The translations under genes were made by a program, and so were the position numbers. From IMG/VR virus record IMGVR_UViG_3300044957_000763, positions 124,001 through 188,000 of that record: DNA of 64,000 nt. One strand, written 5' to 3'. Numbering within the stretch: position 1 is the first letter of the stretch; every line of letters begins with the position of its first letter. The notes beneath the pieces were generated by a model, which saw only the letters and a program-made list of their open reading frames with translations, did not search any database and was not told the DNA's origin. Shown here piece after piece: positions 1 through 64,000 of this stretch.

Positions 1-3000
1 CTGTCAATGCTTCTGCTCAGGTTTTGGTTAATTCTTTGACATCTGGTCGAGTAACCTATGCTGGCACAAATGGCTTGTTGCAAGACTCAGCGAATATGAC
101 ATTTGATGGTAACAGGCTGTCTCTTGCTACCACAGGAAATACAGGCGGGTTACTCATTGGAGGGGACGCTAATCTCTACAGAAATGCAGCTAACGAGCTT
201 GCCACAGATGACACTCTGAATGTCGGAGTGGCGTTGAATGTTATAAGCAATATCACAACGTCCGGTGGATATTTAATAAGCGGCGAAGGCGGTGGCGGTT
301 TAACTGGTGCTGTTCAACTGCTTGGCGACACATCTGGAGTCGTTACAATTAGACCTCAAGACACCGCTGGTACTTATAATTTCAACTTACCAACTACTGC
401 TGGTACCTCTGGACATGTTTTGACTTCTGGAGGTGGCGGCTTCACCGCCATGACCTGGACTGACCCAGCTTCGCTTGGTGTTCGATGGAACTCGATTGCT
501 AATCCAAATGGCAACCAATCCCTTACCATGTCTACTCATACGACGACCTGGAACTGGGCAACTGGTACGTCAACCAATAACTTATTTTCTTTGACAACTG
601 ACGCCTCTGCCAATGGCACAGGGGTGTTGCTTAACGTTGCAACGGGTGCATCATCAACTGTTGTTCCATTCAGAGTACGCAGAGATACCACAGATTATCT
701 GACAGTTAACGCCACTGGTGGCGTTTTGATTGGTAACTTGACTTCTGGCCGTGTTACCTATGCTGGTACCAGTGGTTTGCTTCAAGACTCCGCAAACATG
801 ACATTTGATGGCAATAGGTTGTCACTAGTAACAACAGGTAGTTCTGGTGGATTGTTAATTGGTGGTGACGCTAACCTTTATCGAAGTGCTGCTGATACAC
901 TAAGAACAGATGATTCATTAGTTGTTTCAACTAATTTGACAGTAAGCACAATGACCATTGGTAGCATACTTTTTGCTGGAACCTCGGGACTTGTAAGTCA
1001 AGATAACACAAATCTGTTCTGGGATGACACTAATAACACGTTTGGTATCGGGGCCACGCGAACTGGCGCGATTTCTAGTACCAATCCAAGTGCAAGAATT
1101 GTTGGAACAGGGGCCACCTCTGCGACATCTTCTTTTGAGGTTCAAACCAATGCGGCAGCTACCATCCTTTTTGTAAGAAATGATAGCAGAATAGGCATTG
1201 GAACAAACTCACCATCATTTGACTTGTCGCTTGGTGGAGCAGTAGCGCGGACAATTGGTGTAAACCGTCGCGGTACTGGTACTGGTCACAATCTTACAGT
1301 TCAAGCCGGGGGTGCTCAGGTGGGAGGAACTGATTTGAGTGGCGGAACACTTATATTAAGCTCCGGCATATCCACAGGGTTGGGTCCTGGTTATGTTGAT
1401 ATTTATGCCATAAACACCTACGGGCTTACAAGTGGCACCACAGACCGCAACGCTGTTTTTCACGCTCGCTTTGGTGAAGGAAAATTCGGCATAGGCACAA
1501 GCACGCTCACCTATGATATCACTCTTGCATCAATCATTAGCGAAGCCCCGTATACATATGTGATTGGCGTACAGACCGCTACTGCTAATAATGGTCACAG
1601 TTTGAATCTTCAGGCCGGTAATGTTACAACCACGGCAGATTTGAATGGTGGAAATCTTATACTAACTGCTGGAAACAGCACTGGTAGCGGTTCGTCAAGT
1701 ATCAGTTTTTACACAGCAACTGCTGGCGGTAGCGGCACAACGGTCAGAACATCAAGTCTTAAGATGACACTGACCGGAGCAGGCCAATTACAAATCTCAA
1801 CAACAGGCAGTTCCGCTGGCATTCTCATCGGTGGAGACGCTCTTCTTTACCGCTCAGCCGCAGACACTCTTCGAACACCTGATTCTCTCGTTATTGATAC
1901 AAACCTAACTGTTTCTGGCACCGCTTCTATTGGTGCCGTCGGCGGCACAACTGGAACAATCAATCTCCTTGGTTCAACGTCTGGAACAGTAAGCGTACTT
2001 GTTCAAGCTACTGCTGGTACTTACAACTTTAACCTTCCAACCACCGCTGGTACCTCTGGGCATATTTTGACATCTGGAGGTGGCGGTGGAACCGCCATGA
2101 CCTGGACTGACCCAGCAGAATTGGGTGTTCGATGGAACGCACTTATTAATCCAAATGGTAACGAGTCTCTCTCCATGTCTACATTCACTACGACATGGAA
2201 CTGGGCAACTGGAACAGGAACCAATAATCTATTATCTTTGACAACTGATGCATCGGCTAATGGTACAGGGGTGTTGCTTAACGTTGCAACGGGTACATCG
2301 TCAACTGTTGTTCCATTCCGAGTGCGCAGAGACACCACAGATTACTTGACAGTTAACGCCACTGGTGGCGTTTTGATTGGTAACTTGACTTCTGGCCGAG
2401 TAACCTATGCTGGTACATCTGGATTGCTGCAAGACTCCGCAAACATGACATTTGATGGCAATAGGTTGTCTCTTGCAACAACGGGCAGTTCTGGTGGATT
2501 GCTTATTGGCGGAGATGCTAACCTTTATCGAAGTGCTGCTGATGTACTTGCTACAGATGACCATTTTAATCTAATCACATCCAACAGAGAAATTCGACTT
2601 TCGACCAGTAGTGGTTATAATGGTGGATTGCTGTTTAACAGCAACATGCGATTGAGCGCCCACAGTGCTAGTGGTTTTGTATTCGCACCATTCACATATA
2701 CCCATACATCATCTTCTAATCAAGTAATCTTTATGGATGTTACATATTCTCCTGCGTCTGCATCAAGTGGGTCGCTTTATGGAACTAGTGTTGGGGTTAC
2801 ATATAACGATGATGATACAGTTGGTAATTTCACAGGAGAAATTATTGGTTCGTACAACCGCGCCGCATTTAATACAAACGCCGCAGGAAGTCACACGTTT
2901 AATCGCGGAATTGCTGTTAAAGGATATTTGTCTACGTATGACGACAACATTGGCTCAGGCGCAATCGTTGTTAATGCCTATGGCGGCTGGTTTGAGATTG

Positions 3001-6000
3001 AGGACACCAGTACCACCAGAATAACCAATGCATATGGATTGTATTCATTCCTTAACACCCCATATACCGATAACAACCAAACTCGCTATGGGTTATACGT
3101 TGGTGCAATGCCAAGCCCAGGTTCATATACTGGAACCACCACTGCTGCAATTCGTTTGGCTGGAACTGGAGGGTCACGCGACGGAATACTTTTTGGTTCA
3201 GATACAAATATTTATCGAAGTGCCGCTAATACTCTGAAAACAGATGATAGTTTTGAAATTGGAACAAATCTCAGTGTTCTTAATGCGGGAACTTTCTCGC
3301 TTTACGAAAGTGGAAGTGGTAATTTCTCTAGTTTTGTAGCAGGCACTCAGGCTAATGATTTAAGATACACGCTTCCAACGTCACAACCATCTACAAACCA
3401 AGTTCTTACAGCCACGGCTATTTCAGGCAGTGGGCCATATGATATTACACTTGGTTGGGCAGCGCCAGCAGCATCAATTTCTATTGGAAGTTCAGTCACG
3501 AGCGGTACTGCTGGAAGTATTTTGTTTGTTGGTTCCGGTCCTATTCTTGCACAAGATAACCCTAACCTATTCTGGGACGACGCTAACAATTATCTTGGAG
3601 TTGGTACATCTGCGACACCAGCGTCTAGGCTACATATCGCAGGAAACCAAACTGCATCTGCCTGGACTACAAATGGTATTTTACTAAGAATTGGCACTGC
3701 GACACTGACAGATTCGTCATCGTCTGGAACGGTCGCGGCAAGTGTCGCAAATTCAATTCAGACGCCAACTTTTGCCGCATCTAGCTCTACCACATACACC
3801 GACGCTGCAACACTGTATATTGCGGCAAACCCAACTGCTGGCACCAATGTAACTATCACCAATGGATACGCATTGTGGGTGGACAGCGGCGCAACTCGGC
3901 TTGATGGAAACTTGACAATAGGCACGCTTACCTCTGGTCGTGTTCCATTTGCAAGTACAGGCGGACTACTTATTGACTCTTCAAACTTTACATACACAAC
4001 AGGTTCTGGTCAGCTCGCACTTGCCACTTCGGGCTCTGGCGCAGGATTACTGATTGGTGGCGATGCGCAAATTTATCGTGACGCAGCAGATATACTTAGA
4101 ACACCTGATAGTGTCCGAATTGATACTGCTGTGGGTATTAACACCACAGCGCCCGCAACAACTGCTGGTAGATTGTCTGTTGTTGGTTCATTTACTGCAC
4201 TATCTGGCTCGAACCAAAATATTGTCAGTAACATAACACACACGGTTAACTCTCCAGATTCATCTAGTGGAAGAGTTTGGGGTCTCAATTTTAGTGTGAC
4301 TGCTACTGGCTCTGGTACTTTCAGTGATGCTACTGGTACAACTGGCGTGGAAGGCCTATCGACGTATTCTGGAAGTGGTACTGCTGGCGGGTGTGTGGGT
4401 ATCATCGCATATGCTCGAAACACCGGAAGCGGAACGCTAACTCGCGCCACTGGCATAAGTATTCTGAGTGCAACAAATACTGGTGGCGGTCATATTACTA
4501 ATCTGCGCAGTGCAGACCTTAACTGGGCACTTGATTTTAGCGCCATTAACCAATCTCGATGCGCTCTTCGAATTGGAGCCGGTCCGACTAACTCTGGCTC
4601 GTTCTCTGGAAGTATTGTTGGTGGTATTTATTTCAATAGTGACTCTGGTGGTGCCCAAGATGGAATTATTTGGGGCACTACAGGTGACACTAACCTCTAT
4701 CGAAGTGCGGCAAACACATTAAAGACAGATGACGCACTTATTGTAGTGAGCAACTTGACAGTCAACACTTTGACCTCTGGTCGTGTTCCATTTGCAAGCA
4801 CGAGTGGACTGTTTGTTGACTCTGCTAACTTTACATATACCACAGGCACAGGCCAGCTTGCACTTGCCACTTCGGGCTCTGGTGCAGGATTGTTAATTGG
4901 TGGCGATGCGCAAATTTACAGAACTAGTGCTGATGTGCTAAGGACACCAGACAGTCTTCAGGTAGACAGCTTCGTTGGTATTAACTCAACACCAGCTACC
5001 ACTAATAGATTACTGGCCGCACACACTACTTCTACTAACGTTAATGGTCGAACAATTCAATCTACAAATGACATTACAGGCAATATTACAAGTGCTTTTC
5101 CTTCGGCTGGATATTTCCAAGCAACGCCAAACGCCGGCGCAAATGGAATTAGTTATGTTGCTGGTTTAGTTGGTTCTGTTAGGGCACAATCTGGTCAATC
5201 TGGTACCGTAACAGAACAGTACGGAATTGATTTCGATAACTGGCATAGTGGTTCTGCCAACATTACCACAATGACAGGTGCCAAGTCCTTTGTTTCATTG
5301 AGAAACACAAGCAGCGGCACGGTCTCTTCTATGTCTGGGTACACCGTGACGCTAGATGCACAGTCCGGTGGCACAAACTCTGCGGTTACAGCAGCATATG
5401 GTTTTGATTTTGGAGCATCTTTGTCTGGTGCAAGCACAGTTACCGCTCTCACCGGATTAAGAATTCAAAATCCAAGCGGTTCTCAAACCATTACCACTTT
5501 CTATGGAATTAGACTAGCTGATTTAACTCGTGGCGGCACAAACTATGGCATTTACTTTGATGGCACAAGTGGATTGTCCCGTCAAGGCATTTGGTGGAAC
5601 GCTGACACTAATCTTTATCGAAGCGCTGCAGACACCTTGAGAACAGATGATGCATTTGTATCTGGAAGCACTATTACAGGCGCGTCATCACTGACACTCG
5701 GAGCGAACGGCGGCACTATTGGTACGATTCTTCTTAGGGGTAACACGTCTGGTACAGTCACCATTACCCCCGCCGCCGCCGCTGGTACTTGGTCGTTGAC
5801 GCTTCCAACAAGTGGCGGCACCGATGGTCAGGTTCTAAAGACCAATGGTTCCGGTACTACATCTTGGGTAAACCCCGGTGTGCCGTGGACAGAGGTCACA
5901 GGCACGTCTCAATCGGCGGCGGCTCATAATGGATATATCACCAATAATGCCGCTCTTGTTACAGTAACTTTGCCTACACCCGCTGTTGGCAGTGTTATTG

Positions 6001-6194
6001 AGATTGTAGGTTCTGGTGCTGGTGGTTGGCGAGCGCAGTGTGCGACTAGTCATACAATTAGAATGGGCACAACAGTTAGCGCAAGTACTGGATACGCGCA
6101 ATCCACCAATCAGTATGATTGTATTAAGATTGTTGGTATATCAACCACAGCGTGGTTGATTGTCAGCGCGGTTGGAACAATTGATATTACTTAA
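1..6194 (+). CDS. Giant tail fibre / virion fibre protein (5' truncated; frame open from nt 3)
   Basis: G/T/S-rich, >2056 aa; nine copies of a G(L/I)xxGGD(A/T)xxYRxAAxxLxTxD-like motif; long internal duplications; no stop upstream of nt 24 in this frame (VNASAQVL...). Confidence 0.8.
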   Translation, partial: VNASAQVLVNSLTSGRVTYAGTNGLLQDSANMTFDGNRLSLATTGNTGGLLIGGDANLYRNAANELATDDTLNVGVALNVISNITTSGGYLISGEGGGGLTGAVQLLGDTSGVVTIRPQDTAGTYNFNLPTTAGTSGHVLTSGGGGFTAMTWTDPASLGVRWNSIANPNGNQSLTMSTHTTTWNWATGTSTNNLFSLTTDASANGTGVLLNVATGASSTVVPFRVRRDTTDYLTVNATGGVLIGNLTSGRVTYAGTSGLLQDSANMTFDGNRLSLVTTGSSGGLLIGGDANLYRSAADTLRTDDSLVVSTNLTVSTMTIGSILFAGTSGLVSQDNTNLFWDDTNNTFGIGATRTGAISSTNPSARIVGTGATSATSSFEVQTNAAATILFVRNDSRIGIGTNSPSFDLSLGGAVARTIGVNRRGTGTGHNLTVQAGGAQVGGTDLSGGTLILSSGISTGLGPGYVDIYAINTYGLTSGTTDRNAVFHARFGEGKFGIGTSTLTYDITLASIISEAPYTYVIGVQTATANNGHSLNLQAGNVTTTADLNGGNLILTAGNSTGSGSSSISFYTATAGGSGTTVRTSSLKMTLTGAGQLQISTTGSSAGILIGGDALLYRSAADTLRTPDSLVIDTNLTVSGTASIGAVGGTTGTINLLGSTSGTVSVLVQATAGTYNFNLPTTAGTSGHILTSGGGGGTAMTWTDPAELGVRWNALINPNGNESLSMSTFTTTWNWATGTGTNNLLSLTTDASANGTGVLLNVATGTSSTVVPFRVRRDTTDYLTVNATGGVLIGNLTSGRVTYAGTSGLLQDSANMTFDGNRLSLATTGSSGGLLIGGDANLYRSAADVLATDDHFNLITSNREIRLSTSSGYNGGLLFNSNMRLSAHSASGFVFAPFTYTHTSSSNQVIFMDVTYSPASASSGSLYGTSVGVTYNDDDTVGNFTGEIIGSYNRAAFNTNAAGSHTFNRGIAVKGYLSTYDDNIGSGAIVVNAYGGWFEIEDTSTTRITNAYGLYSFLNTPYTDNNQTRYGLYVGAMPSPGSYTGTTTAAIRLAGTGGSRDGILFGSDTNIYRSAANTLKTDDSFEIGTNLSVLNAGTFSLYESGSGNFSSFVAGTQANDLRYTLPTSQPSTNQVLTATAISGSGPYDITLGWAAPAASISIGSSVTSGTAGSILFVGSGPILAQDNPNLFWDDANNYLGVGTSATPASRLHIAGNQTASAWTTNGILLRIGTATLTDSSSSGTVAASVANSIQTPTFAASSSTTYTDAATLYIAANPTAGTNVTITNGYALWVDSGATRLDGNLTIGTLTSGRVPFASTGGLLIDSSNFTYTTGSGQLALATSGSGAGLLIGGDAQIYRDAADILRTPDSVRIDTAVGINTTAPATTAGRLSVVGSFTALSGSNQNIVSNITHTVNSPDSSSGRVWGLNFSVTATGSGTFSDATGTTGVEGLSTYSGSGTAGGCVGIIAYARNTGSGTLTRATGISILSATNTGGGHITNLRSADLNWALDFSAINQSRCALRIGAGPTNSGSFSGSIVGGIYFNSDSGGAQDGIIWGTTGDTNLYRSAANTLKTDDALIVVSNLTVNTLTSGRVPFASTSGLFVDSANFTYTTGTGQLALATSGSGAGLLIGGDAQIYRTSADVLRTPDSLQVDSFVGINSTPATTNRLLAAHTTSTNVNGRTIQSTNDITGNITSAFPSAGYFQATPNAGANGISYVAGLVGSVRAQSGQSGTVTEQYGIDFDNWHSGSANITTMTGAKSFVSLRNTSSGTVSSMSGYTVTLDAQSGGTNSAVTAAYGFDFGASLSGASTVTALTGLRIQNPSGSQTITTFYGIRLADLTRGGTNYGIYFDGTSGLSRQGIWWNADTNLYRSAADTLRTDDAFVSGSTITGASSLTLGANGGTIGTILLRGNTSGTVTITPAAAAGTWSLTLPTSGGTDGQVLKTNGSGTTSWVNPGVPWTEVTGTSQSAAAHNGYITNNAALVTVTLPTPAVGSVIEIVGSGAGGWRAQCATSHTIRMGTTVSASTGYAQSTNQYDCIKIVGISTTAWLIVSAVGTIDIT
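375..2545 (+). repeat. Near-identical internal duplication in fibre gene (~375-900 vs ~2010-2545)
   Basis: YNFNLPTTAGTSGH...RRDTTDYLTVNATGG...DANLYRSAAD is repeated with high DNA identity; a second pair lies at ~3915-4075 and ~4770-4920. Confidence 0.9.
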
Positions 6195-6199
6195 GGTGA

Positions 6200-6778
6200 A
6201 TGATGCTGACTGTGGAACTTTTTCGCAACCAAAACATAGACAAAACACCTTATAGCCAGGAGCAAATGGAGTTTGTGATTGAAATTTGCAATCAAATCAA
6301 ATGGCCTTGGAGTTGTTTTGAAGACAGTGATGTGTCTGTATCAACTATTTCCAGTGTAATAGGTGAATCTTATGTTTTGAAAATAAACGATTTGTGCTAT
6401 ATGACAACCACTCCAGCAGACATATTAGACCACAGAAGCATTTATGAGACTGCAACTGGAAACATATTACTTACAGGTCTTGGATTAGGTCTTGGTTTTC
6501 TAATGGCCACACACAACACTCGAGTAGATAGCATAACCGTTGTTGAGAGCAACAGTGTTGTGTTAAAAACTATTGCTCCAATGTTACCCGTAAGTAATGT
6601 GTCAGATGTTAGGTTTATTGAGCATGACGCCGATACATGGAATCCAGATATGCATTTTGATTTTGCCTACATTGACCATGCATATTCTAGAGCGAATTCA
6701 GAAAGATATTGTGAGCACAGCGATATAGTGGTGAACTGGTATGACGAGAGAGTTAAACTGGAGGCTACATGGCGGTAA
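6200..6778 (+). CDS. SAM-dependent methyltransferase-fold (spermidine synthase-like) protein
   Basis: ILLTGLGLGLG glycine loop, acidic TVVE strand, DAD and DFAYID motifs. Confidence 0.6.
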   Translation: MMLTVELFRNQNIDKTPYSQEQMEFVIEICNQIKWPWSCFEDSDVSVSTISSVIGESYVLKINDLCYMTTTPADILDHRSIYETATGNILLTGLGLGLGFLMATHNTRVDSITVVESNSVVLKTIAPMLPVSNVSDVRFIEHDADTWNPDMHFDFAYIDHAYSRANSERYCEHSDIVVNWYDERVKLEATWR

Positions 6779-7362
6779 CGAACTATTTGTCGTGTGGCAC
6801 TTGTGCTAATGACACTGGTGTGGGCACCCTCTCATGGGCAAGTGACGATGACGCCGGCGCGCTGGTTGGTAACGAGGTCTCATCTAATAATGACGTATAT
6901 GCAGGCGTACAACTGGGCAGTATTACCACTACATACTACTTAAAATGCACCAACTTTGGTTTTACGAGTTCAGACATACCATCTGGCGCCACTATTAATG
7001 GTTTTGAAATCGAGGTAAGACAGTTTCGAGCATCTATACCAACAGTTACAAGCACAGAAGTCAAACTAGTAAAAGGCGGAACTGTTTCAGGCAACGATTT
7101 TGGTGCGTCCGTTGATTGGGACACAACTGAAACAGCAGTAGTTTATGGAAGCTCTACTCAATTAGGAGGACTGTCTTGGACACAATCGGATGTAACCAGT
7201 AGCAACTTTGGTTGTGCAATATCTGTTACTTCTAGTTCAACCAGAACTGTTTCAACCATCAGGTCTGTTTTAATTGACCAGGTTCAAATCAGGGTTTATT
7301 ATACATCCAATAGCATCACAGGAATATCATCAATCACAGGAATAGCATCAATCACTTGTTAA
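6769..7362 (+). CDS. Putative virion structural protein
   Basis: Beta-rich, S/T/G-rich, in the fibre operon with overlapping start/stop. Confidence 0.55.
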   Translation: MAVTNYLSCGTCANDTGVGTLSWASDDDAGALVGNEVSSNNDVYAGVQLGSITTTYYLKCTNFGFTSSDIPSGATINGFEIEVRQFRASIPTVTSTEVKLVKGGTVSGNDFGASVDWDTTETAVVYGSSTQLGGLSWTQSDVTSSNFGCAISVTSSSTRTVSTIRSVLIDQVQIRVYYTSNSITGISSITGIASITC

Positions 7363-7371
7363 TAAAACACT

Positions 7372-8154
7372 ATGGCTCGTAATACTAGCATTAATTTAGA
7401 CTCAAATCCACAAGCGGATGGGTTTATCATTGGCGGCGGCACTACAAAGCGCACAGCCACGTTTACTGGTGCTAACATGACATTTACTGGTAGTGGTTCA
7501 AATGTTTTTACGTTTCCTGGAGCCACTTCAACCTTGCTTGGTATTAGTGCAACTGCTACGGCAGGGTCGATTATTTTTGCAGGCACCACTCTAATGGCTG
7601 AAGACAATGCCAATCTGTTTTTTGATGACACTAACAACACGCTTGGCGTAGGTACAACTCGTTCTGGTGCTATTTCTGGAACAAACCCAAGACTGCGTGT
7701 AAGGGGTTCTGGTACTTCGTCTTCTACGTCTGGATTTGAGGTGCAAAATAGCAGCGGTTCTGCTTTGTTTTTCGTTCGTGATGATGGTCTGGTAACCACC
7801 ACGGGTATTCAAGTTGTGACAAAGGCGCACACTTCAGGGGTGGCGACACTTACAGACGGTGCGACACCGGCACTCGATGCGTCTCTTGGGAATACATTTT
7901 TACTTACGGCGGCCGGAGACCGCACTATTGCAGTTCCTTCTAATCCAACAAGCGGTCAGAAAATTACTATTGTTCACAAAGCATCTGGCGGTGCCAGAAC
8001 ACTTTCACTCAACACAGGCACTGGTGGGTTTAGATTTGGAACAGACATTACTGCATTAACCTCAACCACTAGTGGTTTAACGGATTACATTGGCGCAATT
8101 TACAACTCCGCTGACAACAAATGGGATGTTGTATCATATGTGAAAGGATTCTGA
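7372..8154 (+). CDS. Fibre-related virion protein
   Basis: Shares the AGSIIFAGT...DNANLFFDDTNNTLG module with the giant fibre (nt ~960-1140). Confidence 0.65.
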   Translation: MARNTSINLDSNPQADGFIIGGGTTKRTATFTGANMTFTGSGSNVFTFPGATSTLLGISATATAGSIIFAGTTLMAEDNANLFFDDTNNTLGVGTTRSGAISGTNPRLRVRGSGTSSSTSGFEVQNSSGSALFFVRDDGLVTTTGIQVVTKAHTSGVATLTDGATPALDASLGNTFLLTAAGDRTIAVPSNPTSGQKITIVHKASGGARTLSLNTGTGGFRFGTDITALTSTTSGLTDYIGAIYNSADNKWDVVSYVKGF

Positions 8155-8860
8155 TGGCTATTTCAAGAGTACAATTCAAATCAAACAGTGGAACAGGCAC
8201 TTCTTTGGGTATTACACCCGATTCTGCGCCTACAAACGGGAATTTAATGGTTGTAACAATCGCATATAATTCTGCAACATCAAACAGGGTTAGCAGCATT
8301 ACACAAACAAATGCCACATGGACTCGCGCTGTACAAAAGAACAATACACTTGGTGGTGCAATTTCTGTAGACATTTGGTATAGCGAAAACGCTGCTTCGG
8401 CTGGGTCTAGCTTGACAATAAATCTTGCATCTTCTGTTACTCTTGCGGCAACATATATAGAATATTCTGGTGTGGCTACATCATCATCACTAGATAAAAC
8501 AGCAACCAATGAAGACTGGGTGGATGGGTCAGGATAATGGCAGGACTTAGTACAGGAACAACGGCGACCACAGCACAAGCCAATGAAGTTTGTGTTGGAT
8601 GTATAGGTTTTGATATTTCAGATAGTTTTGGCTCGCCAACAAACTCATTCACAGAAATCACCGAAGCAAGTGGAGCGCCTGACTTGGTTGTTTTAGAAAG
8701 AATAGTGTCTGCTACTGGAACCTATGGAACAACTGTATCGTTTACAGGCTCCTTGCCGCTTTCATATTCTCTATGTGGCGCAATTGCAACGTTCAAAGAA
8801 GCCGGCGGCGGTGGTGCGTTTGATAGGAAAAAATCATCAACGTTCCTGGTGTTTAGTTAA
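8154..8860 (+). CDS. Virion protein split into two ORFs (8154-8537, 8537-8860) at a TAATG overlap
   Basis: The halves read like one continuous S/T-rich domain (...SSSLDKTATN / STGTTATTAQANEV...). Confidence 0.5.
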
Positions 8861-9635
8861 ACTTGTGTTTGTATCTCGATGCCATTTTAACAACCCAAGA
8901 AGTGTTATCAATGTTTTCAGATGCATAGACTGCCATTTTGCCTCTAAATGATGGGTCGTTATTGTCATCATCTGCTGCTGCAATGTACTCCATGGCTTGC
9001 TCAACATCCCATACTGCTTTAGAAAGTGATTCGTCTGCGTGTCTGTGTGCTTGTAGTTCAATAAGTATATTGCTCATGCTTCTGGCACAGTTTCTCACTG
9101 TTTCACTACCACTTTTCAGCAAATTGTCGTAATACGATTGTGGTGCTTTTGGTGCCGGTTCCATGTTTTTGGCCGCTTCAACATATGCTCCCCAACCGGT
9201 TACAGCAATGCGATTACTTCGCATTAGCTCATCAGACGCTTTGGCAAGCAATTTGGATATTGATTCAAGTTCAGATGAAATTCTAATGGCGTCACTTGGC
9301 TTCATAGTACTTTTGCCAGCCGGCGCGCCTTGCACTAAATCCCACCAACTTGGATGTGATTCAACAACTTCTGCATCATTTGAACCATTGAGTACGCAGC
9401 GTTCACTGAATGCCGATGCCCCGCTATTGGCATCCATTCCAAAATCACCAACAATTCGCGTGTATTCGACATGATTGCCACTCACACGAACTTCAACAAT
9501 TGGTTCTTGTGGGTATCGTTGTCTTGCGGCCTCAAGGTGCGTGAACGCAGTTACATTTTCACTATTGGTCCGCCGTTGAATATCAAATTCAGATTTTGGT
9601 AAGTATAGTGATTTTTGTGCATCTCGATACCACAT
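8853..9635 (-). CDS. Hypothetical protein with MWYR..AQ N-terminus
   Basis: 260-aa ORF; N-terminus shared with ORFs at 21227 and 38578. Confidence 0.6.
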   Translation of the reverse strand: MWYRDAQKSLYLPKSEFDIQRRTNSENVTAFTHLEAARQRYPQEPIVEVRVSGNHVEYTRIVGDFGMDANSGASAFSERCVLNGSNDAEVVESHPSWWDLVQGAPAGKSTMKPSDAIRISSELESISKLLAKASDELMRSNRIAVTGWGAYVEAAKNMEPAPKAPQSYYDNLLKSGSETVRNCARSMSNILIELQAHRHADESLSKAVWDVEQAMEYIAAADDDNNDPSFRGKMAVYASENIDNTSWVVKMASRYKHKFN

Positions 9636-9638
9636 GGT

Positions 9639-9842
9639 TTACGACCTGTTTTGTTGATGCAAGTGAACGTCACCTGGCTTGTCAGTATCCACTCTTTGCG
9701 TTTCAACAATTGACAATCCTGGGATTGTTTTGATAAACTCCATTAAGTCGACACATTCCTCACCCTGTGTTCCATCTGGCTTGACATGTAATCTTCCTTT
9801 GGTATCTATTCGTACATTTAAGCTGATTTCTTTCGACATCAA
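9639..9842 (-). CDS. DUF2997-like small protein
   Basis: IDTKGRLHVKPDGTQGEECVDL pattern; adjacent to a DUF1257-like gene, its usual partner. Confidence 0.55.
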   Translation of the reverse strand: MMSKEISLNVRIDTKGRLHVKPDGTQGEECVDLMEFIKTIPGLSIVETQRVDTDKPGDVHLHQQNRS

Positions 9843-10258
9843 ATCACCTTTTTTCCTACTGTAACCACGTCGCCAAAATTGCGCTGACCGCAGAATTCAT
9901 TTTCAATTTTGAATCCTCGTCGTTTCATTTCTTTTTCAAGCGCAGTCGCCGCATACGCTTGTTTAATTCGCTCATCCATTTTCATATTGCGGTCATAGTC
10001 GCTGCACACGATGTCATATCGTTGATTAGTTTTGTCCCACTTGAACCCAATGTCATTGGACAACTTGGTGTACTTTTTGTTGATTTCATTTTTTCTGACA
10101 ACAATTTCTGCGGTTTGTTCTCGAAGGTCATTCCCCCAACCCATTAAAGCTGTTGCCTTTTCGTGTTCTTCGTATTGAAGACCCAATTTGGTCAGTGCTT
10201 GACAAAGAATTTCCTTGTCGACCACAAACTCACATGTTAAAATTACATACGCTGACAT
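9839..10258 (-). CDS. DUF1257 (Ycf35-like) protein
   Basis: LCQALTKLG...LMGWGND...AEIVVRK...NDIGFKW pattern. Confidence 0.65.
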   Translation of the reverse strand: MSAYVILTCEFVVDKEILCQALTKLGLQYEEHEKATALMGWGNDLREQTAEIVVRKNEINKKYTKLSNDIGFKWDKTNQRYDIVCSDYDRNMKMDERIKQAYAATALEKEMKRRGFKIENEFCGQRNFGDVVTVGKKVI

Positions 10259-10305
10259 GATTATTACTCCTGATTACATATTAGGATGCGGTGGTTAAAT
10301 AACCT

Positions 10306-10668
10306 TTATTCGAACTTTGGTATTGATTTCATTACTGGTACTCGGCACTGTGGGCAAAACCAAAGATTTAGCATGGCCTCCCTTGGTAAATCTTTGTCTT
10401 TAATTCCGTTTTCCCAAGCATCAATACAGGTGTGTGTTCCAAATGCGGGAATACCTTCTTGATTTTGACCAACCTCGACACCCATGCAAATATTACATCC
10501 ATGTGGTGTATAGTTGTTGTTTTTGTCCTTCTCAAGTACTAGATTGGTACTGGTGATATACAGTTCATTATTACCAGCATTAGGCAGGACTGTGTTTCTG
10601 ACTCTTTCGCCAAAATTTCCACCCACACTGTCTACGCGTTCGAGAAATTCACGAAGATTGTATTTCAT
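10306..10668 (-). CDS. Hypothetical protein
   Basis: 120-aa ORF in a co-oriented, overlapping run. Confidence 0.55.
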   Translation of the reverse strand: MKYNLREFLERVDSVGGNFGERVRNTVLPNAGNNELYITSTNLVLEKDKNNNYTPHGCNICMGVEVGQNQEGIPAFGTHTCIDAWENGIKDKDLPREAMLNLWFCPQCRVPVMKSIPKFE

Positions 10669-10976
10669 AATTCATCGTTGTTTGATATATTAGACCCTGA
10701 CTTCTTTCCGTTTGTGCCGCCATTGTTTTTGACCCACTCTTGTACTCCGACCAGCGTGATGCGCAGTTTATCAATAACGATACTGGTTTGTATTTCGTTG
10801 ACACATGGGTCCTCAATAGATTGCAATGCGATGCTCAATGAACTGCTGAATAATAGTGCCTCTTCAATAAGTCCGTGTAGTTCTTCGGCATTGTATTTGC
10901 CAACATCGGCAATGAATTCTTCAGCCGTTTGTTGATTTTGGTTTTCGTTCGCTTCTTGATTCAAGTTTGATGCCAT
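10665..10976 (-). CDS. Hypothetical protein
   Basis: ORF in a co-oriented run (likely start MASNLNQE). Confidence 0.5.
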   Translation of the reverse strand: MASNLNQEANENQNQQTAEEFIADVGKYNAEELHGLIEEALLFSSSLSIALQSIEDPCVNEIQTSIVIDKLRITLVGVQEWVKNNGGTNGKKSGSNISNNDEL

Positions 10977-11445
10977 ATGCATATTGTACATTGCACATAG
11001 TCAGTTCTCTTATTGCTTGCTCTATTACGGAAGTGATTCTGATTTGCCGTTCATATTTACCAAGTACTTTGGTGAATTCGTCAACGTGGTCGTACATGTC
11101 GACATTGATTCTGTCATGTAAAAATCGTTTTTGGGCAAATGGTGTATCTGAAATTCGAATTTCATACTTGTATCTGCGGTGTCCGAAGAATTTTTCCAGG
11201 GCCATCGTTACCACTGTATTGCGGTTTAGCTTATGTTTTTTGCAAAATTTTTGAACAGCGCATAGTACGTCTTCATCAAGATAATAACTAACTTGACGAA
11301 ATTGTTGACCTGGTACTCTGCCTGAGATTTTCTTTGCGGGCTGGTGGTGTCCAGTATTGCCGCTTCGATATGCACGCATATATTCTCTGCGCCATTCTCT
11401 AATTTCTTGGATGTCTGCGTTAGCCGGTGGACGTTTTGGAATCAT
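10921..11445 (-). CDS. Putative DNA-binding protein (ribbon-helix-helix-like)
   Basis: VSYYLDEDVLCAVQKFCKKHKLNRNTVVTMALEKF resembles an RHH motif; basic N-terminus. Confidence 0.4.
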   Translation of the reverse strand: MIPKRPPANADIQEIREWRREYMRAYRSGNTGHHQPAKKISGRVPGQQFRQVSYYLDEDVLCAVQKFCKKHKLNRNTVVTMALEKFFGHRRYKYEIRISDTPFAQKRFLHDRINVDMYDHVDEFTKVLGKYERQIRITSVIEQAIRELTMCNVQYAYGIKLESRSERKPKSTNG

Positions 11446-11800
11446 AGTTCATTTGCATTATACTGGTACTCAATGCTTCGGCCAGAATCAATGCCTGTAA
11501 TTGGTGTGTTGTTGGTACTGCGGTGAGTGTGTAAACTTCATCTGCCGCCCTCATTAGATTTTCTGGAACTCCATTGGAATCACCGACCACAAATGACACA
11601 AAATCTCGAGATAATATGGTTTTAAGCACATCAACGGTTAAAATGTTGTTTGATTTGTCCGAAAGAACCACAGTGTATGCGCCCTTGGTGTTTGGCGTGT
11701 TGCTTAGACGACATTCTCTGATTCGATTAACTCGTTTCAGTTCTTCTCCTACATGTCTAGAGTGAGTACCGCCGGTGCCAAGGTGAATCAGCTTTATCAT
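11420..11800 (-). CDS. RlmH-like SPOUT RNA methyltransferase
   Basis: FVVGDSNGV...AADEVYTLTAVPTTHQLQALILAEAL parallels the RlmH C-terminal knot (IGGxxG...SLSxLTxPHxLxRxxLxExL); lacks the terminal HPYH. Confidence 0.55.
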   Translation of the reverse strand: MIKLIHLGTGGTHSRHVGEELKRVNRIRECRLSNTPNTKGAYTVVLSDKSNNILTVDVLKTILSRDFVSFVVGDSNGVPENLMRAADEVYTLTAVPTTHQLQALILAEALSTSIMQMNYDSKTSTG

Positions 11801-11888
11801 GTTGATTATTTTACCACGTCGTCACGACTTTTACACAAATTGCTATAATAGTTTGTTCATCTCATTACGGAGTGCGACAATTACAACC

Positions 11889-12185
11889 ATGGGAAGCGAA
11901 ATCACATTCAAACCACTTAATGACAAAATCGTCATCCTTCCAGACGACGATAACAAGACCACTTCAACAGGTCTTTATGTTCCAGACATGACACAAGGTC
12001 ACCAAAACAAAGGCAAGGTTGTCGCTGTCGGCCCCGGCAAGATGCTACAGGACGGTAGTCGCGGCAGCATGCAGTTAAACACTGGCGATACTGTGTGGTA
12101 CAACGCCGTTGCAGGTTTCAAAATCACTAAAGACGGTGTAGATTACTATGCTGTATCAGAAGACCATGTCTTCGTAATCGAATAA
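11889..12185 (+). CDS. groES: Co-chaperonin GroES
   Basis: [15 protein letters not shown] mobile loop, GKVVAVGPG. Confidence 0.95.
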
Positions 12186-12199
12186 CAAAAGGAATAAAA

Positions 12200-13819
12200 A
12201 TGTCATCCAAAAAACTCATTTATGATACAGACGCCAGAGCCGCGCTCGAACAAGGCGTCAACCAAGTTGCCAACGCAGTCAAGGTTACACTCGGGCCTCG
12301 AGGCAGGAATGTAGTCCTTGAACAAAAATACAAGGGCTCACCAGTTATTACGAAAGACGGCGTAACTGTTGCTCGTGAAATCGAACTAGAAAATCCATAC
12401 GAGAACATGGGCGCTCAGTTATGCAAAGAAGTTGCAAGCAAGACCAACGATGTTGCAGGTGACGGAACTACGACAGCAACAGTTCTGGCACAAGCTCTTG
12501 TTAACGAGGGTATTCGATATGTCGCAGCCGGCGGTGGAAACCCCATTGCTGTGAAGCGCGGTATGGACAAGGCAGTCGAAGCTGTTGTTGAATACGTTGT
12601 TGGTCAGGCTTCACCAATTAAGGACAAACAGCAAATTGAGTTTGTTGCCACAATTTCTGGCAACAATGCAGAAGTTGGTCAAATCGTTGCTGATGCCTTT
12701 GAGAAGGTAGGAAAAGACGGCGTTATCACCGTTGAAGAATCCGGCCGCGAGGATTCATTGGAATATGCAGACGGTATGCAATTTGACCGTGGGTATTTAA
12801 GTCCGTATTTCATCAATGAAGCTGACAGGCAGGTCGTACAATATGATGATGCATATGTGCTGGTTCACGATGGAAAAATTAGTATGGGCCAACCTGTGCT
12901 GAAGTTCCTTGATACGTTTATCACTGGAATGGGTGGTACACCAAAGCCGTTGTTGATTATTGCCGATGATGTTGACCAGCAAGGGTTGGCTACGCTTATC
13001 GTCAACAGAATGCGAGTTGGACTGCCAGTTGTTGCGGTTAAGGCACCTGGTTTTGGTGACCGTCGCAAGGAAATGCTGCGTGATATTGCGATTCTCACCG
13101 GTGCCGAATGCTTAAGTGAAGAACTTGGCACTCAGTTGGAAAACGCAGAAATTGGCGTCCTTGGTCGAGTCAAGAGAGTTATTGTCGACAAGGATACAAC
13201 CACTCTTGTTGATGGTGCTGGCAAAAAGGAAGACATCCAAGCCCGCATCCAGGCTCTGAGAACATCTGTAAATAACACTGAAAGCAAGTATGACAAGGAG
13301 AAGTTGCAGGAGCGACTTGCTAAACTTAGCGGCGGTGTTGCAGTTATCAGAGTAGGTGCTTCAACCGAAACAGCAATGAAGGAGAAGAAGCATCGTTATG
13401 AAGATGCCATTAATGCCACTCGCGCCGCGATTGAAGAGGGTATTGTTCCAGGTGGTGGTGTCACACTGTTGCGTGCTTCTGTGGCCCTTGATAAGCTCAA
13501 AGGCGCTAATGATGATGAGCAGGTTGGAATTGGTATCGTACAACGTGCACTTGAGGCCCCGGTTCGTCAAATTGCCACTAATGCCGGTTACAAAGGTGAC
13601 CTTGTGGTTGAAAAAGTTCGCGGTCTAGAAGGCCACTTCGGTCTCGATGCGTCAACTGGTGAATATGTCGACTTGATTAAAGCAGGAATCATTGACCCAG
13701 TCAAGGTTACCCGCTCTACTATCGAGAACGCGGCGTCAATCGCTGGTTTGGTTCTTACCACCGAGGCAATTGTAGTTGAAAATCCAACTGCAAAAGAAAA
13801 TGACAGTATGGAGATGTAG
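12200..13819 (+). CDS. groEL: Chaperonin GroEL
   Basis: [49 protein letters not shown]. Confidence 0.99.
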
Positions 13820-13835
13820 GAGCATCTCTAATTTA

Positions 13836-13866
13836 AGGCGCGGCTCATTTTTTGAGTCGCGCTTTT
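13836..13866 (+). terminator. Intrinsic terminator after groEL
   Basis: GCGCGGCTCA/TGAGTCGCGC stem followed by TTTT. Confidence 0.75.
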
Positions 13867-13962
13867 CATTTTATCGTGTCAAAAGCGCGATAATATAAAT
13901 GGGTCGGCGGTTATCCTCTTGTTAAGGCATGGGGGGCTCTGCCGGCCGACCCGTTGGTTCTT

Positions 13963-14934
13963 ATGAAAAAAGTTTCAATTGTAAGTCATCGAGCAGACCT
14001 AGATGGCGTGGCAAGTGCGGTGCTGGCGTCCGAATTTGTCATGTCCAGGCACGGAGTGCCTCCAGATAAGGTAATTTTTGCAGATTACGAAGACGCAAAA
14101 ACCGCTATCGCCAGAGCCGCCATCGACGCTGATGAGTTGTGGATATTGGACTTGTCTATCCGTGAGTCAAATATCTCTGAGTTCTTTAAGCATATTCCAA
14201 AGGAATCGGTCTTCTATTTTGACCACCATAATTCTTCTGTATCAACGATTGAAGCGTGGTCTGATAAAGTAAGTATCTATTTTGATGACTCTGGCAATTG
14301 TTGTACTGCTGACTTGCTATACGCGGCAACACCAGATGTTGCGCCGGCATTTGTAAAAACACCAGTTTATGACCAAATTGTTGCCGCAACACACTCTAGA
14401 GAACTTTGGATTAATGATGTTGCAGAGGGTGCTCTGTTGACAGATGCCATAGCTATACTTGGTGCAGAAACTGTATATCAAGAACTGCTCGAGCAACCAT
14501 CTTCTGCATTTGAGTCCAAGTTCCCCGAGTTGTTCCAAGAGGCAGTGGTTATCGCTGATAACCAACGTAAAAACGCAATGTCTATGGCAAACAATACAAA
14601 AATGGTCATTCCTGTGAAGGACGGTTGTAGTCTTGTGTATTCTATCACTACTGGTTATCAGTCAGAGGTGGGTCATATGATATTGCAACAACATCCAGGT
14701 TCATATGCAATTATGTTCAATCTTGGCAATCTTACTGCATCAGTTAGGTGCGACAAAGCAACTGCAGACGCCAATGGGATTGGTGCTAATAGTATTGCAT
14801 CATTGTTCGTCGGCGGCGGTGGCCACCCAGTCGCCGCTGGTTTTCCGCTGACCGCTGATATGTCACGAGTTATCTTGCAAAGTGGCTGTATGTCTACACA
14901 CAACGCAATTGCCAGATTGTTTGGTAAGAGGTAA
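13963..14934 (+). CDS. DHH-family phosphoesterase (NrnB/oligoribonuclease-like)
   Basis: SHRADLDG, ILD, FDHH, and C-terminal DHHA1 motif GGGHPVAAG. Confidence 0.85.
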   Translation: MKKVSIVSHRADLDGVASAVLASEFVMSRHGVPPDKVIFADYEDAKTAIARAAIDADELWILDLSIRESNISEFFKHIPKESVFYFDHHNSSVSTIEAWSDKVSIYFDDSGNCCTADLLYAATPDVAPAFVKTPVYDQIVAATHSRELWINDVAEGALLTDAIAILGAETVYQELLEQPSSAFESKFPELFQEAVVIADNQRKNAMSMANNTKMVIPVKDGCSLVYSITTGYQSEVGHMILQQHPGSYAIMFNLGNLTASVRCDKATADANGIGANSIASLFVGGGGHPVAAGFPLTADMSRVILQSGCMSTHNAIARLFGKR

Positions 14935-14936
14935 TT

Positions 14937-16172
14937 GTCAACTACCACACGCACAAGGCGTGTGGCTTGCTACGAGGGGCTCCGAAGGAGACCTGAGCAA
15001 TAGGGAGATTGACTGCTCCCCTAATTTAGCTATATTTTTGCTGGCGTTAAAGTCAGCGTTCTCTGTATGTCCGCAGGACATACAGAGAAATTTAGCTTGA
15101 CTCTTTCTATTTGCCTTGGCGCAATGTCCGCATTCGCTACACGTCACAGACGTGTAGCGAGCGGGAACAATAGCCAAAGGAACTCCATAGAGCTCAGCTT
15201 TATACGTGATATAGCCTCTGAGTTGGGCGAATGCCCAACTCATTCTCTCGTTTCGATTTTCCTTCCTGACCGTTACTCGCTTGTTGATATGCGTTAGCTC
15301 CTCCAGAGCTAACGCCATTTGAGTGCCTTTGGCTTTCGAAACGATTAGTTTAGAAATGACGTGATTGACGTCTTTTCTAAATCTGGACTCTTTCTGTCCA
15401 GTTGTTTTAATTCTTCTCTTTGCAGAGCGTGTTCCACGCTTCTGCAATCTTTGTTTATGAGAATGATATTGCTTTCGTTTCTTTTCGATGTGTTCTCCAG
15501 AGAACACATCTCCATCTGAAGTAACAGCAATGTTCTTCACTCCCAAGTCCACGCCTATGACGCCTTTGGCGTCATAGGCTGATTCTGTTGGAATATCAAG
15601 AGTGCAGAGCAAGTAGAATTTGTTGTTTTGATATACTAAATCCACTTGTCCTTTTCTGTATTTGAACTTGTCTTTATCGTAGACTTGAATTGGGATTTCC
15701 ATTCTACCATCATTAGTCCAAATATTGACAGTTCCTGAATCCCTAAACGTGATTACTCTGTCATCGTAGACGACAGCAGAAGTTCTTTTGAAGAAATTTC
15801 TCTGATGTCTGTTTCTCTTGACTTTATAGGAGTCGCTTACGACTCCTATAGCTCTTACAACGAGTTGTGAAGAGAAATCTGGCAACGCTTCGCGCTGCTT
15901 TTTGTAAACTATATGATGCAATTGTACTTTTTGATATTCCTTGGCTTCAAATGCTTGACTGGAGATATCATTACAAACATCACTGAAAGTGTGCATCGTG
16001 CGCAATAGCGCACGATGTTGAATCTCGTTGGTATTGAGCCTCGCTTTCAATGTGATATTCATAATAAGGATATTATACAAATAGTGTTTGATGTCCTTAT
16101 TGTTCTTGGAAAATATGCTATAATAGTTGTAGAAGTTCAATTCCTCCCACCCACAAGGGGTGGGGTTTCTTC
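14937..16172 (-). mobile_element. IS200/IS605-family element carrying tnpB only (IS1341-like)
   Basis: Terminal hairpins GTCAACTACCACACGCACAAGGCGTGTGG (14937) and TTCCTCCCACCCACAAGGGGTGGGGTTTC (16141); no tnpA; sits between two intact genes. Confidence 0.75.
14938..16062 (-). CDS. tnpB: RNA-guided endonuclease TnpB
   Basis: RuvC I GVDLG, RuvC II LEEL, zinc finger CSECG...CMSCG, RuvC III NADFNAS; likely start MNITLKARL. Confidence 0.92.
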   Translation of the reverse strand: MNITLKARLNTNEIQHRALLRTMHTFSDVCNDISSQAFEAKEYQKVQLHHIVYKKQREALPDFSSQLVVRAIGVVSDSYKVKRNRHQRNFFKRTSAVVYDDRVITFRDSGTVNIWTNDGRMEIPIQVYDKDKFKYRKGQVDLVYQNNKFYLLCTLDIPTESAYDAKGVIGVDLGVKNIAVTSDGDVFSGEHIEKKRKQYHSHKQRLQKRGTRSAKRRIKTTGQKESRFRKDVNHVISKLIVSKAKGTQMALALEELTHINKRVTVRKENRNERMSWAFAQLRGYITYKAELYGVPLAIVPARYTSVTCSECGHCAKANRKSQAKFLCMSCGHTENADFNASKNIAKLGEQSISLLLRSPSEPLVASHTPCACGS

Positions 16173-16183
16173 TCACAAATACT

Positions 16184-17611
16184 ATGAAAGTCACACATGC
16201 GTCTATACGTCCAACCCTCGCCGCAACGGCATCAGGTCGACCGGCTTTAACCCCAGAACTGTTGGCCTCAGTCGCGGCTAGATATTCACGAAGTGACGAT
16301 GGTCTTGAAGCTATTTTGGGCAAGGTTGACCAGGATAACCCAGACAAGTCGATTGATGCCATTTTTGCGCATGTGGATTACGGACATGCATCTATTGCAG
16401 ATATGGTGCCTGTGGCAATGTTTATGGATGGTGTGTCTGTTTTTCTGGCGTACTATTTATGGACAGAAACTGCTATTGGTGCAGGTCAAGAATCTTCAAC
16501 CAGATACATCAAGATGTCAGTAGATGGCGTCATGCCCTTTGACATGACCGGTTTACCCGAGTCTCAGAACTCTGAGTGGACTTCATTTATCCATACTGCA
16601 TTCGCGTTATACGAAGATGCTTATAATTACTGGCTTGCACTTGCTGAGGAATCACCTGAAATCACACGCATCCCAGAATCATTGTTGAACGACACTAGTG
16701 ATAAAGCACAAAAGCAAGTGGCGAGAATGCAGCGCAATTTTGCCTTTGACCGTGCTCGATATTTTCTGCCGGTCGCCGCACTTACCAATGTAATGATTGT
16801 GCAGTCGGCAAGAGAATGGGCCAGAGTGGCTAATATTTTGAACTCTCATCCGTGTCCAGAGTTCAACATGCTTGGTAAATTGATTGTGGATGAAATGCAA
16901 CTCGTGTGCCCTAGAATGTGTCGACATACAGGTGCAACTGAAGCAACACGTAGAATGCTTTCTAACGAACTAGAGGTCACACGTGCGTTTCGATGCGGAC
17001 TGTCACATAACCACTCGTTGCCAGAGTTTGGGAAAATGCCTGCTGAGAGAGGTTCATCATGCTCTATGCAACCAGAGGCTAATGTAGAGCTTTTTAATGT
17101 AGACAACCCGCTCAACAGCCTAGCATTGTCATCTTCATCACGTGCCAATAGGTACTCTGCATTTGGAAGTTCAGTACGCCGAACTACAGTGCGATTTAGT
17201 TGGGACGCAGTGGCTATGGCCGAGATTCGAGACTTGAACAGGCACAGAACCGGATTCAAATGGTGTCCGCTAAGTCCGCAAGGCTTCTATTGCGCCATGG
17301 ATGAATTACCACCCGATGATGTCGTAAATTTTCAAGCCTTTGAGAGATTTGGATGGAAATTCAGCGTTCGAGCAGCGAATGAACTGTGGAACAGAAGTGT
17401 TGGATATGAGTATTGGACATTGCTGGGTACGCAGTACTACTTTGAACACACCACACAACTTGATAAGTTCATCTACGAAGGAGAATTGCGCACTGGCATT
17501 GGTTCTCATTATCGCTACGCCAGGCACTTGCACGATGCGTTGAATGAACTATATCGAATCGAGCCAGAATTGCGACATCTCATTATGGAAGGAACTGCAG
17601 AGCCTGAGTGA
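16184..17611 (+). CDS. thyX: Flavin-dependent thymidylate synthase, double-domain type
   Basis: YGHASIAD, QESSTRY, DRARYFLP, RDLNRHR. Confidence 0.8.
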   Translation: MKVTHASIRPTLAATASGRPALTPELLASVAARYSRSDDGLEAILGKVDQDNPDKSIDAIFAHVDYGHASIADMVPVAMFMDGVSVFLAYYLWTETAIGAGQESSTRYIKMSVDGVMPFDMTGLPESQNSEWTSFIHTAFALYEDAYNYWLALAEESPEITRIPESLLNDTSDKAQKQVARMQRNFAFDRARYFLPVAALTNVMIVQSAREWARVANILNSHPCPEFNMLGKLIVDEMQLVCPRMCRHTGATEATRRMLSNELEVTRAFRCGLSHNHSLPEFGKMPAERGSSCSMQPEANVELFNVDNPLNSLALSSSSRANRYSAFGSSVRRTTVRFSWDAVAMAEIRDLNRHRTGFKWCPLSPQGFYCAMDELPPDDVVNFQAFERFGWKFSVRAANELWNRSVGYEYWTLLGTQYYFEHTTQLDKFIYEGELRTGIGSHYRYARHLHDALNELYRIEPELRHLIMEGTAEPE

Positions 17612-17686
17612 CGCAGACCAATATCAACAAAAAAGACCGCAACGATGCGGTCTTTTTTGTTTGTGTTACACTACTCTGGCTTATGC

Positions 17687-18292
17687 CTATTTGAGTGCTT
17701 TATACCACCTGTCGGCGGTTGGTCGTCTTGGTGCTCGGTGTTGCACAGCACAACGCTCGACCTTTGCTGCAAATCTATATGACATTTCTCCAGCAGTTGC
17801 GTTTGGATTTTTCTTTGTCCAAGCAACCCATTCCTTGAATGATTTGGAATCTGCCATGATGGTCATGTTGTAGACCAATTGCTTTAGTTTGGCCACAGAA
17901 TGACCTTTGCCCATGCCTCCTGCACGGTTCAATTGGAAGAAACCAATACAACTACCAGAAGCATCTGTGTAGTCCCATTTGCACTCATGCCATGCATTTA
18001 CAAGAATGGCAATGATAGCCTTGTCTGAATTGACTCCGCGACCTCGAAAGAATCGCTCTGCGGTTTCTCCAGTTTTGAGTCTTTTGATAAAAAGCGATTT
18101 TTCACCTGTCTTTTTGCCAAAAGCCTTCGAAGCGTCAATACGAGAAACAGTCAATGACTGCTCCTTAGTGGTCGCCTTGGCCACCACTGCCTTTGTGTTC
18201 ACACTAGGTTGTGCCTGATGTGAATTTTTTGGCTCTGCGCCTCCGAGTGAAATCACCAGAATTGCAGTCGCCAAACTGATTAGTTTATTCAT
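17687..18292 (-). CDS. Secreted lysozyme-like (phage tail lysozyme family) protein
   Basis: N-terminal signal peptide; AILVNAWHEC...GFFQLN...G catalytic Glu/FQ pattern. Confidence 0.55.
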   Translation of the reverse strand: MNKLISLATAILVISLGGAEPKNSHQAQPSVNTKAVVAKATTKEQSLTVSRIDASKAFGKKTGEKSLFIKRLKTGETAERFFRGRGVNSDKAIIAILVNAWHECKWDYTDASGSCIGFFQLNRAGGMGKGHSVAKLKQLVYNMTIMADSKSFKEWVAWTKKNPNATAGEMSYRFAAKVERCAVQHRAPRRPTADRWYKALK

Positions 18293-18609
18293 TTTTGCCT
18301 CCTAACAGCGTTCGGATGTATTTCGGGGACAATCTGCTCCAAGCACGCTTAATAGCGCGAAGTCCCTTCTACCCATCCAACAGTCCTGCGCGGGTCGCTA
18401 CTCAATCCAGCGTTGCCGCGCGGCCAGATTACGGGGGAGCTATCTGGCTTTTGTTGACGATATGATACCCTAAAAAACGAGGATTTTGTTGTTGACCATG
18501 TCTTTTAGTGCAAAATGGGCGCCCGTTGTGGCGGTACGCCCACTTTGCATATGGTAAGAACCACCCGATTGAGTCGTTCTATTAGTATCTTTAGGTTATT
18601 ATACCGTAA

Positions 18610-19344
18610 TTATCTTCTTTGGAGAGCACTGTAGAGTCTAACAGTCCCATTTTCGTAGGTTATTTCGCGCTCAAAATCGTCAGGTCCACCGTTCAAACAT
18701 ACTACTTTTCCGGTGATTTTGATTTTTTCTCGAGCTGTATTAACTTCTTCTGGTTTAGTGACAAAATATGCCGACGGCGCATCAGTTTCATAGCTTGCGA
18801 TATGTCTTTCTAAGGCTAACCTGATATTTTTGTACTCGGTCGCCACCGCCGGAACAAAACATACCTCGAACATTGGAACCAGGTCAACCAACAATGATAC
18901 TAAATCATCTGTGGTTAGGTTTGGATTGTCTGGAGAAGGTGGTGTGACGAATGTAGAACCAGGAAAGCCATTTTCAACAGCGTGCAACTTACTGATTGCC
19001 CAGTGTTGCTCAAATATAGCATACCCATCTTTATTTGCATCTGTAACAAGCTGTGCCGCGTCTTCTGTAGTGATATTCAATTGAGTGGTTCCATCTATAA
19101 ATGCAACCAGATAGCTAGGAGCAAACAACATCGCACATCTCACCGCCGCCGCCTTGCTACCATCAACCCCGGACTTTATAAATAGCACCGCGTCACGCGG
19201 ATGCATCCAAATACTGTTGTTGGATTCTTGCTCATCAACGATGATAAACAGTCTTGGTGCGTGCGGTTGAATGACCTCGGCAATCTCGGCCGCGTCTTCA
19301 ACACTCAGGCAATAAATGGCGTATGTGGCCGTTGGTAGCATCAA
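18610..19344 (-). CDS. Hypothetical protein
   Basis: 244-aa ORF overlapping the upstream gene by 4 nt. Confidence 0.6.
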   Translation of the reverse strand: MMLPTATYAIYCLSVEDAAEIAEVIQPHAPRLFIIVDEQESNNSIWMHPRDAVLFIKSGVDGSKAAAVRCAMLFAPSYLVAFIDGTTQLNITTEDAAQLVTDANKDGYAIFEQHWAISKLHAVENGFPGSTFVTPPSPDNPNLTTDDLVSLLVDLVPMFEVCFVPAVATEYKNIRLALERHIASYETDAPSAYFVTKPEEVNTAREKIKITGKVVCLNGGPDDFEREITYENGTVRLYSALQRR

Positions 19345-20051
19345 TGACCCTCTGTTAAAAACGATAGTACCGGCAAGACGCTGTCGGTAAATTTATCGTT
19401 GAGAAAATTTAGCACCTGTTGCTTGCTTTTTGATTTTAGTGATGAAGTGTCTATAGTTAATAGATTTATGTTCATTTTTTGAGCCAGCATACTTTTCTTG
19501 TAGTCATTACTTTGTGTTTTCTTTAGTCTGTCTTCTCCATAAATTGGATAAAAATGACACACCCCATTGAGTTCAATTGCAAGACAAACAGATGGAATCC
19601 AGATGTCTATTTCTAGATTATCTGGAAAAACATCTCTCACATTGTTGAATATACATATGTTGTTGTCATAGTTGTCTTTAATGATTTGTGACATGATGAC
19701 TTCGTGCGAACTTGTGGGCCGACTGCTTCGTGGAGACTTGTTGAGTGCTATCATTGCGCAATGTTTGTTGCAATATAGTTTGGCCGCATTTCGTAATTGG
19801 TTTTTGCGATAATCTTTCATGACTCTGGTGAATTCCTGGCCACATTCGTCGCATTTCAGTGTTACAAATCGCTGCAATCCAGAATTAGAAAGTCTGTTTG
19901 AACATCCTACACTGCATGAAAACTTTTTGCCTTTTCTGATTGATTTCATAACTTCTGATTTCTTTCTTTGGAACTCAATTCCGCAAGCGTGACACAACAA
20001 GGTAATGATTGCCCCTCTTGGAGAATTTTGAATTTGCTGTATTGTTGTCAT
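19341..20051 (-). CDS. Zinc-finger + PD-(D/E)xK/Vsr-like endonuclease (free-standing homing endonuclease-like)
   Basis: Repeated CxxC..F.R / CS..C units; LEIDIWIP...AIELNGVCHF nuclease motif. Confidence 0.7.
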   Translation of the reverse strand: MTTIQQIQNSPRGAIITLLCHACGIEFQRKKSEVMKSIRKGKKFSCSVGCSNRLSNSGLQRFVTLKCDECGQEFTRVMKDYRKNQLRNAAKLYCNKHCAMIALNKSPRSSRPTSSHEVIMSQIIKDNYDNNICIFNNVRDVFPDNLEIDIWIPSVCLAIELNGVCHFYPIYGEDRLKKTQSNDYKKSMLAQKMNINLLTIDTSSLKSKSKQQVLNFLNDKFTDSVLPVLSFLTEGH

Positions 20052-20130
20052 AATATAGATTTATTGGGGTTTGTTGTAGTACCTGCGTTCCCCAATAAAT
20101 CTGTTTGAAAATGGTGTATAATAGAATTAT

Positions 20131-20485
20131 GGGCGTGTAAGGGAGTCGATTGGCACTCTAACTTATCGTTGCAAGGCGTGGATGTATCCTTGGCCACGTA
20201 AAAATGGATGCAAAAAGTAAATGCGAATAACAACTTCGCACTCGCGGTCTAAGACATCGTGACATGAAGCGGATGTGAGTCAGTAACGTCCGTGGATTGC
20301 AGCCAAATCTGAATAGGCTCAAAGCACTTCTGTTCGTAGTGCCAGAGATGAAAAACAATCGAACTGGTGATGGAACGGGTTGGCCTTTTCCAAAGTCTGT
20401 CACGAGAAAAGAATAGAGGAGAACCTTGTGGTAGTGATAGGGTAAGGTGAACAACAACGCGGTTCAATTCCGCGCACGTCCACCA
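20131..20485 (+). ncRNA. ssrA: tmRNA; resume peptide (A)ANNNFALAV*
   Basis: Acceptor GGGCGTG/CACGTCC-ACCA with G3:U70; T-arm GCGG-TTCAATT-CCGC; tag ORF 20223-20252. Confidence 0.93.
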
Positions 20486-20491
20486 ATTTTC

Positions 20492-20517
20492 AAAAGCCGG
20501 CTATAAGCCGGCTTTTT
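20492..20517. terminator. Bidirectional terminator after tmRNA
   Basis: AAAAGCCGGC-TATAA-GCCGGCTTTTT. Confidence 0.8.
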
Positions 20518-20536
20518 GTGCTATAATGGCGATGTA

Positions 20537-20808
20537 ATGAAGATTGAACTTCGAGATATTATCACACGTTCTGAGTTGGTTACGTGGAAAGAAATGGCCA
20601 CCTTGGGAGATGATGAGTCCGCATACGAAAGCATGCTTGCAAGATGGCAAAAGACCTTGATATCAAGCTATCCAAGCAAGATAAAGAACACGCAAAGCTA
20701 CATGAAGCGTATGCCAAGAACATAACACTTGTCACAAAATGGGTTATTGGCATATTATTGGCAGCAGTCATCTTGTCTGGCGGTGCTTGGTCATTAGCGC
20801 ATGGGTGA
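20537..20808 (+). pseudogene. Small membrane protein gene apparently frame-disrupted near 20641
   Basis: MKIELRD...ESMLA continues plausibly as MAKDLDIKL...WVIGILLAAVILSGGAW (TM helix) in another frame; one extra A would join them. Confidence 0.4.
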
Positions 20809-21215
20809 ATGCGTATCAATCTGGAAAAGATGCCGAATACAAGAAAAATATTGCATCTGGAGTGTTTCCATTTGGTGTTCGCACTGGTAATAGCCAAATT
20901 AAAAATGCCCCAGATGGGGTCACTTTAGAAGCACTGGAATCTGAAGATACTAGTCATAATTTTAGCCCCAGTGCCGTTCTTAGATATACATTGAGCCTGC
21001 CGAAATTGGGAGAAAGTCAAGTGTACGCAGTGTCGCACGAATTGATTGATGAAGGCAAGGTTATTAATATAGGATTGTTTTACACTAATCCGGGAGAGCA
21101 CGGTTTGTCTCGATTTGAAAAGAAAGTTAACACATCTGTTCGAGACCAGGAGTTTGACTGGTTGAAAATCACTGTCTGCGTTGTAGATGCAGGTTCTGTA
21201 ACTAAGAGCAACTAA
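20804..21215 (+). CDS. Hypothetical protein
   Basis: ORF 20739-21215; GTG start near 20804 is likely. Confidence 0.5.
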
Positions 21216-21226
21216 CATTACTATGA

Positions 21227-22195
21227 ATGTGGTACCGCTCTGCGCAGCTATATGATGTCCATGGCAAGAACTTACTCGAGTTCGGGCCTTTTGTCATGCC
21301 ACCACAGGGCAAGCAAGTTGCTTTTACTGGTGTGCCAAAAGAATTTCAGTCGGTTATTAACAGAGCGCAGAATCAGTGGTCCAGTGCTACATGGAACCCA
21401 CAATATGGTTTACAATTTTGGACTAGCAACGGTAAACTAATCGGTTCACAGCAACCAAATTCTAGCGTATTCCAAACGTTGCGCGGTTTTGAACCATATA
21501 GGTTCAAAAGTGATTTCACAGATAAAATCATCTTAGACCTATATCGTCGTGGCAAATCAATCGAACAAGCCGTGCAACAAGCGCGAAGCCAAAACCCAAA
21601 CATTACACCTCAGCAGATTGCCCAAGTGTCATCTCGGTATATGAAGGAGTATTACGTCACTCCCAAGTTTGATGAGCAAGGCAATCTTCAGAATTTACCA
21701 GAGTACTACCCACAGCAAAGCCAACAAGAAGATGCGGCTATTAGGCAAAATATGGAGCGCGAGTATTTAGCCGCACCAAAGAAATCCAATGAACAGGGTT
21801 TTCAATTCACTGACTCACAACCAACAGAAACAGGTCAGCAATATCGAGCCAGATACACTGACGCATATGCAAAGGCGTATGCCGCCTACGAAGCTAACGG
21901 AAGGAAGATGCCATTTGCACAGTGGAAAAAGCAATTTGACGACGATTTCGCTCGTGGGCAATACGGCACCGCTGCCGGTCAAGTCAATCCTGTTATGAAC
22001 CAGGTTCAGACACAGAATCAAACAGCCGGCACATATGAGATGAGACAGGATGCAGTTGGTAATGTGAGCATTGTTCAATCAGACGGCAGGGCGTATGCGT
22101 ATATTCCGGCAAGCCAGGTTCCATATCAAACAGCTTATATTAAGCAAATGACCGGTAAAACACCGGCGGTAAACACTGTTAAAACGCAACAATGA
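21227..22195 (+). CDS. Q-rich hypothetical protein with MWYRSAQ N-terminus (candidate virion/ejection protein)
   Basis: 322-aa ORF; shared N-terminal motif. Confidence 0.6.
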   Translation: MWYRSAQLYDVHGKNLLEFGPFVMPPQGKQVAFTGVPKEFQSVINRAQNQWSSATWNPQYGLQFWTSNGKLIGSQQPNSSVFQTLRGFEPYRFKSDFTDKIILDLYRRGKSIEQAVQQARSQNPNITPQQIAQVSSRYMKEYYVTPKFDEQGNLQNLPEYYPQQSQQEDAAIRQNMEREYLAAPKKSNEQGFQFTDSQPTETGQQYRARYTDAYAKAYAAYEANGRKMPFAQWKKQFDDDFARGQYGTAAGQVNPVMNQVQTQNQTAGTYEMRQDAVGNVSIVQSDGRAYAYIPASQVPYQTAYIKQMTGKTPAVNTVKTQQ

Positions 22196-22288
22196 TTTGT
22201 GCCAAACACTTATTCAACAAACACTATGCCGTTTTTAGCATTTTGGTCTATGTTGATAAATCAGTAATTCGTGTGATATAATAAGCAC

Positions 22289-22903
22289 ATGAAGACAAAA
22301 GGTGTCAGTCCATTTGAAAGCGCACTGCCAATGTGGGAGATTTTAGTTCCATATAGTATCGGTCGCAAAAACGTACAGGTTCCTTATCACAGAGAGTGGG
22401 ATGCTAAGGTTATGGAGATTACCGGTGGTCTTACTATTATGCGCGCTGCCAAAGGTGTCTGGAATTCACCAGACACTGGTAAATCGCACAGAGAAATCAT
22501 GATTCCTGTGCGTATTGCATGCACTGAGGGGCAGATTGCTGAAATTGCCAAAATGACTATTGAGCACTACAGACAAGAAGCAGTGTTCGTAAGTCTGATT
22601 AGTAATAAATCTATGGTATTCCATAGTTCAGATTTTGAAGATGAGCCAGAGGAAGAACTAGGTCACGATGTCCTTTATGTAGTTCGTTTATGGGATGGTA
22701 TGGATGGCATGTGGATGGATGTGTCTGAGCCAGTTACTGCAAATGAAGCCAAAAGGATTTGGAACGAAAAGACTCAAAACGGCACTAAGAATATTGGCTT
22801 TAGTGAAATCGACTACTATGCGATTTACCCAGCAGACACCAAAATGCTTCGAGACGTGTCTAATTATGAGGCACTTGTTGAAGCAGGCCTCGTGCGCCCT
22901 TAA
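22289..22903 (+). CDS. Hypothetical two-module protein
   Basis: 204-aa ORF behind a TGATATAAT promoter; acidic linker EDEPEEE. Confidence 0.6.
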   Translation: MKTKGVSPFESALPMWEILVPYSIGRKNVQVPYHREWDAKVMEITGGLTIMRAAKGVWNSPDTGKSHREIMIPVRIACTEGQIAEIAKMTIEHYRQEAVFVSLISNKSMVFHSSDFEDEPEEELGHDVLYVVRLWDGMDGMWMDVSEPVTANEAKRIWNEKTQNGTKNIGFSEIDYYAIYPADTKMLRDVSNYEALVEAGLVRP

Positions 22904-23801
22904 ACTCTTCAATGTAGGCTGGTAATCTGTGTTCTGGTTGCCAGCCTAATTCTGTTCTTGCTTTCGAAGCGTATTCCTTGGCTTGGAATCTTTCTCCTGG
23001 TCTTTCTGGAAGATATTCAATCGGCATACCGAACATCTCTGCCACTTCTTGAATAGAGTGTGATTCATTTGTTCCAAGCAAGTATCCATCTCCATTGCCC
23101 TTTTGTGCGGCAAGTCGAACTCCCTTTACTATATCCTGCACATGTGTGAAATCACGTCGCTGAGTCCCTGGTAGAACCACTGTGATTGGTCCCCCTGCTA
23201 AATATTGTTGCTCAAAAATGGCAATGACCGTTGCATAGTCGCCACTTGAGATGTGCCCAGGCCCATATACACTGAAGAAGTAAGTGATTGCGTATTTCAA
23301 TCCGAACCATTCACCATAGTTCTTGATAAGTTCACAGTTTTTTGCTTTTGTCCATGCGTATGGACTCAAATGCTCATCTTCGCCGTTATTTCCAAATTTT
23401 GAACTGGAAGCCGCATAAATGAGCTTGGCATTAGTTTGGCGACAATATTCAATCACATTGAATGTGCCGGTTTGGTTTGAGCGTTGTACTTCGATAATGT
23501 CTTTGAAGCTACCAGTGATTCGACTATATTCCCCAAGGTGGTATACGTGTGGAAATGTTATAGGAAATATCAGCGGGTCGGTCGCTGTATGACCCTCGAG
23601 ATACAATACTCTTGGGTCATCTATATGATTTGACTTGTATCCAGAAGAATAGCAGTCTAGAGACAGTACGTGCATGCGCGGGTGCGAATTCAAAAGGTCT
23701 CGTATTAAATGCGTTCCGATAAAACCAGCTCCGCCGGTAACCATCGCCCTCGGTGCATCAGTGGCATTTTGCCAAAACTCACGATTAAAACCGTGTAACA
23801 T
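22860..23801 (-). CDS. NAD-dependent epimerase/dehydratase (extended SDR)
   Basis: VTGGAGFIG, YAASSS, YAWTK (YxxxK), VYGP, RDFTHV. Confidence 0.92.
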   Translation of the reverse strand: MLHGFNREFWQNATDAPRAMVTGGAGFIGTHLIRDLLNSHPRMHVLSLDCYSSGYKSNHIDDPRVLYLEGHTATDPLIFPITFPHVYHLGEYSRITGSFKDIIEVQRSNQTGTFNVIEYCRQTNAKLIYAASSSKFGNNGEDEHLSPYAWTKAKNCELIKNYGEWFGLKYAITYFFSVYGPGHISSGDYATVIAIFEQQYLAGGPITVVLPGTQRRDFTHVQDIVKGVRLAAQKGNGDGYLLGTNESHSIQEVAEMFGMPIEYLPERPGERFQAKEYASKARTELGWQPEHRLPAYIEEFKGARGLLQQVPHN

Positions 23802-23827
23802 ATATGACTTGTACAGTATAATGAGCA

Positions 23828-24139
23828 TTGATGAGCTGGGCTGATTTTGCAAAAACTGCACTACGGAACGGAAACGATGTGACTATCCGTCCTCGAGGAC
23901 AATCAATGCGCGGCCGCGTTGAAAGCGGAGATGTGGTCAAATTGACGCCTGTAACCATGGAAGAGGTTGAAGTAGACGACGTGGTTTTAGTGCGAGTCAA
24001 AGGTCGCGATTACCTGCACCTGGTCAAAGCCAAGGATGGCGACCGAATCCTGATTGGTAACAATAGAGGAGTCAATAACGGATGGATTGGAGCCGGAGGC
24101 CTATACGGAAAAGCCACTGAAATAGCTTCGCCGGAGTAG
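23828..24139 (+). CDS. S24/S26 peptidase-like protein
   Basis: GQSM serine motif and GDVV...DVVLV pattern. Confidence 0.6.
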   Translation: MMSWADFAKTALRNGNDVTIRPRGQSMRGRVESGDVVKLTPVTMEEVEVDDVVLVRVKGRDYLHLVKAKDGDRILIGNNRGVNNGWIGAGGLYGKATEIASPE

Positions 24140-24165
24140 TTTTTGGACTTTTTTCGAAAAGGGCC

Positions 24166-24194
24166 TTGACACGAGAAGGAGTTCGGTGTATAAT
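24166..24194 (+). promoter_or_regulatory. Consensus sigma70 promoter for the tRNA array
   Basis: TTGACA-17 nt-TATAAT; second TGTATAAT at ~24247. Confidence 0.85.
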
Positions 24195-24289
24195 CTCAGA
24201 AAGTAGAAATCGGTGGAACCTTTCGACGCGCCAATCGTCAATTGGTGTATAATAGAAAGAACCACTTAGGAAAAAAGGAAATTCGAACA

Positions 24290-24394
24290 ATGTTATTGCT
24301 TGTTAACGCCATGGCTATTAAAGAATCTGCCGCAATTTTTGCGGTTGAGCCGTGGTTTGTCGTACCAGCAGAACACACCCGGTCGAGGACGTAA
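24290..24394 (+). CDS. 34-aa putative leader peptide
   Basis: AGGAA SD; MLLLVNAMAIKESAAIFAVEPWFVVPAEHTRSRT*; followed by a terminator. Confidence 0.55.
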   Translation: MLLLVNAMAIKESAAIFAVEPWFVVPAEHTRSRT

Positions 24395-24421
24395 CCAGAA
24401 ATCCTAATCAAACAGATTTAG

Positions 24422-24461
24422 AGTGGGAGTCCCGACCAAAAGGGGCTCCCACTTATTTTTT
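24422..24461 (+). terminator. Intrinsic terminator (attenuator) upstream of the tRNA array
   Basis: AGTGGGAGTCCC/GGGGCTCCCACT stem plus TATTTTTT. Confidence 0.85.
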
Positions 24462-24519
24462 GCAAACATCGACATTATGTAAGCCGCAAGGCTGACGACA
24501 ACAAACAGGTTGGCTTGAT

Positions 24520-24593
24520 AGGAGTATGGTCTAATGGCATGACGCTAATCTCCAAAATTATCAGTCGGGGTTCGATTCCCCGTGCTCCTGCCA
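24520..24593 (+). tRNA. tRNA-Trp(CCA)
   Basis: AGGAGTA/TGCTCCT-GCCA; loop CT-CCA-AA. Confidence 0.85.
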
Positions 24594-24725
24594 AGCTAAT
24601 CTAAAACCGCCCTCGGGCTTCTTGGTCAAGATTAGACCAAGAATAAGCACTTTGATAGTTGAATATAGTTTGAGAAACAAGAGACCTGGAATGGGTCCCG
24701 GTGCGCCGGGACCCGAAGATTTCAT

Positions 24726-24804
24726 GAGGGATGGGACTGCTCGGGGTGGTCGCCTCATTTGCAATGAGGATTTCAGGTGGGTTCAAATCCCACATTCTCC
24801 ACCA
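24726..24804 (+). tRNA. tRNA-Ala(TGC)
   Basis: CCTCA-TTTGCAA-TGAGG; G3:U70; one acceptor mismatch. Confidence 0.75.
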
Positions 24805-24810
24805 AGGTTT

Positions 24811-25087
24811 TCGTTGCACAGTAATCGGACCCTTACACTGTTGCCTTGTGTAAACTTCCGATGAAAATTTGGGACAATAGGAAAATTGTTCACCTTGGGC
24901 AATGTGGTAACGCGCATTGTATGGCTTGCAACAGGCAAATAAGTTGCAAGTGAATAACTGCCTCGACGTTCGTCGCCGCAGGAAGGAAATGGCCAGCCGG
25001 CTTAACCACCCGGTGTGCCATGGAGGGTAAACCGACAGTCGAATGACTACCCGTGACTGATGAAAAGCAGACAGAGGGGCAACGAAA
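24811..25087 (+). ncRNA. Unclassified structured RNA candidate (~280 nt)
   Basis: Series of hairpins (CTTGCAAC/GTTGCAAG; ATGGC/GCCAT enclosing CCGG/CCGG; TCGGA/TCCGA) between tRNAs; no credible ORF. Confidence 0.45.
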
Positions 25088-25094
25088 TACAAAT

Positions 25095-25170
25095 ATCCGC
25101 ATGGCGCAATTGGTGGCGCACTTGCCTGATTAGCGAGTGGTTGTGAGTTCGAGTCTCACTGCGGATACCA
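25095..25170 (+). tRNA. tRNA-Ile(GAT), atypical U37
   Basis: ATCCGCA/TGCGGAT-ACCA; loop CT-GAT-TA. Confidence 0.8.
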
Positions 25171-25179
25171 AGTTTAAGT

Positions 25180-25257
25180 GGGGACGCATGTACCAAGGGC
25201 AGGCGACACATCTTTGCAAGATGAGTGTGGAGGGTTCGATTCCCTTCGTTTCCACCA
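25180..25257 (+). tRNA. tRNA-Ala(TGC)
   Basis: GGGGACG/CGTTTCC-ACCA with G3:U70; loop TT-TGC-AA. Confidence 0.75.
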
Positions 25258-25260
25258 AAT

Positions 25261-25339
25261 GCTGGCATGGTGTAGATGGTCTTAACACGCCGGACTTTCA
25301 ATTCGGAGATGACGGGTTCAAGCCCCGTTGCCAGTACCA
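25261..25339 (+). tRNA. tRNA-Glu(TTC)
   Basis: GCTGGCA/TGCCAGT-ACCA; loop CT-TTC-AA. Confidence 0.85.
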
Positions 25340-25345
25340 ATTGAT

Positions 25346-25420
25346 GACCCGTTAGTTTAACGGTTAGAATCTGTGACTTTCATTCACAGGACGCGAGTTC
25401 GACTCTCGCACGGGTCACCA
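25346..25420 (+). tRNA. tRNA-Glu(TTC)
   Basis: GACCCGT/ACGGGTC-ACCA; loop CT-TTC-AT. Confidence 0.9.
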
Positions 25421-25529
25421 ATGTGCAGTGATTGAACACCTACTGCTATGACTGATGGACAGACATCTGACTGCCGAGGAAAGAATCGGCCGTGTGTCGG
25501 GGTGAGATGGTGAAGCCCCGGCCTTTAAT

Positions 25530-25606
25530 GGGGATGTAGCTCAGTTGGTCAGAGCGTTGGTTTGAAAAACCAGAGGTCGCCGGTTCGGTCCCGGCTATCC
25601 CCACCA
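25530..25606 (+). tRNA. tRNA-Phe(GAA)
   Basis: GGGGATG/TATCCCC-ACCA; loop TT-GAA-AA. Confidence 0.88.
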
Positions 25607-25612
25607 GATTTT

Positions 25613-25689
25613 GCCTCGGTAGCTGAGTTGGTTCAAGCGCCTGCCTGAAGAGTAGAAGTAGGTCGGTTCGATTCCGTCGTGGGGCACCA
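25613..25689 (+). tRNA. tRNA-Phe(GAA), somewhat degenerate
   Basis: Loop CT-GAA-GA; TTCGATT T-loop; ACCA end; acceptor mismatch. Confidence 0.7.
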
Positions 25690-25703
25690 GATTTTTGTAG
25701 TTT

Positions 25704-25856
25704 CAATTTGCGGTTGAATCAAAAACGGAACAAATTGTGGAGTGAAACCACACTGTGTGTAAGTCGTCAGAACCTGAGGTCATTAGGAAGAAGCGCAACC
25801 AGACACAAGAGGTACATAGTGACCAGTTGGATAGCCTTATCCACCGTGCCGCAAAC
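25704..25856 (+). ncRNA. Unclassified structured RNA candidate (~150 nt)
   Basis: Ends pair (TTTGCGG/CCGCAAA); internal hairpins GTGG/CCAC and GGATA/TATCC. Confidence 0.4.
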
Positions 25857-25863
25857 AATTTAT

Positions 25864-25939
25864 GGGGCTGTAGTTCAGTTGGGAGAACGCTTCAATGGCA
25901 TTGAAGAGGTCGTGGGTTCGACCCCCATCAGCTCCACCA
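25864..25939 (+). tRNA. tRNA-Ala(GGC)
   Basis: GGGGCTG/CAGCTCC-ACCA; loop AT-GGC-AT. Confidence 0.92.
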
Positions 25940-25946
25940 GGTTTAT

Positions 25947-26025
25947 CTAGGCGTAGAGGAGTTTGGCTTTTCTCGCCTCCCTTGGAAGGAGGAGCACGTG
26001 GGTTCGAATCCCACCGCCTAGACCA
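25947..26025 (+). tRNA. tRNA-Pro(TGG)
   Basis: CTAGGCG/CGCCTAG-ACCA; loop CT-TGG-AA. Confidence 0.9.
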
Positions 26026-26214
26026 ATTTATATGCTCGGGTAACGGCAAGCGGCAAAGCCATTTCCTCGACGCGGTTTTTATCCAGTGCTTGCTGGAGGT
26101 CTAGTTGCGTTGATTTTTCCGCAATTACAGCAGCACCAGGGCGTATAGTTGCGGTGAATGCTTTGCGAGACGTCGCAATGGCGACTTGCGCCCTTCAATT
26201 TTGTAGATAAATCT

Positions 26215-26290
26215 CGGCGGGAGGCCCATTTGGATGAGCATTCCCCTGATAAGGGAAAGGTAGCGGGTTCGAATCCCGCACCGCCGACCA
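26215..26290 (+). tRNA. tRNA-Ile(GAT)
   Basis: TTCCC-CTGATAA-GGGAA; GCGGG-TTCGAAT-CCCGC; ACCA. Confidence 0.85.
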
Positions 26291-26310
26291 GGTTTATGCC
26301 ATAATAAGCT

Positions 26311-26565
26311 ATGAAAGTCAGTCGATTGAAAGAACTATTGGCACAATGCGATGATAACGATGACATTATCATGTTCGCTGACTCAGAGGGAAACTCATTT
26401 CATCCGTTGTCTGAAGAAGGTGTCTCTATAGGCGTTTACGCGTGGGACGGCGAGTATTACGCAGAAATCGGTTTAAGAGAACTCACGTCAGAACTTGAAC
26501 AATCAGGATATTCTGAAGACGATGTGATGGAAAAAGGTCGCCCTTGCATTGTCTTGTGGCCATAG
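26311..26565 (+). CDS. Acidic hypothetical protein
   Basis: 84-aa ORF between tRNAs. Confidence 0.65.
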   Translation: MKVSRLKELLAQCDDNDDIIMFADSEGNSFHPLSEEGVSIGVYAWDGEYYAEIGLRELTSELEQSGYSEDDVMEKGRPCIVLWP

Positions 26566-26579
26566 TAGTATAATGCATA

Positions 26580-26654
26580 TGCGGGGTGGAGCAGAGGTAG
26601 CTCGTCTGGTTCATAACCAGGAGGTCGTGGGTTCAATTCCCTCCCCCGCTCCCA
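26580..26654 (+). tRNA. tRNA-Met(CAT), initiator-like
   Basis: Unpaired 1:72; GCGGGG/CCCCGC; loop TT-CAT-AA. Confidence 0.8.
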
Positions 26655-26660
26655 ATTTAT

Positions 26661-26740
26661 GCGGCTCAGGCAATAATAGCAGTGGTCTGCTGGTTCGGCT
26701 CATGCCCAGACTGCCGGGGTTCAACTCCCAACCCGCTCCA
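26661..26740 (+). tRNA. Degenerate tRNA-Met(CAT)-like gene
   Basis: Loop CT-CAT-GC, TTCAACT T-loop, TCCA end; irregular D region. Confidence 0.45.
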
Positions 26741-26753
26741 GTTTACGACAGTA

Positions 26754-27125
26754 ATGAAACAAATTCCAGCACCGCCTTGTGAGCATTGCGCAGCGTATTG
26801 TTGTAAGCAAAAAGGTCACGATTTTGCAGTTCTACTTGATGAGCATGAGGCAAAGCAATTTGACCATGCATGTTTGGTAGAGAAGCCTTCAAAATATGGT
26901 CTGGAAGAGGGTCAATGGTGTCTGCCATATGAAAATGGCAAATGTGTGTATCTCGGAGATGATGATAGATGCACGGTATATGAAACTAGACCACAATTGT
27001 GCAGAGATTTCAACTGTGTCAATGGATACAAGTGCAGGGGCGAGTATCATGGTTTTTTCCTTGAAGACCACCCGAAAGTGGTCAAGTTGATTGAGTTGCA
27101 TGTAATAAACACCAAAACCTCTTGA
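26754..27125 (+). CDS. YkgJ-family cysteine-cluster (Zn/Fe-chelating) protein
   Basis: CEHCAAYCC...CVYL...CTVYETRPQLCRDF. Confidence 0.85.
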   Translation: MKQIPAPPCEHCAAYCCKQKGHDFAVLLDEHEAKQFDHACLVEKPSKYGLEEGQWCLPYENGKCVYLGDDDRCTVYETRPQLCRDFNCVNGYKCRGEYHGFFLEDHPKVVKLIELHVINTKTS

Positions 27126-27149
27126 CATTTCTTGAGAAAGTGGTATAAT
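27122..27149 (+). promoter_or_regulatory. sigma70 promoter within the tRNA array
   Basis: TTGACA-16 nt-TATAAT with extended TG. Similar (TGn)TATAAT boxes at ~20115, 20519, 22276, 27835, 30233, 33708, 42285. Confidence 0.8.
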
Positions 27150-27236
27150 AAGGTGTCGGGAGTTGAGTATGCAAATTCATGACGTCAACAGAGTTATGAG
27201 CTCTGATTGACTGCAGAAAGGCTCCCAAGATAAAGG

Positions 27237-27311
27237 CGCGGGATGGAGCAGTTAGGTAGCTCGCTTGGCTCATAACCAGGAGGTCATTGGTTCAAATCCA
27301 ATTCCCGCACC
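27237..27311 (+). tRNA. Initiator tRNA-fMet(CAT)
   Basis: C1:A72 mismatch; loop CT-CAT-AA; CCA not fully encoded. Confidence 0.88.
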
Positions 27312-27353
27312 TTTGTTCACTAAGTGACCTACATTTTGTACGAGACGAAGAGA

Positions 27354-27458
27354 TTGGTTCACCTTAACGGCCCTAAGGTAGTCGAAAGATGAAGTGACTT
27401 GTAGAAGCAAGCCCAGTGCCCAGTGCGCGAAAGCGTATACGGCGGCCACCAACCACCA
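27354..27458 (+). ncRNA. Unclassified structured RNA ending in ACCA
   Basis: TTGGT/ACCAA closing helix; two GAAA tetraloop hairpins; CCACCA tail. Confidence 0.35.
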
Positions 27459-27487
27459 GTTTCACAACTTGTTCGTGCAATTCCAAC

Positions 27488-27565
27488 GGGTCTGTAGCTT
27501 AGATGGCTTAAAGCGCGCCTCTCATAAGGGCGAGAGCGTCGGTTCGAATCCGACCAGACCTACCA
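27488..27565 (+). tRNA. tRNA-Met or Ile2 (CAT)
   Basis: GGGTCTG/CAGACCT-ACCA; loop CT-CAT-AA. Confidence 0.88.
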
Positions 27566-27575
27566 AGTTTCTCAT

Positions 27576-27651
27576 GGGGGTGTAGTTTAATTGGGTGAAC
27601 ATTGCTTTCGCACGGCAAAGGTTGTGGGTTCGAGCCCCATCATCTCCACCA
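27576..27651 (+). tRNA. tRNA-Ala(CGC)
   Basis: G3:U70; loop TT-CGC-AC; ACCA. Confidence 0.88.
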
Positions 27652-27654
27652 AGA

Positions 27655-27808
27655 ATTCCTGGTTCTGCAGACTAGGATAAACAAGATGGCGTCGTGGATA
27701 GACACGATTATTCGCCTAGTGCCAACAAGCCTAAAGCGAACTGACAGCAGCGCTCGATTGACAAGAATAAGTCTGAACCAAAGGAATCAAAAACGGTCCT
27801 TGTGGGTA
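27655..27808 (+). ncRNA. Unclassified structured RNA candidate (~150 nt)
   Basis: Nested end pairing ATTCCT..GGTT..CAGACT / AGTCTG..AACC..AGGAAT. Confidence 0.4.
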
Positions 27809-27859
27809 TTCAATCCCACCCATCTTGGAATTTTGTGGTATAATGGAAATAACAGGTTT

Positions 27860-27922
27860 GCGGAACGAAGTCATTGGGTTATCATTAGGAAAAGACACAC
27901 CCACCGACATCAACTTGTCCGC
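27860..27922 (+). ncRNA. Y RNA-like element A (short, no tRNA module)
   Basis: GCGGAACGAAG...GGGTTATC...ACCCA...CTTGTCCGC; parallels the Y RNA Ro60 helix GGUCCGA/CUUGAC. Confidence 0.6.
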
Positions 27923-27936
27923 TTAAAATTTGTGTG

Positions 27937-28081
27937 TTCGGTACGATTGAAATACGGTTATCCTATCATAAAGGGGAAATTCAGGTTCGACTCCTGAGGC
28001 CGGCTCTGTGCTTTCAGCAGAAAGCCGGCTTAGTGTAATGGTTAGCACGCCTAAAAACATCGTTTTCGCCACTTGACCGAA
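27937..28081 (+). ncRNA. YrlA-like element B: permuted tRNA fold with anticodon arm (CAT)
   Basis: Order: anticodon arm, T-arm, acceptor 3' strand GGCCGGC, 18-nt linker, acceptor 5' strand GCCGGCT, D-arm; enclosed by a Y-like stem. Confidence 0.75.
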
Positions 28082-28097
28082 TGTGCAAAACAAATAT

Positions 28098-28318
28098 GGT
28101 GTCCGGGGAGCGGTGAAATTCCGTGGAACGGCTGCGTGGTTGCAAACGCGCAGTGCAGTGGGTGCCTCTGCGAAAGCAAGACCACCCCGGCGAGCCTCAA
28201 ATAGATTTCACGTGGCTGTGTGTAGAACCAGTCGTAGGGTAAAGTGAAACGTTTGTCCATTCGTAAAATGGACTGGAGACGGGTTGCGAGCGGCCCCTCG
28301 GCAATAATGCCGCTCAAC
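28098..28318 (+). ncRNA. Unclassified highly structured RNA (~220 nt)
   Basis: CCGGGG/CCCCGG multiloop with CGG-TGAAATT-CCG T-loop and GAAA hairpin; TTTCAC/GTGAAA domain; three further hairpins. Confidence 0.55.
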
Positions 28319-28328
28319 AGGTTTTAAG

Positions 28329-28403
28329 ATTTGCGGAACGAAGCATCAACGGTTATCACTCACAGCAAATGAACACGACACCGTTAGCGTTCACTTGTCC
28401 GCA
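28329..28403 (+). ncRNA. Y RNA-like element C (short)
   Basis: GCGGAACGAAG...AACGGTTATC...ACCGTT...CTTGTCCGC. Confidence 0.6.
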
Positions 28404-28418
28404 TTCAATTTCTTAAAT

Positions 28419-28566
28419 CTGCGCGGTACGAACGAGTTACGGTTATCCTTCTGTTAAAAGGGTTGCCCAGGTTCGATTCCTGGTCTCGGGACTAAAGACC
28501 ATCTTTAGACTCGAGATAATGTAGTGGTAGCATGCTAAAACATCGTTCTCACCCCTTGACCGCCAG
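28419..28566 (+). ncRNA. YrlA-like element D: permuted tRNA fold with anticodon arm (GTT, Asn)
   Basis: TCCTT-CTGTTAA-AAGGG, CCAGG-TTCGATT-CCTGG, TCTCGGG / 18-nt hairpin linker / CTCGAGA, D-arm ATGT-AGTGGTA-GCAT. Confidence 0.75.
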
Positions 28567-28583
28567 ATTTAAGAACACAGTTT

Positions 28584-28707
28584 CCGGTACGAATGAATAT
28601 TGGTTATCAATTAGTTCGACTCTAATATTCCCCTCTCAGATGTGGTATCATCCACGTTTGAAAGGGGAATCGCCCTGGTGGGCACCCAATTTCAAAACCT
28701 TGACCGG
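28584..28707 (+). ncRNA. YrlA-like element E: T-arm, closed acceptor stem, D-arm (no separate anticodon arm)
   Basis: ATTAG-TTCGACT-CTAAT, ATTCCCC/GGGGAAT joined by a hairpin, enclosed by CCGGTACGAA/CTTGACCGG. Confidence 0.7.
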
Positions 28708-28713
28708 TAAAAT

Positions 28714-28790
28714 CGGGCCGTAGCGTAGCTTGGTATCGCGCCTCGTTTGGGACGAGGAGGTCGCCAGTTCGAATCTGGCCGGCCCGACCA
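28714..28790 (+). tRNA. tRNA-Pro(TGG)
   Basis: CGGGCCG/CGGCCCG-ACCA; loop TT-TGG-GA. Confidence 0.95.
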
Positions 28791-28797
28791 TTTTTTT

Positions 28798-28876
28798 CGA
28801 GCTGTAGCGTAGCTTGGTTTATCGCGCTTACCTGGGAGGTAAGAGGTCGTGGGTTCAAATCCCGCCAGCTCGACCA
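28798..28876 (+). tRNA. tRNA-Pro(GGG)
   Basis: CGAGCTG/CAGCTCG-ACCA; loop CT-GGG-AG. Confidence 0.93.
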
Positions 28877-28884
28877 AGTTTCAT

Positions 28885-28961
28885 CTGGGGTCAGACTCAA
28901 GGTGGGTCGCCTATTTCGGAAGTAGGACATTAGCGGGGTTCAATTCCCCGACCTCAGACCA
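28885..28961 (+). tRNA. tRNA-Pro(CGG)
   Basis: CTGGGGT/ACCTCAG-ACCA; loop TT-CGG-AA. Confidence 0.88.
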
Positions 28962-28975
28962 AATTCAAGTATAAT

Positions 28976-29197
28976 GTGGATATGGCAGGCGTAATACCAC
29001 AATACTATATCTTTGTGAAGCCGTATACAGTTGGTGGAACTACGATTCACCCAGGTGTTTCGCTAAAAGGTGAGTTTGAAGTGACTGATACTCATATTTC
29101 ACAAAAGGGCTCGACTTTATTGTCGAACATCCCCAAGGAATATCTTGAACCTTACACACCGCACAAGTTTGAGAAGAAGGTGCGAAAGAAAAAATAG
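28976..29197 (+). CDS. Small hypothetical protein
   Basis: 73-aa ORF after a TATAAT box; basic C-terminus. Confidence 0.55.
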   Translation: MDMAGVIPQYYIFVKPYTVGGTTIHPGVSLKGEFEVTDTHISQKGSTLLSNIPKEYLEPYTPHKFEKKVRKKK

Positions 29198-29200
29198 ATT

Positions 29201-29275
29201 CCACGGATGGTATAGTGGCAATACGCTTGCATTACAAGCAAGAGATTTAGGGTTCGATTCCCTAGCCGTGGACCA
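29201..29275 (+). tRNA. tRNA-Val(TAC)
   Basis: CTTGC-ATTACAA-GCAAG; ACCA. Confidence 0.85.
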
Positions 29276-29282
29276 GGTTTGT

Positions 29283-29358
29283 CCTCAATTAGCTCAGTTG
29301 GTAGAGCGCCTCGTTTACACCGAGGATGCCGGGGGTTCAAGTCCCTCATTGAGGACCA
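29283..29358 (+). tRNA. tRNA-Val(TAC)
   Basis: CCTCAAT/ATTGAGG-ACCA; loop TT-TAC-AC. Confidence 0.92.
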
Positions 29359-29363
29359 GAATT

Positions 29364-29684
29364 TCATGCAACATGTTTGTCTCCAGCTACGCTGGCAGAC
29401 TTATAAACAACCAGTGTGCAATCAGTGATTGCTTCGAAGTCTGATTCTTCATATGGTTCAATAACCATGATGTCGCCGGCGTTCAAGACGTAATCGCCCA
29501 TGCGACATTCTCCAGAGATTATCAACGTCACCTCAGTGCTGCACTTGTGGTAGTGCATGGCGTTTGTTTCGCCAGCCTTGTAAGATTTGACACCGACTTC
29601 TGCGGTTGTGGTTTTGAAAACACAAGGTTCAAAATTTCCTACGAACCACCCTCCTTTCATTGAGTTGTGCTGGAATATGCGCAT
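29364..29684 (-). CDS. Cupin-domain protein
   Basis: MHYHK..TEVTLIISG..GD cupin motifs. Confidence 0.8.
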   Translation of the reverse strand: MRIFQHNSMKGGWFVGNFEPCVFKTTTAEVGVKSYKAGETNAMHYHKCSTEVTLIISGECRMGDYVLNAGDIMVIEPYEESDFEAITDCTLVVYKSASVAGDKHVA

Positions 29685-29758
29685 GTTTAGTTTGTACAGG
29701 CGCTATAGCCATTAATATGGTTGTTGATTTCATCGGTGAGTTTGGTCTATAATAAGTA

Positions 29759-30010
29759 ATGGACAAAGAGATTCAACTAATACCATTGCCCGATGATTTT
29801 GAAGGAAGAGTCGAGACAGGCCCAGTGCAATTTGGAGACGATTGGCCAGGGGTTTTTATTCGAGGCGACAGTGCGGCATACTATGCGGCGTCCATTCGTG
29901 CTATTTTGGAAAAATATGGCGAACAGATGCATAGGATAATGGAAATAGTACCATTGGTTGGTTTGATGGAAGATTTGGGCAGTTCCAATTTGATTAATCG
30001 ACAGCAATGA
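29759..30010 (+). CDS. Hypothetical protein
   Basis: 83-aa ORF (RVETGPVQFGDDWPGVFIRGD). Confidence 0.65.
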   Translation: MDKEIQLIPLPDDFEGRVETGPVQFGDDWPGVFIRGDSAAYYAASIRAILEKYGEQMHRIMEIVPLVGLMEDLGSSNLINRQQ

Positions 30011-30051
30011 AGACGCTTCTTGGCTGTGCTCTGTGATTTCAAGAACAAGAT

Positions 30052-30126
30052 GCCCCGGTAGTTTAGCGGTCAGAATGTTGGATTCTCAATCCAGCGAGCG
30101 GAGTTCGAGTCTCCGTCGGGGTACCA
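30052..30126 (+). tRNA. tRNA-Glu(CTC)
   Basis: GCCCCGG/TCGGGGT-ACCA; loop TT-CTC-AA. Confidence 0.9.
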
Positions 30127-30142
30127 TTTTTGCAATGTATTC

Positions 30143-30218
30143 GCTCTCCGAGCACGGTTGGTTGTGCGCTGCCATGACACGGCAGAGGTCGTGAGTTCGA
30201 ACCTCACGGAGAGCACCA
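30143..30218 (+). tRNA. tRNA-Val(GAC)
   Basis: GCTCTCC/GGAGAGC-ACCA; loop AT-GAC-AC. Confidence 0.9.
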
Positions 30219-30247
30219 TTTTCAAATCTAAGTGGTATAATAACCAC

Positions 30248-30574
30248 ATGAATACGGTAACTGATTCTAGTTTTGGTAAAGAGGTCGAAGAAGCCTCAGA
30301 TGAACAAGTTGTCATAGTCAACTTTTCTGCTTCTTGGTGTGGTCCGTGCAAGGCAATGAGGCCGCAGGTTGAGGCTATTGAGGCAAAATCCACTGGTGCA
30401 AAATTCGTATATTGTGACATTGATGACGCACCTATGCAAACAGAAAAGTTTGGTGTTTTAGGTGTGCCAACATATGTCGTGATGCGCAACCGCAAAGAAC
30501 ACGCAAGATTCGCAGGCTCAGGCCCACAAGTGTTAAGTGGCATTCAAGAATCAATTGAAAAGTTTTCGGTTTAG
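30248..30574 (+). CDS. trxA: Thioredoxin
   Basis: FSASWCGPCK active site; cis-Pro GVPT. Confidence 0.93.
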   Translation: MNTVTDSSFGKEVEEASDEQVVIVNFSASWCGPCKAMRPQVEAIEAKSTGAKFVYCDIDDAPMQTEKFGVLGVPTYVVMRNRKEHARFAGSGPQVLSGIQESIEKFSV

Positions 30575-30575
30575 T

Positions 30576-30648
30576 ACCGGCGGTTCTGGGCCAGAGACTT
30601 CAAGCTCATATCTTGAAGGAATGGGTTCGATTCCCTTCGCCGGTACCA
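30576..30648 (+). tRNA. tRNA-Met(CAT)
   Basis: ACCGGCG/CGCCGGT-ACCA; TCAAG-CTCATAT-CTTGA. Confidence 0.75.
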
Positions 30649-30671
30649 GTTTTCTCAAACATATTCAACAT

Positions 30672-30746
30672 GGCCAACTGGTGTAATGGCAGCTCGCCTC
30701 TATCACACGGAGAAGGTTCTGGGTTCGATTCCCAGGTTGGCCACCA
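30672..30746 (+). tRNA. tRNA-Val(CAC)
   Basis: GGCCAAC/GTTGGCC-ACCA; loop AT-CAC-AC. Confidence 0.82.
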
Positions 30747-30790
30747 AATTTACAGACCTGGGTTTACCCAGTGTTTTGATAGCAGAATGT

Positions 30791-31180
30791 TTAACAATCT
30801 TGCGGCCACTGAATATCGTAATCATCCGACTCTACTAGCTCTTCAGTAGACAATTTCACTCCTCCCCACTCAAGGTCTGCGGGTGATATGTAGTACATCC
30901 CCGGTATGTAATCAGCATATCCAACGTATTGATTTTGATGATATACCATGACGTTGCTTTCGTCTGCGGTGCGATATTCAAAGTAGAAAACCTTGTCTGG
31001 CCAGTCACCAGAGAACCTGTATTTTTGGTCATCGGGAATCGTAAGTTTGTTGTGTTCTATGTGTTCGTCTGTAAATTCAATATAGGCACCTCGTTGACCA
31101 ATTACAAGACGTCTATAACCAACGGCTACGAGTGTGCCGCTGTGTGTTTTGAATTCAATCGGAGTACTTCTCGAGTTCAT
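30791..31180 (-). CDS. Hypothetical protein
   Basis: 129-aa ORF. Confidence 0.65.
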   Translation of the reverse strand: MNSRSTPIEFKTHSGTLVAVGYRRLVIGQRGAYIEFTDEHIEHNKLTIPDDQKYRFSGDWPDKVFYFEYRTADESNVMVYHQNQYVGYADYIPGMYYISPADLEWGGVKLSTEELVESDDYDIQWPQDC

Positions 31181-31937
31181 ATCCTGCTACAAACGCATTC
31201 ATCAATTCATCCAAAAGATGTTTTGTGTCCGTGAGTCCAATTTTACCTTCGATTCTTGCGAATAGTTGATTTGCGTATGAGTTTGCAAAGTGCGTATCGA
31301 ATTGCTCCTCGAGCCATTCTGTTTCTTCTTCGCTTCGTGGCGTAATGCTTCGAAGAAATGATTCTGAATCTTTTGGCAATGAGTCAAATGAAAACTTGGC
31401 TACAATAGAGCAAGGGAAGAATTGCTCCTCAATTGGTTTTCCGTGTCTGTGTTCATCAAGTTTGGTTTTGTCAAATGTGTATCTGCTTTCTTCTCCAGGT
31501 CGACCTTGGTTGAATCCTTCGTACACTTCTAAGATTTTTTCGTCAAGGTTGATGATATACGCATATTCACAAAACAAAGAATCATAAATGAAATCGTTGT
31601 TTACGAGCATATACCCGCATATAAGCATTTCCTTGAGGTCACCCTGTAGACCTCTTGTCAAGCAATACCAATCTTCTTCTGATTGCTCTCCTACTCCATT
31701 GTGTGTATACGGCTTTAGTGCCTGTATGTCTTCGGCTGTTGGTTTGGGGCCGTCAATGCTGACAGTCTTGACATCATTAAGCATCTTTCTCACCCACTTA
31801 ATGCCGGGGTATTTTATAAGCGACCTGGTCAATTCAAGTGCTTCAACACCCAAAGATTCTGGATAACTGTCGCAATGGTTATATGTCAAGTAATCTTGAC
31901 CATTGTGTCTGAATCCGATGCTGCCTCGTGTTGACAT
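31155..31937 (-). CDS. Conserved phage hypothetical protein
   Basis: Likely start MSTRGSIG...YNHCDSYPESLG; SLFCEYAYIINLD pattern recurrent in phages. Confidence 0.7.
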   Translation of the reverse strand: MSTRGSIGFRHNGQDYLTYNHCDSYPESLGVEALELTRSLIKYPGIKWVRKMLNDVKTVSIDGPKPTAEDIQALKPYTHNGVGEQSEEDWYCLTRGLQGDLKEMLICGYMLVNNDFIYDSLFCEYAYIINLDEKILEVYEGFNQGRPGEESRYTFDKTKLDEHRHGKPIEEQFFPCSIVAKFSFDSLPKDSESFLRSITPRSEEETEWLEEQFDTHFANSYANQLFARIEGKIGLTDTKHLLDELMNAFVAGYELEKYSD

Positions 31938-31988
31938 ATATCCATTATGCCATAGGTGAGCACTGTTTGTCAACATAATCAATAAGCT

Positions 31989-32279
31989 ATGGTTTGTGTA
32001 ATTGAACTCGAGCTTGGGCAGTGTGGCGACCATCGAGCAACAGAACACGAACGTATTCAGCATAGAATCAAGGCAACTCATCAGGTTTATCACGAAATGA
32101 TGGAAGAATGCCGAATGCTTGGTGCGTCATTTCATGTTTATTCTATTTTAGACCGCCTTGGATATGTTGTTGCAGAATTGCCGGTGCATCATTGGTCATT
32201 GTTGAATTCTATGCACTGTGTAAAAGAAGTGCGCGAAAGTAAATTACACAAACGACTACGAGAATGCGATAATAACTAA
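31989..32279 (+). CDS. Hypothetical protein
   Basis: 96-aa ORF immediately upstream of the deaminase. Confidence 0.45.
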   Translation: MVCVIELELGQCGDHRATEHERIQHRIKATHQVYHEMMEECRMLGASFHVYSILDRLGYVVAELPVHHWSLLNSMHCVKEVRESKLHKRLRECDNN

Positions 32280-32280
32280 C

Positions 32281-32802
32281 ATGTCACAAAGACCAGGTTG
32301 GGATTCGCTGTTTATGTCAATGGCGATGTTGTTTTCAATGCGCAGTCCAGACACATCAACTAGGGTTGGGTGTGTTATCGCAGACCGCGACAATACTGTC
32401 ATGAGTCTTGGATACAACGGTTGGCCTCGAGGGGTTCAGTCTTTTGAACCAGGAGACGCGCGTTTTCAAAGACCAGAAAAGTATATGTGGATGGAGCACG
32501 CCGAGCGCAATGCCATCTATAATGCCTGTCGTAATGGCACACCGCTGAATCACTGCACACTGTATGCGACGCTTTTTCCGTGTGCTGATTGCGCCAGGGG
32601 TATTATTCAGGTTGGAATAGAGCGTGTAGTTTATCATGGCCCAAGCACTCAAATCATGAGGCAAATGAACCAGCAGTGGGATGCTTTTTACGGCGCGTCT
32701 ATGCGTATGTTTAATGAAGCCGGCATCGAAGTTGTGGAGTGGTTTGGAGACATTGTAATACCAGAAGGTCAATGTCAAGGTCAATCTATGCATTTTTGCT
32801 AG
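32281..32802 (+). CDS. dCMP deaminase
   Basis: SLGYNG, EHAERNAI, FPCADCA zinc motifs. Confidence 0.93.
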   Translation: MSQRPGWDSLFMSMAMLFSMRSPDTSTRVGCVIADRDNTVMSLGYNGWPRGVQSFEPGDARFQRPEKYMWMEHAERNAIYNACRNGTPLNHCTLYATLFPCADCARGIIQVGIERVVYHGPSTQIMRQMNQQWDAFYGASMRMFNEAGIEVVEWFGDIVIPEGQCQGQSMHFC

Positions 32803-32853
32803 ATTTCTTCGCATTGACCTCAAGAATCTGCACAATCATGGCAAGACCAAATT

Positions 32854-33339
32854 GTGCTGTACGCTTTATACTTTTTGCTGGTTGTGATTTCTCTGTTATT
32901 GTTTGATAACATTAAATTGCGCAGCCGCATTAGAACTGACGCGATGACTAGCGCAGTAACGCGCACGGTGTTTGAAAGCACACTAGTCCGTTGGCGAAAA
33001 TCCAAGAGTAAGTTCGCTGTTATTTACATTGACTGTGATGGGTTCAAGAGGGTCAATGATGCATATGGACACAAGGCCGGAGACCACGTGTTGTATGCAG
33101 TTGTTGAGTTTTTGAAGGAAATAGTGCGGCCATCTGACATGGTGGCAAGGTTGGGCGGCGACGAATTTGCCATACTTTTGCGCGATTGCAAAAGCGTTCA
33201 ATTGGTGGTCGAGCGTATTCAGGTGTTTAAGTACATTGGTGTGACACTTAGTTGTGGTTGGGCGACTTCTGATGAATATGACCCGCTAACTCTTGCTGAC
33301 ACGCGAATGTATGAGGCTAAACGAGCATCATATCAATAA
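32854..33339 (+). CDS. Diguanylate cyclase (GGDEF) with N-terminal TM helix
   Basis: IDCDGFKRVNDAYGHKAGD, RPSD I-site, RLGGDEF, ADTRMYEAK. Confidence 0.9.
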   Translation: MLYALYFLLVVISLLLFDNIKLRSRIRTDAMTSAVTRTVFESTLVRWRKSKSKFAVIYIDCDGFKRVNDAYGHKAGDHVLYAVVEFLKEIVRPSDMVARLGGDEFAILLRDCKSVQLVVERIQVFKYIGVTLSCGWATSDEYDPLTLADTRMYEAKRASYQ

Positions 33340-33688
33340 GACTTTCTTGGCGATTTTCTAAGTATCTCAAAAAGTATGTGACGGTTTTTCGACGACTGTA
33401 GCCGATGTGCTCCTGTGTGTCACAGATATCGAAGAAATCAGCGCCTATTTTAAGTAGACGATGTCTGTGTGGTTGGTCTCTCAATTCTGGAGTTAAATAT
33501 TCTCTGAGGTGCCAATGTATATCTTTCCATTCTGTAATTCTAGCGCGATGTGACCTGGTTAATCCCAACCTGATAATACTGATGTTTGAGTGTGAGTGAT
33601 TAAGTTCAGAATTGAATACGACCGCGTTTTTATACTTGCGATAGCGCCAATATCCGAGCTCATCTTTGGAGTATTCGCAAATGTCCAT
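33317..33688 (-). CDS. Hypothetical protein
   Basis: 123-aa ORF. Confidence 0.5.
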   Translation of the reverse strand: MDICEYSKDELGYWRYRKYKNAVVFNSELNHSHSNISIIRLGLTRSHRARITEWKDIHWHLREYLTPELRDQPHRHRLLKIGADFFDICDTQEHIGYSRRKTVTYFLRYLENRQESLIDMMLV

Positions 33689-33727
33689 GCATGAATTATA
33701 GCACGTGTGCTATAATAACCAGTAATC

Positions 33728-33803
33728 GCTCCAGTAGCTCAACGACAGAGCGGAGGTCTCTAACACCTCGACTGAGTGGGTTCAACTCCCACCTGGAGCA
33801 CCA
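33728..33803 (+). tRNA. Amber-suppressor-type tRNA (CTA)
   Basis: GCTCCAG/CTGGAGC-ACCA; GAGGT-CT-CTA-AC-ACCTC; own TGCTATAAT promoter. Confidence 0.88.
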
Positions 33804-33808
33804 AATTT

Positions 33809-34288
33809 ATGCAAGTATTCGTACCATCAACTGATATGCGCGAAAGCGTTAGAGTGTTAGATACTCTAAGATTGCGAAAGCAATTGTTAGAGTGCGTGGG
33901 GATTTTGTCGATTCTTCACAATCTTCCAAAGGCAGACGGCTCTCCGCGCAAAGGGCATCTCAATCATCCAGCAGTGCTTCAATGGAAATACTGGCCTGGT
34001 TGCTTGGCGACGTATGCCATGATGTGCGTGGAAGAACTTGAATCTCGTGGATTTTTCTCGGAAAAGATGCGTACTTCTGCCGAGGCATTTCAGACCGATG
34101 ACAACAAACCAGTTTGGTGGGGTGATGAGCAAGTTCATTCAACACATCGAAGTCGACTGCTACAAAAAGACCCTGTACACTACGGTCAATTCAATTGGGA
34201 AGAGATGAATCAAGAACCGCAGTCATATTGGTGGGCTATTCCATCGAGTAAATCTGAGTACAACTTGGAGCGCAGAGGTAAATCATGA
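33809..34288 (+). CDS. Pyrimidine-dimer glycosylase/endonuclease V-like (MSMEG_6728 family)
   Basis: MQVF...LDTLRLRKQLLE...HLNHPAVLQW...HSTHRSRLLQKDP. Confidence 0.8.
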   Translation: MQVFVPSTDMRESVRVLDTLRLRKQLLECVGILSILHNLPKADGSPRKGHLNHPAVLQWKYWPGCLATYAMMCVEELESRGFFSEKMRTSAEAFQTDDNKPVWWGDEQVHSTHRSRLLQKDPVHYGQFNWEEMNQEPQSYWWAIPSSKSEYNLERRGKS

Positions 34289-34761
34289 GGTTCATTTTCT
34301 TGGATATTGATGGTTGTCTGAATGACCGCACAATGATGTCAAATGGATTTTGTGGTATTGATGACGATAAAGTTGCGTTATTGAATCAAATTCTCTCGAA
34401 TCACGAGGATGTGTTCTTGGTGATTTCTTCTGCATGGCGATATATGTGCATAGCTAAAGATATGACTCTAAGAGGGTTTGAGGAAATGTTGTTGACCCAC
34501 GGTGTAGACTGCTACGGTCGTGTCCATGGTATTACATCTCCAGATGAGAAATATTGGCCAGACATTCCAACAAGTGACGATTATGCAGACCTTACTGTTC
34601 GCGCTCGTCAAATTGAAGAATATGTACAACAACATAACCCACAATCATTTGTGGTATTTGATGATTTGGATTTACCAGTTGACAATATAGTCAAGACTGA
34701 TGGTCAAATTGGCTTAGAGCAACACCACATATACTCAGCTCTGAACATTTTATTTCAGTAG
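34285..34761 (+). CDS. HAD-superfamily (Swiss Army Knife RNA repair-like) protein
   Basis: FLDIDGCLN, ISSAWR, VVFDD. Confidence 0.8.
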   Translation: MRFIFLDIDGCLNDRTMMSNGFCGIDDDKVALLNQILSNHEDVFLVISSAWRYMCIAKDMTLRGFEEMLLTHGVDCYGRVHGITSPDEKYWPDIPTSDDYADLTVRARQIEEYVQQHNPQSFVVFDDLDLPVDNIVKTDGQIGLEQHHIYSALNILFQ

Positions 34762-34772
34762 TTGAAGCCGTA

Positions 34773-34802
34773 TTGACAAACATTGGATTTGAGGATATAA
34801 TA
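34773..34802 (+). promoter_or_regulatory. sigma70 promoter
   Basis: TTGACA...TATAAT directly before a near-leaderless ATG. Confidence 0.7.
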
Positions 34803-35296
34803 TGAACATGCAAACCATTACCCTTTCTCGCGCACTTCAGGTCAAGAATCGCCTGGCTGAAAAAATCGCAGTTGCACAGAAGTTGGTGCAAGATTACAAC
34901 AGTAGCGTTGTAATCCCTGGACAGGCACCGGAGTTCAATGTGGCAGAGGTTTACAAACTCTATACCGAGCTACAGTATCGAATGGTCGATTTGAAAGACC
35001 GCATCAGCGAGGCAAATCGTCCTGTTCAGGCGACTATTTTCGAGCTTGCTGAGTTGAAAGGCCGCGTGCAGATGCTCAAGGGCTTGAACACGCGTAAAGG
35101 AAAGGAGTTTGCTAACTCGTATTCCATGTTTGATGACAGTGGTGAACCCAAGATGGTTGAGTACGTGGCAGTACTCGATAAGCAGTTCACTGCCGAAGAA
35201 ATTCGCGTTCTGCAGAATGAAATCGACAGTCGACAGGCTGACCTAGACCGCCACAATCATCAAACCATAATCGAATTTGATTTCGATTGGATGTAA
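34802..35296 (+). CDS. DIP1984/DUF6847-like coiled-coil protein
   Basis: ITLSRALQVKNRL...LKDRISEAN...LAELK...LQNEID..Q..LD..N pattern (recalled family resemblance). Confidence 0.6.
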   Translation: MNMQTITLSRALQVKNRLAEKIAVAQKLVQDYNSSVVIPGQAPEFNVAEVYKLYTELQYRMVDLKDRISEANRPVQATIFELAELKGRVQMLKGLNTRKGKEFANSYSMFDDSGEPKMVEYVAVLDKQFTAEEIRVLQNEIDSRQADLDRHNHQTIIEFDFDWM

Positions 35297-35317
35297 CGAT
35301 TTCGGCTTCGGTCGAAA

Positions 35318-35547
35318 CTAGGGGTGTGTAAGTGAGATGCGAGCCAGGTGCACAATCAGTGTATGTCTGGGTTCACTTCGGTGAATAGAAAACAAGTAAC
35401 CACTTGAAATGGTGACTATTATGGCAAACTTGTTCCTGACTAGGACTTTGAATGTCAAGATGCAAGGTTCAATTTAGTCAAAATACAAGGCGCAAAACGC
35501 AAGTCTTAAGAATCAACATTCACTCGGTCTTACAAACCACCCCTTAG
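35318..35547 (+). ncRNA. Structured RNA with 7-nt-periodic CAA loop
   Basis: GGGGTG-TGTAAG/CTTACA-CACCCC closing helix, UUCG hairpin, AACAAGT/ACTTGTT helix, GAATGT/ACATTC closing a repeat loop. Confidence 0.7.
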
Positions 35548-35592
35548 TATTTTGTTGAAGGTCGATTTTACACTTGTGTCGAACTGTTAATT

Positions 35593-36327
35593 ATGAGTTC
35601 GAAATACACACATCGACACGATGAAATTGTTCACTTGTGTAAAAACGCATTTACATTTTCAGAAGTCGAGCAACAGCTTGGTACATCAACACCAAACACC
35701 TCGCTTCGGAGATATATTAAGTTTCATAGCATACCAATGCCAAATTATTGCAGAGTTCGCGACGTTGATGATAATTTAGTAAAATATTATCAACCTATAC
35801 GAATTGAAGATTTGATAAATGGCATACGATTGTCAACGCATGCTGTAAAGAAATTTCTTTTTAAGAACGGTATCAAATCTCAAGAGTGTGAGATTTGCGG
35901 TTGGTGTGAACGACGTGCATCAAATGGAAAAATTCCAGTACACTTACATCACATTAACGGGAACCCATTTGATTGGACGATTGAAAATTTGCAGATTTTG
36001 TGCCCTAATCATCATGCACTCACTGATAATTTTGGTTCTCTGAATACAGGAAAAGGTTACATATTTGCAAATCGCCCAGCTACAACCAGGGCCCGCTTAG
36101 AGCACGAAACTAGCAATGCTTGTTTGTATTGCGCTTCTGCTTGTTCTTATAAGTCTAAATTTTGTTCTAGAGAGTGTCTATATATGAGTCAGCAAAAATG
36201 CATTAGACCAACTAAGGAACAATTAAAAGATGAGATAGCTAATAGCAACTGGATGGCTATTGGTCGCAAATATGGAGTGTCAGACAATGCTGTAAGAAAA
36301 TGGGCCAAGAAATATGGCATAATATAA
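35593..36327 (+). CDS. HNH endonuclease with C-terminal HTH
   Basis: CEICG...LHHINGN..D...NLQILCPNHH; AIGRKYGVSDNAVRKW. Confidence 0.88.
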   Translation: MSSKYTHRHDEIVHLCKNAFTFSEVEQQLGTSTPNTSLRRYIKFHSIPMPNYCRVRDVDDNLVKYYQPIRIEDLINGIRLSTHAVKKFLFKNGIKSQECEICGWCERRASNGKIPVHLHHINGNPFDWTIENLQILCPNHHALTDNFGSLNTGKGYIFANRPATTRARLEHETSNACLYCASACSYKSKFCSRECLYMSQQKCIRPTKEQLKDEIANSNWMAIGRKYGVSDNAVRKWAKKYGII

Positions 36328-36329
36328 TT

Positions 36330-36411
36330 GCCCCGTGGTTTGACGCTTGAGGCTTGAGCGATTGGTCCCTAAAACCAACAACAAAGGGTTCAACTCCCTC
36401 TCGGGGCGCCA
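36330..36411 (+). tRNA. Second, non-canonical tRNA with CTA anticodon
   Basis: TTGGT-CC-CTA-AA-ACCAA (C33 instead of U33); 6-bp acceptor; 14-nt D-loop; GCCA end. Confidence 0.55.
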
Positions 36412-36465
36412 ATTCTCTCACAAACTACAAGGTTCATTGTCTTCTGCTGTGTAAAAAAGACATAG

Positions 36466-38544
36466 ATGTCGAAGCAGATGAATAGTGAGATACTGAACGC
36501 CTTGCTAAAGGCTGCAAACGCTGCTGAACAGGCTGGCGACTTTCGTCTTGCAGACAGTGCTGACGAGTTGGCACAACGTGTGGCACAACTTTCTACTGCG
36601 GTTCAATTTGGCAAAACAGTTGCCAAGCCTGCGTTAACATATCTTGGTAACGACCAGGTTATTTTACCAACAGTTAAAGGACTCACAAACGCCACTGAAG
36701 GAAAGGCATTAGGAGAGGGTGTTTTAGAAAGTACGCCCGTCAATATGCTCGGAATCGGCGGCGGAGACTATTTCGGTTCATTAACAGACCCTCTTAATTG
36801 GGGACCAGACGCGGTCATGGCGCTCAACAAAATGAGGTTTATGAATATGTTGCGTTCGCAATTGATTAGTGCCGGGTATACCGAATTAGCAAATGACAAT
36901 GTGTGGAGAGTTTTTAAGAATATCCCCGGAGGACAAGGTGGTCTTGAGGACTTGTTGCGGGAGGCAGACCCTAAAGCTGCTGCTAAGTTTCTTGGAGAGC
37001 AAAAGGCAACTCCGAGGGGGCTTGCTGATTTCTTTACGCGTTTTCGCGAACGAGCAAGAGCGAACAAGGGCACTCATTGGGCTAGATTCAAGGCGCGGTA
37101 TATTACAAGTGCGGGCTGGGGAGGCAGTGCCAATCTATCTGCAGAAAGAGCGGAGCGTGTTAGGAATTTTATCAACAGCAAGATGACAGATGCAGATAAA
37201 GCATTAAGTACTGAAGAGTTGATTAAGAAGTATCGTCGAAATGTTGATGATGTTGAAGGCTTCGACAGAAGTAAAGTCAAAACCAAAGCACCTAAGACTC
37301 CAAAACCTAATGCAATTAAGGGCGCAAATTCTGTAATAAGCAAAGCATCGTCAGCGAAAGACCTGGTACAAAAAGCCGGTCAATATTTGAAAGAAAGACC
37401 GGAGCTGATAAAGCAGGCACTTTCCAAAGCCGGTAAAACCGAAGAAGGCGTTCAGTGGCTTAAGTTCTTAAAATCCAACAGCAAAGACGCCACTAAAGTT
37501 GGCAAGGGCATGAAGGCGCTCGGTCGAATTGCCATGGTTATAGCCATTGCAGATATTATTAGCGATGTCCCAGGTGCCGTTGCAGGAGACGCACAGGCAC
37601 AACTTGATATTTACATTAACACTCTTGGCCTGGCTTTTCCACCTCTTGCCATTGCCACAGCATTGACAAGTTTGTTTGGGCTTGATTTATCTGAAATGAT
37701 TATTGCTAATGTTACGCATTTGGGCGAGGTTGCATCAGGTGTTGACACAGCACAAACCAACGAAGACCTTATCAATGCTGGTATGACCTACAATCCGCAA
37801 ACCAAAGAGTGGGAAAATGGTGGTGTAGAACGCTCATATGACACTAATACTGGCAAATCATTCGAGGCTGGGATGATGAATATGGTTAAGTCTGGTATGA
37901 GTATTAATCAGGCATGGTTGATTACGTTAAGAAAAATGAAGGCTTCTGGTTCTACACCAGAAGAAATTCTTACGGCGCGACAAAAATACAACCAAGCCAA
38001 AACTATGATTTACAATGAGGGAATGATTGGCTCAATAAAAGCACCTATGTGGAGCGAAAGCCAAATCGCTGAATTTGAAAAGTCTTTGAACAAGCACATT
38101 GTCGCCAAGCTGAATGCTGGAGTTGCACAAGCAGAACTATTGCGCGAGATTGATTCTTACATGCGCAAGGTTCCAAATCTTCGTATGATAAGTGCTATTC
38201 GTTCTAGAGTTGTTGGCAATCTTAACGCAGCGCAAAAAAGCATTGAGAAGGGTGAAAAACCAATTACACCACAGGGTCAGCAAAATACAACTACCAAAGA
38301 AAAGGTAAATAACACATTGATGTCACGAGCACAACGTTCTCGAGGTCCTCGTGTCGCAATTTGGCAAAAATTCTTGGCTCAAAATGGTTTCTTCCCTGGA
38401 TACAATCAAAACACACCAGCGGTCTTTGGTCCTCGAACAACACGCGGTACTCGCGCTTTTCAGTCAAGATACAATTTGAGGGTAGATGGAGCGGCCGGCC
38501 CAGAGACGCTTGCGAAAGCGAGGCAACTGGGTGGTAAACTATAG
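36466..38544 (+). CDS. Large putative virion protein with C-terminal peptidoglycan-binding domain
   Basis: PG_binding_1 pattern RGPRVAIWQ..L...FGPRT...AFQ...LRVDG.AGPET; N-terminal LLKAANAAE.AG...AD..D helix. Confidence 0.7.
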   Translation: MSKQMNSEILNALLKAANAAEQAGDFRLADSADELAQRVAQLSTAVQFGKTVAKPALTYLGNDQVILPTVKGLTNATEGKALGEGVLESTPVNMLGIGGGDYFGSLTDPLNWGPDAVMALNKMRFMNMLRSQLISAGYTELANDNVWRVFKNIPGGQGGLEDLLREADPKAAAKFLGEQKATPRGLADFFTRFRERARANKGTHWARFKARYITSAGWGGSANLSAERAERVRNFINSKMTDADKALSTEELIKKYRRNVDDVEGFDRSKVKTKAPKTPKPNAIKGANSVISKASSAKDLVQKAGQYLKERPELIKQALSKAGKTEEGVQWLKFLKSNSKDATKVGKGMKALGRIAMVIAIADIISDVPGAVAGDAQAQLDIYINTLGLAFPPLAIATALTSLFGLDLSEMIIANVTHLGEVASGVDTAQTNEDLINAGMTYNPQTKEWENGGVERSYDTNTGKSFEAGMMNMVKSGMSINQAWLITLRKMKASGSTPEEILTARQKYNQAKTMIYNEGMIGSIKAPMWSESQIAEFEKSLNKHIVAKLNAGVAQAELLREIDSYMRKVPNLRMISAIRSRVVGNLNAAQKSIEKGEKPITPQGQQNTTTKEKVNNTLMSRAQRSRGPRVAIWQKFLAQNGFFPGYNQNTPAVFGPRTTRGTRAFQSRYNLRVDGAAGPETLAKARQLGGKL

Positions 38545-38577
38545 TTGTTGCTTGAATTAGCAACGGATTGACATGCA

Positions 38578-41500
38578 ATGTGGTACAGAACTATTGTAGC
38601 TGCAAGAAACGGCGTATATGTTTCAGAATTGAATTTACCAATCAATGAAACACTGCACGCAATTCTTGAGGATTTGAGGTCACAAGGATTTAAGGCCTTG
38701 GTGGTCGGCGGTGCTGTGCGAGACGCGGTGATGGGTGTGGTGCCCAAAGACATTGATGTTGAGGTTTATGGAGCAGACTATGACACTTTACACACAACAC
38801 TCACCAAATACGGTCGCGCCGACGTAGTTGGTAAAAGTTTTGGTGTGTTGAAGTTGCGCACGCCCGATGGTCAAGATTATGACTTTAGCGTTCCTCGGCG
38901 TGACAGTAAAACAGGAGATGGGCATACAGGGTTTAAAATTACTGTAGACCATACAATGACACCAGAGCAAGCGGCAGCCCGCCGCGATTTCACCATGAAT
39001 TGTTTTTCTGGAGAAACGAAAATATTGACCAAATCAGGACCGAAATCATTAATGGAATTATGTGGTCAACAATGTGAGGTGTTAGACGGAAACGGTGAGT
39101 GGACACACGCAGATGTTAGGTCGTTTGGTGTTCAAAAATTGTTAAAATTGACTGTTACCAGAAATAGAATTGTCAAAACGATTTATGCAACTCCAAATCA
39201 CAGATGGTTTATCAAGAATAAACACACATATGTTTTTGACCGCGAAAGAACGACTGAGAATTTGCGGTGCGGTCACATGCTTCCGTCTGTGTATCCAATT
39301 ATTCAATCTACACAATTAGACAATGAGTCTATTTGTAGGGGGTTTGTATTTGGTGACGGCAACATTGTTGTTTTTGACAGCGGGAATGCGGTGAGCATTG
39401 CTAATTTTTGCGGTGAAAAAGACTCACATTTATTACCTTTATTTGAAAAACTGGACATGGGTCGACCCCCTCATGATATCCCATCGGGCAAGCGCATCTC
39501 TTCTCTTCCGCCAAATTGGAAGTTAGAAACTCCAGAATTTTCTGAATCATATGAATATCTACTTGGGTGGTTGTCTGGTTATTTTGCCGCTGATGGTTGT
39601 GTAGACTCTAAGGGATGTCCTGTGTTGAGTTCTTGCAATAGGGAAAATCTTGAATATGTAGAGCAACTTTGCAGATGTGTTGGTATCGGTACATATCAAA
39701 TCAGTCAATGTAAAATTGGTTCTGGGTACAATTCAAAAAGTGAATGTTGGTCTTTGGGCTTTGTGCGCAAAACTTTGTTTTCTGATTTTTTTATTATTCC
39801 AGAGCACAGAAAAAGATTTAACTCTGCAACCAATAGTCGGAATCGAACTGCATGGAAGGTTGTTAGTGTTGATGATTCAGATAGGATTGAAGAGGTTTAT
39901 TGTGCTGTAGTGCCGACCACTCATACATTTTGCCTAGATGGCAATTTGTTGACATCAAATTGTCTTGCGTATGACCCGTTGACGTCTGAGATACATGACT
40001 ACTATGGTGGAATTGAGGACTTGGAGAACGGTGTGTTGCGCGCCACCACAGAGGCATTTAAGGAAGACCCTTTGCGTGTATTGCGCGGCATGCAATTCGC
40101 TGCCAGATACGGTATGCGTCTAGACCCTGACACTGCAAAGATGTGCAGGGAAATAGTCGATGCGCATGACGAGTTGGCAACTGAGCGCATTGCAGAAGAA
40201 TGGATGAAACTTGCCATTAAGGGAAAACAACCAGGAACCGCACTCGAATACTTGGCAGACACTGGATGGCTAAAGCATTATCCAGAGCTTGAGGCCATGT
40301 TCGATGTGCCCCAAGACCCAGAATGGCACCCGGAAGGCTGGGAGCACTTCGATGCACCAGAACACAAAAGAAACCTATATACCAAAGAAGACCAAAATGT
40401 ATCTCACTGGCAAGACGTTATTGGTTTTCGGGGCGACGCACCAAGCGGTAGTAAAATGGTCTCGACACCTTATAAGTCCACAAATCCAGAACGCCAGCAT
40501 GAGAACAGCCCAGAACCACACATTTATGTCACTATGGATGTTCCTATTGACAGCTATTGGAGATATGTGTACGAACAAGACAGAATTGATGCCAAACCTA
40601 TAGCCAACCTTGCTGTTAGACACTTAATGTCTCAATATGGTGGTGCCGAACTTAATGGCAAGACCCACTATCGTATGATTGGTTCATTGAAAGCCAGTCC
40701 AGCAGTGTATTGTCATGCCGAACGACAAGGTGACCATGTTGAATTGACCGTTGGGCTTCATAGTGAGTTGTCTAAGGAGTTGTTAGACCGTGGATGCCCA
40801 CTTCATGTTTATGTGAAAATGGGCGATGTAGCCACGCATACTGCACACGTGATGGATGCAGCCGCTGCAGTTGCAGAGCGAGACGGACTGATTGGTGATG
40901 ACAGGGCAACATTAGTACTTGCCGCTATGGTGCATGATATTGCCAAGCCACAGACCACAGAAATCCAGCAACGCGCCGGCAGGGGTATGTCTGTAACTTC
41001 GATTGGTCACGAAAAGGCCGGAGAACCAATTGCTGTAGACCTACTCAAAAGAATGGGCATTAAGAAGTCAATCAGGGATAAGGTTGGTCCAATGGTGGCA
41101 CGTCATTTGGCGCATGTTACCACGACCCCAACTAAGTCTAATGTGCGCAAGCTGGCTCGTGATATCGCACCAGCCAGCATTGAAGAACTTGCCAAGTTGA
41201 TTGAGGCCGACCATTCTGGTAGGCCACCATTGCCACAAGAGTTACCTCGTCAAGCCCAGGATATGTTGGATATTGCTAGAAAAGACGGTGTAGCCAACGG
41301 CAAGCCCGCACCAATTGTGCAAGGCAAGCATGTTCTGCCATATTACGGTGGCGCGTCAGGGAAACATATTGGTGAAGCGGTACAGGAAGCATATCGTGCA
41401 TACTTAAATGGTGCCTATGACAACTTTGAAGGTGGACAACAGTGGTTGAGCAATTATTTACAGTCTCGAGCCTCTATGCTTAGAGGTTCAGATGTTATAG

Positions 41501-41646
41501 CACTTGGTGTTAAACCCGGTCCAGTGATTGGTCAAATACTCAACGAGGCATGGCAAATGCAGATTGTGGGCACGTTCACGAGTCGTGAGGATGCTCTTGC
41601 TTGGCTGTCGAATCGAGTGAATTCTGACGCCACGTTAACGCAGTAG
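38578..41646 (+). CDS. cca: CCA-adding tRNA nucleotidyltransferase with HD domain, intein and extra insertion
   Basis: VGGAVRD, DIDVE, RRDFTMN, EDPLRVLR, ERIAEEW, PQDPEWHPEG, VHDIAK. Confidence 0.9.
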   Translation: MWYRTIVAARNGVYVSELNLPINETLHAILEDLRSQGFKALVVGGAVRDAVMGVVPKDIDVEVYGADYDTLHTTLTKYGRADVVGKSFGVLKLRTPDGQDYDFSVPRRDSKTGDGHTGFKITVDHTMTPEQAAARRDFTMNCFSGETKILTKSGPKSLMELCGQQCEVLDGNGEWTHADVRSFGVQKLLKLTVTRNRIVKTIYATPNHRWFIKNKHTYVFDRERTTENLRCGHMLPSVYPIIQSTQLDNESICRGFVFGDGNIVVFDSGNAVSIANFCGEKDSHLLPLFEKLDMGRPPHDIPSGKRISSLPPNWKLETPEFSESYEYLLGWLSGYFAADGCVDSKGCPVLSSCNRENLEYVEQLCRCVGIGTYQISQCKIGSGYNSKSECWSLGFVRKTLFSDFFIIPEHRKRFNSATNSRNRTAWKVVSVDDSDRIEEVYCAVVPTTHTFCLDGNLLTSNCLAYDPLTSEIHDYYGGIEDLENGVLRATTEAFKEDPLRVLRGMQFAARYGMRLDPDTAKMCREIVDAHDELATERIAEEWMKLAIKGKQPGTALEYLADTGWLKHYPELEAMFDVPQDPEWHPEGWEHFDAPEHKRNLYTKEDQNVSHWQDVIGFRGDAPSGSKMVSTPYKSTNPERQHENSPEPHIYVTMDVPIDSYWRYVYEQDRIDAKPIANLAVRHLMSQYGGAELNGKTHYRMIGSLKASPAVYCHAERQGDHVELTVGLHSELSKELLDRGCPLHVYVKMGDVATHTAHVMDAAAAVAERDGLIGDDRATLVLAAMVHDIAKPQTTEIQQRAGRGMSVTSIGHEKAGEPIAVDLLKRMGIKKSIRDKVGPMVARHLAHVTTTPTKSNVRKLARDIAPASIEELAKLIEADHSGRPPLPQELPRQAQDMLDIARKDGVANGKPAPIVQGKHVLPYYGGASGKHIGEAVQEAYRAYLNGAYDNFEGGQQWLSNYLQSRASMLRGSDVIALGVKPGPVIGQILNEAWQMQIVGTFTSREDALAWLSNRVNSDATLTQ
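39001..39960 (+). mobile_element. Intein (320 aa) with LAGLIDADG homing endonuclease
   Basis: Begins CFSGET, block B TPNHRW, GFVFGDG and GYFAADG, ends VYCAVV...LLTSN; +1 residue Cys. Confidence 0.92.
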
Positions 41647-41845
41647 CGCCGGCCCAAATTACCTGCAAGACCACTACTGAATATAATTGGTGGAACCACG
41701 CGTCTACTGCAATCATTATTGGTCCAACAATGTTGCACATTTCATAAAATGTGCTTTCTTGTTTGATTTTTCCAGCACGCATGGCAACATAGCTACCGAC
41801 AACAATAAATATTCCTGCCCAACCAAGTACATCAAGTAAATTCAT
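41576..41845 (-). CDS. Small three-helix membrane protein (CBU_0592-like)
   Basis: LGWAG...SY...NIVG...LQVIW hydrophobic pattern. Confidence 0.6.
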   Translation of the reverse strand: MNLLDVLGWAGIFIVVGSYVAMRAGKIKQESTFYEMCNIVGPIMIAVDAWFHQLYSVVVLQVIWAGATALTWRQNSLDSTAKQEHPHDS

Positions 41846-41858
41846 CTATTTATTATGT

Positions 41859-42266
41859 CTATTTGAACTTGATTGATAAGTCAATGCGGCCGGCAACTCC
41901 ATCTTCTCGAGGTGTGCCGTTTACTGAAAACACAGACATGTTCAGATTGAAGTTTGGTCTTGAAAACTGGTATCCAAAACCGTATTTTGAAATCATATTT
42001 GCATTCAGTTCATGACCGCGTGAAAGGTCGTAGTTCATGTTAAGCCCAGGCAAAATACGTATGCCGGTGCCGGCACTGAATCCGCGTAAGTTCCAGTTGT
42101 TTTGTTCGCTAAGTCGAGTTGATGCACGGAGAGTAAACGCATCTTTATATGATGCGTTGTAGTTGATGTCCAGGGTGTTGTCCTTGAATCCTTGGGCCAT
42201 GATTGTACACGTAACGAGTGCTGTGATGATAGTCGCTATAAGTTTCATGTTATTTTTATACCGCAC
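41859..42266 (-). CDS. Secreted beta-rich protein
   Basis: Signal peptide; alternating beta pattern; C-terminal Phe/Lys. Confidence 0.5.
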   Translation of the reverse strand: MRYKNNMKLIATIITALVTCTIMAQGFKDNTLDINYNASYKDAFTLRASTRLSEQNNWNLRGFSAGTGIRILPGLNMNYDLSRGHELNANMISKYGFGYQFSRPNFNLNMSVFSVNGTPREDGVAGRIDLSIKFK

Positions 42267-42298
42267 GCATTGTTGGAATTCATGGTATAATCACGAAT

Positions 42299-42628
42299 GT
42301 GAGTCAAAAAAATAGAATCACTGACTTGGTTGGTACGTTGGATTTCTTTGATTTCGTAACACCGATTGAACCAGCACCGCCATCGCATGATGAGCTTGAG
42401 TCGATATCTAACAATATGGGCATTCAGTGCGCTGCTGCAGTAGTAGAAGACTACTTGTCTTTGTCTGCTAATAGATATGCCTCATGTGGAATTCGTGCCG
42501 GGTGTGTTCTGAAGCTAAAAGACGGTGGTTATCTACTTGTAGGCCACGTTAGCGAGCGCCTTGGCTACATAGATGACGCTCCATTCATAGAATTACACGA
42601 AATCGAGGCTATTGCCTATTTGTATTGA
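42299..42628 (+). CDS. Hypothetical protein
   Basis: ORF after a TGGTATAAT box. Confidence 0.55.
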   Translation: MSQKNRITDLVGTLDFFDFVTPIEPAPPSHDELESISNNMGIQCAAAVVEDYLSLSANRYASCGIRAGCVLKLKDGGYLLVGHVSERLGYIDDAPFIELHEIEAIAYLY

Positions 42629-42637
42629 GGTTACAAA

Positions 42638-42925
42638 ATGCCTGAAGATGTTCCTATTCCAAACTGCAATGATATTCTGGATATGATTATAGCAGTTACT
42701 GCCAAAAACGACACTGAAGCCAATCGTTATCATGATGGCGAAATGTCAAGCGAGTTATATTTGCAAACTTGCCTTGCGCACATGTCTGAGATTACATGGA
42801 TTGTAAGCTGTAATCATTTGTCATCTGGAGACATGAGGTTGATTGATTTTTGGACTCGGCACCGTAATTTTGCCAAATGGAACCTGGTTAAGCCTCGCCC
42901 TGATGGCTATGAATTTTTGGCTTGA
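42638..42925 (+). CDS. Hypothetical protein
   Basis: 95-aa ORF with GAGG SD. Confidence 0.55.
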   Translation: MPEDVPIPNCNDILDMIIAVTAKNDTEANRYHDGEMSSELYLQTCLAHMSEITWIVSCNHLSSGDMRLIDFWTRHRNFAKWNLVKPRPDGYEFLA

Positions 42926-43487
42926 ACTCAGACAAGCTGGCATTAGGATTGAATAGACCAATTTGTTGATTCCGCATGCTTACAATCGCTTGGGCTTTAT
43001 CAATGGTGGTCATCCAGTGGTATTCTGGCGACAAGAAACAACGTTCGACATCAGCGCGAATTCCAAGCCAAACACCAGGCTCTAAGATTTTGATTTGCCC
43101 CTCTTCTGCCATGATAACACATTTCGCCGCGGCAAATGCATCTTGTGCAATATGAGCAATCGACCTTGGGCCTGGGTCTACACCTGTGGTCATGAATTCG
43201 CTGTATCTATTTAGGTCTGATTTAGAACCAGGCTCGTCTTTCTCGCAACTTATCCAACCATGTTCAGTCCATACGACAAACCACCCTTTCTCTGCCGCCT
43301 CAAGTGAACCAGGCCAATAACCAGTCCAAGCCGCTTTGTCCCAATCATGCTCATCGCATTGGCACAACATATATTGCCCAAAGCACTTTGTGCAGATTTG
43401 AACATCACAGTCTTCTTGATGTCTTTCGCCAGGACTGACGCCGCAATCCGGGCATATTGTTTCAGCCCGTAAACCTTCCATACTCAT
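42888..43487 (-). CDS. Hypothetical Cys-rich protein
   Basis: CPDCG...H..DCD...CTKC N-terminal metal-binding pattern. Confidence 0.6.
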   Translation of the reverse strand: MSMEGLRAETICPDCGVSPGERHQEDCDVQICTKCFGQYMLCQCDEHDWDKAAWTGYWPGSLEAAEKGWFVVWTEHGWISCEKDEPGSKSDLNRYSEFMTTGVDPGPRSIAHIAQDAFAAAKCVIMAEEGQIKILEPGVWLGIRADVERCFLSPEYHWMTTIDKAQAIVSMRNQQIGLFNPNASLSEFKPKIHSHQGEA

Positions 43488-43802
43488 AATATACCACAAT
43501 GTGCCATAATAGGCGCAGGCCTGATGAACAAGCAATTTTACTAGTGTTTTGAACTTGTGTTGAGATTTTTCGAGAAAATTGACGCAGGTGGGAACATTTT
43601 CGACGCAGAATAGGTATAATACGACCAGCGGAGCAAATCTGCATCGAGATTAACATGAGCATTCGACTTAAGCGCAATAAACGCAACTACTAGGTATCCC
43701 AGTCTTTCGACAGGGGTGCCTTGCAGTCCTGTCGTTTATACCGAGTCGAATTATCTCCAATTCCCAACTCCATTCAGCGGCAGGAATGCGCATTCGCATT
43801 AT

Positions 43803-43879
43803 CCGTCGCTAGCTCAATGGTTAGTAGCAATTCCCTCTTAAGGAAAAGGTTCTGGGTTCAAGTCCCAGGCGACGGACCA
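43803..43879 (+). tRNA. tRNA-Lys(CTT)
   Basis: CCGTCGC/GCGACGG-ACCA; loop CT-CTT-AA. Confidence 0.88.
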
Positions 43880-43883
43880 ATAC

Positions 43884-43955
43884 CCCTCCGTGGCGCAAAG
43901 GCAGCGCAGGTGACTTTTAATTACTTGGTTACAGGTTCGAATCCTGTCGGGGGGA
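43884..43955 (+). tRNA. tRNA-Lys(TTT), no encoded CCA
   Basis: CCCTCCG/CGGGGGG-A; loop CT-TTT-AA. Confidence 0.85.
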
Positions 43956-43963
43956 CACAATTT

Positions 43964-44042
43964 GGCGGCTTAACTCAGTTGGGTCAAGAGTACTCGGCTT
44001 TTAACCGAGGGGTCGTGGGGTCCCAGTCCACAGTCGCCACCA
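43964..44042 (+). tRNA. tRNA-Lys(TTT), atypical T-loop
   Basis: GGCGGCT/AGTCGCC-ACCA; CTCGG-CTTTTAA-CCGAG; T-loop lacks TTC. Confidence 0.75.
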
Positions 44043-44043
44043 A

Positions 44044-44955
44044 CTATCTGTACCACTTACTTGCCCCGACAACACCATTGGCCTTGGTTGACATAAGTTT
44101 CTTTAATACTGGCGCATCGTCATCCAACATATTGTGGTCTGCCTCCCAGTGGCAATTACCACACAAGATTAAAATGTTGTTTTTATGGTTGACTCTCCAT
44201 ACTTCTGTGCTTAATGGAAATTCTGGAATTGCAATGATGTGGCAAACCTCGGCGTGTTTTTTATATCCACAGTTTTCACAGCCCTCAATCACCTGGTTTT
44301 TGTATTGTGTTCTTGCTCTGCCTCGGACTTTTGCCCATTGTGCGGAGCGAAAATGGTTTGTAACTAGTGTGTCTTGCAAAGTGGATGAATCGAGCAAGAT
44401 GTTTTCTGATTCAATACATTGCTTACATTTCTTATTTTTGCCGGAGTGTAAATTTGAACACTTTACACAATTTTTTAACGGTTTCTTTAAGAAAGAAGTC
44501 GCCCACTTAGAAGAGCATTTTTTATCACAAAACAATTTCCCGCTTTTGGATTGTTTTAGCGATGTTTTTGTCTTGATAATTGATTTTCCACATGTGCCGC
44601 ACTGGGTTTCTATATATTGTTTTGACAATCTAAGTTTGTTATTGTATGTTGTAGAGCATTTGCGAGAACAGAATGAGTTATTGCATTTTGAGACGTCCTT
44701 GGAACTTTTGACTGCTGGTTCTCCGCAATTTACACACTTGATTAAATGCTTTTTTCTTCCCTTGGATAGTTGCTGGAATTGCGCACAACATTTTGTTGTG
44801 CAGAATGTGTTTCGATTATGTTTGATGTTTGATAACAGGTCGCCCTTTCTTTTATTAACTGTTGCCCCACAACCGATACATGTGATTGGCAACACATCAT
44901 TAGCTCTAAATTTATCTAAAAAATCTCTTGTGAGGTGTTGGTATTGATTCGACAT
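44044..44955 (-). CDS. Multi-zinc-finger HNH endonuclease
   Basis: Repeated CxxCG..FC...C units; CENCG...EVCHII...NILILCGNCHWEAD. Confidence 0.85.
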   Translation of the reverse strand: MSNQYQHLTRDFLDKFRANDVLPITCIGCGATVNKRKGDLLSNIKHNRNTFCTTKCCAQFQQLSKGRKKHLIKCVNCGEPAVKSSKDVSKCNNSFCSRKCSTTYNNKLRLSKQYIETQCGTCGKSIIKTKTSLKQSKSGKLFCDKKCSSKWATSFLKKPLKNCVKCSNLHSGKNKKCKQCIESENILLDSSTLQDTLVTNHFRSAQWAKVRGRARTQYKNQVIEGCENCGYKKHAEVCHIIAIPEFPLSTEVWRVNHKNNILILCGNCHWEADHNMLDDDAPVLKKLMSTKANGVVGASKWYR

Positions 44956-45007
44956 AACATGGTATTATATCAAGAACCACTCGATTCCTACTACAATCAC
45001 TAAAATC

Positions 45008-46267
45008 ATGAACTATCTTAGAACTGTTTTTGCATCCGATATGCCCTTTGCGGCAGATAGAGAACTTGGAAACCAAGTCCTTTGTGGGCGAATTACCAAC
45101 GTGCGTAGGCAAGGTGGTGTTTGTTTCATTACAATCCAAGACCACACTGGCAGAACTCAACTATTCGGCCAGCGCAATGTACTTGGTGACCGATATACCG
45201 ACTTCTATCAAATGGGTGTTGGTGACATGGTGTATGCGCTTGGAAACATTGCACGCACTGTAGCCGGCGAACCAAGTCTGTTTGTATCTGACTTTGGAAT
45301 TGGTGGTGTTGCATATGACCGACCACCTCTAGGTCAGGTTACTCCAGACGGTGTTCGGATGAATGCTCTTGAGGACATTGAAGAGTGTCGAAGAAATCGA
45401 CATTTGGATATGATGTCGAATAGCGACACAATGTCGCGATTCGTGTCGCGTTCGCAGTTTATTAGCGACTTGCGTGCCTATCTTCGCGACATGGCCTATT
45501 TAGAAGTCGAGACACCAATTTTGCAAGAACAGGCCACTGGTGCCACTGCGTCTACGTTCAATACGTATCACAACGAAATGAACCAGGATATGCAGTTGCG
45601 AATCGCTCTTGAGATTCACCTCAAGCTATGCATTATGGGTGGATTAGACAGGGTATTTGAACTTGGTCGGGTTTTCAGAAACGAAGGTGTTAGTTCGCGT
45701 CACAATCCAGAGTTTACATTGTTAGAGATGTACGCTGCGTGGACTGGACTTGAGCACATGATGTCAGAAACTGAGCATATCGTCCGAATGGCATATGCTT
45801 CATTTGGCCGTGAATTGCCAGAATTCAGAGTTGCTACAATGGGCTCTCTGGTTGGTGATTCAGAAAATTTGATTGAAGATTTTGACAATCATATTGCACA
45901 CACGTTAGTTGAGCCGACGTTTGTTACAAATCATCCACTAAGCGATTCGCCTTTTGCTCAAGAGGACATTGCAATGCCTGGTACGGCTATGAGGTTTGAA
46001 CTCTATATCAATGGTGTAGAAGTTGCGAATGCCTATCAGGAAATCAATGATGCCGAAGAACAGGCTTCTCGTTTGAGATTGGATGATGGAACATTGGCAC
46101 CAATGGATGCGTATTTTGTCAACGCAATGCGAAATGGCATGCCGCCGACAAGCGGCCTCGGGATTGGTATTGACAGGCTAGTTATGCTTGCATCCAATTC
46201 TGCATCAATTCGTGACATCTTGTTGTTCCCGTCGATGAGAAATACAGGAGGGATTCCTATGTTGTAG
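45008..46267 (+). CDS. lysS: Compact class II lysyl-tRNA synthetase
   Basis: N-terminal OB fold; YLEVETP, LRIALEIHLK, motif 2 FRNEG..RHNPEFT.LEMY, motif 3 GMPPTSGLGIGIDRLVM. Confidence 0.9.
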   Translation: MNYLRTVFASDMPFAADRELGNQVLCGRITNVRRQGGVCFITIQDHTGRTQLFGQRNVLGDRYTDFYQMGVGDMVYALGNIARTVAGEPSLFVSDFGIGGVAYDRPPLGQVTPDGVRMNALEDIEECRRNRHLDMMSNSDTMSRFVSRSQFISDLRAYLRDMAYLEVETPILQEQATGATASTFNTYHNEMNQDMQLRIALEIHLKLCIMGGLDRVFELGRVFRNEGVSSRHNPEFTLLEMYAAWTGLEHMMSETEHIVRMAYASFGRELPEFRVATMGSLVGDSENLIEDFDNHIAHTLVEPTFVTNHPLSDSPFAQEDIAMPGTAMRFELYINGVEVANAYQEINDAEEQASRLRLDDGTLAPMDAYFVNAMRNGMPPTSGLGIGIDRLVMLASNSASIRDILLFPSMRNTGGIPML

Positions 46268-46352
46268 GATAATAGAGCACCGCCTTGACCTTGATATTGT
46301 GAATTTCGTCACTCTGTGCCAACAGGCACCACGATATCTAAGGAAAAGGAAA

Positions 46353-46787
46353 ATGTCAAAAACACTTAACAAAACAATTACTTCGAAGTTTTATGCCACC
46401 GAAGGTGGCTACGATGAAATGCGTCGCCGCTGGTCGGCAGCGGTGAACGATAAAGAGATTCGCAAGACTCTCACGTCGTCTCACCATGCGCTGTACATCA
46501 TTTTGTCTGGCAAGAATCTTGGCAAGTCATTCACACCGATTACGAACCAAGTCAAGTTAGACAATGGTGCGTATCCATACGGTGGCGCCACTCGCGCACT
46601 GAATGGATTGTGGACTTATGACTGGTCAAAGCGCAAGAATATTGCCAGGTCCGAGGTTTGGTCGATGTTCAAGGACTTGTTGTCCGAGAATGCCGAAGAA
46701 CTCGTTCGCGCATTGGTGCCAACCAAGGTTTCGGCTGGTGATTTCGATTACATTCTTGCGGCCGTGCTGTTTGCGGAGGTCGCATAA
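46353..46787 (+). CDS. Hypothetical protein
   Basis: AGGAAAAGGA SD before MSKTLNK; coupled to the Pth2-like gene. Confidence 0.65.
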   Translation: MSKTLNKTITSKFYATEGGYDEMRRRWSAAVNDKEIRKTLTSSHHALYIILSGKNLGKSFTPITNQVKLDNGAYPYGGATRALNGLWTYDWSKRKNIARSEVWSMFKDLLSENAEELVRALVPTKVSAGDFDYILAAVLFAEVA

Positions 46788-46789
46788 CC

Positions 46790-47224
46790 ATGAGAAAAGA
46801 GGATGTCAGGAAGATTCTTCCTGGCGTCCTCGCCGGTGATGGCGAGGACGCAAAATTAGCAAAACTGGAAACAATGACATCATACGTTTATGTTGCGGTT
46901 CGTTCAGACCTTGCACCAGCGCAGCAATTGGTTCAGGCCGCTCACGCCACTCAAGAAAGTGGTGCGCAATTTGGTTGTCCAGAACACTGCCACATGGTTG
47001 TGTTTGAAGTGAACGGTGTTGATGGTCTGAAAAAATTCTGTGAGGTGTGTGGTAATGCGGATATCCAATATTCGCTGTTTTACGAACCGGATTATGACCT
47101 GGGATATACGTCAGCGTGTACTGAACCGATTACAGGTCTGGCACGCTCACATTTTCGTAGGTTTCAGTTGTTCGGGGCACAAATTCCAATTCAACAGGAT
47201 AAGCCATCCCGCCAGCCGGCATAG
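46790..47224 (+). CDS. Pth2-like (peptidyl-tRNA hydrolase 2 fold) protein
   Basis: YVAVRSDL...QLVQAAHA...FYEPD...TSACT. Confidence 0.65.
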   Translation: MRKEDVRKILPGVLAGDGEDAKLAKLETMTSYVYVAVRSDLAPAQQLVQAAHATQESGAQFGCPEHCHMVVFEVNGVDGLKKFCEVCGNADIQYSLFYEPDYDLGYTSACTEPITGLARSHFRRFQLFGAQIPIQQDKPSRQPA

Positions 47225-47975
47225 TAGTTAGATACAAAGATTGACCTGGCCTGAGTGTAAATGTTGCTAGTCGATATTTACCTTTAGCTGGTATCATCGG
47301 GGTGTTGTGGTAAATACCATTGACACCCCAAGTTACAACTGCTTTTCCGCCTCTTGGGCTTGCGTATATCACAACGCTCTTGGTGGTCTTTGATGCGTTT
47401 GTGACTGTCACTTTTTGAATAACACCGTACTGACCTATATTAGCACTTGGGCCTAGTCCGCCAAATCGTATCTTTACCGGATGGTCTTCGATTTTTTCTG
47501 AAAACACAGACTCTGTTGAGTCCATAATGCCAATAATAGTTTTGGGGTTGACGGTGTTGCCAGTTTTGCATTCAATTTGTACGTCTTTGGCGGCTGTGAA
47601 TTCAATGACACCACTAATTGTCTGACCAGGGAGCCATTGGTGGTTGATATTTACTTCGCGCAATACCTTGTAATTCTGAAAGAATTCTAGTACCGCTTGG
47701 GAGCCTGCCAATCCTGGACTACCGTTAAATGAGAATCCAACTATACCTAATATTGGTTGGCTTGATTTGAACTCAAATTCCATGGTTTTTCTACCGGAAT
47801 TCTTGTAGTGAAAGAAAATTCGGACTTGTTTCCCGGAGCGCACCTCGAATTGTGCTAACCGTTGAGTGGTAGCAATGCTTTCTGGCTTGTTCAGAAAGTA
47901 TAGGCTTTTTGTTTGTGCCCAAACCATACTGAGTGTAGCCACAAACACAATGAGCGTTATGGCAGCTCGTATCAT
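47130..47975 (-). CDS. Secreted hypothetical protein
   Basis: Signal peptide; beta-rich. Confidence 0.6.
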   Translation of the reverse strand: MIRAAITLIVFVATLSMVWAQTKSLYFLNKPESIATTQRLAQFEVRSGKQVRIFFHYKNSGRKTMEFEFKSSQPILGIVGFSFNGSPGLAGSQAVLEFFQNYKVLREVNINHQWLPGQTISGVIEFTAAKDVQIECKTGNTVNPKTIIGIMDSTESVFSEKIEDHPVKIRFGGLGPSANIGQYGVIQKVTVTNASKTTKSVVIYASPRGGKAVVTWGVNGIYHNTPMIPAKGKYRLATFTLRPGQSLYLTTMPAGGMAYPVELEFVPRTTETYENVSVPDL

Positions 47976-48036
47976 ATCAACTCTCTTACGGAGTTTGATT
48001 TCGCCACCTGCAATCTCAGGTGCGATAAATGTAGTA

Positions 48037-48311
48037 TGGACGCAAATCAGTCAGATTTACATGGGGTTGTATTTGTATCTATGGACGGAATGCAGGCCAT
48101 GTACGTATCTGGAGAACTTGTGATGCAACAGCCTCAATTAAGTATTGAGGCTGTGTTAGAAGAATTAGGAGTGCCGTTTGTCTCACACTTTCTGTCTAGC
48201 CCATGCAACCCAGTGGTCAGACGAGGTGTGTTTCCTGTCAATTTGAAGAAGGTGATTCTAGAAGATGATATGTATTTTTCTAAAGGTATAAATGGTGATA
48301 GCTGTGGATAG
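48037..48311 (+). CDS. Hypothetical protein
   Basis: Likely start MDANQSD; first gene of a co-oriented operon. Confidence 0.5.
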
Positions 48312-48708
48312 GTTTATGGATATTGAGATAGAACAAACATCTATTTACATTGTGCTATCTGTATTCGCGGCTCAAATACATAATGACAAATTGCCTATTG
48401 TGGTACACCAAGACGAAGATTACTTTTTGGTTGCAAAACGTATTAGTGAATCGCATTTGATTTATGAAGTTGCAATCTGGAGGACATGCGAGTTTGAGGA
48501 CGTACAAGGCGTGTTGTTTTCTGTGGCACATTTTCCTGGCATTGTCAACACTATTTACAGATATGAAGAATGGAACTCAATTCCAATTAATCAAATGGGC
48601 ACGCGCTCTATTTACGGACCAATGCATGGCATTGTCTCTACGTTCGCATACCCAGATGATGAATATGAGCTTTCCAGCTTCAATAACAGGGCACTGGGTG
48701 CTTACTAA
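48292..48708 (+). CDS. Hypothetical protein
   Basis: 138-aa ORF; TAATG-coupled to the next gene. Confidence 0.55.
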   Translation: MVIAVDRFMDIEIEQTSIYIVLSVFAAQIHNDKLPIVVHQDEDYFLVAKRISESHLIYEVAIWRTCEFEDVQGVLFSVAHFPGIVNTIYRYEEWNSIPINQMGTRSIYGPMHGIVSTFAYPDDEYELSSFNNRALGAY

Positions 48709-49172
48709 TGGAGTGGAGAGATGGTTGTGATTTTCTTGAATTAGCTGTTCAAGAAGGCATTGACAATATTGTGTTTAGTGCCAATTCTGTAGTTAACAAA
48801 CACGGTCTTGTAATGGGCAAGGGAGCGGCTTTGAGAATACGCGATGCCTACCCAGGTATTACCAGCGATTTTGGGAAGATACTTGACCGTAGACCTCCTG
48901 GTGATTATTATGTGATTAAGGTGAGTCGGTCAGAGACACCCAGTTCTGTTTATGCGCTACAAGTTAAGCGCAAATATCGAGACCCAGGTGATTTTGAGCT
49001 GTGTCGACAGTCTTTGCAAAAACTCAATCAAATACTCGGTGATTCGAGGGCCGTAATGAATTGTCCCTTGATTACAAACGGTGGTTTTCACGACGAAAAA
49101 GAGCGCGTGTATGAAATGATTGAAAATGAGTTAGAAAATTCACCAATATTGGTTACTAGATTTGATGTATAG
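48708..49172 (+). CDS. Macrodomain (ADP-ribose-binding) protein
   Basis: AN...LVMGKGAA...YP; LQVK..Y; CPLI..GG. Confidence 0.7.
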   Translation: MEWRDGCDFLELAVQEGIDNIVFSANSVVNKHGLVMGKGAALRIRDAYPGITSDFGKILDRRPPGDYYVIKVSRSETPSSVYALQVKRKYRDPGDFELCRQSLQKLNQILGDSRAVMNCPLITNGGFHDEKERVYEMIENELENSPILVTRFDV

Positions 49173-49186
49173 GTGCGATAAGTTGT

Positions 49187-49756
49187 ATGGTGTCTAATTC
49201 AGAATTGAAACTGCATGACGAAGAGTGGGTGTTACGTCAGTACGATGCTTTGGCCTATAGTATGGCAAGAAAGTATTACGCAAATGTATCCGCTTCTCAC
49301 GAATTGGAAGAACTTGTTCAGGTCGCCAGAATGGGCATACTCGAGGCCGCCCGAAATTTTGACGAATCTCGAGGTGTGAAATTTATAACACACGCATACA
49401 ATTCGGCATGGCACTCTTTATCAAGGTATTTGCGCAAAAACCCAGGATTAGTTCGCGTTACAAATACTGAGCGCGACGGTGTTCCTACTATTTTGCCGCT
49501 CTTTGCGTCTATGGTGAGTTCTGATACTTCTCACGAAGATATAGAGCGCAGTGTAATGATAGAAGAACTACTAGATTGCCTAGAACCAGATGAGCGTGAG
49601 GTATGTGTCAAAATGCACATGCATGGCATGAGTGCCAAAGAAGTCGCGGCATCAATGAGCAATCTAACCTCATACAAGGTACTGATTCTGAATCGAAGCG
49701 CATTATCAAAATTGAAAGACAGAGCGAAGTCCATGGGGCTCGGGGCTGAATTATGA
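49187..49756 (+). CDS. Sigma-70 family RNA polymerase sigma factor
   Basis: Region 2 EELVQ..GILEAARNFDESRGVKFITHA; region 4 HTH. Confidence 0.85.
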   Translation: MVSNSELKLHDEEWVLRQYDALAYSMARKYYANVSASHELEELVQVARMGILEAARNFDESRGVKFITHAYNSAWHSLSRYLRKNPGLVRVTNTERDGVPTILPLFASMVSSDTSHEDIERSVMIEELLDCLEPDEREVCVKMHMHGMSAKEVAASMSNLTSYKVLILNRSALSKLKDRAKSMGLGAEL

Positions 49757-50751
49757 ACGACAAAATAGAATTCACATCATTGTTTTCTGGCTGCGGCGGA
49801 TTAGACTGCGGTATGCATATGGCCGGTCTAAAAACTGTCTATGCCAATGAGTATGACAAACGCATTACTCCTACTTATCGTAGAAACTTCCCCGATGTAG
49901 AGGTTTCCACCGGAGATATTCGGACCATCAGTTTTGCAGACTTACCAAATACTCGAGGCATTATTGGTTCTCCTCCGTGTCAATCATGGTCTGCCGCAGG
50001 CGCAGGCCGCGGCGCGATGGACCCTCGAGGAAAACTGTTCTACGTTTATTGTGATATTATTGCAGCTAAGAAACCTGAGTTTTTTGTTGCAGAAAATGTC
50101 TCAGGCATGTTGCAGGGCAAAAAAGTTGAGGCGTTTCAGTACTTGATTGGTCAGTTAAAGAGTTGTGGTTACCATGTTGCCTACAAGTTGGTTGATTGTG
50201 CAGACTATGGCGTGCCTCAAAATCGAGACCGAGTTTTCATTGTTGGGCTGCGCAATGACACTTATGATTCGGAGTTCGTCTTTCCTGAACCAACACACAT
50301 TGGGAATCATATGACTCTACAAGATGCTATTGGAGACCTCGGTGCACCACAAGAATTGAGTCAAAATCGCAACAACCAGTGGGATTCGTTTAATCACGAA
50401 TATTCATCAGGAACATGGTCGCCGCATTTTATGAGCAGGCAACGAGTGCGCTCGTGGAATGAATGTTCTTACACCATACCAGCTACCGGTCGTCATGTTC
50501 CGTTGCACCCAAGTGCCAATAAGATGATTCCAGCAGGTACAGATAAGTATGTGTTTGACCCAAATACCCCTTGCCCGTATCGTCGCCTTTCTGTTCGAGA
50601 ATGCGCTAGAATACAGACATTTCCAGACGATTTCGTGTTTGAATACGATGCGATTGATGCAGGGTACTTAATGGTTGGTAATGCCGTGCCTGTTGAAATG
50701 GCAAGGGTTATAGGAACAGCGCTTAAAGAACGTATTGAACTAGGCAAATGA
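49753..50751 (+). CDS. DNA (cytosine-5)-methyltransferase, M.HaeIII-like
   Basis: FSGCGG, PPCQ, ENV, QNRDRVF, RECARIQTFP, VGNAVP. Confidence 0.95.
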   Translation: MNDKIEFTSLFSGCGGLDCGMHMAGLKTVYANEYDKRITPTYRRNFPDVEVSTGDIRTISFADLPNTRGIIGSPPCQSWSAAGAGRGAMDPRGKLFYVYCDIIAAKKPEFFVAENVSGMLQGKKVEAFQYLIGQLKSCGYHVAYKLVDCADYGVPQNRDRVFIVGLRNDTYDSEFVFPEPTHIGNHMTLQDAIGDLGAPQELSQNRNNQWDSFNHEYSSGTWSPHFMSRQRVRSWNECSYTIPATGRHVPLHPSANKMIPAGTDKYVFDPNTPCPYRRLSVRECARIQTFPDDFVFEYDAIDAGYLMVGNAVPVEMARVIGTALKERIELGK

Positions 50752-52421
50752 AGTCACTGTCACTTTTCTCTGGTATTGGTGGCATTGAATTGGCACTGTC
50801 TCAAATTGGCATTGAGCCAGTTGCTTTTTGTGATTGGGAAAAGTACTGTCAGCAAATTTTGTCCCGCCACTGGGAAAGTGTTCCGGTGTTTGGCGATGTC
50901 AAAGAGCTTGATGTCGAGCAATTAAGGGCTTCTGGCGTATCTATAGATGACATCAAGATTATTACTGGCGGGTATCCTTGTCAAAGTCACTCTGTTGCCG
51001 GCAATCGCAAGGGTCGAGACGACGAGCGACATTTATGGCCAGAGATGTTCAGATTGATTCAATCAATCTCTCCAGATTACATCATCGGTGAGAATGTCGA
51101 AGGTTTACTGAGTAGTTCTGACGGTACTGTGTTTGGCGATGTGCTAAGAGATATGTCTTCGTTAGGATATCGCGTGGGATGGTGTTGTTATCCCGCCAGC
51201 GATATCGGATGCTCGCACGAAAGATATCGGGTGTTCTCATTTGGTTTGCGTGAAACACATTCTGGCTGGATGCCAGACAAAACCGTGGTGATGGACGCAA
51301 TTATGGCATGGCTGGCATATGCGAAGTGGCCAGCACTTCCTGGTTATAAGCAACGTGTTTATGAGCCACCACGCGTGATATTCGAAGACATTGACAAAGA
51401 CCGGTCAAAACGCGTAAAGGCAATTGGCAATGCTGTTTCACCAATGCAGATTTTTCCTATAGCATTGGCGTTAATGTGTCGCGGTGATATGGAATACATT
51501 GACTTTTCAGGTATTAAGCAAGATTGGTTAGAGGCTTGTGTTAATGTCAGAATGTTTGATAAGAAACTAGCAGTTCTTGAGGAATGTTTTCGACTTGTGA
51601 GAACAGTAATTGAGCAACCAATTGGTAAGACTTTTGCATATTTAGACAACGATGTGTGGCATTTAGGGACAAAGCCGTTTATTGGCAAACCTGGCCTTCA
51701 GGTGCCCAAGTGGAAAAAGTGGGGGTATATCTCACATGGCACTACTTGTATGGATTACAAGCACAATTTCAACACCACGACTTTGAGAGCACAATTCCCA
51801 CCATATCTCGGTGACAGACATCATGGTTCAGAACAATGGAGAGATATGGACGAAGCACTATGGCGCACTCCAACGTCTGAATGCGGCGTTAAGATTACCA
51901 GCTTAATGGACAAAGACGGTAATCCGCCGTCCAGGCTAGGTGTTACTACATATCGTCGCAACAAAGATGGCACTGTGGCAGTTCAGTCAGTCACACTCAA
52001 TCAGCAAGTTGCCATGTGCCACGAATGGGAGTCGGCACTTTGGGCCACTCCTCAGGCCAATACTACCACCGGAGAATTACCAGAGTATTTAGTGAATTCA
52101 AAGGGAGAGGAACCACAACCAGGCGAGAAAATGTATCGTCGTGATTCCGGTCGAATGGTTCAAACAGCACTTACTACACAAGTCAAGATGTGGCCTGGCG
52201 AGGCCGATGCGGCACCTTACTGTCCTATTAGTGTATTGTGGCCGAGACCCACTACGCATGAGTCGTCAGAAGTTATTGATTGTGTTTATAGTCCAAGCAA
52301 AACAAGTGACACTATAGAGCGCACCGCTCGTTCTGCCAGTGGCAAGCGTGCAATGATGAATCCTGATTGGGAAGAAGTACTTATGGGATTCCCAATTGGA
52401 TGGACTAAGTTAAACTTGTAA
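50748..52421 (+). CDS. DNA (cytosine-5)-methyltransferase with extended C-terminus
   Basis: FSGIGG, GYPCQ, ENV, RYRVF, IGNAV; three LWxTP-like repeats and NPDWEEVLMGFPIGWT. Confidence 0.88.
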   Translation: MKSLSLFSGIGGIELALSQIGIEPVAFCDWEKYCQQILSRHWESVPVFGDVKELDVEQLRASGVSIDDIKIITGGYPCQSHSVAGNRKGRDDERHLWPEMFRLIQSISPDYIIGENVEGLLSSSDGTVFGDVLRDMSSLGYRVGWCCYPASDIGCSHERYRVFSFGLRETHSGWMPDKTVVMDAIMAWLAYAKWPALPGYKQRVYEPPRVIFEDIDKDRSKRVKAIGNAVSPMQIFPIALALMCRGDMEYIDFSGIKQDWLEACVNVRMFDKKLAVLEECFRLVRTVIEQPIGKTFAYLDNDVWHLGTKPFIGKPGLQVPKWKKWGYISHGTTCMDYKHNFNTTTLRAQFPPYLGDRHHGSEQWRDMDEALWRTPTSECGVKITSLMDKDGNPPSRLGVTTYRRNKDGTVAVQSVTLNQQVAMCHEWESALWATPQANTTTGELPEYLVNSKGEEPQPGEKMYRRDSGRMVQTALTTQVKMWPGEADAAPYCPISVLWPRPTTHESSEVIDCVYSPSKTSDTIERTARSASGKRAMMNPDWEEVLMGFPIGWTKLNL

Positions 52422-52430
52422 AATTGTAGT

Positions 52431-52730
52431 ATGTACGACGATGACTCTTTGTTTTTACCACATGCACGAGACATGCTAGATATTGAAATGTCTAGTACGT
52501 TTAAGCAAGCTAAAGTTATTCTATCTGAAACAGCAGAAAAACTTAATAGTCTGGGTGTTTGTTATGTTCTCAAATTTTGTGAAAGTGAACATAATGATTA
52601 TGATAATTCTGTGTCCATGCACATAGCATGTAAGTGTAGTGAAATGACTGTGGCTAACGCAGGGGCACTACTGGAGTATGAGCAACAGAGATTTGTTGAG
52701 TTTATAGATGGTGCGCGTGATGATTCTTGA
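52431..52730 (+). CDS. Hypothetical protein
   Basis: 99-aa ORF in operon. Confidence 0.5.
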   Translation: MYDDDSLFLPHARDMLDIEMSSTFKQAKVILSETAEKLNSLGVCYVLKFCESEHNDYDNSVSMHIACKCSEMTVANAGALLEYEQQRFVEFIDGARDDS

Positions 52731-53091
52731 CTATATTAAGAGATTACTAAAACAATATCCTCCAGTTCCACGCTCGCGTTTCAACACCGAGTCTAAAGGT
52801 GATATGACGATTACTACGGGCAACTTTACTGTAGGGACGTCAGGAGGTATTACATTTACGTCAAATCCCAATACCACATTGAAAATGTCTCCTATGCCAA
52901 TAGACCGATTAGTGTCTAGTGTTGCAAACAAAATAGACAACAAAAGTCTCTCAGATTACGAATTTCGAGAGTGGTTGCGCGATAATTTAAGTAGCTGTGA
53001 ATATCAATCTGAAAATAGTCCGCGTAAATATACCAAGCCGGACGACACAAGACCAATTTCAGTTATAGACGCAATGTTAGAGGTGAAATAA
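52720..53091 (+). CDS. Hypothetical protein
   Basis: ORF in operon. Confidence 0.5.
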   Translation: MILDYIKRLLKQYPPVPRSRFNTESKGDMTITTGNFTVGTSGGITFTSNPNTTLKMSPMPIDRLVSSVANKIDNKSLSDYEFREWLRDNLSSCEYQSENSPRKYTKPDDTRPISVIDAMLEVK

Positions 53092-53664
53092 ATGACAGTA
53101 ATTGGTGTAAGTGGTAAGAAGCGTTCTGGCAAAGACACGTTCTTTCAAATGCTCGAGAAACACAGTAGTGTTCCTGTTTATCGTTTGGCTTTCGCAGACA
53201 CGTTGAAAAACGAAATTTATGAAATGATTCTCAAACCAGATGGGCTAGAACGCTCAATGCTTGATAATGATGAGACAAAAGAGCAGTTTAGAATATTGCT
53301 TCAGTGGTGGGGCACAGAGTATCGTCGCAGACTTTTCAGAGATGATTATTGGCTTGTTAAGTTGTCGGAGCAGCTTGAGCCATACAAAGACCAAGATGTA
53401 ATTGTAGTAGTGACAGATGTGCGATTTCCAAATGAATTCAATTTCATTAAGTCTATTGGGGGGTTAATGGTCAGGATTTCAAGACCTGGGCTTACAAGTT
53501 CAACAGACTCTCATGTGTCAGAAATTGCTCTCGATGATGAGAAAGGGTTCGATACGTTTGTTGACAACAACGGTACACTAGAACAATTTGAAAGTATTGT
53601 TCAGGCTTATATTGGCGCACTTAATCGTGGTGCGAGTTGTTTAAGAATGGTGAGTGTGGTCTAA
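53092..53664 (+). CDS. Deoxynucleoside monophosphate kinase
   Basis: GVSGKKRSGKDT P-loop, FADTLK, TDVRFPNE, HVSE. Confidence 0.9.
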   Translation: MTVIGVSGKKRSGKDTFFQMLEKHSSVPVYRLAFADTLKNEIYEMILKPDGLERSMLDNDETKEQFRILLQWWGTEYRRRLFRDDYWLVKLSEQLEPYKDQDVIVVVTDVRFPNEFNFIKSIGGLMVRISRPGLTSSTDSHVSEIALDDEKGFDTFVDNNGTLEQFESIVQAYIGALNRGASCLRMVSVV

Positions 53665-54170
53665 TCCGTTAGTTCTGGAACCGCACTGCCACACGCAATG
53701 CCAAATCCCTCGATATCATCTCGTGACGGATGGTGCATTACATTTTTGGAAAGATTGGCCGCAACGCCATCATCATCAATATCTCCGCAAATTGCAACAG
53801 AGAAATTGTTGATTTTTGGTTCGGCATTCATCAACAAATGTGATGCGCCATCGTCATATAAATCTGAGTCACGGAAGCACGCAACAAACTCTTCAGTTAC
53901 ACCCGCTGACATTTTGTTCATGTATTTCAACGCACTGCCCACACCTTCATCAAGTGCAATAATACACAATCGTGCGTGGTCTTCGTTTTCGATTGCTTCG
54001 ATAATACTGTCTTCTGTGTTAGTGTTGTTTACGACAATGGCCACACTGGTTTCTGGTCTCTCGTGAAGCGCAGAGACAACACCTTTGCTCCACGCCATGC
54101 CTACTTTATGGTCTTTGCCTGTTACAATAACACACAAAGTATGTTGTTTAGTTTGGGCGAATCTGCGCAT
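53661..54170 (-). CDS. Hypothetical protein
   Basis: 169-aa ORF. Confidence 0.5.
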   Translation of the reverse strand: MRRFAQTKQHTLCVIVTGKDHKVGMAWSKGVVSALHERPETSVAIVVNNTNTEDSIIEAIENEDHARLCIIALDEGVGSALKYMNKMSAGVTEEFVACFRDSDLYDDGASHLLMNAEPKINNFSVAICGDIDDDGVAANLSKNVMHHPSRDDIEGFGIACGSAVPELTD

Positions 54171-54218
54171 ATATATCTTATACGCATTTTACAGGTGTGT
54201 CTCCTTCAATACACGAAA

Positions 54219-54530
54219 ATGAGATTGGTGAAAGAAAACATTTTAACACCTGAGCAAATAGAGAAAATAACCGAGGCTTTCGTCCATGGTCGCGCTTCGC
54301 AGGGAGAACCTGCACCTACAGATTCAGAACTCGAGTCCATTCTGTGGTGGTTTAATGAAGTCGCTCGAGGCGCAGTACTAATGCAGTGGGTTTTAGACGG
54401 TTCAATTGCGTTGAATATGAATGATAATATCATAGTATTTATTGGTATGGAACAAGACGAAGACACACTATCACCTCTCATTATGAAGCAATTAGAGTCA
54501 CTTGATTTTGATGGAGAAAATCAGGTATAA
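54219..54530 (+). CDS. Hypothetical protein
   Basis: Likely start MRLVKENIL. Confidence 0.5.
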   Translation: MRLVKENILTPEQIEKITEAFVHGRASQGEPAPTDSELESILWWFNEVARGAVLMQWVLDGSIALNMNDNIIVFIGMEQDEDTLSPLIMKQLESLDFDGENQV

Positions 54531-54537
54531 GTCCAAT

Positions 54538-55047
54538 ATGGATGTTATTATTCGTGCAAAATCCGATGACCACTTGCCAGAAAAAACCAAACAGGTCATT
54601 GTTGTGCGCAAACTATACCCGGATGGTAAGGGTGGTCTGCGTAAAATCAGGTCTGGCAAAATAGCATCCCAAGCCGCGCACGCTAGTATGATTTGGTTAT
54701 CAAGGCGGGTTTGTGAGGCTGCATCACCGCCGCTTGAGCATATTGTTGGAAAGATGAGCGCATACCCAGGTGTTAAGTACACAAACAATTTTAACGACCT
54801 TGGGTTTACCACCGAAGAGCGCGATTGGCTAACTGGAAAATTCACCAAGATTGTGCTTGGAGTTGACACAGAAGAAGAACTGATTGCCTTGCATCAAAAA
54901 GCACTAGACGCCGGTCTTACATCTCATATTGTAACTGATTCTGGTCTTACAGAATTTGACGGAGAACCAACCAACACTGCGATTGCCATTGGCCCCCATA
55001 GTGCCAATAGAATTGAAGGATTAACCAAGGGGCTTAGTTTACTATGA
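54538..55047 (+). CDS. Peptidyl-tRNA hydrolase, Pth2 family
   Basis: KQVIVVRK...GKIASQAAHAS...KIVL...DSGLTEF...TAIAIGP. Confidence 0.9.
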   Translation: MDVIIRAKSDDHLPEKTKQVIVVRKLYPDGKGGLRKIRSGKIASQAAHASMIWLSRRVCEAASPPLEHIVGKMSAYPGVKYTNNFNDLGFTTEERDWLTGKFTKIVLGVDTEEELIALHQKALDAGLTSHIVTDSGLTEFDGEPTNTAIAIGPHSANRIEGLTKGLSLL

Positions 55048-55367
55048 AACAAAGAGAGCGCAAAACTTGCACTGCTGATTTTGTCACCGGGGTGGAGTGT
55101 GATATTACTGAACAGCCTTGTGTAGACCTGTCTTGTTTTGAGGGTTCTTTGCCAGAGTTTGACTACGGTGTACTGAAGTATACTGGTGGCTATGGCAGTC
55201 CTTATGACTTCTTAGAGGTTAATCTAGATTTGCACCCCGACCTTGTAGTTGCACTCTTTTTACTTTCGAAACAAGGTAAAAAAATGGCCAGCAAGGATTG
55301 GTGTTACAAAACTCCTAAATTCAAAATTACCATTGAGGAACAAAATGAAAACGAAAGTTCAGATTAA
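55044..55367 (+). CDS. Hypothetical protein
   Basis: 107-aa ORF overlapping its neighbours. Confidence 0.5.
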   Translation: MKQRERKTCTADFVTGVECDITEQPCVDLSCFEGSLPEFDYGVLKYTGGYGSPYDFLEVNLDLHPDLVVALFLLSKQGKKMASKDWCYKTPKFKITIEEQNENESSD

Positions 55368-55575
55368 TGACGCGAGCCAATTAGTTGGCATGTCTGTTGG
55401 CAACGGTAAGTCCGAACTTACAGAAGCCCAACTTCAAAGTATCGCAACCGGACTTGGATATCGCACTGCGCAAATCAGAGACACCTTTTCGATGTATGAT
55501 TGTATGTACGATACAAGCCGGCTGCAAATTCATGTAGACGAACAGAAAAAAATTACATCAGTCCGCGTCGGCTAA
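55345..55575 (+). CDS. Peptidase inhibitor I78-like small protein
   Basis: LVG...IR...DY/CMY...RLQIHVDE...ITSVRVG. Confidence 0.5.
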   Translation: MKTKVQINDASQLVGMSVGNGKSELTEAQLQSIATGLGYRTAQIRDTFSMYDCMYDTSRLQIHVDEQKKITSVRVG

Positions 55576-56254
55576 ATCCGATTTCGCCACCGAGGTATCG
55601 TGCCAATGACACTTTCTGTCCTGTGATTTCGCACTTGACTATGTTGTCTTGGCAACGGATTGTACGCACCTTGTCGCCGCGCATACCGCTACCGATTTGT
55701 TCTTTTCTATCTCGAGCACGTTCATTTGTACTCTTTTTTGTTTGATAGTCGAGAACCTTGGAGTACAGTAGTTCTAAAGCAAGCGCACGGTTTTGATGTT
55801 GGCTTCGCTCTGTGTCACATCTAATTTCCATACCCGTAGGCAGGTGCTTTGCTATGACACAGGTTTCTACCTTGTTCTTTCGTTGGCCGCCTGGCCCGGA
55901 ACCTTTGGTAAACCTGAGTTCTATGTCCTTTTCGTTGACAACAGCGTTGTTGACAGCAATTGGAAGAACTGCCACAGTGATTGAAGAAGAATGTACTCGC
56001 CCACGTTTTTCATTCGGCGGAATTCTCTGCCATCTGTGGCCACCGGGTTCTTTGGCAAACAGTTCTGCCGCATAATCGCCTTTGATTATCAGCGCACAGA
56101 ACCCATCACGTTCATCAATAAACTCTAGTCAGAGCTTATTGGCTTTGCAGGCACGTTCGTAGATTCCGGCCTGTTCTTTGACGAGCATTTTGGCGTCGTC
56201 ACCGCCTTCGCCAGAGCGAATTTCAACAAGGATTGAATTATTGTGATGTTTCAT
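55553..56254 (-). CDS. Minimal class I peptide chain release factor with in-frame UGA at codon 42
   Basis: AGAGG SD, MKHH...VEIRSGEGGDDA...KANKL*LEFIDERDG...GGHRWQRIPPNEKRGRVHSSSITVAV...GPGGQ; all one frame, 233 codons. Confidence 0.85.
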
Positions 56255-56444
56255 GATTTTCCTCTTGTATTGGCTGAAAATCGTCATACAAATTAATGGT
56301 ACTTCTCACCACAACTGTATCAGCGATTTCACTGCGGGCTAACGTGACCATTTCATGAGAACCATATGCGGCTCTCTGTGTGTGGACGAGTTGGTACTCT
56401 TCTCCACTGGTTTTGTGAATCCATTTATTACTTAATTTCCGCAT
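56238..56444 (-). CDS. Small hypothetical protein
   Basis: 68-aa ORF overlapping the release factor start. Confidence 0.5.
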   Translation of the reverse strand: MRKLSNKWIHKTSGEEYQLVHTQRAAYGSHEMVTLARSEIADTVVVRSTINLYDDFQPIQEENHETSQ

Positions 56445-56471
56445 TTTACAAACCTCCTGGGAAGTTTGTAA

Positions 56472-56879
56472 TTATACATCATCCTTTTTAGAAAATGCTA
56501 TACTCTCAGCCCTAGATATAAGAGATTTTACGTCTCCCTTGTATATCATTATGCCACTTTGACCTTGCGGTTTTTTAGGGTTGAGTCCGCCAACCCAAAT
56601 TCCAAGCAATGTTTGAATTTTACGAATATTGATGTTAGTTGACATAACCGCCTGGCCTCTGGAGTATACTGTGATTGTGTAATTCCCCGGCTGTAGCTCG
56701 ACACCAATTTGGTCAAATGAAAATACTTCAGATGACCAGTGCAATGTGTAGAACTGAGTGCATTGTTTGGTTCGTTGTATTTCACAACAGAACCCCCTGA
56801 GCAAATCCTTCTTCATAGTGTGAATTGGCTTAGACACGTTTATATTGTACATCGAACTGTTTTTAGCCTGATTACACAT
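56472..56879 (-). CDS. Hypothetical protein
   Basis: 135-aa ORF. Confidence 0.45.
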   Translation of the reverse strand: MCNQAKNSSMYNINVSKPIHTMKKDLLRGFCCEIQRTKQCTQFYTLHWSSEVFSFDQIGVELQPGNYTITVYSRGQAVMSTNINIRKIQTLLGIWVGGLNPKKPQGQSGIMIYKGDVKSLISRAESIAFSKKDDV

Positions 56880-56892
56880 AATACAATATCAA

Positions 56893-57591
56893 ATGACAAC
56901 TACAACTAAGCCACAACACGAATTTCGCTCAAGTGTCTCTGAAAATGAGTTTTTTGAACGAATGTATTATCGCAAGGTGTTATCGCCATTGTTGCGTGAA
57001 GACGGATATACACCTGTTGACCTACGAGCAGATTCTAAATATCGCAAGGTCGATATTGACTTCGGCGGAATACAAAATGACAAAGTTGCTAAAACTATTG
57101 AAGTTAAATTCGACCACGTTGCCGCTGTAACCGGAAACATGTTTCTTGAAACCGTGTCTGTCGACAAGGGATTTGGCCACGCACAATCTCCAGGTTGTTT
57201 TCTGATTAGTGAGGCTGATGAATTTCATCAAATTGTAGTATTGCAGAACAAGATATACATTTCAAATCTGCCTGCGATGCGTGATTATTGGTATGGTGAA
57301 GAGGCAGTGCCAAGAATTTGGCGCTCTGATTATTCTAGGTATGTTATGCGCAATATCCGCGCATACAATCATACATATGATTCAATAGGCGATTGCGTTA
57401 GTATTGAGTTATTGTTTGGAGAGAACCACCCACACCATAGTCATTATCTGATTGACATATACGAGTTTGATGACAGTATTCTTAAATCATTTGTCCCGCT
57501 TTCTGCAAAAATAGTCAACAAGTATCACTCAATAAAGCATCAAGCTGCAGAATTAGATTATCCCAAAGAGGTATCTAAATGGTTGCATTAA
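56893..57591 (+). CDS. PD-(D/E)xK nuclease-like protein
   Basis: VDIDF...IEVKFD...TGNMFLE. Confidence 0.55.
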   Translation: MTTTTKPQHEFRSSVSENEFFERMYYRKVLSPLLREDGYTPVDLRADSKYRKVDIDFGGIQNDKVAKTIEVKFDHVAAVTGNMFLETVSVDKGFGHAQSPGCFLISEADEFHQIVVLQNKIYISNLPAMRDYWYGEEAVPRIWRSDYSRYVMRNIRAYNHTYDSIGDCVSIELLFGENHPHHSHYLIDIYEFDDSILKSFVPLSAKIVNKYHSIKHQAAELDYPKEVSKWLH

Positions 57592-57980
57592 AACGAGCAC
57601 AAATACGCAGAAATGCACCAGGAGTTGATGTTACTGTAATGTCATCTAAAGACCGCGCCAGGTCTTTGGCACCAACATGGGAACTGGTAATGGGTCACAA
57701 GAATAGAACCATCAGCGATGACGAATATGCCTACGCATATGGTGCGTTGCTCAATTTGGTAAGCGCAGATGATTGGAACTGGTTGCAAGAGCAAAAGGAC
57801 ACCAATCATGAAGTTTATTTGTTGTGTTACTGCAGAGATGGTAAATTCTGCCATACTCATTTAATAGGTTTGTATGCGCAGGCACTTTTGCCAGAAGTAT
57901 TTGAATGTCAAACATCTCCTCCAAAATCTGTCATTGAAACTGCTTGGTACTTAGAACTTGCGGCCGGAGGCAAAAAATAA
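57579..57980 (+). CDS. DUF488-like protein
   Basis: LAPTWEL...Y...LLCYC....FCH. Confidence 0.55.
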   Translation: MVALKRAQIRRNAPGVDVTVMSSKDRARSLAPTWELVMGHKNRTISDDEYAYAYGALLNLVSADDWNWLQEQKDTNHEVYLLCYCRDGKFCHTHLIGLYAQALLPEVFECQTSPPKSVIETAWYLELAAGGKK

Positions 57981-57994
57981 GGTACAATAACACC

Positions 57995-58276
57995 ATGTCG
58001 TCTATTACATTACCGAATCCGGTTGACTCGAATGAAGATTGTCAGTCTGATGAGTACTGTATCATTGTCTACAACAATGATGTCAATACATTTCAGGAAG
58101 TTATCGCGATTTTGTGTATCGCATTGGAAATCGACAACCATCGTGCGGAATTGCACGCATGGGATGTACATTTGCTGGGTTCGGCTAGGGTACACTATGG
58201 TTCAGAAGCCGACTGTCAATCGAAGGCCGAGATAATTAGCAAAATCGGTATTCGTACAGAAGTTTGCTCTGCATAA
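57995..58276 (+). CDS. clpS: ClpS N-degron adaptor
   Basis: IIVYNNDVNTFQEVIAIL...AWDVHLLG.A. Confidence 0.85.
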   Translation: MSSITLPNPVDSNEDCQSDEYCIIVYNNDVNTFQEVIAILCIALEIDNHRAELHAWDVHLLGSARVHYGSEADCQSKAEIISKIGIRTEVCSA

Positions 58277-58294
58277 ATAAAGGAACAAAATAAC

Positions 58295-60814
58295 ATGTGG
58301 CAAAGATTTACAGAAAGCGCAAGAAAAGCTGTTTTTTATGCTCAAGAAGAAGCTCAAAACTACGCCGAAGGCTATGTCTCGACAGAGCACATTCTTCTTG
58401 GACTTATTCGAGAACCAGACAACGTATCGTGTGAAATCATTGAAAAAATGAATGTCAAATGCTCGAAGGTTAAATCCGAACTTGAAAAGGCGATGCCCAA
58501 GGGTGACGGTAGAGCAAATACTGATTTGTCTTTAACACCAAGGGCAAAACGTGCAATTGACCTTGCTTATGATGAAGCCCGCCAGCTTAACAATAACTAC
58601 ATCGGAACAGAGCACTTGTTGCTTGGATTATTGCGCGAATCTGATGGTCTCGCCGGTAGAACCCTTACTAAGTTCGGTATTACGTTGGAAAAAGCCAGGA
58701 CATTGGTTTTACAACAGCAAGAACACGAGGACGTTGATTCCGAACATTCTGATGCTATGTCATCGCCAGAGCGTTCTTCTAAGGTTAAAACTGCAAGTCT
58801 AGATGAATATAGCCGAGATTTGACTGCAATGGCGAAGGCAGGCAAGCTAGACCCTGTAATTGGTCGAGAACCAGAAGTCGAGCGTCTGATGCATATTCTA
58901 AGCCGTCGAACCAAGAACAATCCATGTCTTGTTGGTGACCCAGGAGTTGGAAAGACCGCTATTGTTGAAGGACTTGCGCAAAAGATTGTGAGTGGTAATG
59001 TGCCAAGGTCACTACGTGACAAGCGTGTGGTTTCGTTAGACTTGGCCGCGATGATTGCTGGTTCAAAATATCGCGGTGAATTCGAGGAACGATTGAAGCG
59101 AGTTATGGAAGAATTGCGCCGTGCACAAGGGCAGATTGTCCTGTTTATTGATGAATTGCACACATTGATTGGTGCCGGCGCCGCCGAAGGTGCAGTAGAT
59201 GCAAGCAATATCATGAAGCCAGCCTTGTCTCGTGGAGAGATGCAGTGTATCGGCGCAACAACGCATGACGAGTATCGTAAGTACATTGAAAAAGATGCTG
59301 CACTTGAGCGCAGATTTCAGGCAGTCAAGGTGCAAGAACCCAGTCCTGAAATTGCATATGAAATTCTTCGTGGATTGCGAGACCGATATGAGGCATATCA
59401 TGGCGTTGAATTGACCGATGAGTCACTTCGTGCCGCCGTTGATATGTCTGTTAGGTATATTACAGACAGAACTTTGCCAGATAAGGCAATTGACCTTATT
59501 GACGAGGCAAGTGCAAAGGTGCGACTACAGCATTCAATGCCAAACAACGAGTTGCAATCTCTGAAAAATCAAAGCGTTGAACTGGAAAGAGAGATTGGTA
59601 GATTAAAGAGGCAAAAGAAAACGAATGAACTTGAGAGTGCAGAAAGCAGATTCAAAGACATGTCTTCTGAAATCAGCAAACTAGAAAATGCATTGAGTCA
59701 TTCAGACGATGTTGATTTGATTATTGGCGAATCTGAAATCGCAGCGATTGTGCAATCATGGACTGGTATTCCTGTCAACAAGGTTGCACAAGATGAGTCT
59801 GCTCGTTTGTTAAACATGGAGGCAGACCTTATGCAACATATCATTGGTCAAGACGAAGCTGTTATTGCATTGTCTAAGACCATTAGAAGGTCGCGAAGTG
59901 GATTAGCAGACCCCAAGAGGCCGATGGGTAGTTTCATCTTCCTTGGACCAACTGGTGTCGGAAAAACCGAAACTGCCAAAGAGTTGACTCGATATTTATA
60001 TGGCAAAGACGATGCCATTGTTCGAATTGATATGTCTGAATACATGGAGAAGTTCTCTGTATCTAGACTTATTGGCGCACCTCCTGGTTATGTTGGATAT
60101 GACGAGGGTGGTCAGCTTACTGAGCAAGTGCGTCGGAATCCATACTGCGTTGTGCTTCTGGATGAAATCGAAAAAGCACACCCAGAAGTTTTCAATATCT
60201 TGCTACAGGTCATGGAAGACGGACATCTTACAGACTCTCGGGGTCGCAAGGTTGATTTCCGCAATACACTTATCATCATGACATCTAACGTTGGTGTCAA
60301 GCCAATTGAAGTAGACAAGGCACTTGGTTTCAGGACAATTACTGATGACCCTGATGACCCCAAGGTGTATCAGCGCCTCAAAAAGAACATGTTGGCCGAA
60401 ATGAAAAAAATGTTTCGTCCTGAGTTCCTGAACCGAGTTGATGAAATCATTGTTTTTCAGCATTTGAACCGAGCACATATTCTACAAATCGCAGACCTGT
60501 ATATGGCCCGAGTTTACAATCAGGCATCAGAACTTGGCATTGAACTTGTGTTAACTGAAAAACTTAAGGATGTATTGGTCAAAGAAGGGTATGACCCGAA
60601 TATGGGCGCAAGACCATTGCGACGAGCAGTTCAATCATTGGTTGAAAACCCATTGAGTGAAGAAATGCTTAAGGGCGCTCTCGAGTCTGGTAAGAAGTAT
60701 TTGATTGATTGCGACGACGAAAGTAACGTATCAATAAGTGAATATATTGAAGAAGTACCAGCGGAAATGCCTAAAAAGCGACAGAAGAAAACCGCAGAGG
60801 TTACAACTGAGTAA
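58295..60814 (+). CDS. clpC: ATP-dependent Clp protease ATPase ClpC
   Basis: Double Clp-N repeats, [16 protein letters not shown] coiled coil, [24 protein letters not shown]. Confidence 0.96.
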
Positions 60815-60838
60815 CTATTAGTTTCTTAAGCTGTATGA

Positions 60839-60888
60839 GTCAGATAGACGCCATTGCGCTATGTTTGTGTGCCATGGCGTCTATCTGG
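60839..60888. terminator. Long hairpin between convergent genes
   Basis: CAGATAGACGCCA/TGGCGTCTATCTG perfect 13-bp stem. Confidence 0.6.
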
Positions 60889-61034
60889 GATATCTGAAAA
60901 CAGCGGTAGTTCAAAATGACTAAGGCACCAGTATCTTAGTTTTCGTTCTTATAGTGGTTTTCTTGACCCTGGGTTGTGCATTGGTACCCTGTCACTTCGG
61001 TATATCCTTTTGTGACATGCCGGACACTTGACTT

Positions 61035-61724
61035 TTAGACATTGCGACCCAGGGTATAACTTGCGTATCGTTTTGGTTCATGAGTACAAACACCCTTGAA
61101 TCCAATTTCAAATGCAGTCTTAATAAATTCGTCTGTAAGGTCAAAGGCTCTTTCTTGTAATTCTTTTGCAAACAAAGTTGTCTCATTTGAAATTGATTGA
61201 TATTTATGAAGCTCTGGAGACACTACGTATGAATCTTTGGCAATATCTGCAAATTGCACCAGGTCATCGGGTGAGAACACATAGTCGAGCCAATATTCTT
61301 CTTGTGGTTTTGGATTCGTTACAGGCCCAGGCATAGACGCAACACTAATATTCTCAAACTTGCTTCGCCTTGTGAGCACTCTTCCTCCAGCAGCGCGGGT
61401 AAATATTTGGTCTGGAACAATCATGTCGACAAATGCATATTGGTTAAATATATATTGGCCATACGCAAACACAAGACTGTTCAATCGTTTGAACAATCCA
61501 GTTTCTTTGCAATCAAGTACTATTGTGTTGTTCCAATTTTGTGTTGCTTCATACATCGAAGCAAATGAAGGCGTGTACTCTGTAAAATAGTCACCTTCAA
61601 TTACATCGTGAGACAAATACACTATTCCTCGATGTGTTCTAAGGTCTACCTCAATACCCCATCCATTTTCAGCGGCCCATAACCATTGTTTAACACTGTT
61701 AGCTCTATGCAAAATAATTTCCAT
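61035..61724 (-). CDS. Glycerophosphodiester phosphodiesterase-like (PLC-like TIM barrel)
   Basis: IILHRAN...GIEVDLR...LSHD; VSPELH; GVCT. Confidence 0.7.
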   Translation of the reverse strand: MEIILHRANSVKQWLWAAENGWGIEVDLRTHRGIVYLSHDVIEGDYFTEYTPSFASMYEATQNWNNTIVLDCKETGLFKRLNSLVFAYGQYIFNQYAFVDMIVPDQIFTRAAGGRVLTRRSKFENISVASMPGPVTNPKPQEEYWLDYVFSPDDLVQFADIAKDSYVVSPELHKYQSISNETTLFAKELQERAFDLTDEFIKTAFEIGFKGVCTHEPKRYASYTLGRNV

Positions 61725-61727
61725 AAT

Positions 61728-63320
61728 TCATCCTATTAATCCAAGTTGTTTGTATTGTTCAATATTTTCAATAACACAATCTGGTAGTAATCCAGGTGTT
61801 ACTGGTTTAGTTTCAAATATGAAGCCGCGACCAAATACATCAGATTTGAGTTCTAATACCCGATTGGGTATTTGAGATAGAACTTCATCGTTATTGTATT
61901 CTGTGTGGCTGAATGCTTGAATCTTCTCTGTTATTATGTCGATTCCTCCCATAAAACTAAAATGCCAGCCGCCATTTCCTGGGAATTTGTATAGACCATT
62001 ATGCGCATCGCGCAGTTCTTGTGGTCTACGTTGCGACAGATGGTGTTTGAGCGCAATGACAAACATGTTCCACGGTGCGTGTGGCTCAATTCCAGGTTCT
62101 TGTCCAACCATAAAGTTGTTGAGTTTATAGTAGCACTTCTCGAGAGTGATTGTAGCCGGCGCATTATTATCAGACACCCATGCACATACTTTTTTGAGCA
62201 ATTCTATGTCTGGTATTTCGTCTACGTCTGAAATCAGTACAATATCTCCGATTTTTGCATGCTGTAGTCCAAGTTCTATGTTGTTTCTTTGCGCAGATTC
62301 ATTCCACCATGCGTTGTCTGGTTTTGGTTGAAAATCTGTTAGTACATGCTCGATTTTATCAGTCGCCCATTCGAATCTTTGCTTGTTTTCTAGATAGAAC
62401 AGTGGTTTGGGCTTACCAGTAAACGTGTACGGCGATTCTACTATAACAAACTTGTCTACGTGGTCATACATATGTCGAAGACGAAGTTCTAAAAGGTCCA
62501 ATTCGCGCCAGAACATGAAGCAGTCAAATATCTTCTTCGGTTCTCTTCTGTCAATGGGATGAAATAGATGCGGGTGTGTTTTTCGAGCATGAAACATGAC
62601 GGCAGGCAACTCAAGGTCGTCTACTGGTGACAATTGAATACCGTCAAGAAATATTCTGTCTTCAACAATGTCGCGCCAAAGCCTTGCTTCGTCATGAAAT
62701 TCTGGTATGTCAAACTCTGAGTGACTGAAGCTGGATAGCTTTCTTTGAATCCCTTCAATTCCACCAGTGTATGAGAAATGCCAACCTGCATCAGCAATCG
62801 GTGTGTATTTTCCAGATGTGCGTTGTTGGCGAATGTCTTGGGCATGTAGTCCTTTTTGATATGATACGATACTAGTGCCATGCCAAGCAAATGAATTAGT
62901 ATATCGGTCAAGATAGTAACAATGCGGTCGCATTAAGCACACATAGTTTTGTTTAGATTCAATTGCTGACTCAACGACATCTATAGCAGGAAATTCATCT
63001 ACGTCACCTAGTATTATTGTGTCGCCTTCTTTAGCGTCCTTGATTCCGTTGAATATAAAGTTGCGTTGCCTGGTTTCGTTATGCCATCTTTCGTGTGGTT
63101 TTACATTTGATACTAACGTATCACAAATAACGTGTCTGATTTTACTCATTGCCCAGCCAAATCTACCTGAATTTTTGGCAAAAACAAGTTCTTTTTGATT
63201 GCCGGCAAATGTTAGCGGTGCTTCGCATATTACAAATGCGTCGACTAAGTCCCATAAGTGTCTTAGTCGAAACTCCAGTAAGTCTATTTCGTCAGCGAAT
63301 GTAAAACAATCAAATACCAT
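61728..63320 (-). CDS. Tandem two-domain GT17-family glycosyltransferase
   Basis: Two copies of DCF.F..E.DLLE.RL...E..QRN...DVDE.P...GWHFS. Confidence 0.85.
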   Translation of the reverse strand: MVFDCFTFADEIDLLEFRLRHLWDLVDAFVICEAPLTFAGNQKELVFAKNSGRFGWAMSKIRHVICDTLVSNVKPHERWHNETRQRNFIFNGIKDAKEGDTIILGDVDEFPAIDVVESAIESKQNYVCLMRPHCYYLDRYTNSFAWHGTSIVSYQKGLHAQDIRQQRTSGKYTPIADAGWHFSYTGGIEGIQRKLSSFSHSEFDIPEFHDEARLWRDIVEDRIFLDGIQLSPVDDLELPAVMFHARKTHPHLFHPIDRREPKKIFDCFMFWRELDLLELRLRHMYDHVDKFVIVESPYTFTGKPKPLFYLENKQRFEWATDKIEHVLTDFQPKPDNAWWNESAQRNNIELGLQHAKIGDIVLISDVDEIPDIELLKKVCAWVSDNNAPATITLEKCYYKLNNFMVGQEPGIEPHAPWNMFVIALKHHLSQRRPQELRDAHNGLYKFPGNGGWHFSFMGGIDIITEKIQAFSHTEYNNDEVLSQIPNRVLELKSDVFGRGFIFETKPVTPGLLPDCVIENIEQYKQLGLIG

Positions 63321-64000
63321 TTATGACACTTCTGCAATCCATCCGAGCTTGGTGTACTTTTCGATGTTATCGACTATCTCGTCTGGATATTTTTCTGGAG
63401 TAATTGCTTCTACTCTGTAGCGATAACCTCGTTCAAATGGGTCTACATCAAGAGCCGCAATGCGCTGTTTGATTTTCTCTGGGTCTGTGAATTCTGGTGT
63501 ATCATACTCTGAGTGAGAAAATGCCTTGATTTTCTCTTGGTTGAAAAATTCGTCTCCAATAAAACTAAAGTGCCATCCGCCGTGTTCAACCGCCGGCCAG
63601 GCACATCGTTTGTCTCTGATTTGTTGAGGTGTCCACCCCATTGTTGATGGTTCTTCTGGGAATCTCAGATGTTTGCGTTGGCAAACGGTGAAGCTGTGCC
63701 ACGGGTGATGGTGCTCAGAACCTGGTAGTGTGGTGTCCATGCGATTGTTTATTTTCCAATGATGTTTTGTTAAAACCAATGCCACCGGTCCCTCGTTTAC
63801 ACATCGACTCATAGCCACTCGCATTTCATGATATCTTGGCAGCTCATCAACATCTGATATGAATACATAGTCTTCTGGTAATGCGTCCGTGAGCCCATTC
63901 ATAATTCCGTCACGTTGTATGCCTTCCATGCCCCAATATTCTGAATGAGATTCTGGCATGTTGACTAATACGTGGTGTATTTTTGGCATAGCCCACGCGA
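63321..64000 (-). CDS. GT17-family glycosyltransferase (5' truncated)
   Basis: QRD...ISDVDELP...GGWHFSF...KIKAFSHSEY; frame is open to the window end. Confidence 0.8.
   Translation of the reverse strand, partial: AWAMPKIHHVLVNMPESHSEYWGMEGIQRDGIMNGLTDALPEDYVFISDVDELPRYHEMRVAMSRCVNEGPVALVLTKHHWKINNRMDTTLPGSEHHHPWHSFTVCQRKHLRFPEEPSTMGWTPQQIRDKRCAWPAVEHGGWHFSFIGDEFFNQEKIKAFSHSEYDTPEFTDPEKIKQRIAALDVDPFERGYRYRVEAITPEKYPDEIVDNIEKYTKLGWIAEVS

What the first reader, a model, noticed from the sequence alone, without database searches (positions are those of the whole stretch)
34773..35547. DIP1984-like coiled-coil gene followed by a ~230-nt RNA with a 7-nt-periodic CAA loop
Seen: one promoter drives the 164-aa gene, then a UUCG hairpin, then a closed multi-helix domain (35318-35547). 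Inside it, GAATGT/ACATTC closes a loop with CAA at 35456, 35463, 35470, 35479, 35486, 35493, 35500, TAA at 35507, CAA at 35514 and CAC at 35521. The spacings are 7,7,9,7,7,7,7,7,7, and the bases between triplets vary. Known: periodic short motifs in single-stranded RNA are how ring oligomers such as TRAP (NAG repeats) are bound. Inference: a protein-ncRNA pair in which an oligomer of the coiled-coil protein binds the heptad loop. It may be a ribonucleoprotein of unknown function or a type III toxin-antitoxin-like arrangement.
Basis: partly seen in the sequence, partly recalled or inferred. Interest (0 to 1): 0.75.

Follow-up and report, generated by a model that had tools for sequence, protein, structure and literature searches.

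The report
Conserved heptad-repeat RNA beside DIP1984 gene
A huge lake-water phage encodes a small three-helix protein followed by a ~230-base folded RNA carrying ten "YAA" triplets spaced seven bases apart; the same gene-then-RNA pairing recurs in distant phages, and with a different RNA in bacteria and plasmids, so it looks like an undescribed protein-RNA module of unknown function.

Summary
All listed CAA/TAA/CAC positions, the 7,7,9,7x6 spacing, the perfect promoter, the cUUCGg hairpin and the closed domain 35318-35547 are present. Shuffles never give a chain longer than 6, against 9 observed.

The array is not chance. The AA of all ten units, the single 9-nt step and the terminal UCAACA are invariant in ten relatives whose proteins fall to 52% identity. 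Looser YAA heptads follow the homologous gene in five further phage contigs (one measured at 29% protein identity).

A covariance model gives 92.5% paired cells and 38 of 64 pairs with compensatory changes. Short metatranscriptome contigs cover only the RNA domain.

The protein model matches PDB 3KDQ (DIP1984, Z 12.4). Bacterial and plasmid DIP1984/DUF6847 genes are also followed by a conserved, covarying closed RNA with ~6-7-nt YA periodicity. No Rfam family matches either RNA, and I found no paper.

Two corrections. GAATGT/ACATTC is not a conserved helix. Units 1-3 sit in a supported hairpin, so only units 4-10 look single-stranded.

The gene-RNA coupling is well supported. Binding of a protein oligomer to the array is inferred and untested. 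A type III toxin-antitoxin reading fails every defining feature tested.

The parts
34773..34801 (+). Sigma-70-type promoter TTGACA-17 nt-TATAAT. The -10 box ends 6 nt before the ATG at 34808, so the mRNA is probably leaderless.
   Evidence: 12/12 consensus match. A -10 box sits 6-7 nt before the ATG of MQT/MET... in the 10 close and mid-distance relatives that have one, with no Shine-Dalgarno sequence.
34808..35296 (+). DIP1984/DUF6847-fold protein gene: 162 aa from ATG 34808, or 164 aa if read from 34802.
   Evidence: NCBIfam DIP1984_fam E 2e-4, 21.5 bits, below the 70-bit cut-off. AF2 model pLDDT 96.5. Best PDB match 3KDQ, Z 12.4, 142 residues aligned. 13 close homologues; 1489 clusters at E<=1e-3. 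Single copy in the 478,840-bp genome.
35301..35316 (+). Hairpin just after the stop codon (cUUCGg tetraloop in the window); no U-tract follows it.
   Evidence: A hairpin at this place with different stem sequences is present in L009, L010, L016, L003 and L013.
35317..35548 (+). Closed multi-helix RNA domain. P1 35317-35329/35534-35548; P2 35332-35343/35523-35533; P3 35344-35370; P4 35371-35386; small hairpins about 35400-35434; hairpin 35437-35480; single-stranded array to 35522.
   Evidence: RNAalifold on 6 close sequences. CM R1 recovers L009, L008, L010 and L016 full length. 92.5% of cells paired versus 80.6% in shuffles and 28-41% when slid; 38 of 64 pairs have changes on both sides. A P1 helix with an unrelated sequence is present in all 15 phage-type RNAs. 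No Rfam match.
35438..35452 (+). Invariant GAYnnnGAYnnnGAR motif (period 6) immediately 5' of the heptads. It forms the 5' strand of hairpin 35437-35480.
   Evidence: Invariant columns in A1. Also present in L303.
35456..35523 (+). Heptad array of ten units with consensus n-U-C-A-A-R-r, starting at 35456, 63, 70, 79, 86, 93, 35500, 07, 14 and 21. The one 9-nt step lies between units 3 and 4. The array ends in an invariant UCAACA.
   Evidence: The AA of every unit and the spacing 7,7,9,7x6 are invariant in 10 relatives.
35479..35522 (+). Units 4-10, the part of the array predicted to be single-stranded.
   Evidence: No supported pairs here. The one small helix proposed (helix 9) is 68% paired with no covariation.
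35593..36327 (+). HNH homing-endonuclease ORF inserted between the RNA and the tRNA-like gene. It is not part of the module.
   Evidence: phrog_10822 E 6e-29; PADLOC HEase. Absent at this place in L002, L012, L013 and L009; a remnant remains in L003.
36330..36412 (+). Unusual tRNA-like gene with a CUA anticodon and an 8-bp acceptor stem. In relatives without the HNH ORF it directly follows the RNA and is probably on the same transcript.

Best explanation
The region is one transcription unit. A consensus promoter starts a probably leaderless mRNA for a 162-aa three-helix protein of the DIP1984/DUF6847 fold. The same transcript continues into a ~230-nt closed, multi-helix RNA that accumulates as a discrete stable species.

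The RNA presents a register of short purine-rich marks. These are GAY-GAY-GAR at 6-nt spacing, then ten (N4)YAA units at 7-nt spacing. Seven of the units are single-stranded, between hairpin 35437-35480 and helix P2.

Several copies, or repeated surfaces of an oligomer, would line up along the array with one YAA per 7 nt, and the closing helices would hold the array in a fixed frame. The resulting ribonucleoprotein, not the protein alone, would be the working entity.

Shown: the RNA is real, structured, conserved and genetically coupled to the gene across phages; a differently built RNA occupies the same place in bacteria and plasmids; the RNA domain is present on its own in RNA libraries. Inferred: protein binding, its stoichiometry, and any downstream role. 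A link to tRNA or translation is suggested only by the recurring position beside tRNA arrays.
For: - Conservation of the register. AA of all ten units, the 9-nt step, UCAACA and GAYnnnGAYnnnGAR are invariant in 10 sequences with proteins 91-52% identical, while the spacer bases vary.
- More distant pairs. Looser NAA heptads lie inside a closed domain after the homologous gene in L031, L108, LR756511, LR756500 and L303, with different neighbours.
- Structure. 38 of 64 pairs show compensatory changes, and 0 of 500 shuffles reach the observed values.
- Wider family. 20 of 201 bacterial genomes searched have a true DIP1984 gene. In 15 of these 20, a conserved closed RNA follows. 18 of its 22 predicted pairs are compensatory, and YA autocorrelation peaks at lag 6-7 (51 and 45 versus 16.6 expected). 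The same core is found on A. baumannii and E. faecium plasmids.
- Motif tracks protein clade. The array reads UCAAG in the window clade, UAAA/UUAAARG in LR756511 and L108, and YAC in bacteria. That fits a co-encoded reader better than a universal host factor.
- Expression. In four metatranscriptomes, contigs of 226-372 nt cover 35335-35549. Two of these runs have no depth on the ORF, and one contig starts with adapter sequence joined to the 5' strand of P1. At least 15 RNA libraries hold the conserved part, including libraries of only 1-2 Mb of contigs.
- Protein. A confident model shows long helices with conserved K/R/N/Q positions (K15, N16, R17, K65, N72, R73, K86, R88, Q145, N152).
Against: - There is no direct evidence that the protein binds RNA. 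It has no recognised RNA-binding domain, and the complex prediction was not run by the tool.
- Adjacency could reflect co-expression or cis-regulation rather than binding.
- Units 1-3 are base-paired, so a simple model of ten equal sites is too tidy.
- The phage covariance model does not detect the bacterial RNAs, so homology of the two RNA types is not shown.
- RNA-library contigs can include carried-over DNA (caveat).
- The oligomeric state of the protein is unknown.
Confidence: 0.5

Rival explanations
1. The RNA is a stable 3'-derived small RNA whose heptad array binds, as a sponge or decoy, some other factor rather than the upstream protein. Candidates are a host RNA-binding protein, a ribonuclease that cuts at YA steps, or a tRNA/translation component. 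The DIP1984-like protein would help or act separately.
For: The RNA domain is abundant on its own in RNA libraries. The module sits next to tRNA arrays in the window, in L031 and in bacterial L301, and next to a suppressor-type tRNA-like gene. An RNA-repair-type HAD gene lies upstream. Many short repeated motifs are the design of known sponge RNAs such as CsrB (established knowledge).
Against: The motif changes with the protein clade (YAA versus YAC). The pair is kept together across phages, plasmids and several bacterial phyla with no other conserved neighbour. A universal host factor would need to exist in all of these hosts.
Confidence: 0.2
2. The domain is only a cis-acting 3' untranslated element. 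It would protect the leaderless mRNA from 3' exonucleases or serve as an autoregulatory site. The short RNA seen in libraries would be a decay intermediate with no role of its own.
For: It is on the same transcript, with no terminator between gene and RNA. The closing helices could block exonucleases. In bacteria the unit ends in an intrinsic terminator after the RNA.
Against: A 230-nt five-helix domain with an invariant 10-unit register is far more than protection needs. The array is more strictly conserved than the protein. Two RNA libraries with RNA-only contigs show no ORF depth at all.
Confidence: 0.13
3. It is a type III toxin-antitoxin-like pair, in which the RNA neutralises a toxic protein.
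For: It is a two-part protein-RNA module with no conserved neighbours, found on plasmids and phages. The RNA contains repeats.
Against: The RNA lies after the gene, not before it. The units are 7 nt and sit within one folded domain, not about 36-nt tandem repeats cut into monomers. The protein is a three-helix bundle like 3KDQ, not a ToxN/AbiQ-type endoribonuclease. No PADLOC match.
Confidence: 0.05
4. It is not an RNA feature at all: a chance repeat, a DNA-level repeat (iterons or a microsatellite), or the 31-codon ORF 35452-35547.
For: Simple heptanucleotide tandem repeats are common in genomes; most hits of my loose pattern were of this kind. An ATG-started ORF overlaps the array.
Against: Shuffles never reach the observed chain. 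Substitutions follow a period of 7, not 3, and relatives have in-frame stops (for example the TAA in L012). The helices covary. The feature is strand-specific and is present in RNA libraries.
Confidence: 0.02

Closest known systems
HutP bound to hut mRNA (Bacillus subtilis anti-terminator)
   Same: Triplet motifs in single-stranded RNA separated by 4 variable bases, so the period is 7. They are read by a protein oligomer, and the sites fall into two sets (established knowledge).
   Different: The HutP motif is UAG, in 3+3 sites within a 5' leader that controls termination. HutP has an unrelated fold. Here there are ten YAA units inside a closed 3' domain, and no HutP-like protein is present.
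TRAP bound to the trp leader (11 NAG repeats around an 11-mer ring)
   Same: A regular array of triplets with variable spacers acts as a register for one subunit per repeat (established knowledge).
   Different: TRAP repeats have a period of 5-6, a (G/U)AG motif, a beta-sandwich ring protein and an attenuation role. None of these features is found here.
CsrB/RsmZ-type sponge RNAs
   Same: A small RNA carrying many copies of a short motif that binds a protein in multiple copies.
   Different: GGA motifs lie in hairpin loops at irregular spacing, and the protein (CsrA) is encoded elsewhere. Here the spacing is strict and the gene is adjacent.
Type III toxin-antitoxin systems (ToxIN, CptIN, TenpIN)
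   Same: Protein plus repeat-containing RNA encoded side by side, on phages and plasmids.
   Different: The gene order, repeat length, RNA processing and toxin fold all differ (see the membership test).
ROOL and GOLLD large RNAs of phages and prophages
   Same: Structured, abundant non-coding RNAs located in or beside phage tRNA gene clusters (established knowledge).
   Different: They are 2-3 times longer, are not coupled to a specific protein gene and have no heptad array. Their Rfam models do not match here.
Assembly-origin or nucleocapsid registers of RNA viruses (TMV origin with G every third base; pneumovirus N protein covering 7 nt per subunit)
   Same: A periodic base pattern, or a fixed number of nucleotides per subunit, sets the register for a helical protein coat (established knowledge).
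   Different: Those proteins package genomes. Nothing here suggests packaging, and the resemblance is only conceptual.
Ro60 (Rsr) with Y RNA in bacteria and phages
   Same: The protein gene has its partner non-coding RNA encoded next to it. The bacterial DIP1984-linked RNA also has a T-loop-like hairpin, as Y RNAs do.
   Different: No Ro/TROVE protein is present, the Rfam Y-RNA models do not match, and the architecture is different.

Membership tests
DIP1984 / DUF6847 protein family | Score at or above the curated cut-off of NCBIfam NF038048 (70 bits) or Pfam PF20935 (27 bits) | tested here: not met
   NF038048 gives 21.5 bits, E 2e-4, but full-length (residues 8-155 on profile positions 2-147). 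No Pfam hit at E<=0.01. True bacterial members score 188 bits on PF20935.
DIP1984 / DUF6847 protein family | Same fold as the solved member (PDB 3KDQ) | tested here: met
   AF2 model pLDDT 96.5. 3KDQ is the top hit in both searches: Foldseek probability 1.00, TM 0.71-0.76; VIA-align Z 12.4, 142 of 152 residues, rmsd 3.0. The next hit has Z 8.5.
DIP1984 / DUF6847 protein family | Linked to true members through intermediate sequences | tested here: met
   A profile of the phage proteins finds 1489 clusters. One of these, P0014, hits PF20935 at E 9e-4. The nearest Atlas clusters are viral, one with 23% DUF6847 members, and a bacterial 'putative septicolysin' cluster scores 0.91.
Type III toxin-antitoxin | Antitoxin RNA gene of tandem ~34-36-nt repeats lying upstream of the toxin gene, separated from it by a terminator | tested here: not met
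   The RNA is downstream, the units are 7 nt within one folded domain, and no terminator lies between gene and RNA.
Type III toxin-antitoxin | Toxin is a ToxN/AbiQ-type endoribonuclease | tested here: not met
   The fold is a three-helix bundle like 3KDQ. No PADLOC, Pfam or PHROG match to ToxN or AbiQ.
TRAP / HutP-type periodic-triplet RNA sites | NAG (TRAP) or UAG (HutP) triplets read by the cognate ring protein | tested here: not met
   The motif is YAA. The period of 7 equals HutP's, but neither a TRAP nor a HutP domain is present in the neighbouring ORFs.
Any Rfam 15 RNA family | Covariance-model match at or near the gathering score | tested here: not met
   There is no match over 35297-35592 at E<=1 or at gathering score. 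None is found in the related phage loci or the bacterial and plasmid loci.
Protein-bound RNA (ribonucleoprotein) in general | Physical binding of the co-encoded protein to the RNA | not testable with these tools
   The protein-plus-RNA complex job was accepted but not folded, and it carries no verdict.

The most novel reading that the evidence does not exclude
DIP1984/DUF6847 proteins (often mislabelled 'septicolysin') are the protein half of a widespread, so far unrecognised ribonucleoprotein. The family has about 1500 clusters at 50% identity, in bacteria of several phyla, Acinetobacter and Enterococcus plasmids and huge phages. The RNA half is encoded immediately after the gene. It is a closed, covarying domain whose ~7-nt YA(A/C) periodic strand acts as a ruler on which a fixed number of protein copies assemble. 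The phage version, with its strict ten-unit YAA array in a tRNA island, would be the clearest example.
Probability: 0.4. Interest if true: 0.85.

Novelty: categorically new. Interest (0 to 1): 0.8.

Why it matters
A structured RNA with a strict 7-nt register, conserved more tightly than the protein beside it, is very unusual. Its consistent pairing with a domain of unknown function would give that family its first functional lead: it may work with an RNA. The family has a solved but unexplained structure (3KDQ) and is common on clinical Acinetobacter plasmids.

It would also add a new RNA class to the structured RNAs found in phage tRNA islands. The RNA appears abundant in wastewater, sludge and soil metatranscriptomes. 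The hypothesis can be tested in cultivable hosts that already carry the module.

Tried and rejected
- Protein-plus-RNA complex prediction (4 protein copies plus 93 nt of the array). The job was accepted but not folded and carries no verdict, so it is not evidence either way.
- Protein-pattern scans of IMG/VR with the window protein, A2 and A4. Only P0019 gave one locus.
- DNA pattern scans. The strict pattern in viral contigs gave 16 hits, of which one (L031) was real. Those two capped scans were therefore largely wasted.
- DNA search of the phage collection with the region: no match.
- PDB sequence search with the phage profile: only coiled-coil noise (KIF9).
- Coding reading of GAC-TAG-GAC... 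and of ORF 35452-35547: rejected, because substitutions have a period of 7 and relatives carry stops.
- TAG recoding: not seen in this window.
- GAATGT/ACATTC as a conserved helix: rejected.
- Homology of the phage and bacterial RNAs: model R1 does not hit the bacterial loci.
- Literature searches for DIP1984, DUF6847, 3KDQ and heptanucleotide-repeat ncRNA: nothing relevant. The 'septicolysin' papers only repeat an annotation.

Full report
**Setting.** The window is bases 124001-188000 of a 478,840-bp IMG/VR virus record with direct terminal repeats, that is, a complete huge phage. The DNA is held by lake-water metagenomes. The window carries 26 tRNA genes and a tmRNA. The finding lies at the edge of this tRNA island.

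**Check of the observation.**
- CAA is at 35456, 35463, 35470, 35479, 35486, 35493 and 35500; TAA at 35507; CAA at 35514; CAC at 35521. The spacings are 7,7,9,7,7,7,7,7,7.
- The promoter at 34773-34801 is a 12/12 match to TTGACA-17-TATAAT.
- The hairpin after the stop codon has a cUUCGg tetraloop.
- The 296 nt after the gene fold at -88 kcal/mol, z = -4.15.
- A chain of nine YAA units, allowing one 9-nt step, compares with at most 5-6 in 20,000 dinucleotide-preserving shuffles. It is the only chain of five or more in the 64-kb window.

**The gene and protein.**
- The ORF gets only a sub-threshold but full-length hit to NCBIfam DIP1984_fam: E 2e-4, 21.5 bits against a cut-off of 70. It has no Pfam, PHROG or PADLOC hit.
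- An AlphaFold model built on 42 homologues is confident (pLDDT 96.5). It shows three long helices and a small sheet.
- Its best structural match by far is PDB 3KDQ, the functionally unknown C. diphtheriae protein. VIA-align gives Z 12.4 with 142 of 152 residues aligned, and the next hit has Z 8.5. Foldseek gives probability 1.00.
- A true bacterial member matches 3KDQ by sequence at E 3e-37 and Pfam DUF6847 at E 9e-56.
- The phage protein is therefore a distant member of the DIP1984/DUF6847 fold family. It is not a member by the curated sequence thresholds.
- A profile of the phage proteins finds 1489 clusters at E<=1e-3 among 1.8 billion representatives. The nearest Atlas clusters are viral.
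- The -10 box sits 6-7 nt before the ATG of MQT... in the ten close and mid-distance relatives that have one, with no Shine-Dalgarno sequence. The mRNA is therefore probably leaderless and the true start is 34808.

**Conservation of the RNA in close and mid-distance relatives.**
- Thirteen homologous proteins (91-52% identity) were found, and their contigs were fetched. Every contig with enough sequence has a gene-free gap of at least 240 nt after the gene.
- Aligning ten of these regions shows invariant AA in all ten units, the invariant 9-nt step, an invariant terminal UCAACA and an invariant GAYnnnGAYnnnGAR just upstream. The bases between the triplets vary.
- The unit consensus is n-U-C-A-A-R-r.
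- Substitutions follow a period of 7, not 3, and relatives carry in-frame stops. The overlapping 31-codon ORF is therefore not coding.

**More distant phage loci.**
- A pattern scan of IMG/VR and a scan of metagenome contigs each gave one further true locus (L031, L108). Both have a homologous ORF immediately upstream.
- tblastn found the gene in two published huge phage genomes, LR756511 and LR756500, at 40% and 29% identity. One more locus, L303, came from P0019.
- All five have a closed domain with NAA heptads after the gene: UAAA/UAAG in L108, UUAAARG in LR756511, UUCAAA/UUUAAA in LR756500 and L303.
- In LR756511 a 28-codon Lys-rich ORF lies between the gene and the RNA.
- The flanking genes differ among these loci, yet the gene and RNA stay together.

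**Structure of the RNA.**
- RNAalifold on six close sequences gives P1 and P2 (long-range closing helices), hairpins P3 and P4, two small hairpins, and a hairpin at 35437-35480. In that hairpin the GAY-GAY-GAA segment pairs with units 2-3 and with the 9-nt spacer.
- A covariance model built from this alignment recovers L009, L008, L010 and L016 over its full length, at E 1e-17 to 2e-6.
- On the resulting 12-sequence alignment, 92.5% of cells are paired. This compares with 80.6% in column shuffles and 28-41% when partners are slid by 1-3 columns. 38 of 64 pairs have changes on both sides, and 0 of 500 shuffles reach any observed measure. The alignment was fitted to the model, which favours the structure, but the slid controls are far lower.
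- All 15 phage-type RNAs have a long closing helix of unrelated sequence.
- Units 4-10 (35479-35522) are the part predicted to be single-stranded.

**Expression.**
- Contigs of four metatranscriptome runs (wastewater, soil, sludge) hold a close relative that resembles L003.
- In two of the runs the only contigs are 226 and 247 nt long. They cover just 35335-35543, with zero depth on the ORF. One begins with adapter sequence joined directly to the 5' strand of P1.
- At least 15 RNA libraries from six or more studies hold the conserved part, including libraries with only 1-2 Mb of contigs.
- This fits a discrete, abundant RNA of about 225-230 nt. DNA carry-over cannot be excluded with these data.

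**The bacterial and plasmid counterpart.**
- A search of 201 genomes of one phylum found true DIP1984 genes in 20.
- In 15 of these 20, the 250 nt after the stop codon share a conserved layout: a closing helix, GCAGGTAGC, a T-loop-like hairpin GGGTTCGAnnCCC, GTTACTACCAYGTGCTGG, GGTGAGGGYGGG..GGGG, and then in several an intrinsic terminator. Four others have a variant that lacks the G-rich motif, and one (L294) differs.
- RNAalifold on 15 such sequences gives 22 pairs, of which 18 have compensatory changes. These include long-range helices that enclose the centre.
- Within that centre, YA dinucleotides show an autocorrelation peak at lags 6-7 (51 and 45 versus 16.6 expected) and again at lags 13-15.
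- The same core follows the DIP1984 gene on an 8.7-kb A. baumannii plasmid and on an E. faecium plasmid.
- Neighbouring genes vary.
- No Rfam 15 family matches any of these regions. Searches for DIP1984, DUF6847 and 3KDQ found no relevant paper.
- The phage covariance model does not detect the bacterial RNAs. What is shared is the layout (gene, then closed domain with a roughly 7-nt periodic strand); RNA homology is not demonstrated.

**Interpretation.** Three levels should be kept apart.
1. This is a real, conserved, structured RNA. I put this near certainty.
2. It is functionally coupled to the DIP1984-like gene. I put this at about 0.85. The pair is kept together across wide divergence and changing neighbourhoods, and the array motif changes with the protein clade.
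3. The protein binds the array, several copies in register. I put this at about 0.5. It is the simplest reading of a strict short-period register beside a helical protein rich in conserved K/R/N/Q residues, but it is inference.

The main rivals are a sponge or decoy for another factor, and a purely cis-acting 3' element.

A type III toxin-antitoxin reading fails on gene order, on repeat size and processing, and on protein fold. The closest functional analogies are HutP (same 7-nt period), TRAP and Csr-type sponges. The element is a member of none of these.

The recurring position beside tRNA arrays (window, L031, bacterial L301) hints at a role in tRNA or translation biology. So do the suppressor-type tRNA-like gene that directly follows the RNA in relatives and the T-loop-like hairpin in the bacterial RNAs. 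These are only hints.

**Limits.** The complex prediction with RNA was not folded. My two capped scans of metagenome and genome contigs used too loose a pattern and returned mostly microsatellites. The sample of phage-type loci is 15. No experiment on any member is known to me.

Noticed in passing
window 36330-36412: An unusual tRNA-like gene. It has an 8-bp acceptor stem with compensatory changes across relatives, a 6-bp D stem, anticodon loop CYCUAAA (anticodon CUA), a short variable region and an encoded GCCA end. ARAGORN misses it in the window and calls it tRNA-Pyl(cta) in L013; Rfam gives only a weak tRNA-Sec hit. It directly follows the heptad RNA in L002, L009, L012 and L013.
   Followed up: partly
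window 33728-33803: A second, ordinary-shaped tRNA with a CUA anticodon (amber suppressor type), conserved about 1 kb upstream of the gene in relatives. Even so, TAG ends 33 of 116 ORFs of at least 100 aa in the window, and reading it through fuses no more genes than TGA or TAA would. No recoding is visible here.
   Followed up: partly
window 35593-36327; L003 about 3750-3820; L008 3730-4125: An HNH homing-endonuclease ORF is inserted between the RNA and the tRNA-like gene in the window and in L005. Only its last ~20 codons remain in L003. A TnpB gene on the opposite strand occupies the same spot in L008. This short spacer is a hotspot for mobile-element insertion.
   Followed up: partly
L009 (GCA_018268375.1, contig JAFDWS010000002.1, 1.36 Mb): A contig binned as an Armatimonadetes MAG carries the same phage-like block as the huge phage: dCMP deaminase, GGDEF, HAD_SAK_2, DIP1984-like gene plus RNA, tRNA(CUA) and a PG_binding_1 protein. 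It could be a prophage, a mis-binned phage or a chimeric assembly.
   Followed up: no
L046, L116, L042, L084, L056, L102, L103, L090, L123, L130, L140, L143 (marine metagenome contigs): Arrays of 12-30 'CAAGCNN' heptads with variable last two bases and, in many, a single 9-nt unit. They are flanked by conserved hairpins. No DIP1984-like ORF lies on these contigs, and the arrays may sit inside a small ORF beginning M..HPNYYKELRKR. They seem to be a separate, unexplained heptad element.
   Followed up: partly
L277 3012-3098 (LR756511): A 28-codon lysine-rich ORF (MAKGKTPKKEPKK...) lies between the DIP1984-like gene and its heptad RNA in this huge phage only.
   Followed up: no
window 20131-20485 and 24520-44041: The phage encodes a tmRNA (tag ANNNFALAV) and 26 tRNAs, several duplicated. 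It also encodes a GGDEF diguanylate cyclase (32854-33339), a pyrimidine-dimer glycosylase (33776-34288) and an RNA-repair-type HAD protein (34285-34761) just upstream of the finding.
   Followed up: no
L028, L030, L032, L033 (IMG/VR contigs): Near-perfect tandem 'GTTCAAG/GTTCAAA' heptads follow a small hairpin and precede 'GGTGAAAGATGAATAG' in four related viral contigs. No DIP1984-like ORF was detected on them. Their relation to the present RNA is unknown.
   Followed up: no

What the first reader, a model, noticed from the sequence alone, without database searches (positions are those of the whole stretch)
40339..40824. Unexplained 162-aa in-frame insertion in the HD domain of the CCA enzyme
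Seen: the usual PQDPEWHPEG-DVxxHT motif is split by 486 nt (WEHFDAPEH...VYVKMG), with GGC at both junctions. It has no N-terminal C/S, no C-terminal HN/N and no stop codon. Inference: this could be a new inserted domain, a non-canonical self-removing protein element, or an intron that happens to be open. It sits next to a metal-ligand His, where an unremoved insert could disable the phosphatase.
Basis: partly seen in the sequence, partly recalled or inferred. Interest (0 to 1): 0.6.

Follow-up and report, generated by a model that had tools for sequence, protein, structure and literature searches.

The report
Orphan domain inside phage CCA enzyme
A huge lake-water phage's tRNA CCA-adding/repair enzyme carries a real, conserved, well-folded 162-residue domain of unknown fold spliced into a loop at its phosphatase active site; the evidence indicates that it stays in the protein rather than being an intron or a self-removing element.

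Summary
ORF 38578-41646 (+) encodes a 1022-aa class-II CCA-adding enzyme with an HD phosphoesterase domain. About 75 relatives have an unbroken WHPEGDVxxHT motif. Here 486 nt (162 codons, no stop) separate G587 from D750.

The insert is neither an intron nor an intein:
- Substitutions against relatives fall mainly on third codon positions, and dN/dS is 0.046, as low as in the catalytic domains.
- It is present at the same junction in every member of a well-supported clade of 10 phage enzymes. A 100-aa core version occurs in two more.
- It has no splicing residues, no Rfam match and no HINT fold.
- The true intein in the same gene (residues 142-461) behaves differently: it is sporadic and has low GC.

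AlphaFold2 folds the insert alone at pLDDT 93. It has no Pfam, PHROG, NCBIfam, PDB, BFVD or ESM-Atlas match. In 1.84 billion representative proteins it occurs only in these CCA enzymes. All HD catalytic residues remain invariant, so the phosphatase is probably intact.

Most likely the insert is an accessory binding or gating module at the HD active-site entrance; that function is inferred, not shown.

Side finding: in sister lineages the same codon junction holds a sporadic 669-nt cassette. Its antisense strand encodes an HNH endonuclease while its sense frame is kept open.

The parts
38578..41646 (+). Gene for a class-II CCA-adding / tRNA-repair enzyme with a C-terminal HD phosphoesterase domain (1022 aa precursor, TAG stop at 41644-41646)
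   Evidence: ORF and translation. Pfam PolyA_pol, PolyA_pol_RNAbd and HD. phrog_2244 at 1.9e-61. Best NCBIfam match of the intein-free homologue is NF008137, multifunctional CCA addition/repair protein.
38578..39000 (+). N-extein: nucleotidyltransferase head domain, residues 1-141
   Evidence: Pfam PolyA_pol 41-144; alignment A1.
39001..39960 (+). Canonical intein with a LAGLIDADG endonuclease domain, residues C142-N461, +1 residue C462. It is not the finding, but it serves as the internal contrast.
   Evidence: Pfam LAGLIDADG_3 and a weak Intein_splicing match. Absent from 8 of 9 close relatives and present only in P0004. GC 0.389 and GC3 0.316 against 0.47-0.51 in the exteins.
39961..40338 (+). 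Neck/body region, residues 462-587, ending in the conserved PQDPEWHPEG motif (WHPEG = 40324-40338)
   Evidence: Pfam PolyA_pol_RNAbd 512-573. Q579, W583, H584, P585 and E586 are invariant in 121 sequences.
40339..40824 (+). THE INSERT: 162-aa orphan domain (W588-G749), sense-coded and retained in the protein
   Evidence: Present at the same junction in 12 relatives. dN/dS 0.046; differences by codon position [8, 5, 49]. AF2 pLDDT 93.2. No family or fold match. In 1.84e9 proteins it hits only CCA enzymes.
40339..40503 (+). N-terminal elaboration of the insert (insert residues 1-55). It is variable in length and missing in the short forms P0011 and P0018.
   Evidence: Alignments A2 and A4. The profile match of P0013 and P0018 starts at position 56, and that of P0011 at 42.
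40504..40824 (+). Conserved core of the insert (insert residues 56-162), with secondary-structure order strand-helix-helix-hairpins-helix-strand. Invariant across all 12 members: P69, L96, G131, G152 and G162, plus W1 at the N-terminal junction.
   Evidence: AF2 secondary structure; alignment A4; local hmmsearch.
40825..41223 (+). HD phosphoesterase core, residues 750-882 (D750-V-A-T-H754; H786-D787; K790; H811-E812; H843; D878; R882)
   Evidence: Pfam HD 751-850. These residues are invariant in insert-bearing and insert-free relatives.
41224..41643 (+). C-terminal tail, residues 883-1022
   Evidence: Weak Pfam tRNA_NucTran2_2 match at 968-1007; conserved in A1.

Best explanation
The 486 nt encode a lineage-specific protein domain. 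It is translated and kept in the mature enzyme as an excursion from the loop between the WHPEG motif and the helix that carries the first HD metal-ligand histidine. It was acquired once, or at most a few times, in an ancestor of a small clade of huge-phage CCA-adding/repair enzymes, and has since been inherited vertically with the gene under purifying selection as strong as that on the catalytic domains. It folds on its own into a compact alpha/beta module with no recognisable relative. Its conserved ~105-residue core has a strand-helix-helix-hairpin-helix-strand order reminiscent of ferredoxin-like/RRM-like folds. The HD active site is intact and the residues invariant across the whole insert family are structural (W, P, L, G), so the domain is probably not catalytic. 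Inference: it acts as an accessory module at the mouth of the phosphoesterase site, recognising or gating the damaged tRNA 3' end, or docking a partner protein. Shown: the insert is real, sense-coded, constrained, folded, clade-fixed and an orphan. Inferred: its retention in the mature protein, its position over the active site, and its role.
For: All 9 relatives found with residues 560-790 carry the insert at the same junction, while only one shares the intein. P0013 and P0018 add two more members. On a tree built without the insert columns, the ten 140-162-aa forms are one clade with 100% SH-aLRT support. A single clade of all 12 carriers is not rejected (AU p = 0.137). Against the closest relative, the insert has pS 0.48, pN 0.034 and dN/dS 0.046, versus 0.03-0.06 in the head, body and HD regions. 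Differences by codon position are [8, 5, 49], [20, 9, 74], [42, 26, 91] and [35, 25, 96] in four comparisons. AF2 on the insert alone with 10 sequences gives mean pLDDT 93.2 and pTM 0.88, with no residue below 50. As a control, the sense peptide of the unrelated 223-aa insert at the same site gives pLDDT 50. HD residues are invariant in carriers. Identical DNA occurs in contigs of several lake-water metagenome runs without any deletion joint. The phage carries 26 tRNA genes and a tmRNA in this window. 23 of the 26 tRNA genes encode CCA, which fits a repair role for the enzyme. CCA-adding enzymes are described as RNA-repair equipment of jumbo phages (PMC7824862).
Confidence: 0.75

Rival explanations
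1. Tolerated passenger. The insert is the domesticated or frozen remnant of a mobile in-frame insertion at a homing hotspot. It is kept only because it must fold without disturbing the HD domain, and it has no function of its own.
For: The same codon junction holds a mobile antisense HNH cassette in sister lineages. Both insert types begin G-W and end with a hydrophobic strand followed by G. The residues invariant across all type-A members are structural only. GC3 of the insert (0.389) lies between the intein (0.316) and the exteins (0.43-0.52).
Against: dN/dS of 0.046 equals that of the catalytic domains. The domain is retained without loss in a clade whose members have diverged to 32-43% identity within the insert. 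The antisense strand of 9 type-A inserts with DNA in hand has no HNH remnant (best E 0.06 in a tiny database; antisense frames mostly full of stops). hhalign probability between the two insert types is 0.04%.
Confidence: 0.15
2. Non-canonical intein or other self-excising protein element that is removed after translation.
For: It interrupts a highly conserved catalytic motif, as inteins typically do, and the same gene already hosts a true intein.
Against: There is no Cys/Ser/Thr at position 1 or +1 and no terminal Asn/Gln. No Pfam intein or HINT match is found on the insert, although the real intein was detected in the same scan. No HINT or other fold match is found. It is fixed in the clade, whereas the real intein is sporadic. 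No copy occurs in any other host protein among 1.84e9 representatives.
Confidence: 0.03
3. Group I or group II intron, or another RNA-level intervening sequence, that happens to be open in frame.
For: Phage genes do carry group I introns in conserved motifs (general knowledge). The length is a multiple of three and there are no stops.
Against: There is no Rfam match at E <= 1 in 38000-42500. The substitution pattern is that of a translated sequence. Indels among relatives are all in frame. The encoded peptide folds at pLDDT 93.
Confidence: 0.02
4. Assembly chimera or artefact.
For: The window comes from a metagenome-assembled virus record.
Against: The same sequence lies in contigs of at least four runs, one of which spans the whole gene in a single 42-kb contig without differences. 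Homologous inserts occur in independent assemblies from ENA, Logan, JGI and NCBI.
Confidence: 0.01

Closest known systems
Bacterial multifunctional CCA addition/repair protein (E. coli Cca type; NCBIfam NF008137; PolyA_pol head + HD domain)
   Same: Same domain order: head, neck/body, then an HD domain with the WHPE...D-x-x-x-H-T and H-D motifs. It has the same presumed job of rebuilding and healing tRNA 3' ends. The 2',3'-cyclic phosphodiesterase and phosphatase activities of the E. coli HD domain are stated from my own knowledge of the literature, not tested here.
   Different: The phage protein scores 174 bits against an equivalog cut-off of 451. It has an extra ~140-aa C-terminal tail, an intein in the head domain, and the 162-aa domain inserted in the HD loop. 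That domain is absent from about 75 relatives and from every other protein searched.
Inteins (for example the LAGLIDADG intein at residues 142-461 of the same protein)
   Same: An in-frame interruption of a conserved catalytic motif with no stop codons.
   Different: It has no nucleophiles, no terminal Asn and no HINT fold. It is vertically inherited and fixed rather than sporadic, and its GC is close to that of the host gene.
Insertion domains in loops of catalytic folds (for example the CP1 editing domain inserted in the Rossmann fold of class I aminoacyl-tRNA synthetases; from general knowledge)
   Same: An autonomous folded module whose N and C termini lie together, emerging from a loop of a catalytic domain of a tRNA-handling enzyme and kept under selection.
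   Different: CP1 has a known fold and activity and is ancient and widespread. This domain is confined to a handful of huge-phage enzymes and has no recognisable fold or catalytic residues.
Ferredoxin-like / RRM-like alpha-beta folds (Cas6, Rpb7 N-terminal domain, and the cap-binding eIF4E fold as weaker matches)
   Same: The order of secondary-structure elements in the core (strand, helix, strands, helix, strand). The top structural rows are mostly RNA-handling proteins.
In-frame insertions carrying endonuclease ORFs, such as the cox2 insertion with an HNH-like nuclease and antiparallel overlapping ORFs in Campsomeris wasps (PMC5374615)
   Same: This is relevant to the type-B cassette at the same junction in sister phages: a host gene enlarged in frame by an element that encodes an HNH-type nuclease, with overlapping ORFs on both strands.
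   Different: The window's own insert has no endonuclease ORF on either strand. In the wasp case the host gene is split into two genes rather than read through.

Membership tests
Class-II CCA-adding enzyme with HD domain (multifunctional CCA addition/repair protein) | Pol-beta-type nucleotidyltransferase head domain (Pfam PolyA_pol) | tested here: met
   PF01743 at 4.7e-16, 59.7 bits against a cut-off of 23, in two stretches split by the intein.
Class-II CCA-adding enzyme with HD domain (multifunctional CCA addition/repair protein) | HD phosphoesterase domain with H...HD...D metal ligands | tested here: met
   PF01966 at 37.8 bits against a cut-off of 22. H754, H786-D787 and D878 are invariant.
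Class-II CCA-adding enzyme with HD domain (multifunctional CCA addition/repair protein) | Score above the NCBIfam equivalog cut-off (same function as E. coli Cca) | tested here: not met
   NF008137 scores 174.2 bits against a cut-off of 451 for the intein-free homologue P0003. It is a homologue, not an equivalog.
Class-II CCA-adding enzyme with HD domain (multifunctional CCA addition/repair protein) | CCA addition and 2',3'-cyclic phosphodiesterase/phosphatase activity | not testable with these tools
   Needs enzyme assays.
Intein (for the 162-aa insert) | Cys/Ser/Thr (or Ala) at position 1 and Cys/Ser/Thr at +1 | tested here: not met
   The insert starts with W588 (or G587) and the next residue after it is D750 (or G749).
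Intein (for the 162-aa insert) | C-terminal Asn (usually His-Asn) and a HINT fold | tested here: not met
   The insert ends K-M-G. Pfam gives no hit on it. No HINT chain appears among the structural matches.
Intein (for the 162-aa insert) | Sporadic presence/absence among close relatives of the host gene | tested here: not met
   Present in all members of the clade. No deletion joints appear in metagenome contigs.
Group I / group II intron | Ribozyme core recognisable by covariance model | tested here: not met
   No Rfam match at E <= 1 apart from two chance snoRNA rows.
Group I / group II intron | Evolves as RNA, without codon periodicity | tested here: not met
   Third positions carry 49 of 62 differences against the closest relative, and dN/dS is 0.046.
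Ferredoxin-like / RRM-like fold | Significant structural superposition on a member | tested here: inconclusive
Antisense HNH homing-endonuclease cassette (the 'type B' insert of sister lineages) | [quoted passage not shown] | tested here: not met
   Antisense frames of the window's insert hold 4, 10 and 8 stops, and no HNH similarity is found (best E 0.06 in a tiny database).

The most novel reading that the evidence does not exclude
The codon junction between WHPEG and DVxxHT is a homing hotspot in huge-phage CCA genes. Endonuclease cassettes land there in frame and are translated through as part of the enzyme. The window's folded 162-aa domain would be a domesticated descendant of such an insertion, that is, a new protein domain born from a mobile element in an active-site loop. 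The data do not exclude this: the junction is identical, both insert types share a G-W start and a strand-G end, and the predicted secondary-structure order is similar. There is no positive evidence of homology (hhalign 0.04%, no HNH remnant).
Probability: 0.12. Interest if true: 0.8.

Novelty: new variant of a known kind. Interest (0 to 1): 0.5.

Why it matters
CCA-adding/repair enzymes are part of the tRNA-repair equipment with which large phages counter host tRNA damage. A new, strongly conserved domain placed at the entrance of the HD phosphoesterase site suggests a lineage-specific change in what the healing activity recognises or how it is controlled. This can be tested directly with a deletion variant.

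The domain is also an orphan that AlphaFold2 predicts with high confidence, has no detectable structural relative and is found in only about a dozen proteins among billions. That makes it a compact target for structural work and for studying how new domains arise.

The contrast with a sporadic antisense-HNH cassette at exactly the same codon junction gives a natural system for asking whether in-frame mobile insertions can be tolerated, read through and eventually domesticated.

Tried and rejected
- **Intron:** Rfam at permissive threshold on 38000-42500 gave only two chance snoRNA rows. Rejected.
- **Free-standing or other-host copies:**
  - The word search with the insert alone found none.
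  - The viral-contig scan found none.
  - The phage's own genome holds only the one copy.
  - ESM-Atlas features gave no usable hit.
  - The PDB sequence profile search gave E 0.14 at best.
  - The profile search of 1.84e9 representatives found only three CCA enzymes.
- **Close phage records:** megablast against the phage collection found no match. tblastn of the homologue finds only head/body similarity at <60% identity, never the insert.
- **RNA evidence:** no RNA run holds the locus. Contigs laid on the gene show no joints, which is uninformative about splicing.
- **Homology between the 162-aa and 223-aa inserts:** hhalign probability is 0.04%. Not supported.
- **HNH remnants on the antisense strand of type-A inserts:** none.
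- **Not done:**
  - No alternative genetic code was invoked.

Full report
**Setting.** The window is bases 124001-188000 of a 478,840-bp virus record with direct terminal repeats, that is, a complete huge phage. The same DNA occurs in several lake-water metagenome runs. The window holds 26 tRNA genes and a tmRNA. 23 of the 26 tRNA genes encode their 3' CCA.

**The gene.** ORF 38578..41646 (+) encodes 1022 aa. Pfam finds the PolyA_pol head, PolyA_pol_RNAbd and HD domains, plus a LAGLIDADG_3 match. The best PHROG is tRNA nucleotidyltransferase at 1.9e-61. The best NCBIfam model for the intein-free homologue is the multifunctional CCA addition/repair protein, but it scores below the equivalog cut-off.

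- Residues W588-G749 correspond exactly to 40339-40824: 162 codons with no stop.
- GGC sits on both sides, at 40336-40338 and 40822-40824. This only shifts the boundary by one Gly codon.
- Of 120 relatives fetched, about 75 have WHPEG directly followed by D-V-x-x-H-T. The family motif is therefore really split here.
- The junction residues (W or G first, G or M last, D750 next) exclude the usual intein chemistry.

**An internal contrast.** The same protein contains a true intein (C142-N461, +1 C462; DNA 39001-39960). It has a LAGLIDADG domain. It is absent from 8 of 9 close relatives. Its GC is 0.389 and GC3 0.316, against 0.47-0.51 in the exteins. This is how a mobile element looks in this gene.

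**Distribution of the insert.**
- A word search with residues 560-790 found nine relatives of 680-1037 aa. Every one carries the insert at the same junction.
- A search with the head/body of the intein-free homologue P0003 added P0013 (142-aa insert) and P0018 (102 aa), along with many insert-free enzymes at 51-63% identity.
- The conserved part is the C-terminal ~105 residues. The N-terminal ~55 residues vary in length and are missing in P0011 and P0018.
- On a tree made without the insert and intein columns, the ten 140-162-aa carriers form one clade (100% SH-aLRT). The two short-form carriers form another.
- Holding all twelve together costs 20.4 log-likelihood units and is not rejected (AU p = 0.137). 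One origin is possible but not shown.
- Gene order around the enzyme is conserved among carriers, with a ~700-aa PG_binding_1 protein upstream.

**The insert is translated sequence under selection.**
- Against the closest relative it has pS 0.479, pN 0.034 and dN/dS 0.046. The other regions give 0.033 (head), 0.033 (body) and 0.063 (HD and tail).
- Differences by codon position are [8, 5, 49], [20, 9, 74], [42, 26, 91] and [35, 25, 96] in four comparisons.
- All length differences among relatives are in frame.
- No Rfam family matches.
- An intron, or a segment that merely happens to be open, does not fit these data.

**It folds, and the fold is not recognisable.**
- AlphaFold2 on the insert alone with ten sequences gives mean pLDDT 93.2 and pTM 0.88. 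The core runs strand 62-69, helices 70-79 and 86-100, hairpins 112-140, helix 143-150 and strand 156-160.
- Foldseek against PDB gives nothing better than E 0.16. BFVD gives 0.035.
- The ESM-Atlas shape search stays at TM <= 0.40.
- The element order recalls ferredoxin-like/RRM-like folds, but membership cannot be claimed.

**It is an orphan.**
- A profile of the ten inserts searched against 1.84 billion representative proteins found three proteins. All are CCA enzymes of this group, and one is a fragment.
- No free-standing homologue was found, no second copy in the phage and none in IMG/VR contigs.
- There were no Pfam, PHROG, NCBIfam or PDB-sequence matches and no usable ESM feature hit.
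- I found no description of it in the literature searched. Jumbo-phage CCA enzymes are discussed there only as RNA-repair enzymes (PMC7824862).

**The host domain is intact.** Q579, W583, H584, P585, E586, H754, H786, D787, K790, H811, H843, D878 and R882 are invariant in all 12 carriers, as in 109 non-carriers. The insert is therefore not a sign of a decaying phosphatase.

**Properties of the insert.** It is mildly acidic (pI 5.2-7.1) and rich in His and aromatic residues in the long forms. The residues invariant across all carriers are W1, P69, L96, G131, G152 and G162, all structural.

**Mechanism (inferred).** The domain leaves the HD fold three residues after H584 and returns four residues before H754, so its base sits at the active-site entrance. 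I propose that it is a non-catalytic accessory module that selects or gates what reaches the phosphoesterase site. The likely substrate is a damaged tRNA 3' end, given the enzyme's role and the phage's large tRNA set. Alternatively it may dock a partner. No coordinates, RNA or protein data were available to test this.

**A different element at the same junction (related loci, not the window).**
- Four relatives (P0020, P0026, P0036, P0051) carry 223-224 extra residues at exactly the same codon junction. These also start G-W and end with a hydrophobic strand plus G.
- They are scattered among insert-free sisters; P0026 is 95% identical to the insert-free P0025 outside the insert.
- In the sense frame the differences by codon position are [93, 36, 63] and dN/dS is 0.77. 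The exactly antiparallel frame has dN/dS 0.16 and encodes an HNH_3 endonuclease with zinc ribbons (29.8 and 30.9 bits against a cut-off of 24.8).
- The sense frame has no stop in any of the four protein sequences.
- In the two copies with DNA in hand, the antisense ORF uses no TTA, CTA or TCA codon, where about six would be expected per copy (P about 1e-3 each).
- The cassette has no Rfam match, and its sense peptide folds poorly (pLDDT 50).
- This looks like a mobile endonuclease gene that sits antisense in the loop while the host frame is kept open.
- It shows that the junction is an insertion hotspot and gives a possible, untested origin for the window's domain.
- No homology between the two insert types was detected (hhalign 0.04%), and no HNH remnant lies antisense to any type-A insert.
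- A loose precedent for in-frame insertions with HNH-like nuclease and antiparallel ORFs exists in wasp mitochondrial cox2 (PMC5374615).

**Limits.**
- I did not build a joined, intein-spliced version of the window's protein. The natural intein-free homologue P0003 stood in for it.
- No alternative genetic code was used.

**Verdict.** The finding is real and is best read as a new, clade-restricted insertion domain in a known enzyme, that is, a new variant of a known kind. Confidence is high that it is a retained, constrained protein domain and low to moderate about what it does.

Noticed in passing
L009:2401-3069 (P0026) and L011:2365-3033 (P0036); also in proteins P0020 and P0051; empty site in L010 (P0025): At the same WHPE|G codon junction, sister-lineage CCA genes carry a sporadic 669-nt cassette. 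Its antisense strand encodes an HNH_3 endonuclease (dN/dS 0.16), while the sense frame stays open (dN/dS 0.77). The antisense ORF has no TTA, CTA or TCA codons, where about 6 would be expected. It appears to be a mobile endonuclease gene read through in frame.
   Followed up: partly
window 39001-39960 (+): A canonical LAGLIDADG intein (C142-N461, +1 Cys; the penultimate residue is Ser rather than His) lies in the nucleotidyltransferase head domain between T-M-N and (A/C)-L-A-Y-D-P. It is present only here and in P0004 among the relatives, and has low GC (0.389).
   Followed up: partly
window 20131-20485 and 24520-44041: A tmRNA gene and 26 tRNA genes lie in the window, and 23 of the tRNA genes encode their CCA end. 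The phage's CCA enzyme is therefore more likely a repair enzyme than a maturation enzyme.
   Followed up: partly
window 33728-33803 (+): A tRNA with anticodon CTA (an amber-reading tRNA, labelled Pyl by ARAGORN). The CCA gene itself ends in TAG at 41644-41646, and relatives end at the same aligned position. Whether TAG is reassigned in this phage was not examined, and no alternative code was used.
   Followed up: no
window 35593-36327 (+): A free-standing 244-aa ORF with an HNH motif (H-L-H-H-I-N-G-N ... N-H-H) lies just upstream of the PG_binding_1 gene. It shows weak similarity to the type-B cassette's endonuclease (tblastn E 0.002). No gene of this size is called at that position in the related loci L003 and L004.
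   Followed up: no
L002 (record JAFDWS010000002.1, 1,363,254 bp, labelled Armatimonadetes MAG): The insert-bearing homologue P0010 lies on a 1.36-Mb contig binned as a bacterium, but its neighbourhood is syntenic with the phage loci (dCMP deaminase, GGDEF, HAD_SAK_2, PG_binding_1, CCA enzyme, BtpA). It could be a very large phage, a misbinned or chimeric contig, or an integrated element. This was not resolved.
   Followed up: no
proteins P0006 (residues ~85-136), P0011/P0018 (47 aa after position 215 of P0014), P0019/P0020 (68 aa after position 211), P0024/P0033/P0059/P0065 (C-terminal additions): Other lineage-specific insertions occur at several further sites of these phage CCA enzymes, so the family is unusually tolerant of added segments. 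None was characterised.
   Followed up: no

Follow-up and report, generated by a model that had tools for sequence, protein, structure and literature searches.

A domain 1-less RF1-like release factor gene of a huge phage is interrupted by a conserved in-frame UGA codon

The release factor locus

The window, i.e., the whole 64-kb stretch of DNA analyzed here, derives from a 478,840-bp huge-phage contig (IMGVR_UViG_3300044957_000763). On its minus strand, a Shine-Dalgarno (SD)-like element and an ATG open 41 codons, which are followed by a TGA codon and then by 191 codons in the same frame (Table 1). The N terminus reads MKHHNNSILVEIRSGEGGDDA, and the frame continues after the stop through GGHRWQRIPPNEKRGRVH to the GGQ motif. 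The +1 frame reads GAC TAG immediately after the stop, and +1 frameshifting therefore cannot work here. The list of open reading frames (ORFs) contained only the 140-amino-acid (aa) GTG ORF and a 52-aa ORF ending at the TGA. All of the sequence-level statements of the original prediction, namely, a phage release factor gene with an SD, an ATG, an in-frame TGA at codon 42, a PPN loop, and no domain 1, were confirmed. GAGG of the SD-like element is conserved in all relatives. The overlap of the upstream co-oriented ORF with the start of the release factor gene suggests translational coupling, and a counterpart of 65 to 80 aa is called upstream of the release factor gene in the syntenic relatives.

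Table 1. Features at the release factor locus and the tRNA(CUA) gene (window coordinates)
Feature	Coordinates	Strand	Description
Upstream ORF	56238..56444	-	68 aa; its end overlaps the release factor start by 17 nt; no known family
SD-like element	56261..56265	-	AGAGG, 6 nt upstream of the ATG
Start codon	56254-56252	-	ATG
ORF part 1	56132..56254	-	41 codons, MKHHNNSILVEIRSGEGGDDAKMLVKEQAGIYERACKANKL; strand 1 and codon-reading helix of release factor domain 2
Helix tip motif	56212-56192	-	GEGGDDA
Zone of excess nucleotide-level (synonymous) conservation	56123..56218	-	Codons ~13 to 44, around and upstream of the stop
Predicted hairpin	56116..56141	-	11 bp, CAAUAAGCUCU-GACU-AGAGUUUAUUG, with the UGA at the apical loop
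Recoding context	56123..56137	-	AAG CTC TGA CTA GAG
In-frame TGA	56129..56131	-	Codon 42; recoding site
ORF part 2	55553..56128	-	191 codons plus TAA; rest of domain 2/4 and the GGQ domain 3
Decoding loop tripeptide	56020-56012	-	PPN, in GGHRWQR-IPPN-EKRGRVHSS
GPGGQ	55894-55883	-	GGQ at 55891-55883
Terminator	55555-55553	-	TAA
Listed GTG ORF	55553-55975	-	140 aa
tRNA(CUA)	33728-33803		Suppressor tRNA

Both pieces belong to one RF1-like class I release factor

Profile searches placed both pieces in the class I peptide chain release factor superfamily. The RF-1 domain (PF00472) scored 88.7 bits (cutoff, 35). Pfam PCRF matched both pieces collinearly, with profile positions 97 to 133 before the stop (21.7 bits) and 154 to 194 after it (32.7 bits; cutoff, 24), and ORF part 1 also matched NCBIfam prfA positions 102 to 137 and aligned to E. 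coli RF1 (LEVRAGTGGDEA...). The continuity of the frame is thus more than chance. The best match in the PDB was Thermotoga maritima RF1 (T. maritima; E = 7e-31). A structural model of P0047, an uninterrupted homologue, superposed on ribosome-bound RF1 with a TMq of 0.93 to 0.94 and a root mean square deviation of 1.4 to 1.6 A; in this family model, ORF part 1 corresponds to E2-9 plus H12-31, i.e., a strand and a helix inside one beta-sheet domain. The model is of P0047 and not of the window's own protein.

RF1 (prfA) is the best match by sequence and by fold, and the protein shares with it the GGQ motif, the GxxD/E helix tip, the Q of HRxQR, and the position of the P-x-T loop. However, the scores were below the RF1 cutoffs (NF001859, 148.8 against 400; TIGR00019, 145.9 against 423), and the match started at profile position ~102, so domain 1 is absent; the C-terminal helix is also missing. 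The P-x-T tripeptide is lacking: the window has PPN and its clade has PPN, PDN, or PQN, aligned to PVT of T. maritima RF1, whereas most of the wider family has PPT. HTS reads HSS in this clade. The protein does not qualify as RF2 (prfB) either, as TIGR00020 scored 102.8 against 370 and the SPF tripeptide is absent. PrfH (RFH), the partner of RtcB2, is also a class I paralogue lacking domain 1, but the match was weak (TIGR03072, 78.2 against 166.65; TMq, 0.65), and the decoding loop here stays RF1-like, whereas that of PrfH is divergent. The neighboring genes are unknowns, PTH2, DUF488, ClpS, and ClpB, with no RtcB. ArfB has a GGQ domain plus a C-terminal tail only; NF006718 scored 37.2 against 100 on the GGQ segment alone, and a decoding domain is present here.

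The in-frame UGA is conserved and under selection

Whether homologues keep the stop at the aligned codon had been put forward as a test of the original prediction, with a sense codon in close homologues counting against it. All 14 relatives from independent assemblies, samples, and collections (L001 to L011, L018, L177, and L098), at 66% to 90% identity, keep TGA at this codon in the context Leu-TGA-CTA-GA(G/A). CTC-TGA-CTA-GAG is invariant in the close clade, and TGA-CTA-GA persists in L098, at 66% identity, while the 5' codon changes from CTC to CTG. A metagenome scan added only one more close relative, L177. Synonymous divergence is near saturation (dS up to more than 1), whereas dN/dS is 0.03 to 0.14 before the stop, between the stop and the first canonical internal start (GTG at codon 95), and after it (values of 0 to 0.13 were obtained for ORF part 1). 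These results rule out a sequencing error, a recent nonsense mutation, or a pseudogene, for which there was no evidence beyond the bare presence of a stop. Selenocysteine is ruled out likewise: no SECIS or other known recoding RNA was found in Rfam searches either at the gathering score or at E <= 5, and the aligned residue in homologues is Asp, Arg, or Glu, never Cys.

The other condition named in advance as fatal to the prediction was a start at an internal codon downstream of the stop. A split gene or termination-reinitiation, in which the 41-aa peptide and a separately initiated C-terminal protein assemble or act separately, could be considered because gene callers annotate downstream ORFs of 134 to 156 aa, because L098 has an in-frame TTG before GGHRWQ, and because in another in-frame lineage (L066) an ATG directly follows the stop (TAT TAG ATG), allowing reinitiation there. 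However, in the window clade no ATG, GTG, or TTG occurs between codons 43 and 95 (the L098 TTG is CTG there), yet the 52 codons 43 to 94, which include the GGHRWQR-PxN decoding loop, have a dN/dS of 0.03 to 0.14. In addition, register is kept across the stop in every lineage, which reinitiation would not require, and ORF part 1 forms part of a single domain. We consider this explanation very unlikely.

TGA is an ordinary terminator elsewhere in the window

Stop-to-stop ORF statistics were uninformative about a genome-wide change of the code. A gene map, however, showed that TGA, TAG, and TAA are all used as terminators: TGA ends 9 of 48 confident genes in the window (21 of 74 in a wider set), and no other gene in the window has a homology-backed in-frame TGA. 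Genome-wide reassignment of TGA (code 4/25) is therefore not supported in the window.

A dedicated suppressor tRNA or a late code change, supplied by the phage or its host, would make codon 42 a sense codon at the stage when the factor is needed, following the model for stop codon-recoded phages. Huge and gut phages with suppressor tRNAs and release factors in "code-change modules" have been described (bioRxiv 10.1101/2021.08.26.457843), and the window carries a tRNA(CUA) suppressor even though TAG terminates 12 of 48 confident genes, so this phage does tamper with stop decoding. However, no tRNA(UCA) was found among the 26 tRNAs in the window; the remaining 415 kb of the genome was not searched, and a tRNA(UCA) there cannot be excluded. 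Moreover, the same single TGA is kept in all relatives and independent lineages derived it from a frameshift site, which points to a site-specific signal, and bacterial (Myxococcota) members with the standard code carry the homologous TGA sensor. We regard this alternative as unlikely, although it is the strongest of those considered.

Relatives carry an RF2-type +1 frameshift site at the same codon

The gene belongs to a large family of domain 1-less RF1-like factors in huge phages and Myxococcota, with chromosomal homologues in the myxobacteria Archangium gephyra and Minicystis rosea. When annotated phage genomes were examined, only unannotated metagenomic huge phages carried the family, and literature searches revealed no description of the family or of frameshifting or readthrough in it. 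Of 186 distinct family junctions, 168 have an RF2-type cassette for +1 frameshifting at the homologous codon (CTT_TGA, 127; CTT_TAG, 38; CTT_TAA, 3). An SD-like element is present in 129 of the 168, and the position is fixed in 162 of the 168. The TGA of the window aligns with the Asp (GAC) produced after the +1 shift in these relatives and with R35 of P0047. In the window itself the cassette, defined by a slippery CUU, a stop, an SD-like element ~3 nt upstream, and a downstream ORF in the +1 frame, is absent, as the sequence reads AAT AAG CTC TGA and the downstream frame is 0. The phylogenetic tree requires three independent origins of in-frame stops, each sister to a frameshifter with strong support. 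All in-frame TGA lineages read TGA-CTN, and none keeps CTT.

We looked for a link between the decoding loop (PPT, PPN, SPT; H/Q-T-S) and the stop used at the recoding site and found none: PPT and PPN both occur with TGA and with TAG sites, so PPN is not special to the in-frame clade. The family also flips between TGA and TAG among close relatives (L030/L039 and L073/L086), which blurs what is being sensed.

Stop hopping, in which peptidyl-tRNA-Leu would leave CUC, skip UGA, and re-pair at CUA to give a product two residues shorter, was considered because Leu codons flank the stop in the window clade, L098, and L093, and because a hairpin containing the take-off codon and the stop loosely recalls T4 gene 60. 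However, the flanking codons are not matched (CUC/CUA and CUG/CUA), the 5' codon varies while the 3' codon is fixed, and three other in-frame members, L083 (GGC_TGA_CTC), L091 (AGC_TGA_CTT), and L193 (TAT_TGA_CTG), have no possible landing codon. Leu-X-Leu is simply inherited from the Leu-Asp-Leu of frameshifting relatives. Hopping thus appears highly improbable.

Nucleotide-level constraint and a predicted hairpin around the stop

A local peak of synonymous constraint is centered on the site. The 100-nt bin 56100-56199 is the most conserved in ~6 kb of synteny, and because the peak is confined to this one bin, recombination was rejected as the cause of the low dS. In the zone of excess conservation, 7 of 13 eligible columns are codon invariant against 2 of 66 downstream (Fisher P = 1.8e-5), one of these 9 invariant columns among 79 being Leu43 CTA. 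Synonymous diversity is 0.11 to 0.24 against 0.4 to 0.6.

RNAalifold and RNAfold predicted a hairpin with the stop in its loop, which is clear in the window clade and supported by one compensatory U-A to C-G change. However, it is absent in L098 and inconsistent in other in-frame lineages, and local folding energies are not exceptional (z from -0.4 to -2.8). It is therefore not the common determinant, and its role is unexplained. Neither the hairpin nor the strong upstream constraint is accounted for by a simple readthrough model based on context only.

The position of the UGA in the apical loop also raised the possibility of an RNA-level change, such as A-to-I editing of UGA to UGG, as stops in hairpins are edited in other systems. 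Contigs assembled from four wastewater metatranscriptome libraries span the site in close relatives and show no change at 56129-56131 among the higher-ranked differences, to which the comparison was limited. This test is weak, because these are contigs of relatives, contigs hide minority variants, and DNA carryover is possible. The loop does not fit the TadA motif, and the hairpin is absent in L098; editing is very doubtful.

Proposed readthrough and its regulatory logic

We propose that the gene encodes a functional RF1-type class I release factor without domain 1, which predicts independence from RF3, and that its only full-length product requires in-frame decoding of UGA at codon 42. The most likely mechanism, held with moderate confidence, is programmed stop codon readthrough. 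In this view, the ribosome reaches Leu(CUC)-UGA-CUA-G, a poor RF2 signal, as UGA-C is the same tetranucleotide as in the prfB frameshift site, where it is a weak stop (PMC12421855). UGA_CUAG is a readthrough-prone signal in mammals (PMC9841425). Host RF2 would compete there with a near-cognate tRNA, most likely tRNA-Trp. The window encodes a tRNA-Trp(CCA) with a U11-A24 D-stem pair, the position of the Hirsh UGA suppressor change. Termination would yield a 41-aa dead-end peptide and readthrough the 233-aa factor. The site descends from an RF2-style cassette (SD-like element, CUU-UGA-C), in which loss of one nucleotide after TGA put the downstream frame in register, the slippery CUU and the SD being lost afterwards. 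The logic of a termination efficiency sensor would thus be retained, with output rising when termination at UGA is slow.

The conservation of the site, the selection acting on it, its homology to the frameshift sites, and its independent origins are shown by the sequence comparisons, whereas the readthrough itself, its decoder, its efficiency, and the sensor function are inferred. A conserved in-frame stop with homology and purifying selection continuing in the same frame is present as expected for readthrough, but there is no direct evidence of a readthrough product, and residue 42 of a full-length protein was not examined. Basal UGA readthrough in bacteria is usually low, a few percent or less, and the output would then be far below that of the frameshifting relatives.

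The interpretation given in the original prediction, an autoregulated factor made only when UGA termination is weak and probably recognizing UGA or acting in ribosome rescue, is thus supported only in part. The conserved, selected UGA that must be decoded in frame, the identity as a class I factor lacking domain 1, and the inability to use a +1 shift all hold, and the link to RF2-type regulation is stronger than proposed, since sister lineages carry a true CTT-TGA-C cassette at the homologous codon. Recognition of UGA by the factor is unresolved and not supported, as the protein is RF1-like in sequence and fold, so that a UGA sensor is not obviously self-regulating; with TAG used at 38 of 168 frameshift sites in the family, recognition by the factor of its own sensor codon is unproven. 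A role in ribosome rescue is only suggested by neighbors (PTH2 and tmRNA), without an RtcB or PrfH signature.

A more far-reaching reading is possible but tentative. The gene could be one tip of an undescribed, widespread third kind of bacterial-type class I release factor, RF1-like, lacking domain 1, and therefore predicted to be RF3 independent, whose synthesis is gated by a termination efficiency sensor, usually a CUU-UGA/UAG +1 frameshift that was repeatedly converted into in-frame UGA readthrough. In the strongest version, the factor itself would act on the sensor codon as an omnipotent or backup terminator that autoregulates like RF2, and the phage's own A24 tRNA-Trp would be the dedicated decoder, as proposed for Mimivirus.

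Recoding in release factor genes is the textbook case of translational autoregulation and in bacteria has been tied to RF2 and to +1 frameshifting. Here, the same cassette sits in a different factor family, which appears to have switched at least three times from frameshifting to in-frame UGA readthrough and often from UGA to UAG. This provides a natural series for asking what a termination sensor needs, how interchangeable frameshifting and readthrough are, and why huge phages and myxobacteria keep an extra, predicted RF3-independent terminator. It also means that gene callers systematically misannotate this family, as NCBI and JGI call only the downstream ORF.

Comparison with known recoded genes

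The closest precedents are prfB and the Mimivirus release factor gene. As in prfB, a class I release factor gene is interrupted early (codon 26 in E. coli and codon 42 here) by a UGA followed by C, and termination competes with recoding; most relatives of the gene carry literally the same cassette (cGGAGGggt CTT TGA C). However, in the window the downstream frame is 0 and not +1, CUU is replaced by CUC, the SD-like element is gone, and the protein is RF1-like. The site lies in domain 2, because domain 1 does not exist, so the cassette is not positionally homologous to that of prfB. The family also uses TAG, which prfB never does (PMC12421855), and in the literature found, recoding in prfA is not known (PMC12421855).

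The Mimivirus R726 and Megavirus mg280 genes encode class I release factors whose synthesis needs readthrough of a conserved UGA-C plus a CUU-UAG/UAA-C shift, and the readthrough was detected in E. coli (PMC3521657). There, as here, CUU-UAG/UAA-C shifty stops occur in the same gene or family, the virus encodes a tRNA-Trp with a Hirsh-like adenine in the D arm, and an autoregulatory reading has been proposed. Those proteins are eRF1-type factors of eukaryotic giant viruses and need both events in one gene, whereas the bacteriophage RF1-type factor uses either a frameshift or a readthrough, the latter untested, depending on the lineage.

The phage Qbeta A1 protein and eukaryotic or viral UGA-CUAG readthrough also involve near-cognate decoding of UGA in a leaky 3' context, but those cases make a minor C-terminally extended isoform, whereas here readthrough is needed for the only functional product. 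The CUAG effect has not been shown in bacteria and may here partly reflect descent from T-GAC-CTN, although the UGA CUA G hexa/heptamer is identical to the mammalian readthrough-prone signal.

Gene structure and sequence similarity

An AGAGG Shine-Dalgarno sequence precedes the ATG of the release factor (RF) gene, and the 41 sense codons that follow (MKHHNNSILVEIRSGEGGDDAKMLVKEQAGIYERACKANKL) lead to an in-frame TGA, after which a further 191 codons run in the same frame to a TAA. Coordinates are compiled in the table below. The mechanical ORF list contained only a 140-aa ORF starting with GTG and a 52-aa ORF ending at the TGA, and the +1 frame reads GAC TAG immediately. The Pfam PCRF model matched the translated sequence both before the stop (profile positions 97 to 133) and after it (154 to 194) in register, and the RF-1 model scored 88.7 bits. 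Among the NCBIfam models, RF1 (148.8 bits) ranked above RF2 (102.8 bits), PrfH (78.2 bits), and ArfB (37.2 bits), but all of these scores are far below the respective cut-offs, and the match starts at about position 102 of RF1, so that domain 1 is missing. Sequence searches against the PDB were in agreement, with Thermotoga maritima RF1 at 7e-31, RF2 at around 2e-20, and PrfH at 6e-12; PPN aligns with PVT, and HSS aligns with HTS. Every factual statement of the original prediction that a phage release factor gene is interrupted by an in-frame UGA was confirmed.

Coordinates of the features discussed in the text
Feature	Sequence	Positions	Strand
Shine-Dalgarno sequence AGAGG	window	56265-56261	-
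ATG start codon of the RF gene	window	56254	-
In-frame TGA	window	56131-56129	-
TAA terminator of the RF gene	window	55555-55553	-
Excess synonymous conservation upstream of the stop and 11-bp hairpin with the UGA in its loop	window	56116-56218	-
PTH2	window	54502-55047	
ClpS	window	57944-58276	
ClpB	window	58295-60814	
tmRNA (tag ANNNFALAV)	window	20131-20485	+
Arrays of 26 tRNA genes	window	24520-44041	
tRNA-Trp(CCA)	window	24520-24593	+
Suppressor-type tRNA(CUA)	window	33728-33803	+
Adjacent gene pair, same frame, separated by TGA at 42626-42628	window	42299-42925	+
Adjacent gene pair, same frame, separated by TGA at 61728-61730	window	61035-63320	-
557-aa protein with cytosine-C5 DNA methyltransferase-like N-terminal motifs	window	50748-52421	+
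2056-aa ORF at the left end	window	24-6194	+
RF, two small ORFs, and PTH2 block of L098	JAFDWS010000002.1	478356-481307	
TAT TAG ATG junction	L066	~1500	

Genomic context and stop codon usage

The window (positions ~124,001 to 188,000 of a 478,840-bp IMG/VR viral contig) carries 26 tRNA genes, including one tRNA-Trp(CCA) and one amber-suppressor-type tRNA(CUA), which ARAGORN calls "Pyl," as well as a tmRNA. The RF gene is the last of three co-oriented genes, and the 68-aa ORF upstream overlaps its start by 17 nt. A PTH2 peptidyl-tRNA hydrolase, DUF488, ClpS, and ClpB are encoded within 3 kb. Together with the tmRNA and the tRNA arrays, PTH2, ClpS, and ClpB form a translation and protein-quality toolkit near the RF gene. 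The 557-aa protein (motifs FSGIGG...PCQ) and the 2056-aa ORF listed in the table were not analyzed.

All three stop codons terminate genes here: among 48 confident genes, the counts are 27 for TAA, 12 for TAG, and 9 for TGA. No other gene showed a homology-backed in-frame stop, and TGA is therefore not reassigned, at least in these 64 kb. Two pairs of adjacent genes lie in the same frame and are separated by a single TGA, with good coding scores on both sides; homology across these stops was not checked, but they are probably just neighboring genes, since an ATG follows within 3 to 9 nt. The use of TAG as a terminator despite the presence of the tRNA(CUA) suggests stage-specific or partial amber suppression elsewhere in the genome.

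Conservation of the in-frame stop

A sense codon at this position in close homologues, together with a sequencing error or a recent nonsense mutation, had been named in advance as an outcome that would overturn the original prediction. A protein search identified four closest clusters (79% to 86% identity), all of which had been called as truncated proteins of 134 to 156 aa. The corresponding DNA comes from eleven contigs of different samples, syntenic with the window, and shows the same structure every time: an ATG, 40 to 41 codons, TGA, and then the rest in frame. Later searches added three more sequences: (i) L018, which is the window's own contig; (ii) L177, at 85% identity; and (iii) L098, at 66% identity, located on a 1.36-Mb contig of an Armatimonadota metagenome-assembled genome and syntenic over the RF gene, two small ORFs, and PTH2. 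The occurrence of this block with its in-frame TGA in L098 could reflect a prophage or related element, a binning artifact, or a hint to the host.

The context CTC-TGA-CTA-GAG is invariant in the close clade, while nearby synonymous sites vary, and L098 has CTG-TGA-CTA-GAA. Nei-Gojobori dN/dS values were 0.03 to 0.14 in each of three segments, namely, the 41 codons before the stop, the 52 codons between the stop and the first canonical internal start (GTG, codon 95), and the remainder, whereas dS reaches saturation between lineages. Sequencing error, recent nonsense mutation, and pseudogene status are thus excluded, and all three segments are translated in this frame.

A family of RF1-like factors with a homologous frameshift site

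More distant hits (~45% to 58% identity) form a coherent family with the loop GGHRWQR-(V/I)-PP-(T/N)-EKRGR-V-(H/Q)-TS, no domain 1, and a short C terminus. Many of these had been called as proteins of ~195 aa that begin right at the stop position of the window. Their DNA explains why: an upstream ORF of 36 to 39 aa (M..IVEIRAAEGGDDAK...RRGL) ends in "...cGGAGGggt CTT TGA C," and the main ORF continues in the +1 frame. This is the prfB cassette, consisting of an SD-like element, slippery CUU, and UGA-C. The shifted product reads Leu-Asp-Leu-Glu where the window reads Leu-stop-Leu-Glu.

The family was surveyed in three collections: (i) IMG/VR yielded 330 relatives, mostly on contigs of 50 to 620 kb; (ii) representative genomes yielded 175 relatives, dominated by Myxococcota and including the complete genomes of Archangium gephyra (NZ_CP102578) and Minicystis rosea (CP016211); and (iii) metagenomes yielded 43 relatives. 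Together, these gave 186 distinct junctions. The +1 cassette, with its junction ~32 codons after the VEIR motif, was recorded for the set L012, L013, L017, L019 to L096, L097 to L176, and L178 to L209 (our numbering of the relatives), and it occurs in huge phages and in Myxococcota.

Types of junction among the 186 distinct junctions of the family
Junction type	Count
+1 CTT_TGA	127
+1 CTT_TAG	38
+1 CTT_TAA	3
In-frame stop	13
Uninterrupted	4
Unclear	1

An SD-like element precedes 129 of the 168 shift sites, and the site is at a fixed distance in 162 of 168. Protein databases also hold many uninterrupted members of ~222 aa. NCBI names only the truncated downstream ORFs of Minicystis ("peptide chain release factor 1" or "-like protein"), so the shift is not annotated. 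Public annotation truncates the genes of this family that carry the cassette. We found no paper describing it, and huge-phage papers mention release factors only generically. A 2025 survey states that prfA shows no programmed frameshift and that prfB never uses TAG (PMC12421855), in contrast to the TAG-containing sites of this family.

Repeated origin of in-frame stops

A maximum-likelihood tree of 79 distinct products requires three origins of the in-frame state, which are forced by well-supported branches: (i) the window clade, sister to the frameshifter L017 (98/92); (ii) L083 plus L091, sister to the frameshifter L087 (100/99), a subfamily in which the site lies ten codons further on; and (iii) L093 (CTA_TGA_CTG) plus L066 (TAT_TAG_ATG) (100/100). 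L193 (TAT_TGA_CTG) carries the same kind of site as the last pair and resembles them there, but it is not in the tree. This last clade switches between TGA and TAG, and because an ATG follows the stop directly in L066, termination-reinitiation or amber suppression may operate there instead of UGA readthrough.

In each case, the stop takes the place of the Asp codon that overlaps TGA in the cassette. Loss of one nucleotide from TGA-C-CTN would give TGA-CTN in frame, which is an inference but fits all lineages. None of the in-frame lineages keeps the slippery CTT, and the window clade also lacks the SD-like element, as expected once a +1 slip has become unproductive. Every in-frame TGA is followed by CTN.

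Proposed decoding of the UGA codon

Frameshifting in the window is excluded by the frame and by the immediate +1 stop. Hopping from CUC to CUA is unlikely, since the flanking codons are not matched and the 5' codon varies (CUC or CUG) while the 3' codon is fixed, since three other in-frame lineages have no landing codon, and since Leu-X-Leu is inherited from Leu-Asp-Leu. Initiation at an internal GTG or ATG downstream of the stop had also been specified beforehand as a result that would refute the prediction. Reinitiation is unlikely in this clade, as there is no canonical start for 52 codons that are under strong selection and contain the decoding loop, and the register is always kept. In addition, the N-terminal piece is a strand plus the codon-reading helix of one domain. 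The AlphaFold model of P0047, an uninterrupted homologue (pLDDT 86), shows a strand at residues 2 to 9 and a helix at residues 12 to 31, with the site at the helix-to-strand junction, and superposes on ribosome-bound RF1 with a TMq of 0.93 to 0.94.

Selenocysteine has no support, since no SECIS element was found and homologues have Asp, Arg, or Glu at that position. RNA editing was tested only weakly: contigs from four wastewater metatranscriptomes cover the site in close relatives, with no listed change. What remains is in-frame decoding of UGA by a tRNA, of which near-cognate readthrough is the simplest form. UGA-C is the weak stop of the prfB site (PMC12421855), UGA-CUA-G is the best-known leaky context in mammals, and the UGA-C of the Mimivirus factor is read through even in Escherichia coli. 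A dedicated tRNA(UCA) encoded in the 415 kb that were not seen cannot be excluded. The tRNA-Trp of the phage, a candidate decoder of the UGA, has A24 paired with U11 in the D stem, the position changed in the Hirsh UGA suppressor, as well as a U13:U22 mismatch. The A24 feature is a lead and not a test; the Mimivirus authors noted the same for their viral tRNA-Trp.

We have high confidence that in-frame recoding of the UGA is required, whereas our confidence in the full explanation, which combines near-cognate readthrough with a retained termination-sensor role, is moderate. The interpretation given in the original prediction is partly supported, and it is strengthened on its central point, namely, that this is a regulated recoding site akin to that of RF2. 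Recoding-gated release factor genes are already known, with prfB as the precedent in bacteria and the Mimivirus factor as the precedent among viruses. The present gene differs from prfB in that its stop lies in frame with the downstream sequence, and it sits within a family whose frameshift site appears to be unannotated and undescribed.

Nucleotide-level conservation around the stop

Synonymous variation is suppressed over codons ~1 to 64 (0.11 to 0.24, against 0.4 to 0.6 downstream). The 100-nt bin holding the stop is the most conserved in ~6 kb of synteny in three comparisons (0.99, 0.94, and 0.88), with ordinary divergence on both sides, and this is therefore not a recombination tract. Across six sequences including L098, 7 of the 9 codon-invariant four-or-more-fold columns lie in codons 13 to 43 (Fisher P = 1.8e-5), whereas frameshifting sister pairs show only a mild effect (0.39 against 0.53). 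An 11-bp hairpin places the UGA in its apical loop and has one compensatory change, but it is missing in L098 and is not general. Neither the conservation nor the hairpin is explained by any known element, as the Rfam search was empty and no overlapping ORF was seen. The signal could be a readthrough stimulator, a binding site, or programming of decoding speed, among which our data do not discriminate, but something at the nucleotide level accompanies the in-frame site in this clade.

Predicted function of the factor and the signal that is sensed

Domain 1 is dispensable for codon recognition and hydrolysis but is needed for the interplay with RF3 (PMC1586002), and the factor is therefore most likely a stop-codon-dependent, RF3-independent peptide-release factor. 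The sequence does not reveal its specificity: the helix tip (GGDDA), the Q of HRWQR, and the His are RF1-like, but the clade has Asn for the Thr of PxT and Ser for the Thr of HTS. PPT and PPN, as well as H/Q-T-S, occur with both TGA and TAG sensors, and close relatives flip between TGA and TAG (the pairs L030/L039 and L073/L086). There are then three options: (i) the sensor reports on host RF2 or RF1 (cross-regulation); (ii) the factor reads more than RF1 does (autoregulation); or (iii) the stop merely provides a slow A site. The proposal that the factor recognizes UGA is therefore possible but not supported, and the proposed role in ribosome rescue rests only on the neighborhood (PTH2 and tmRNA).
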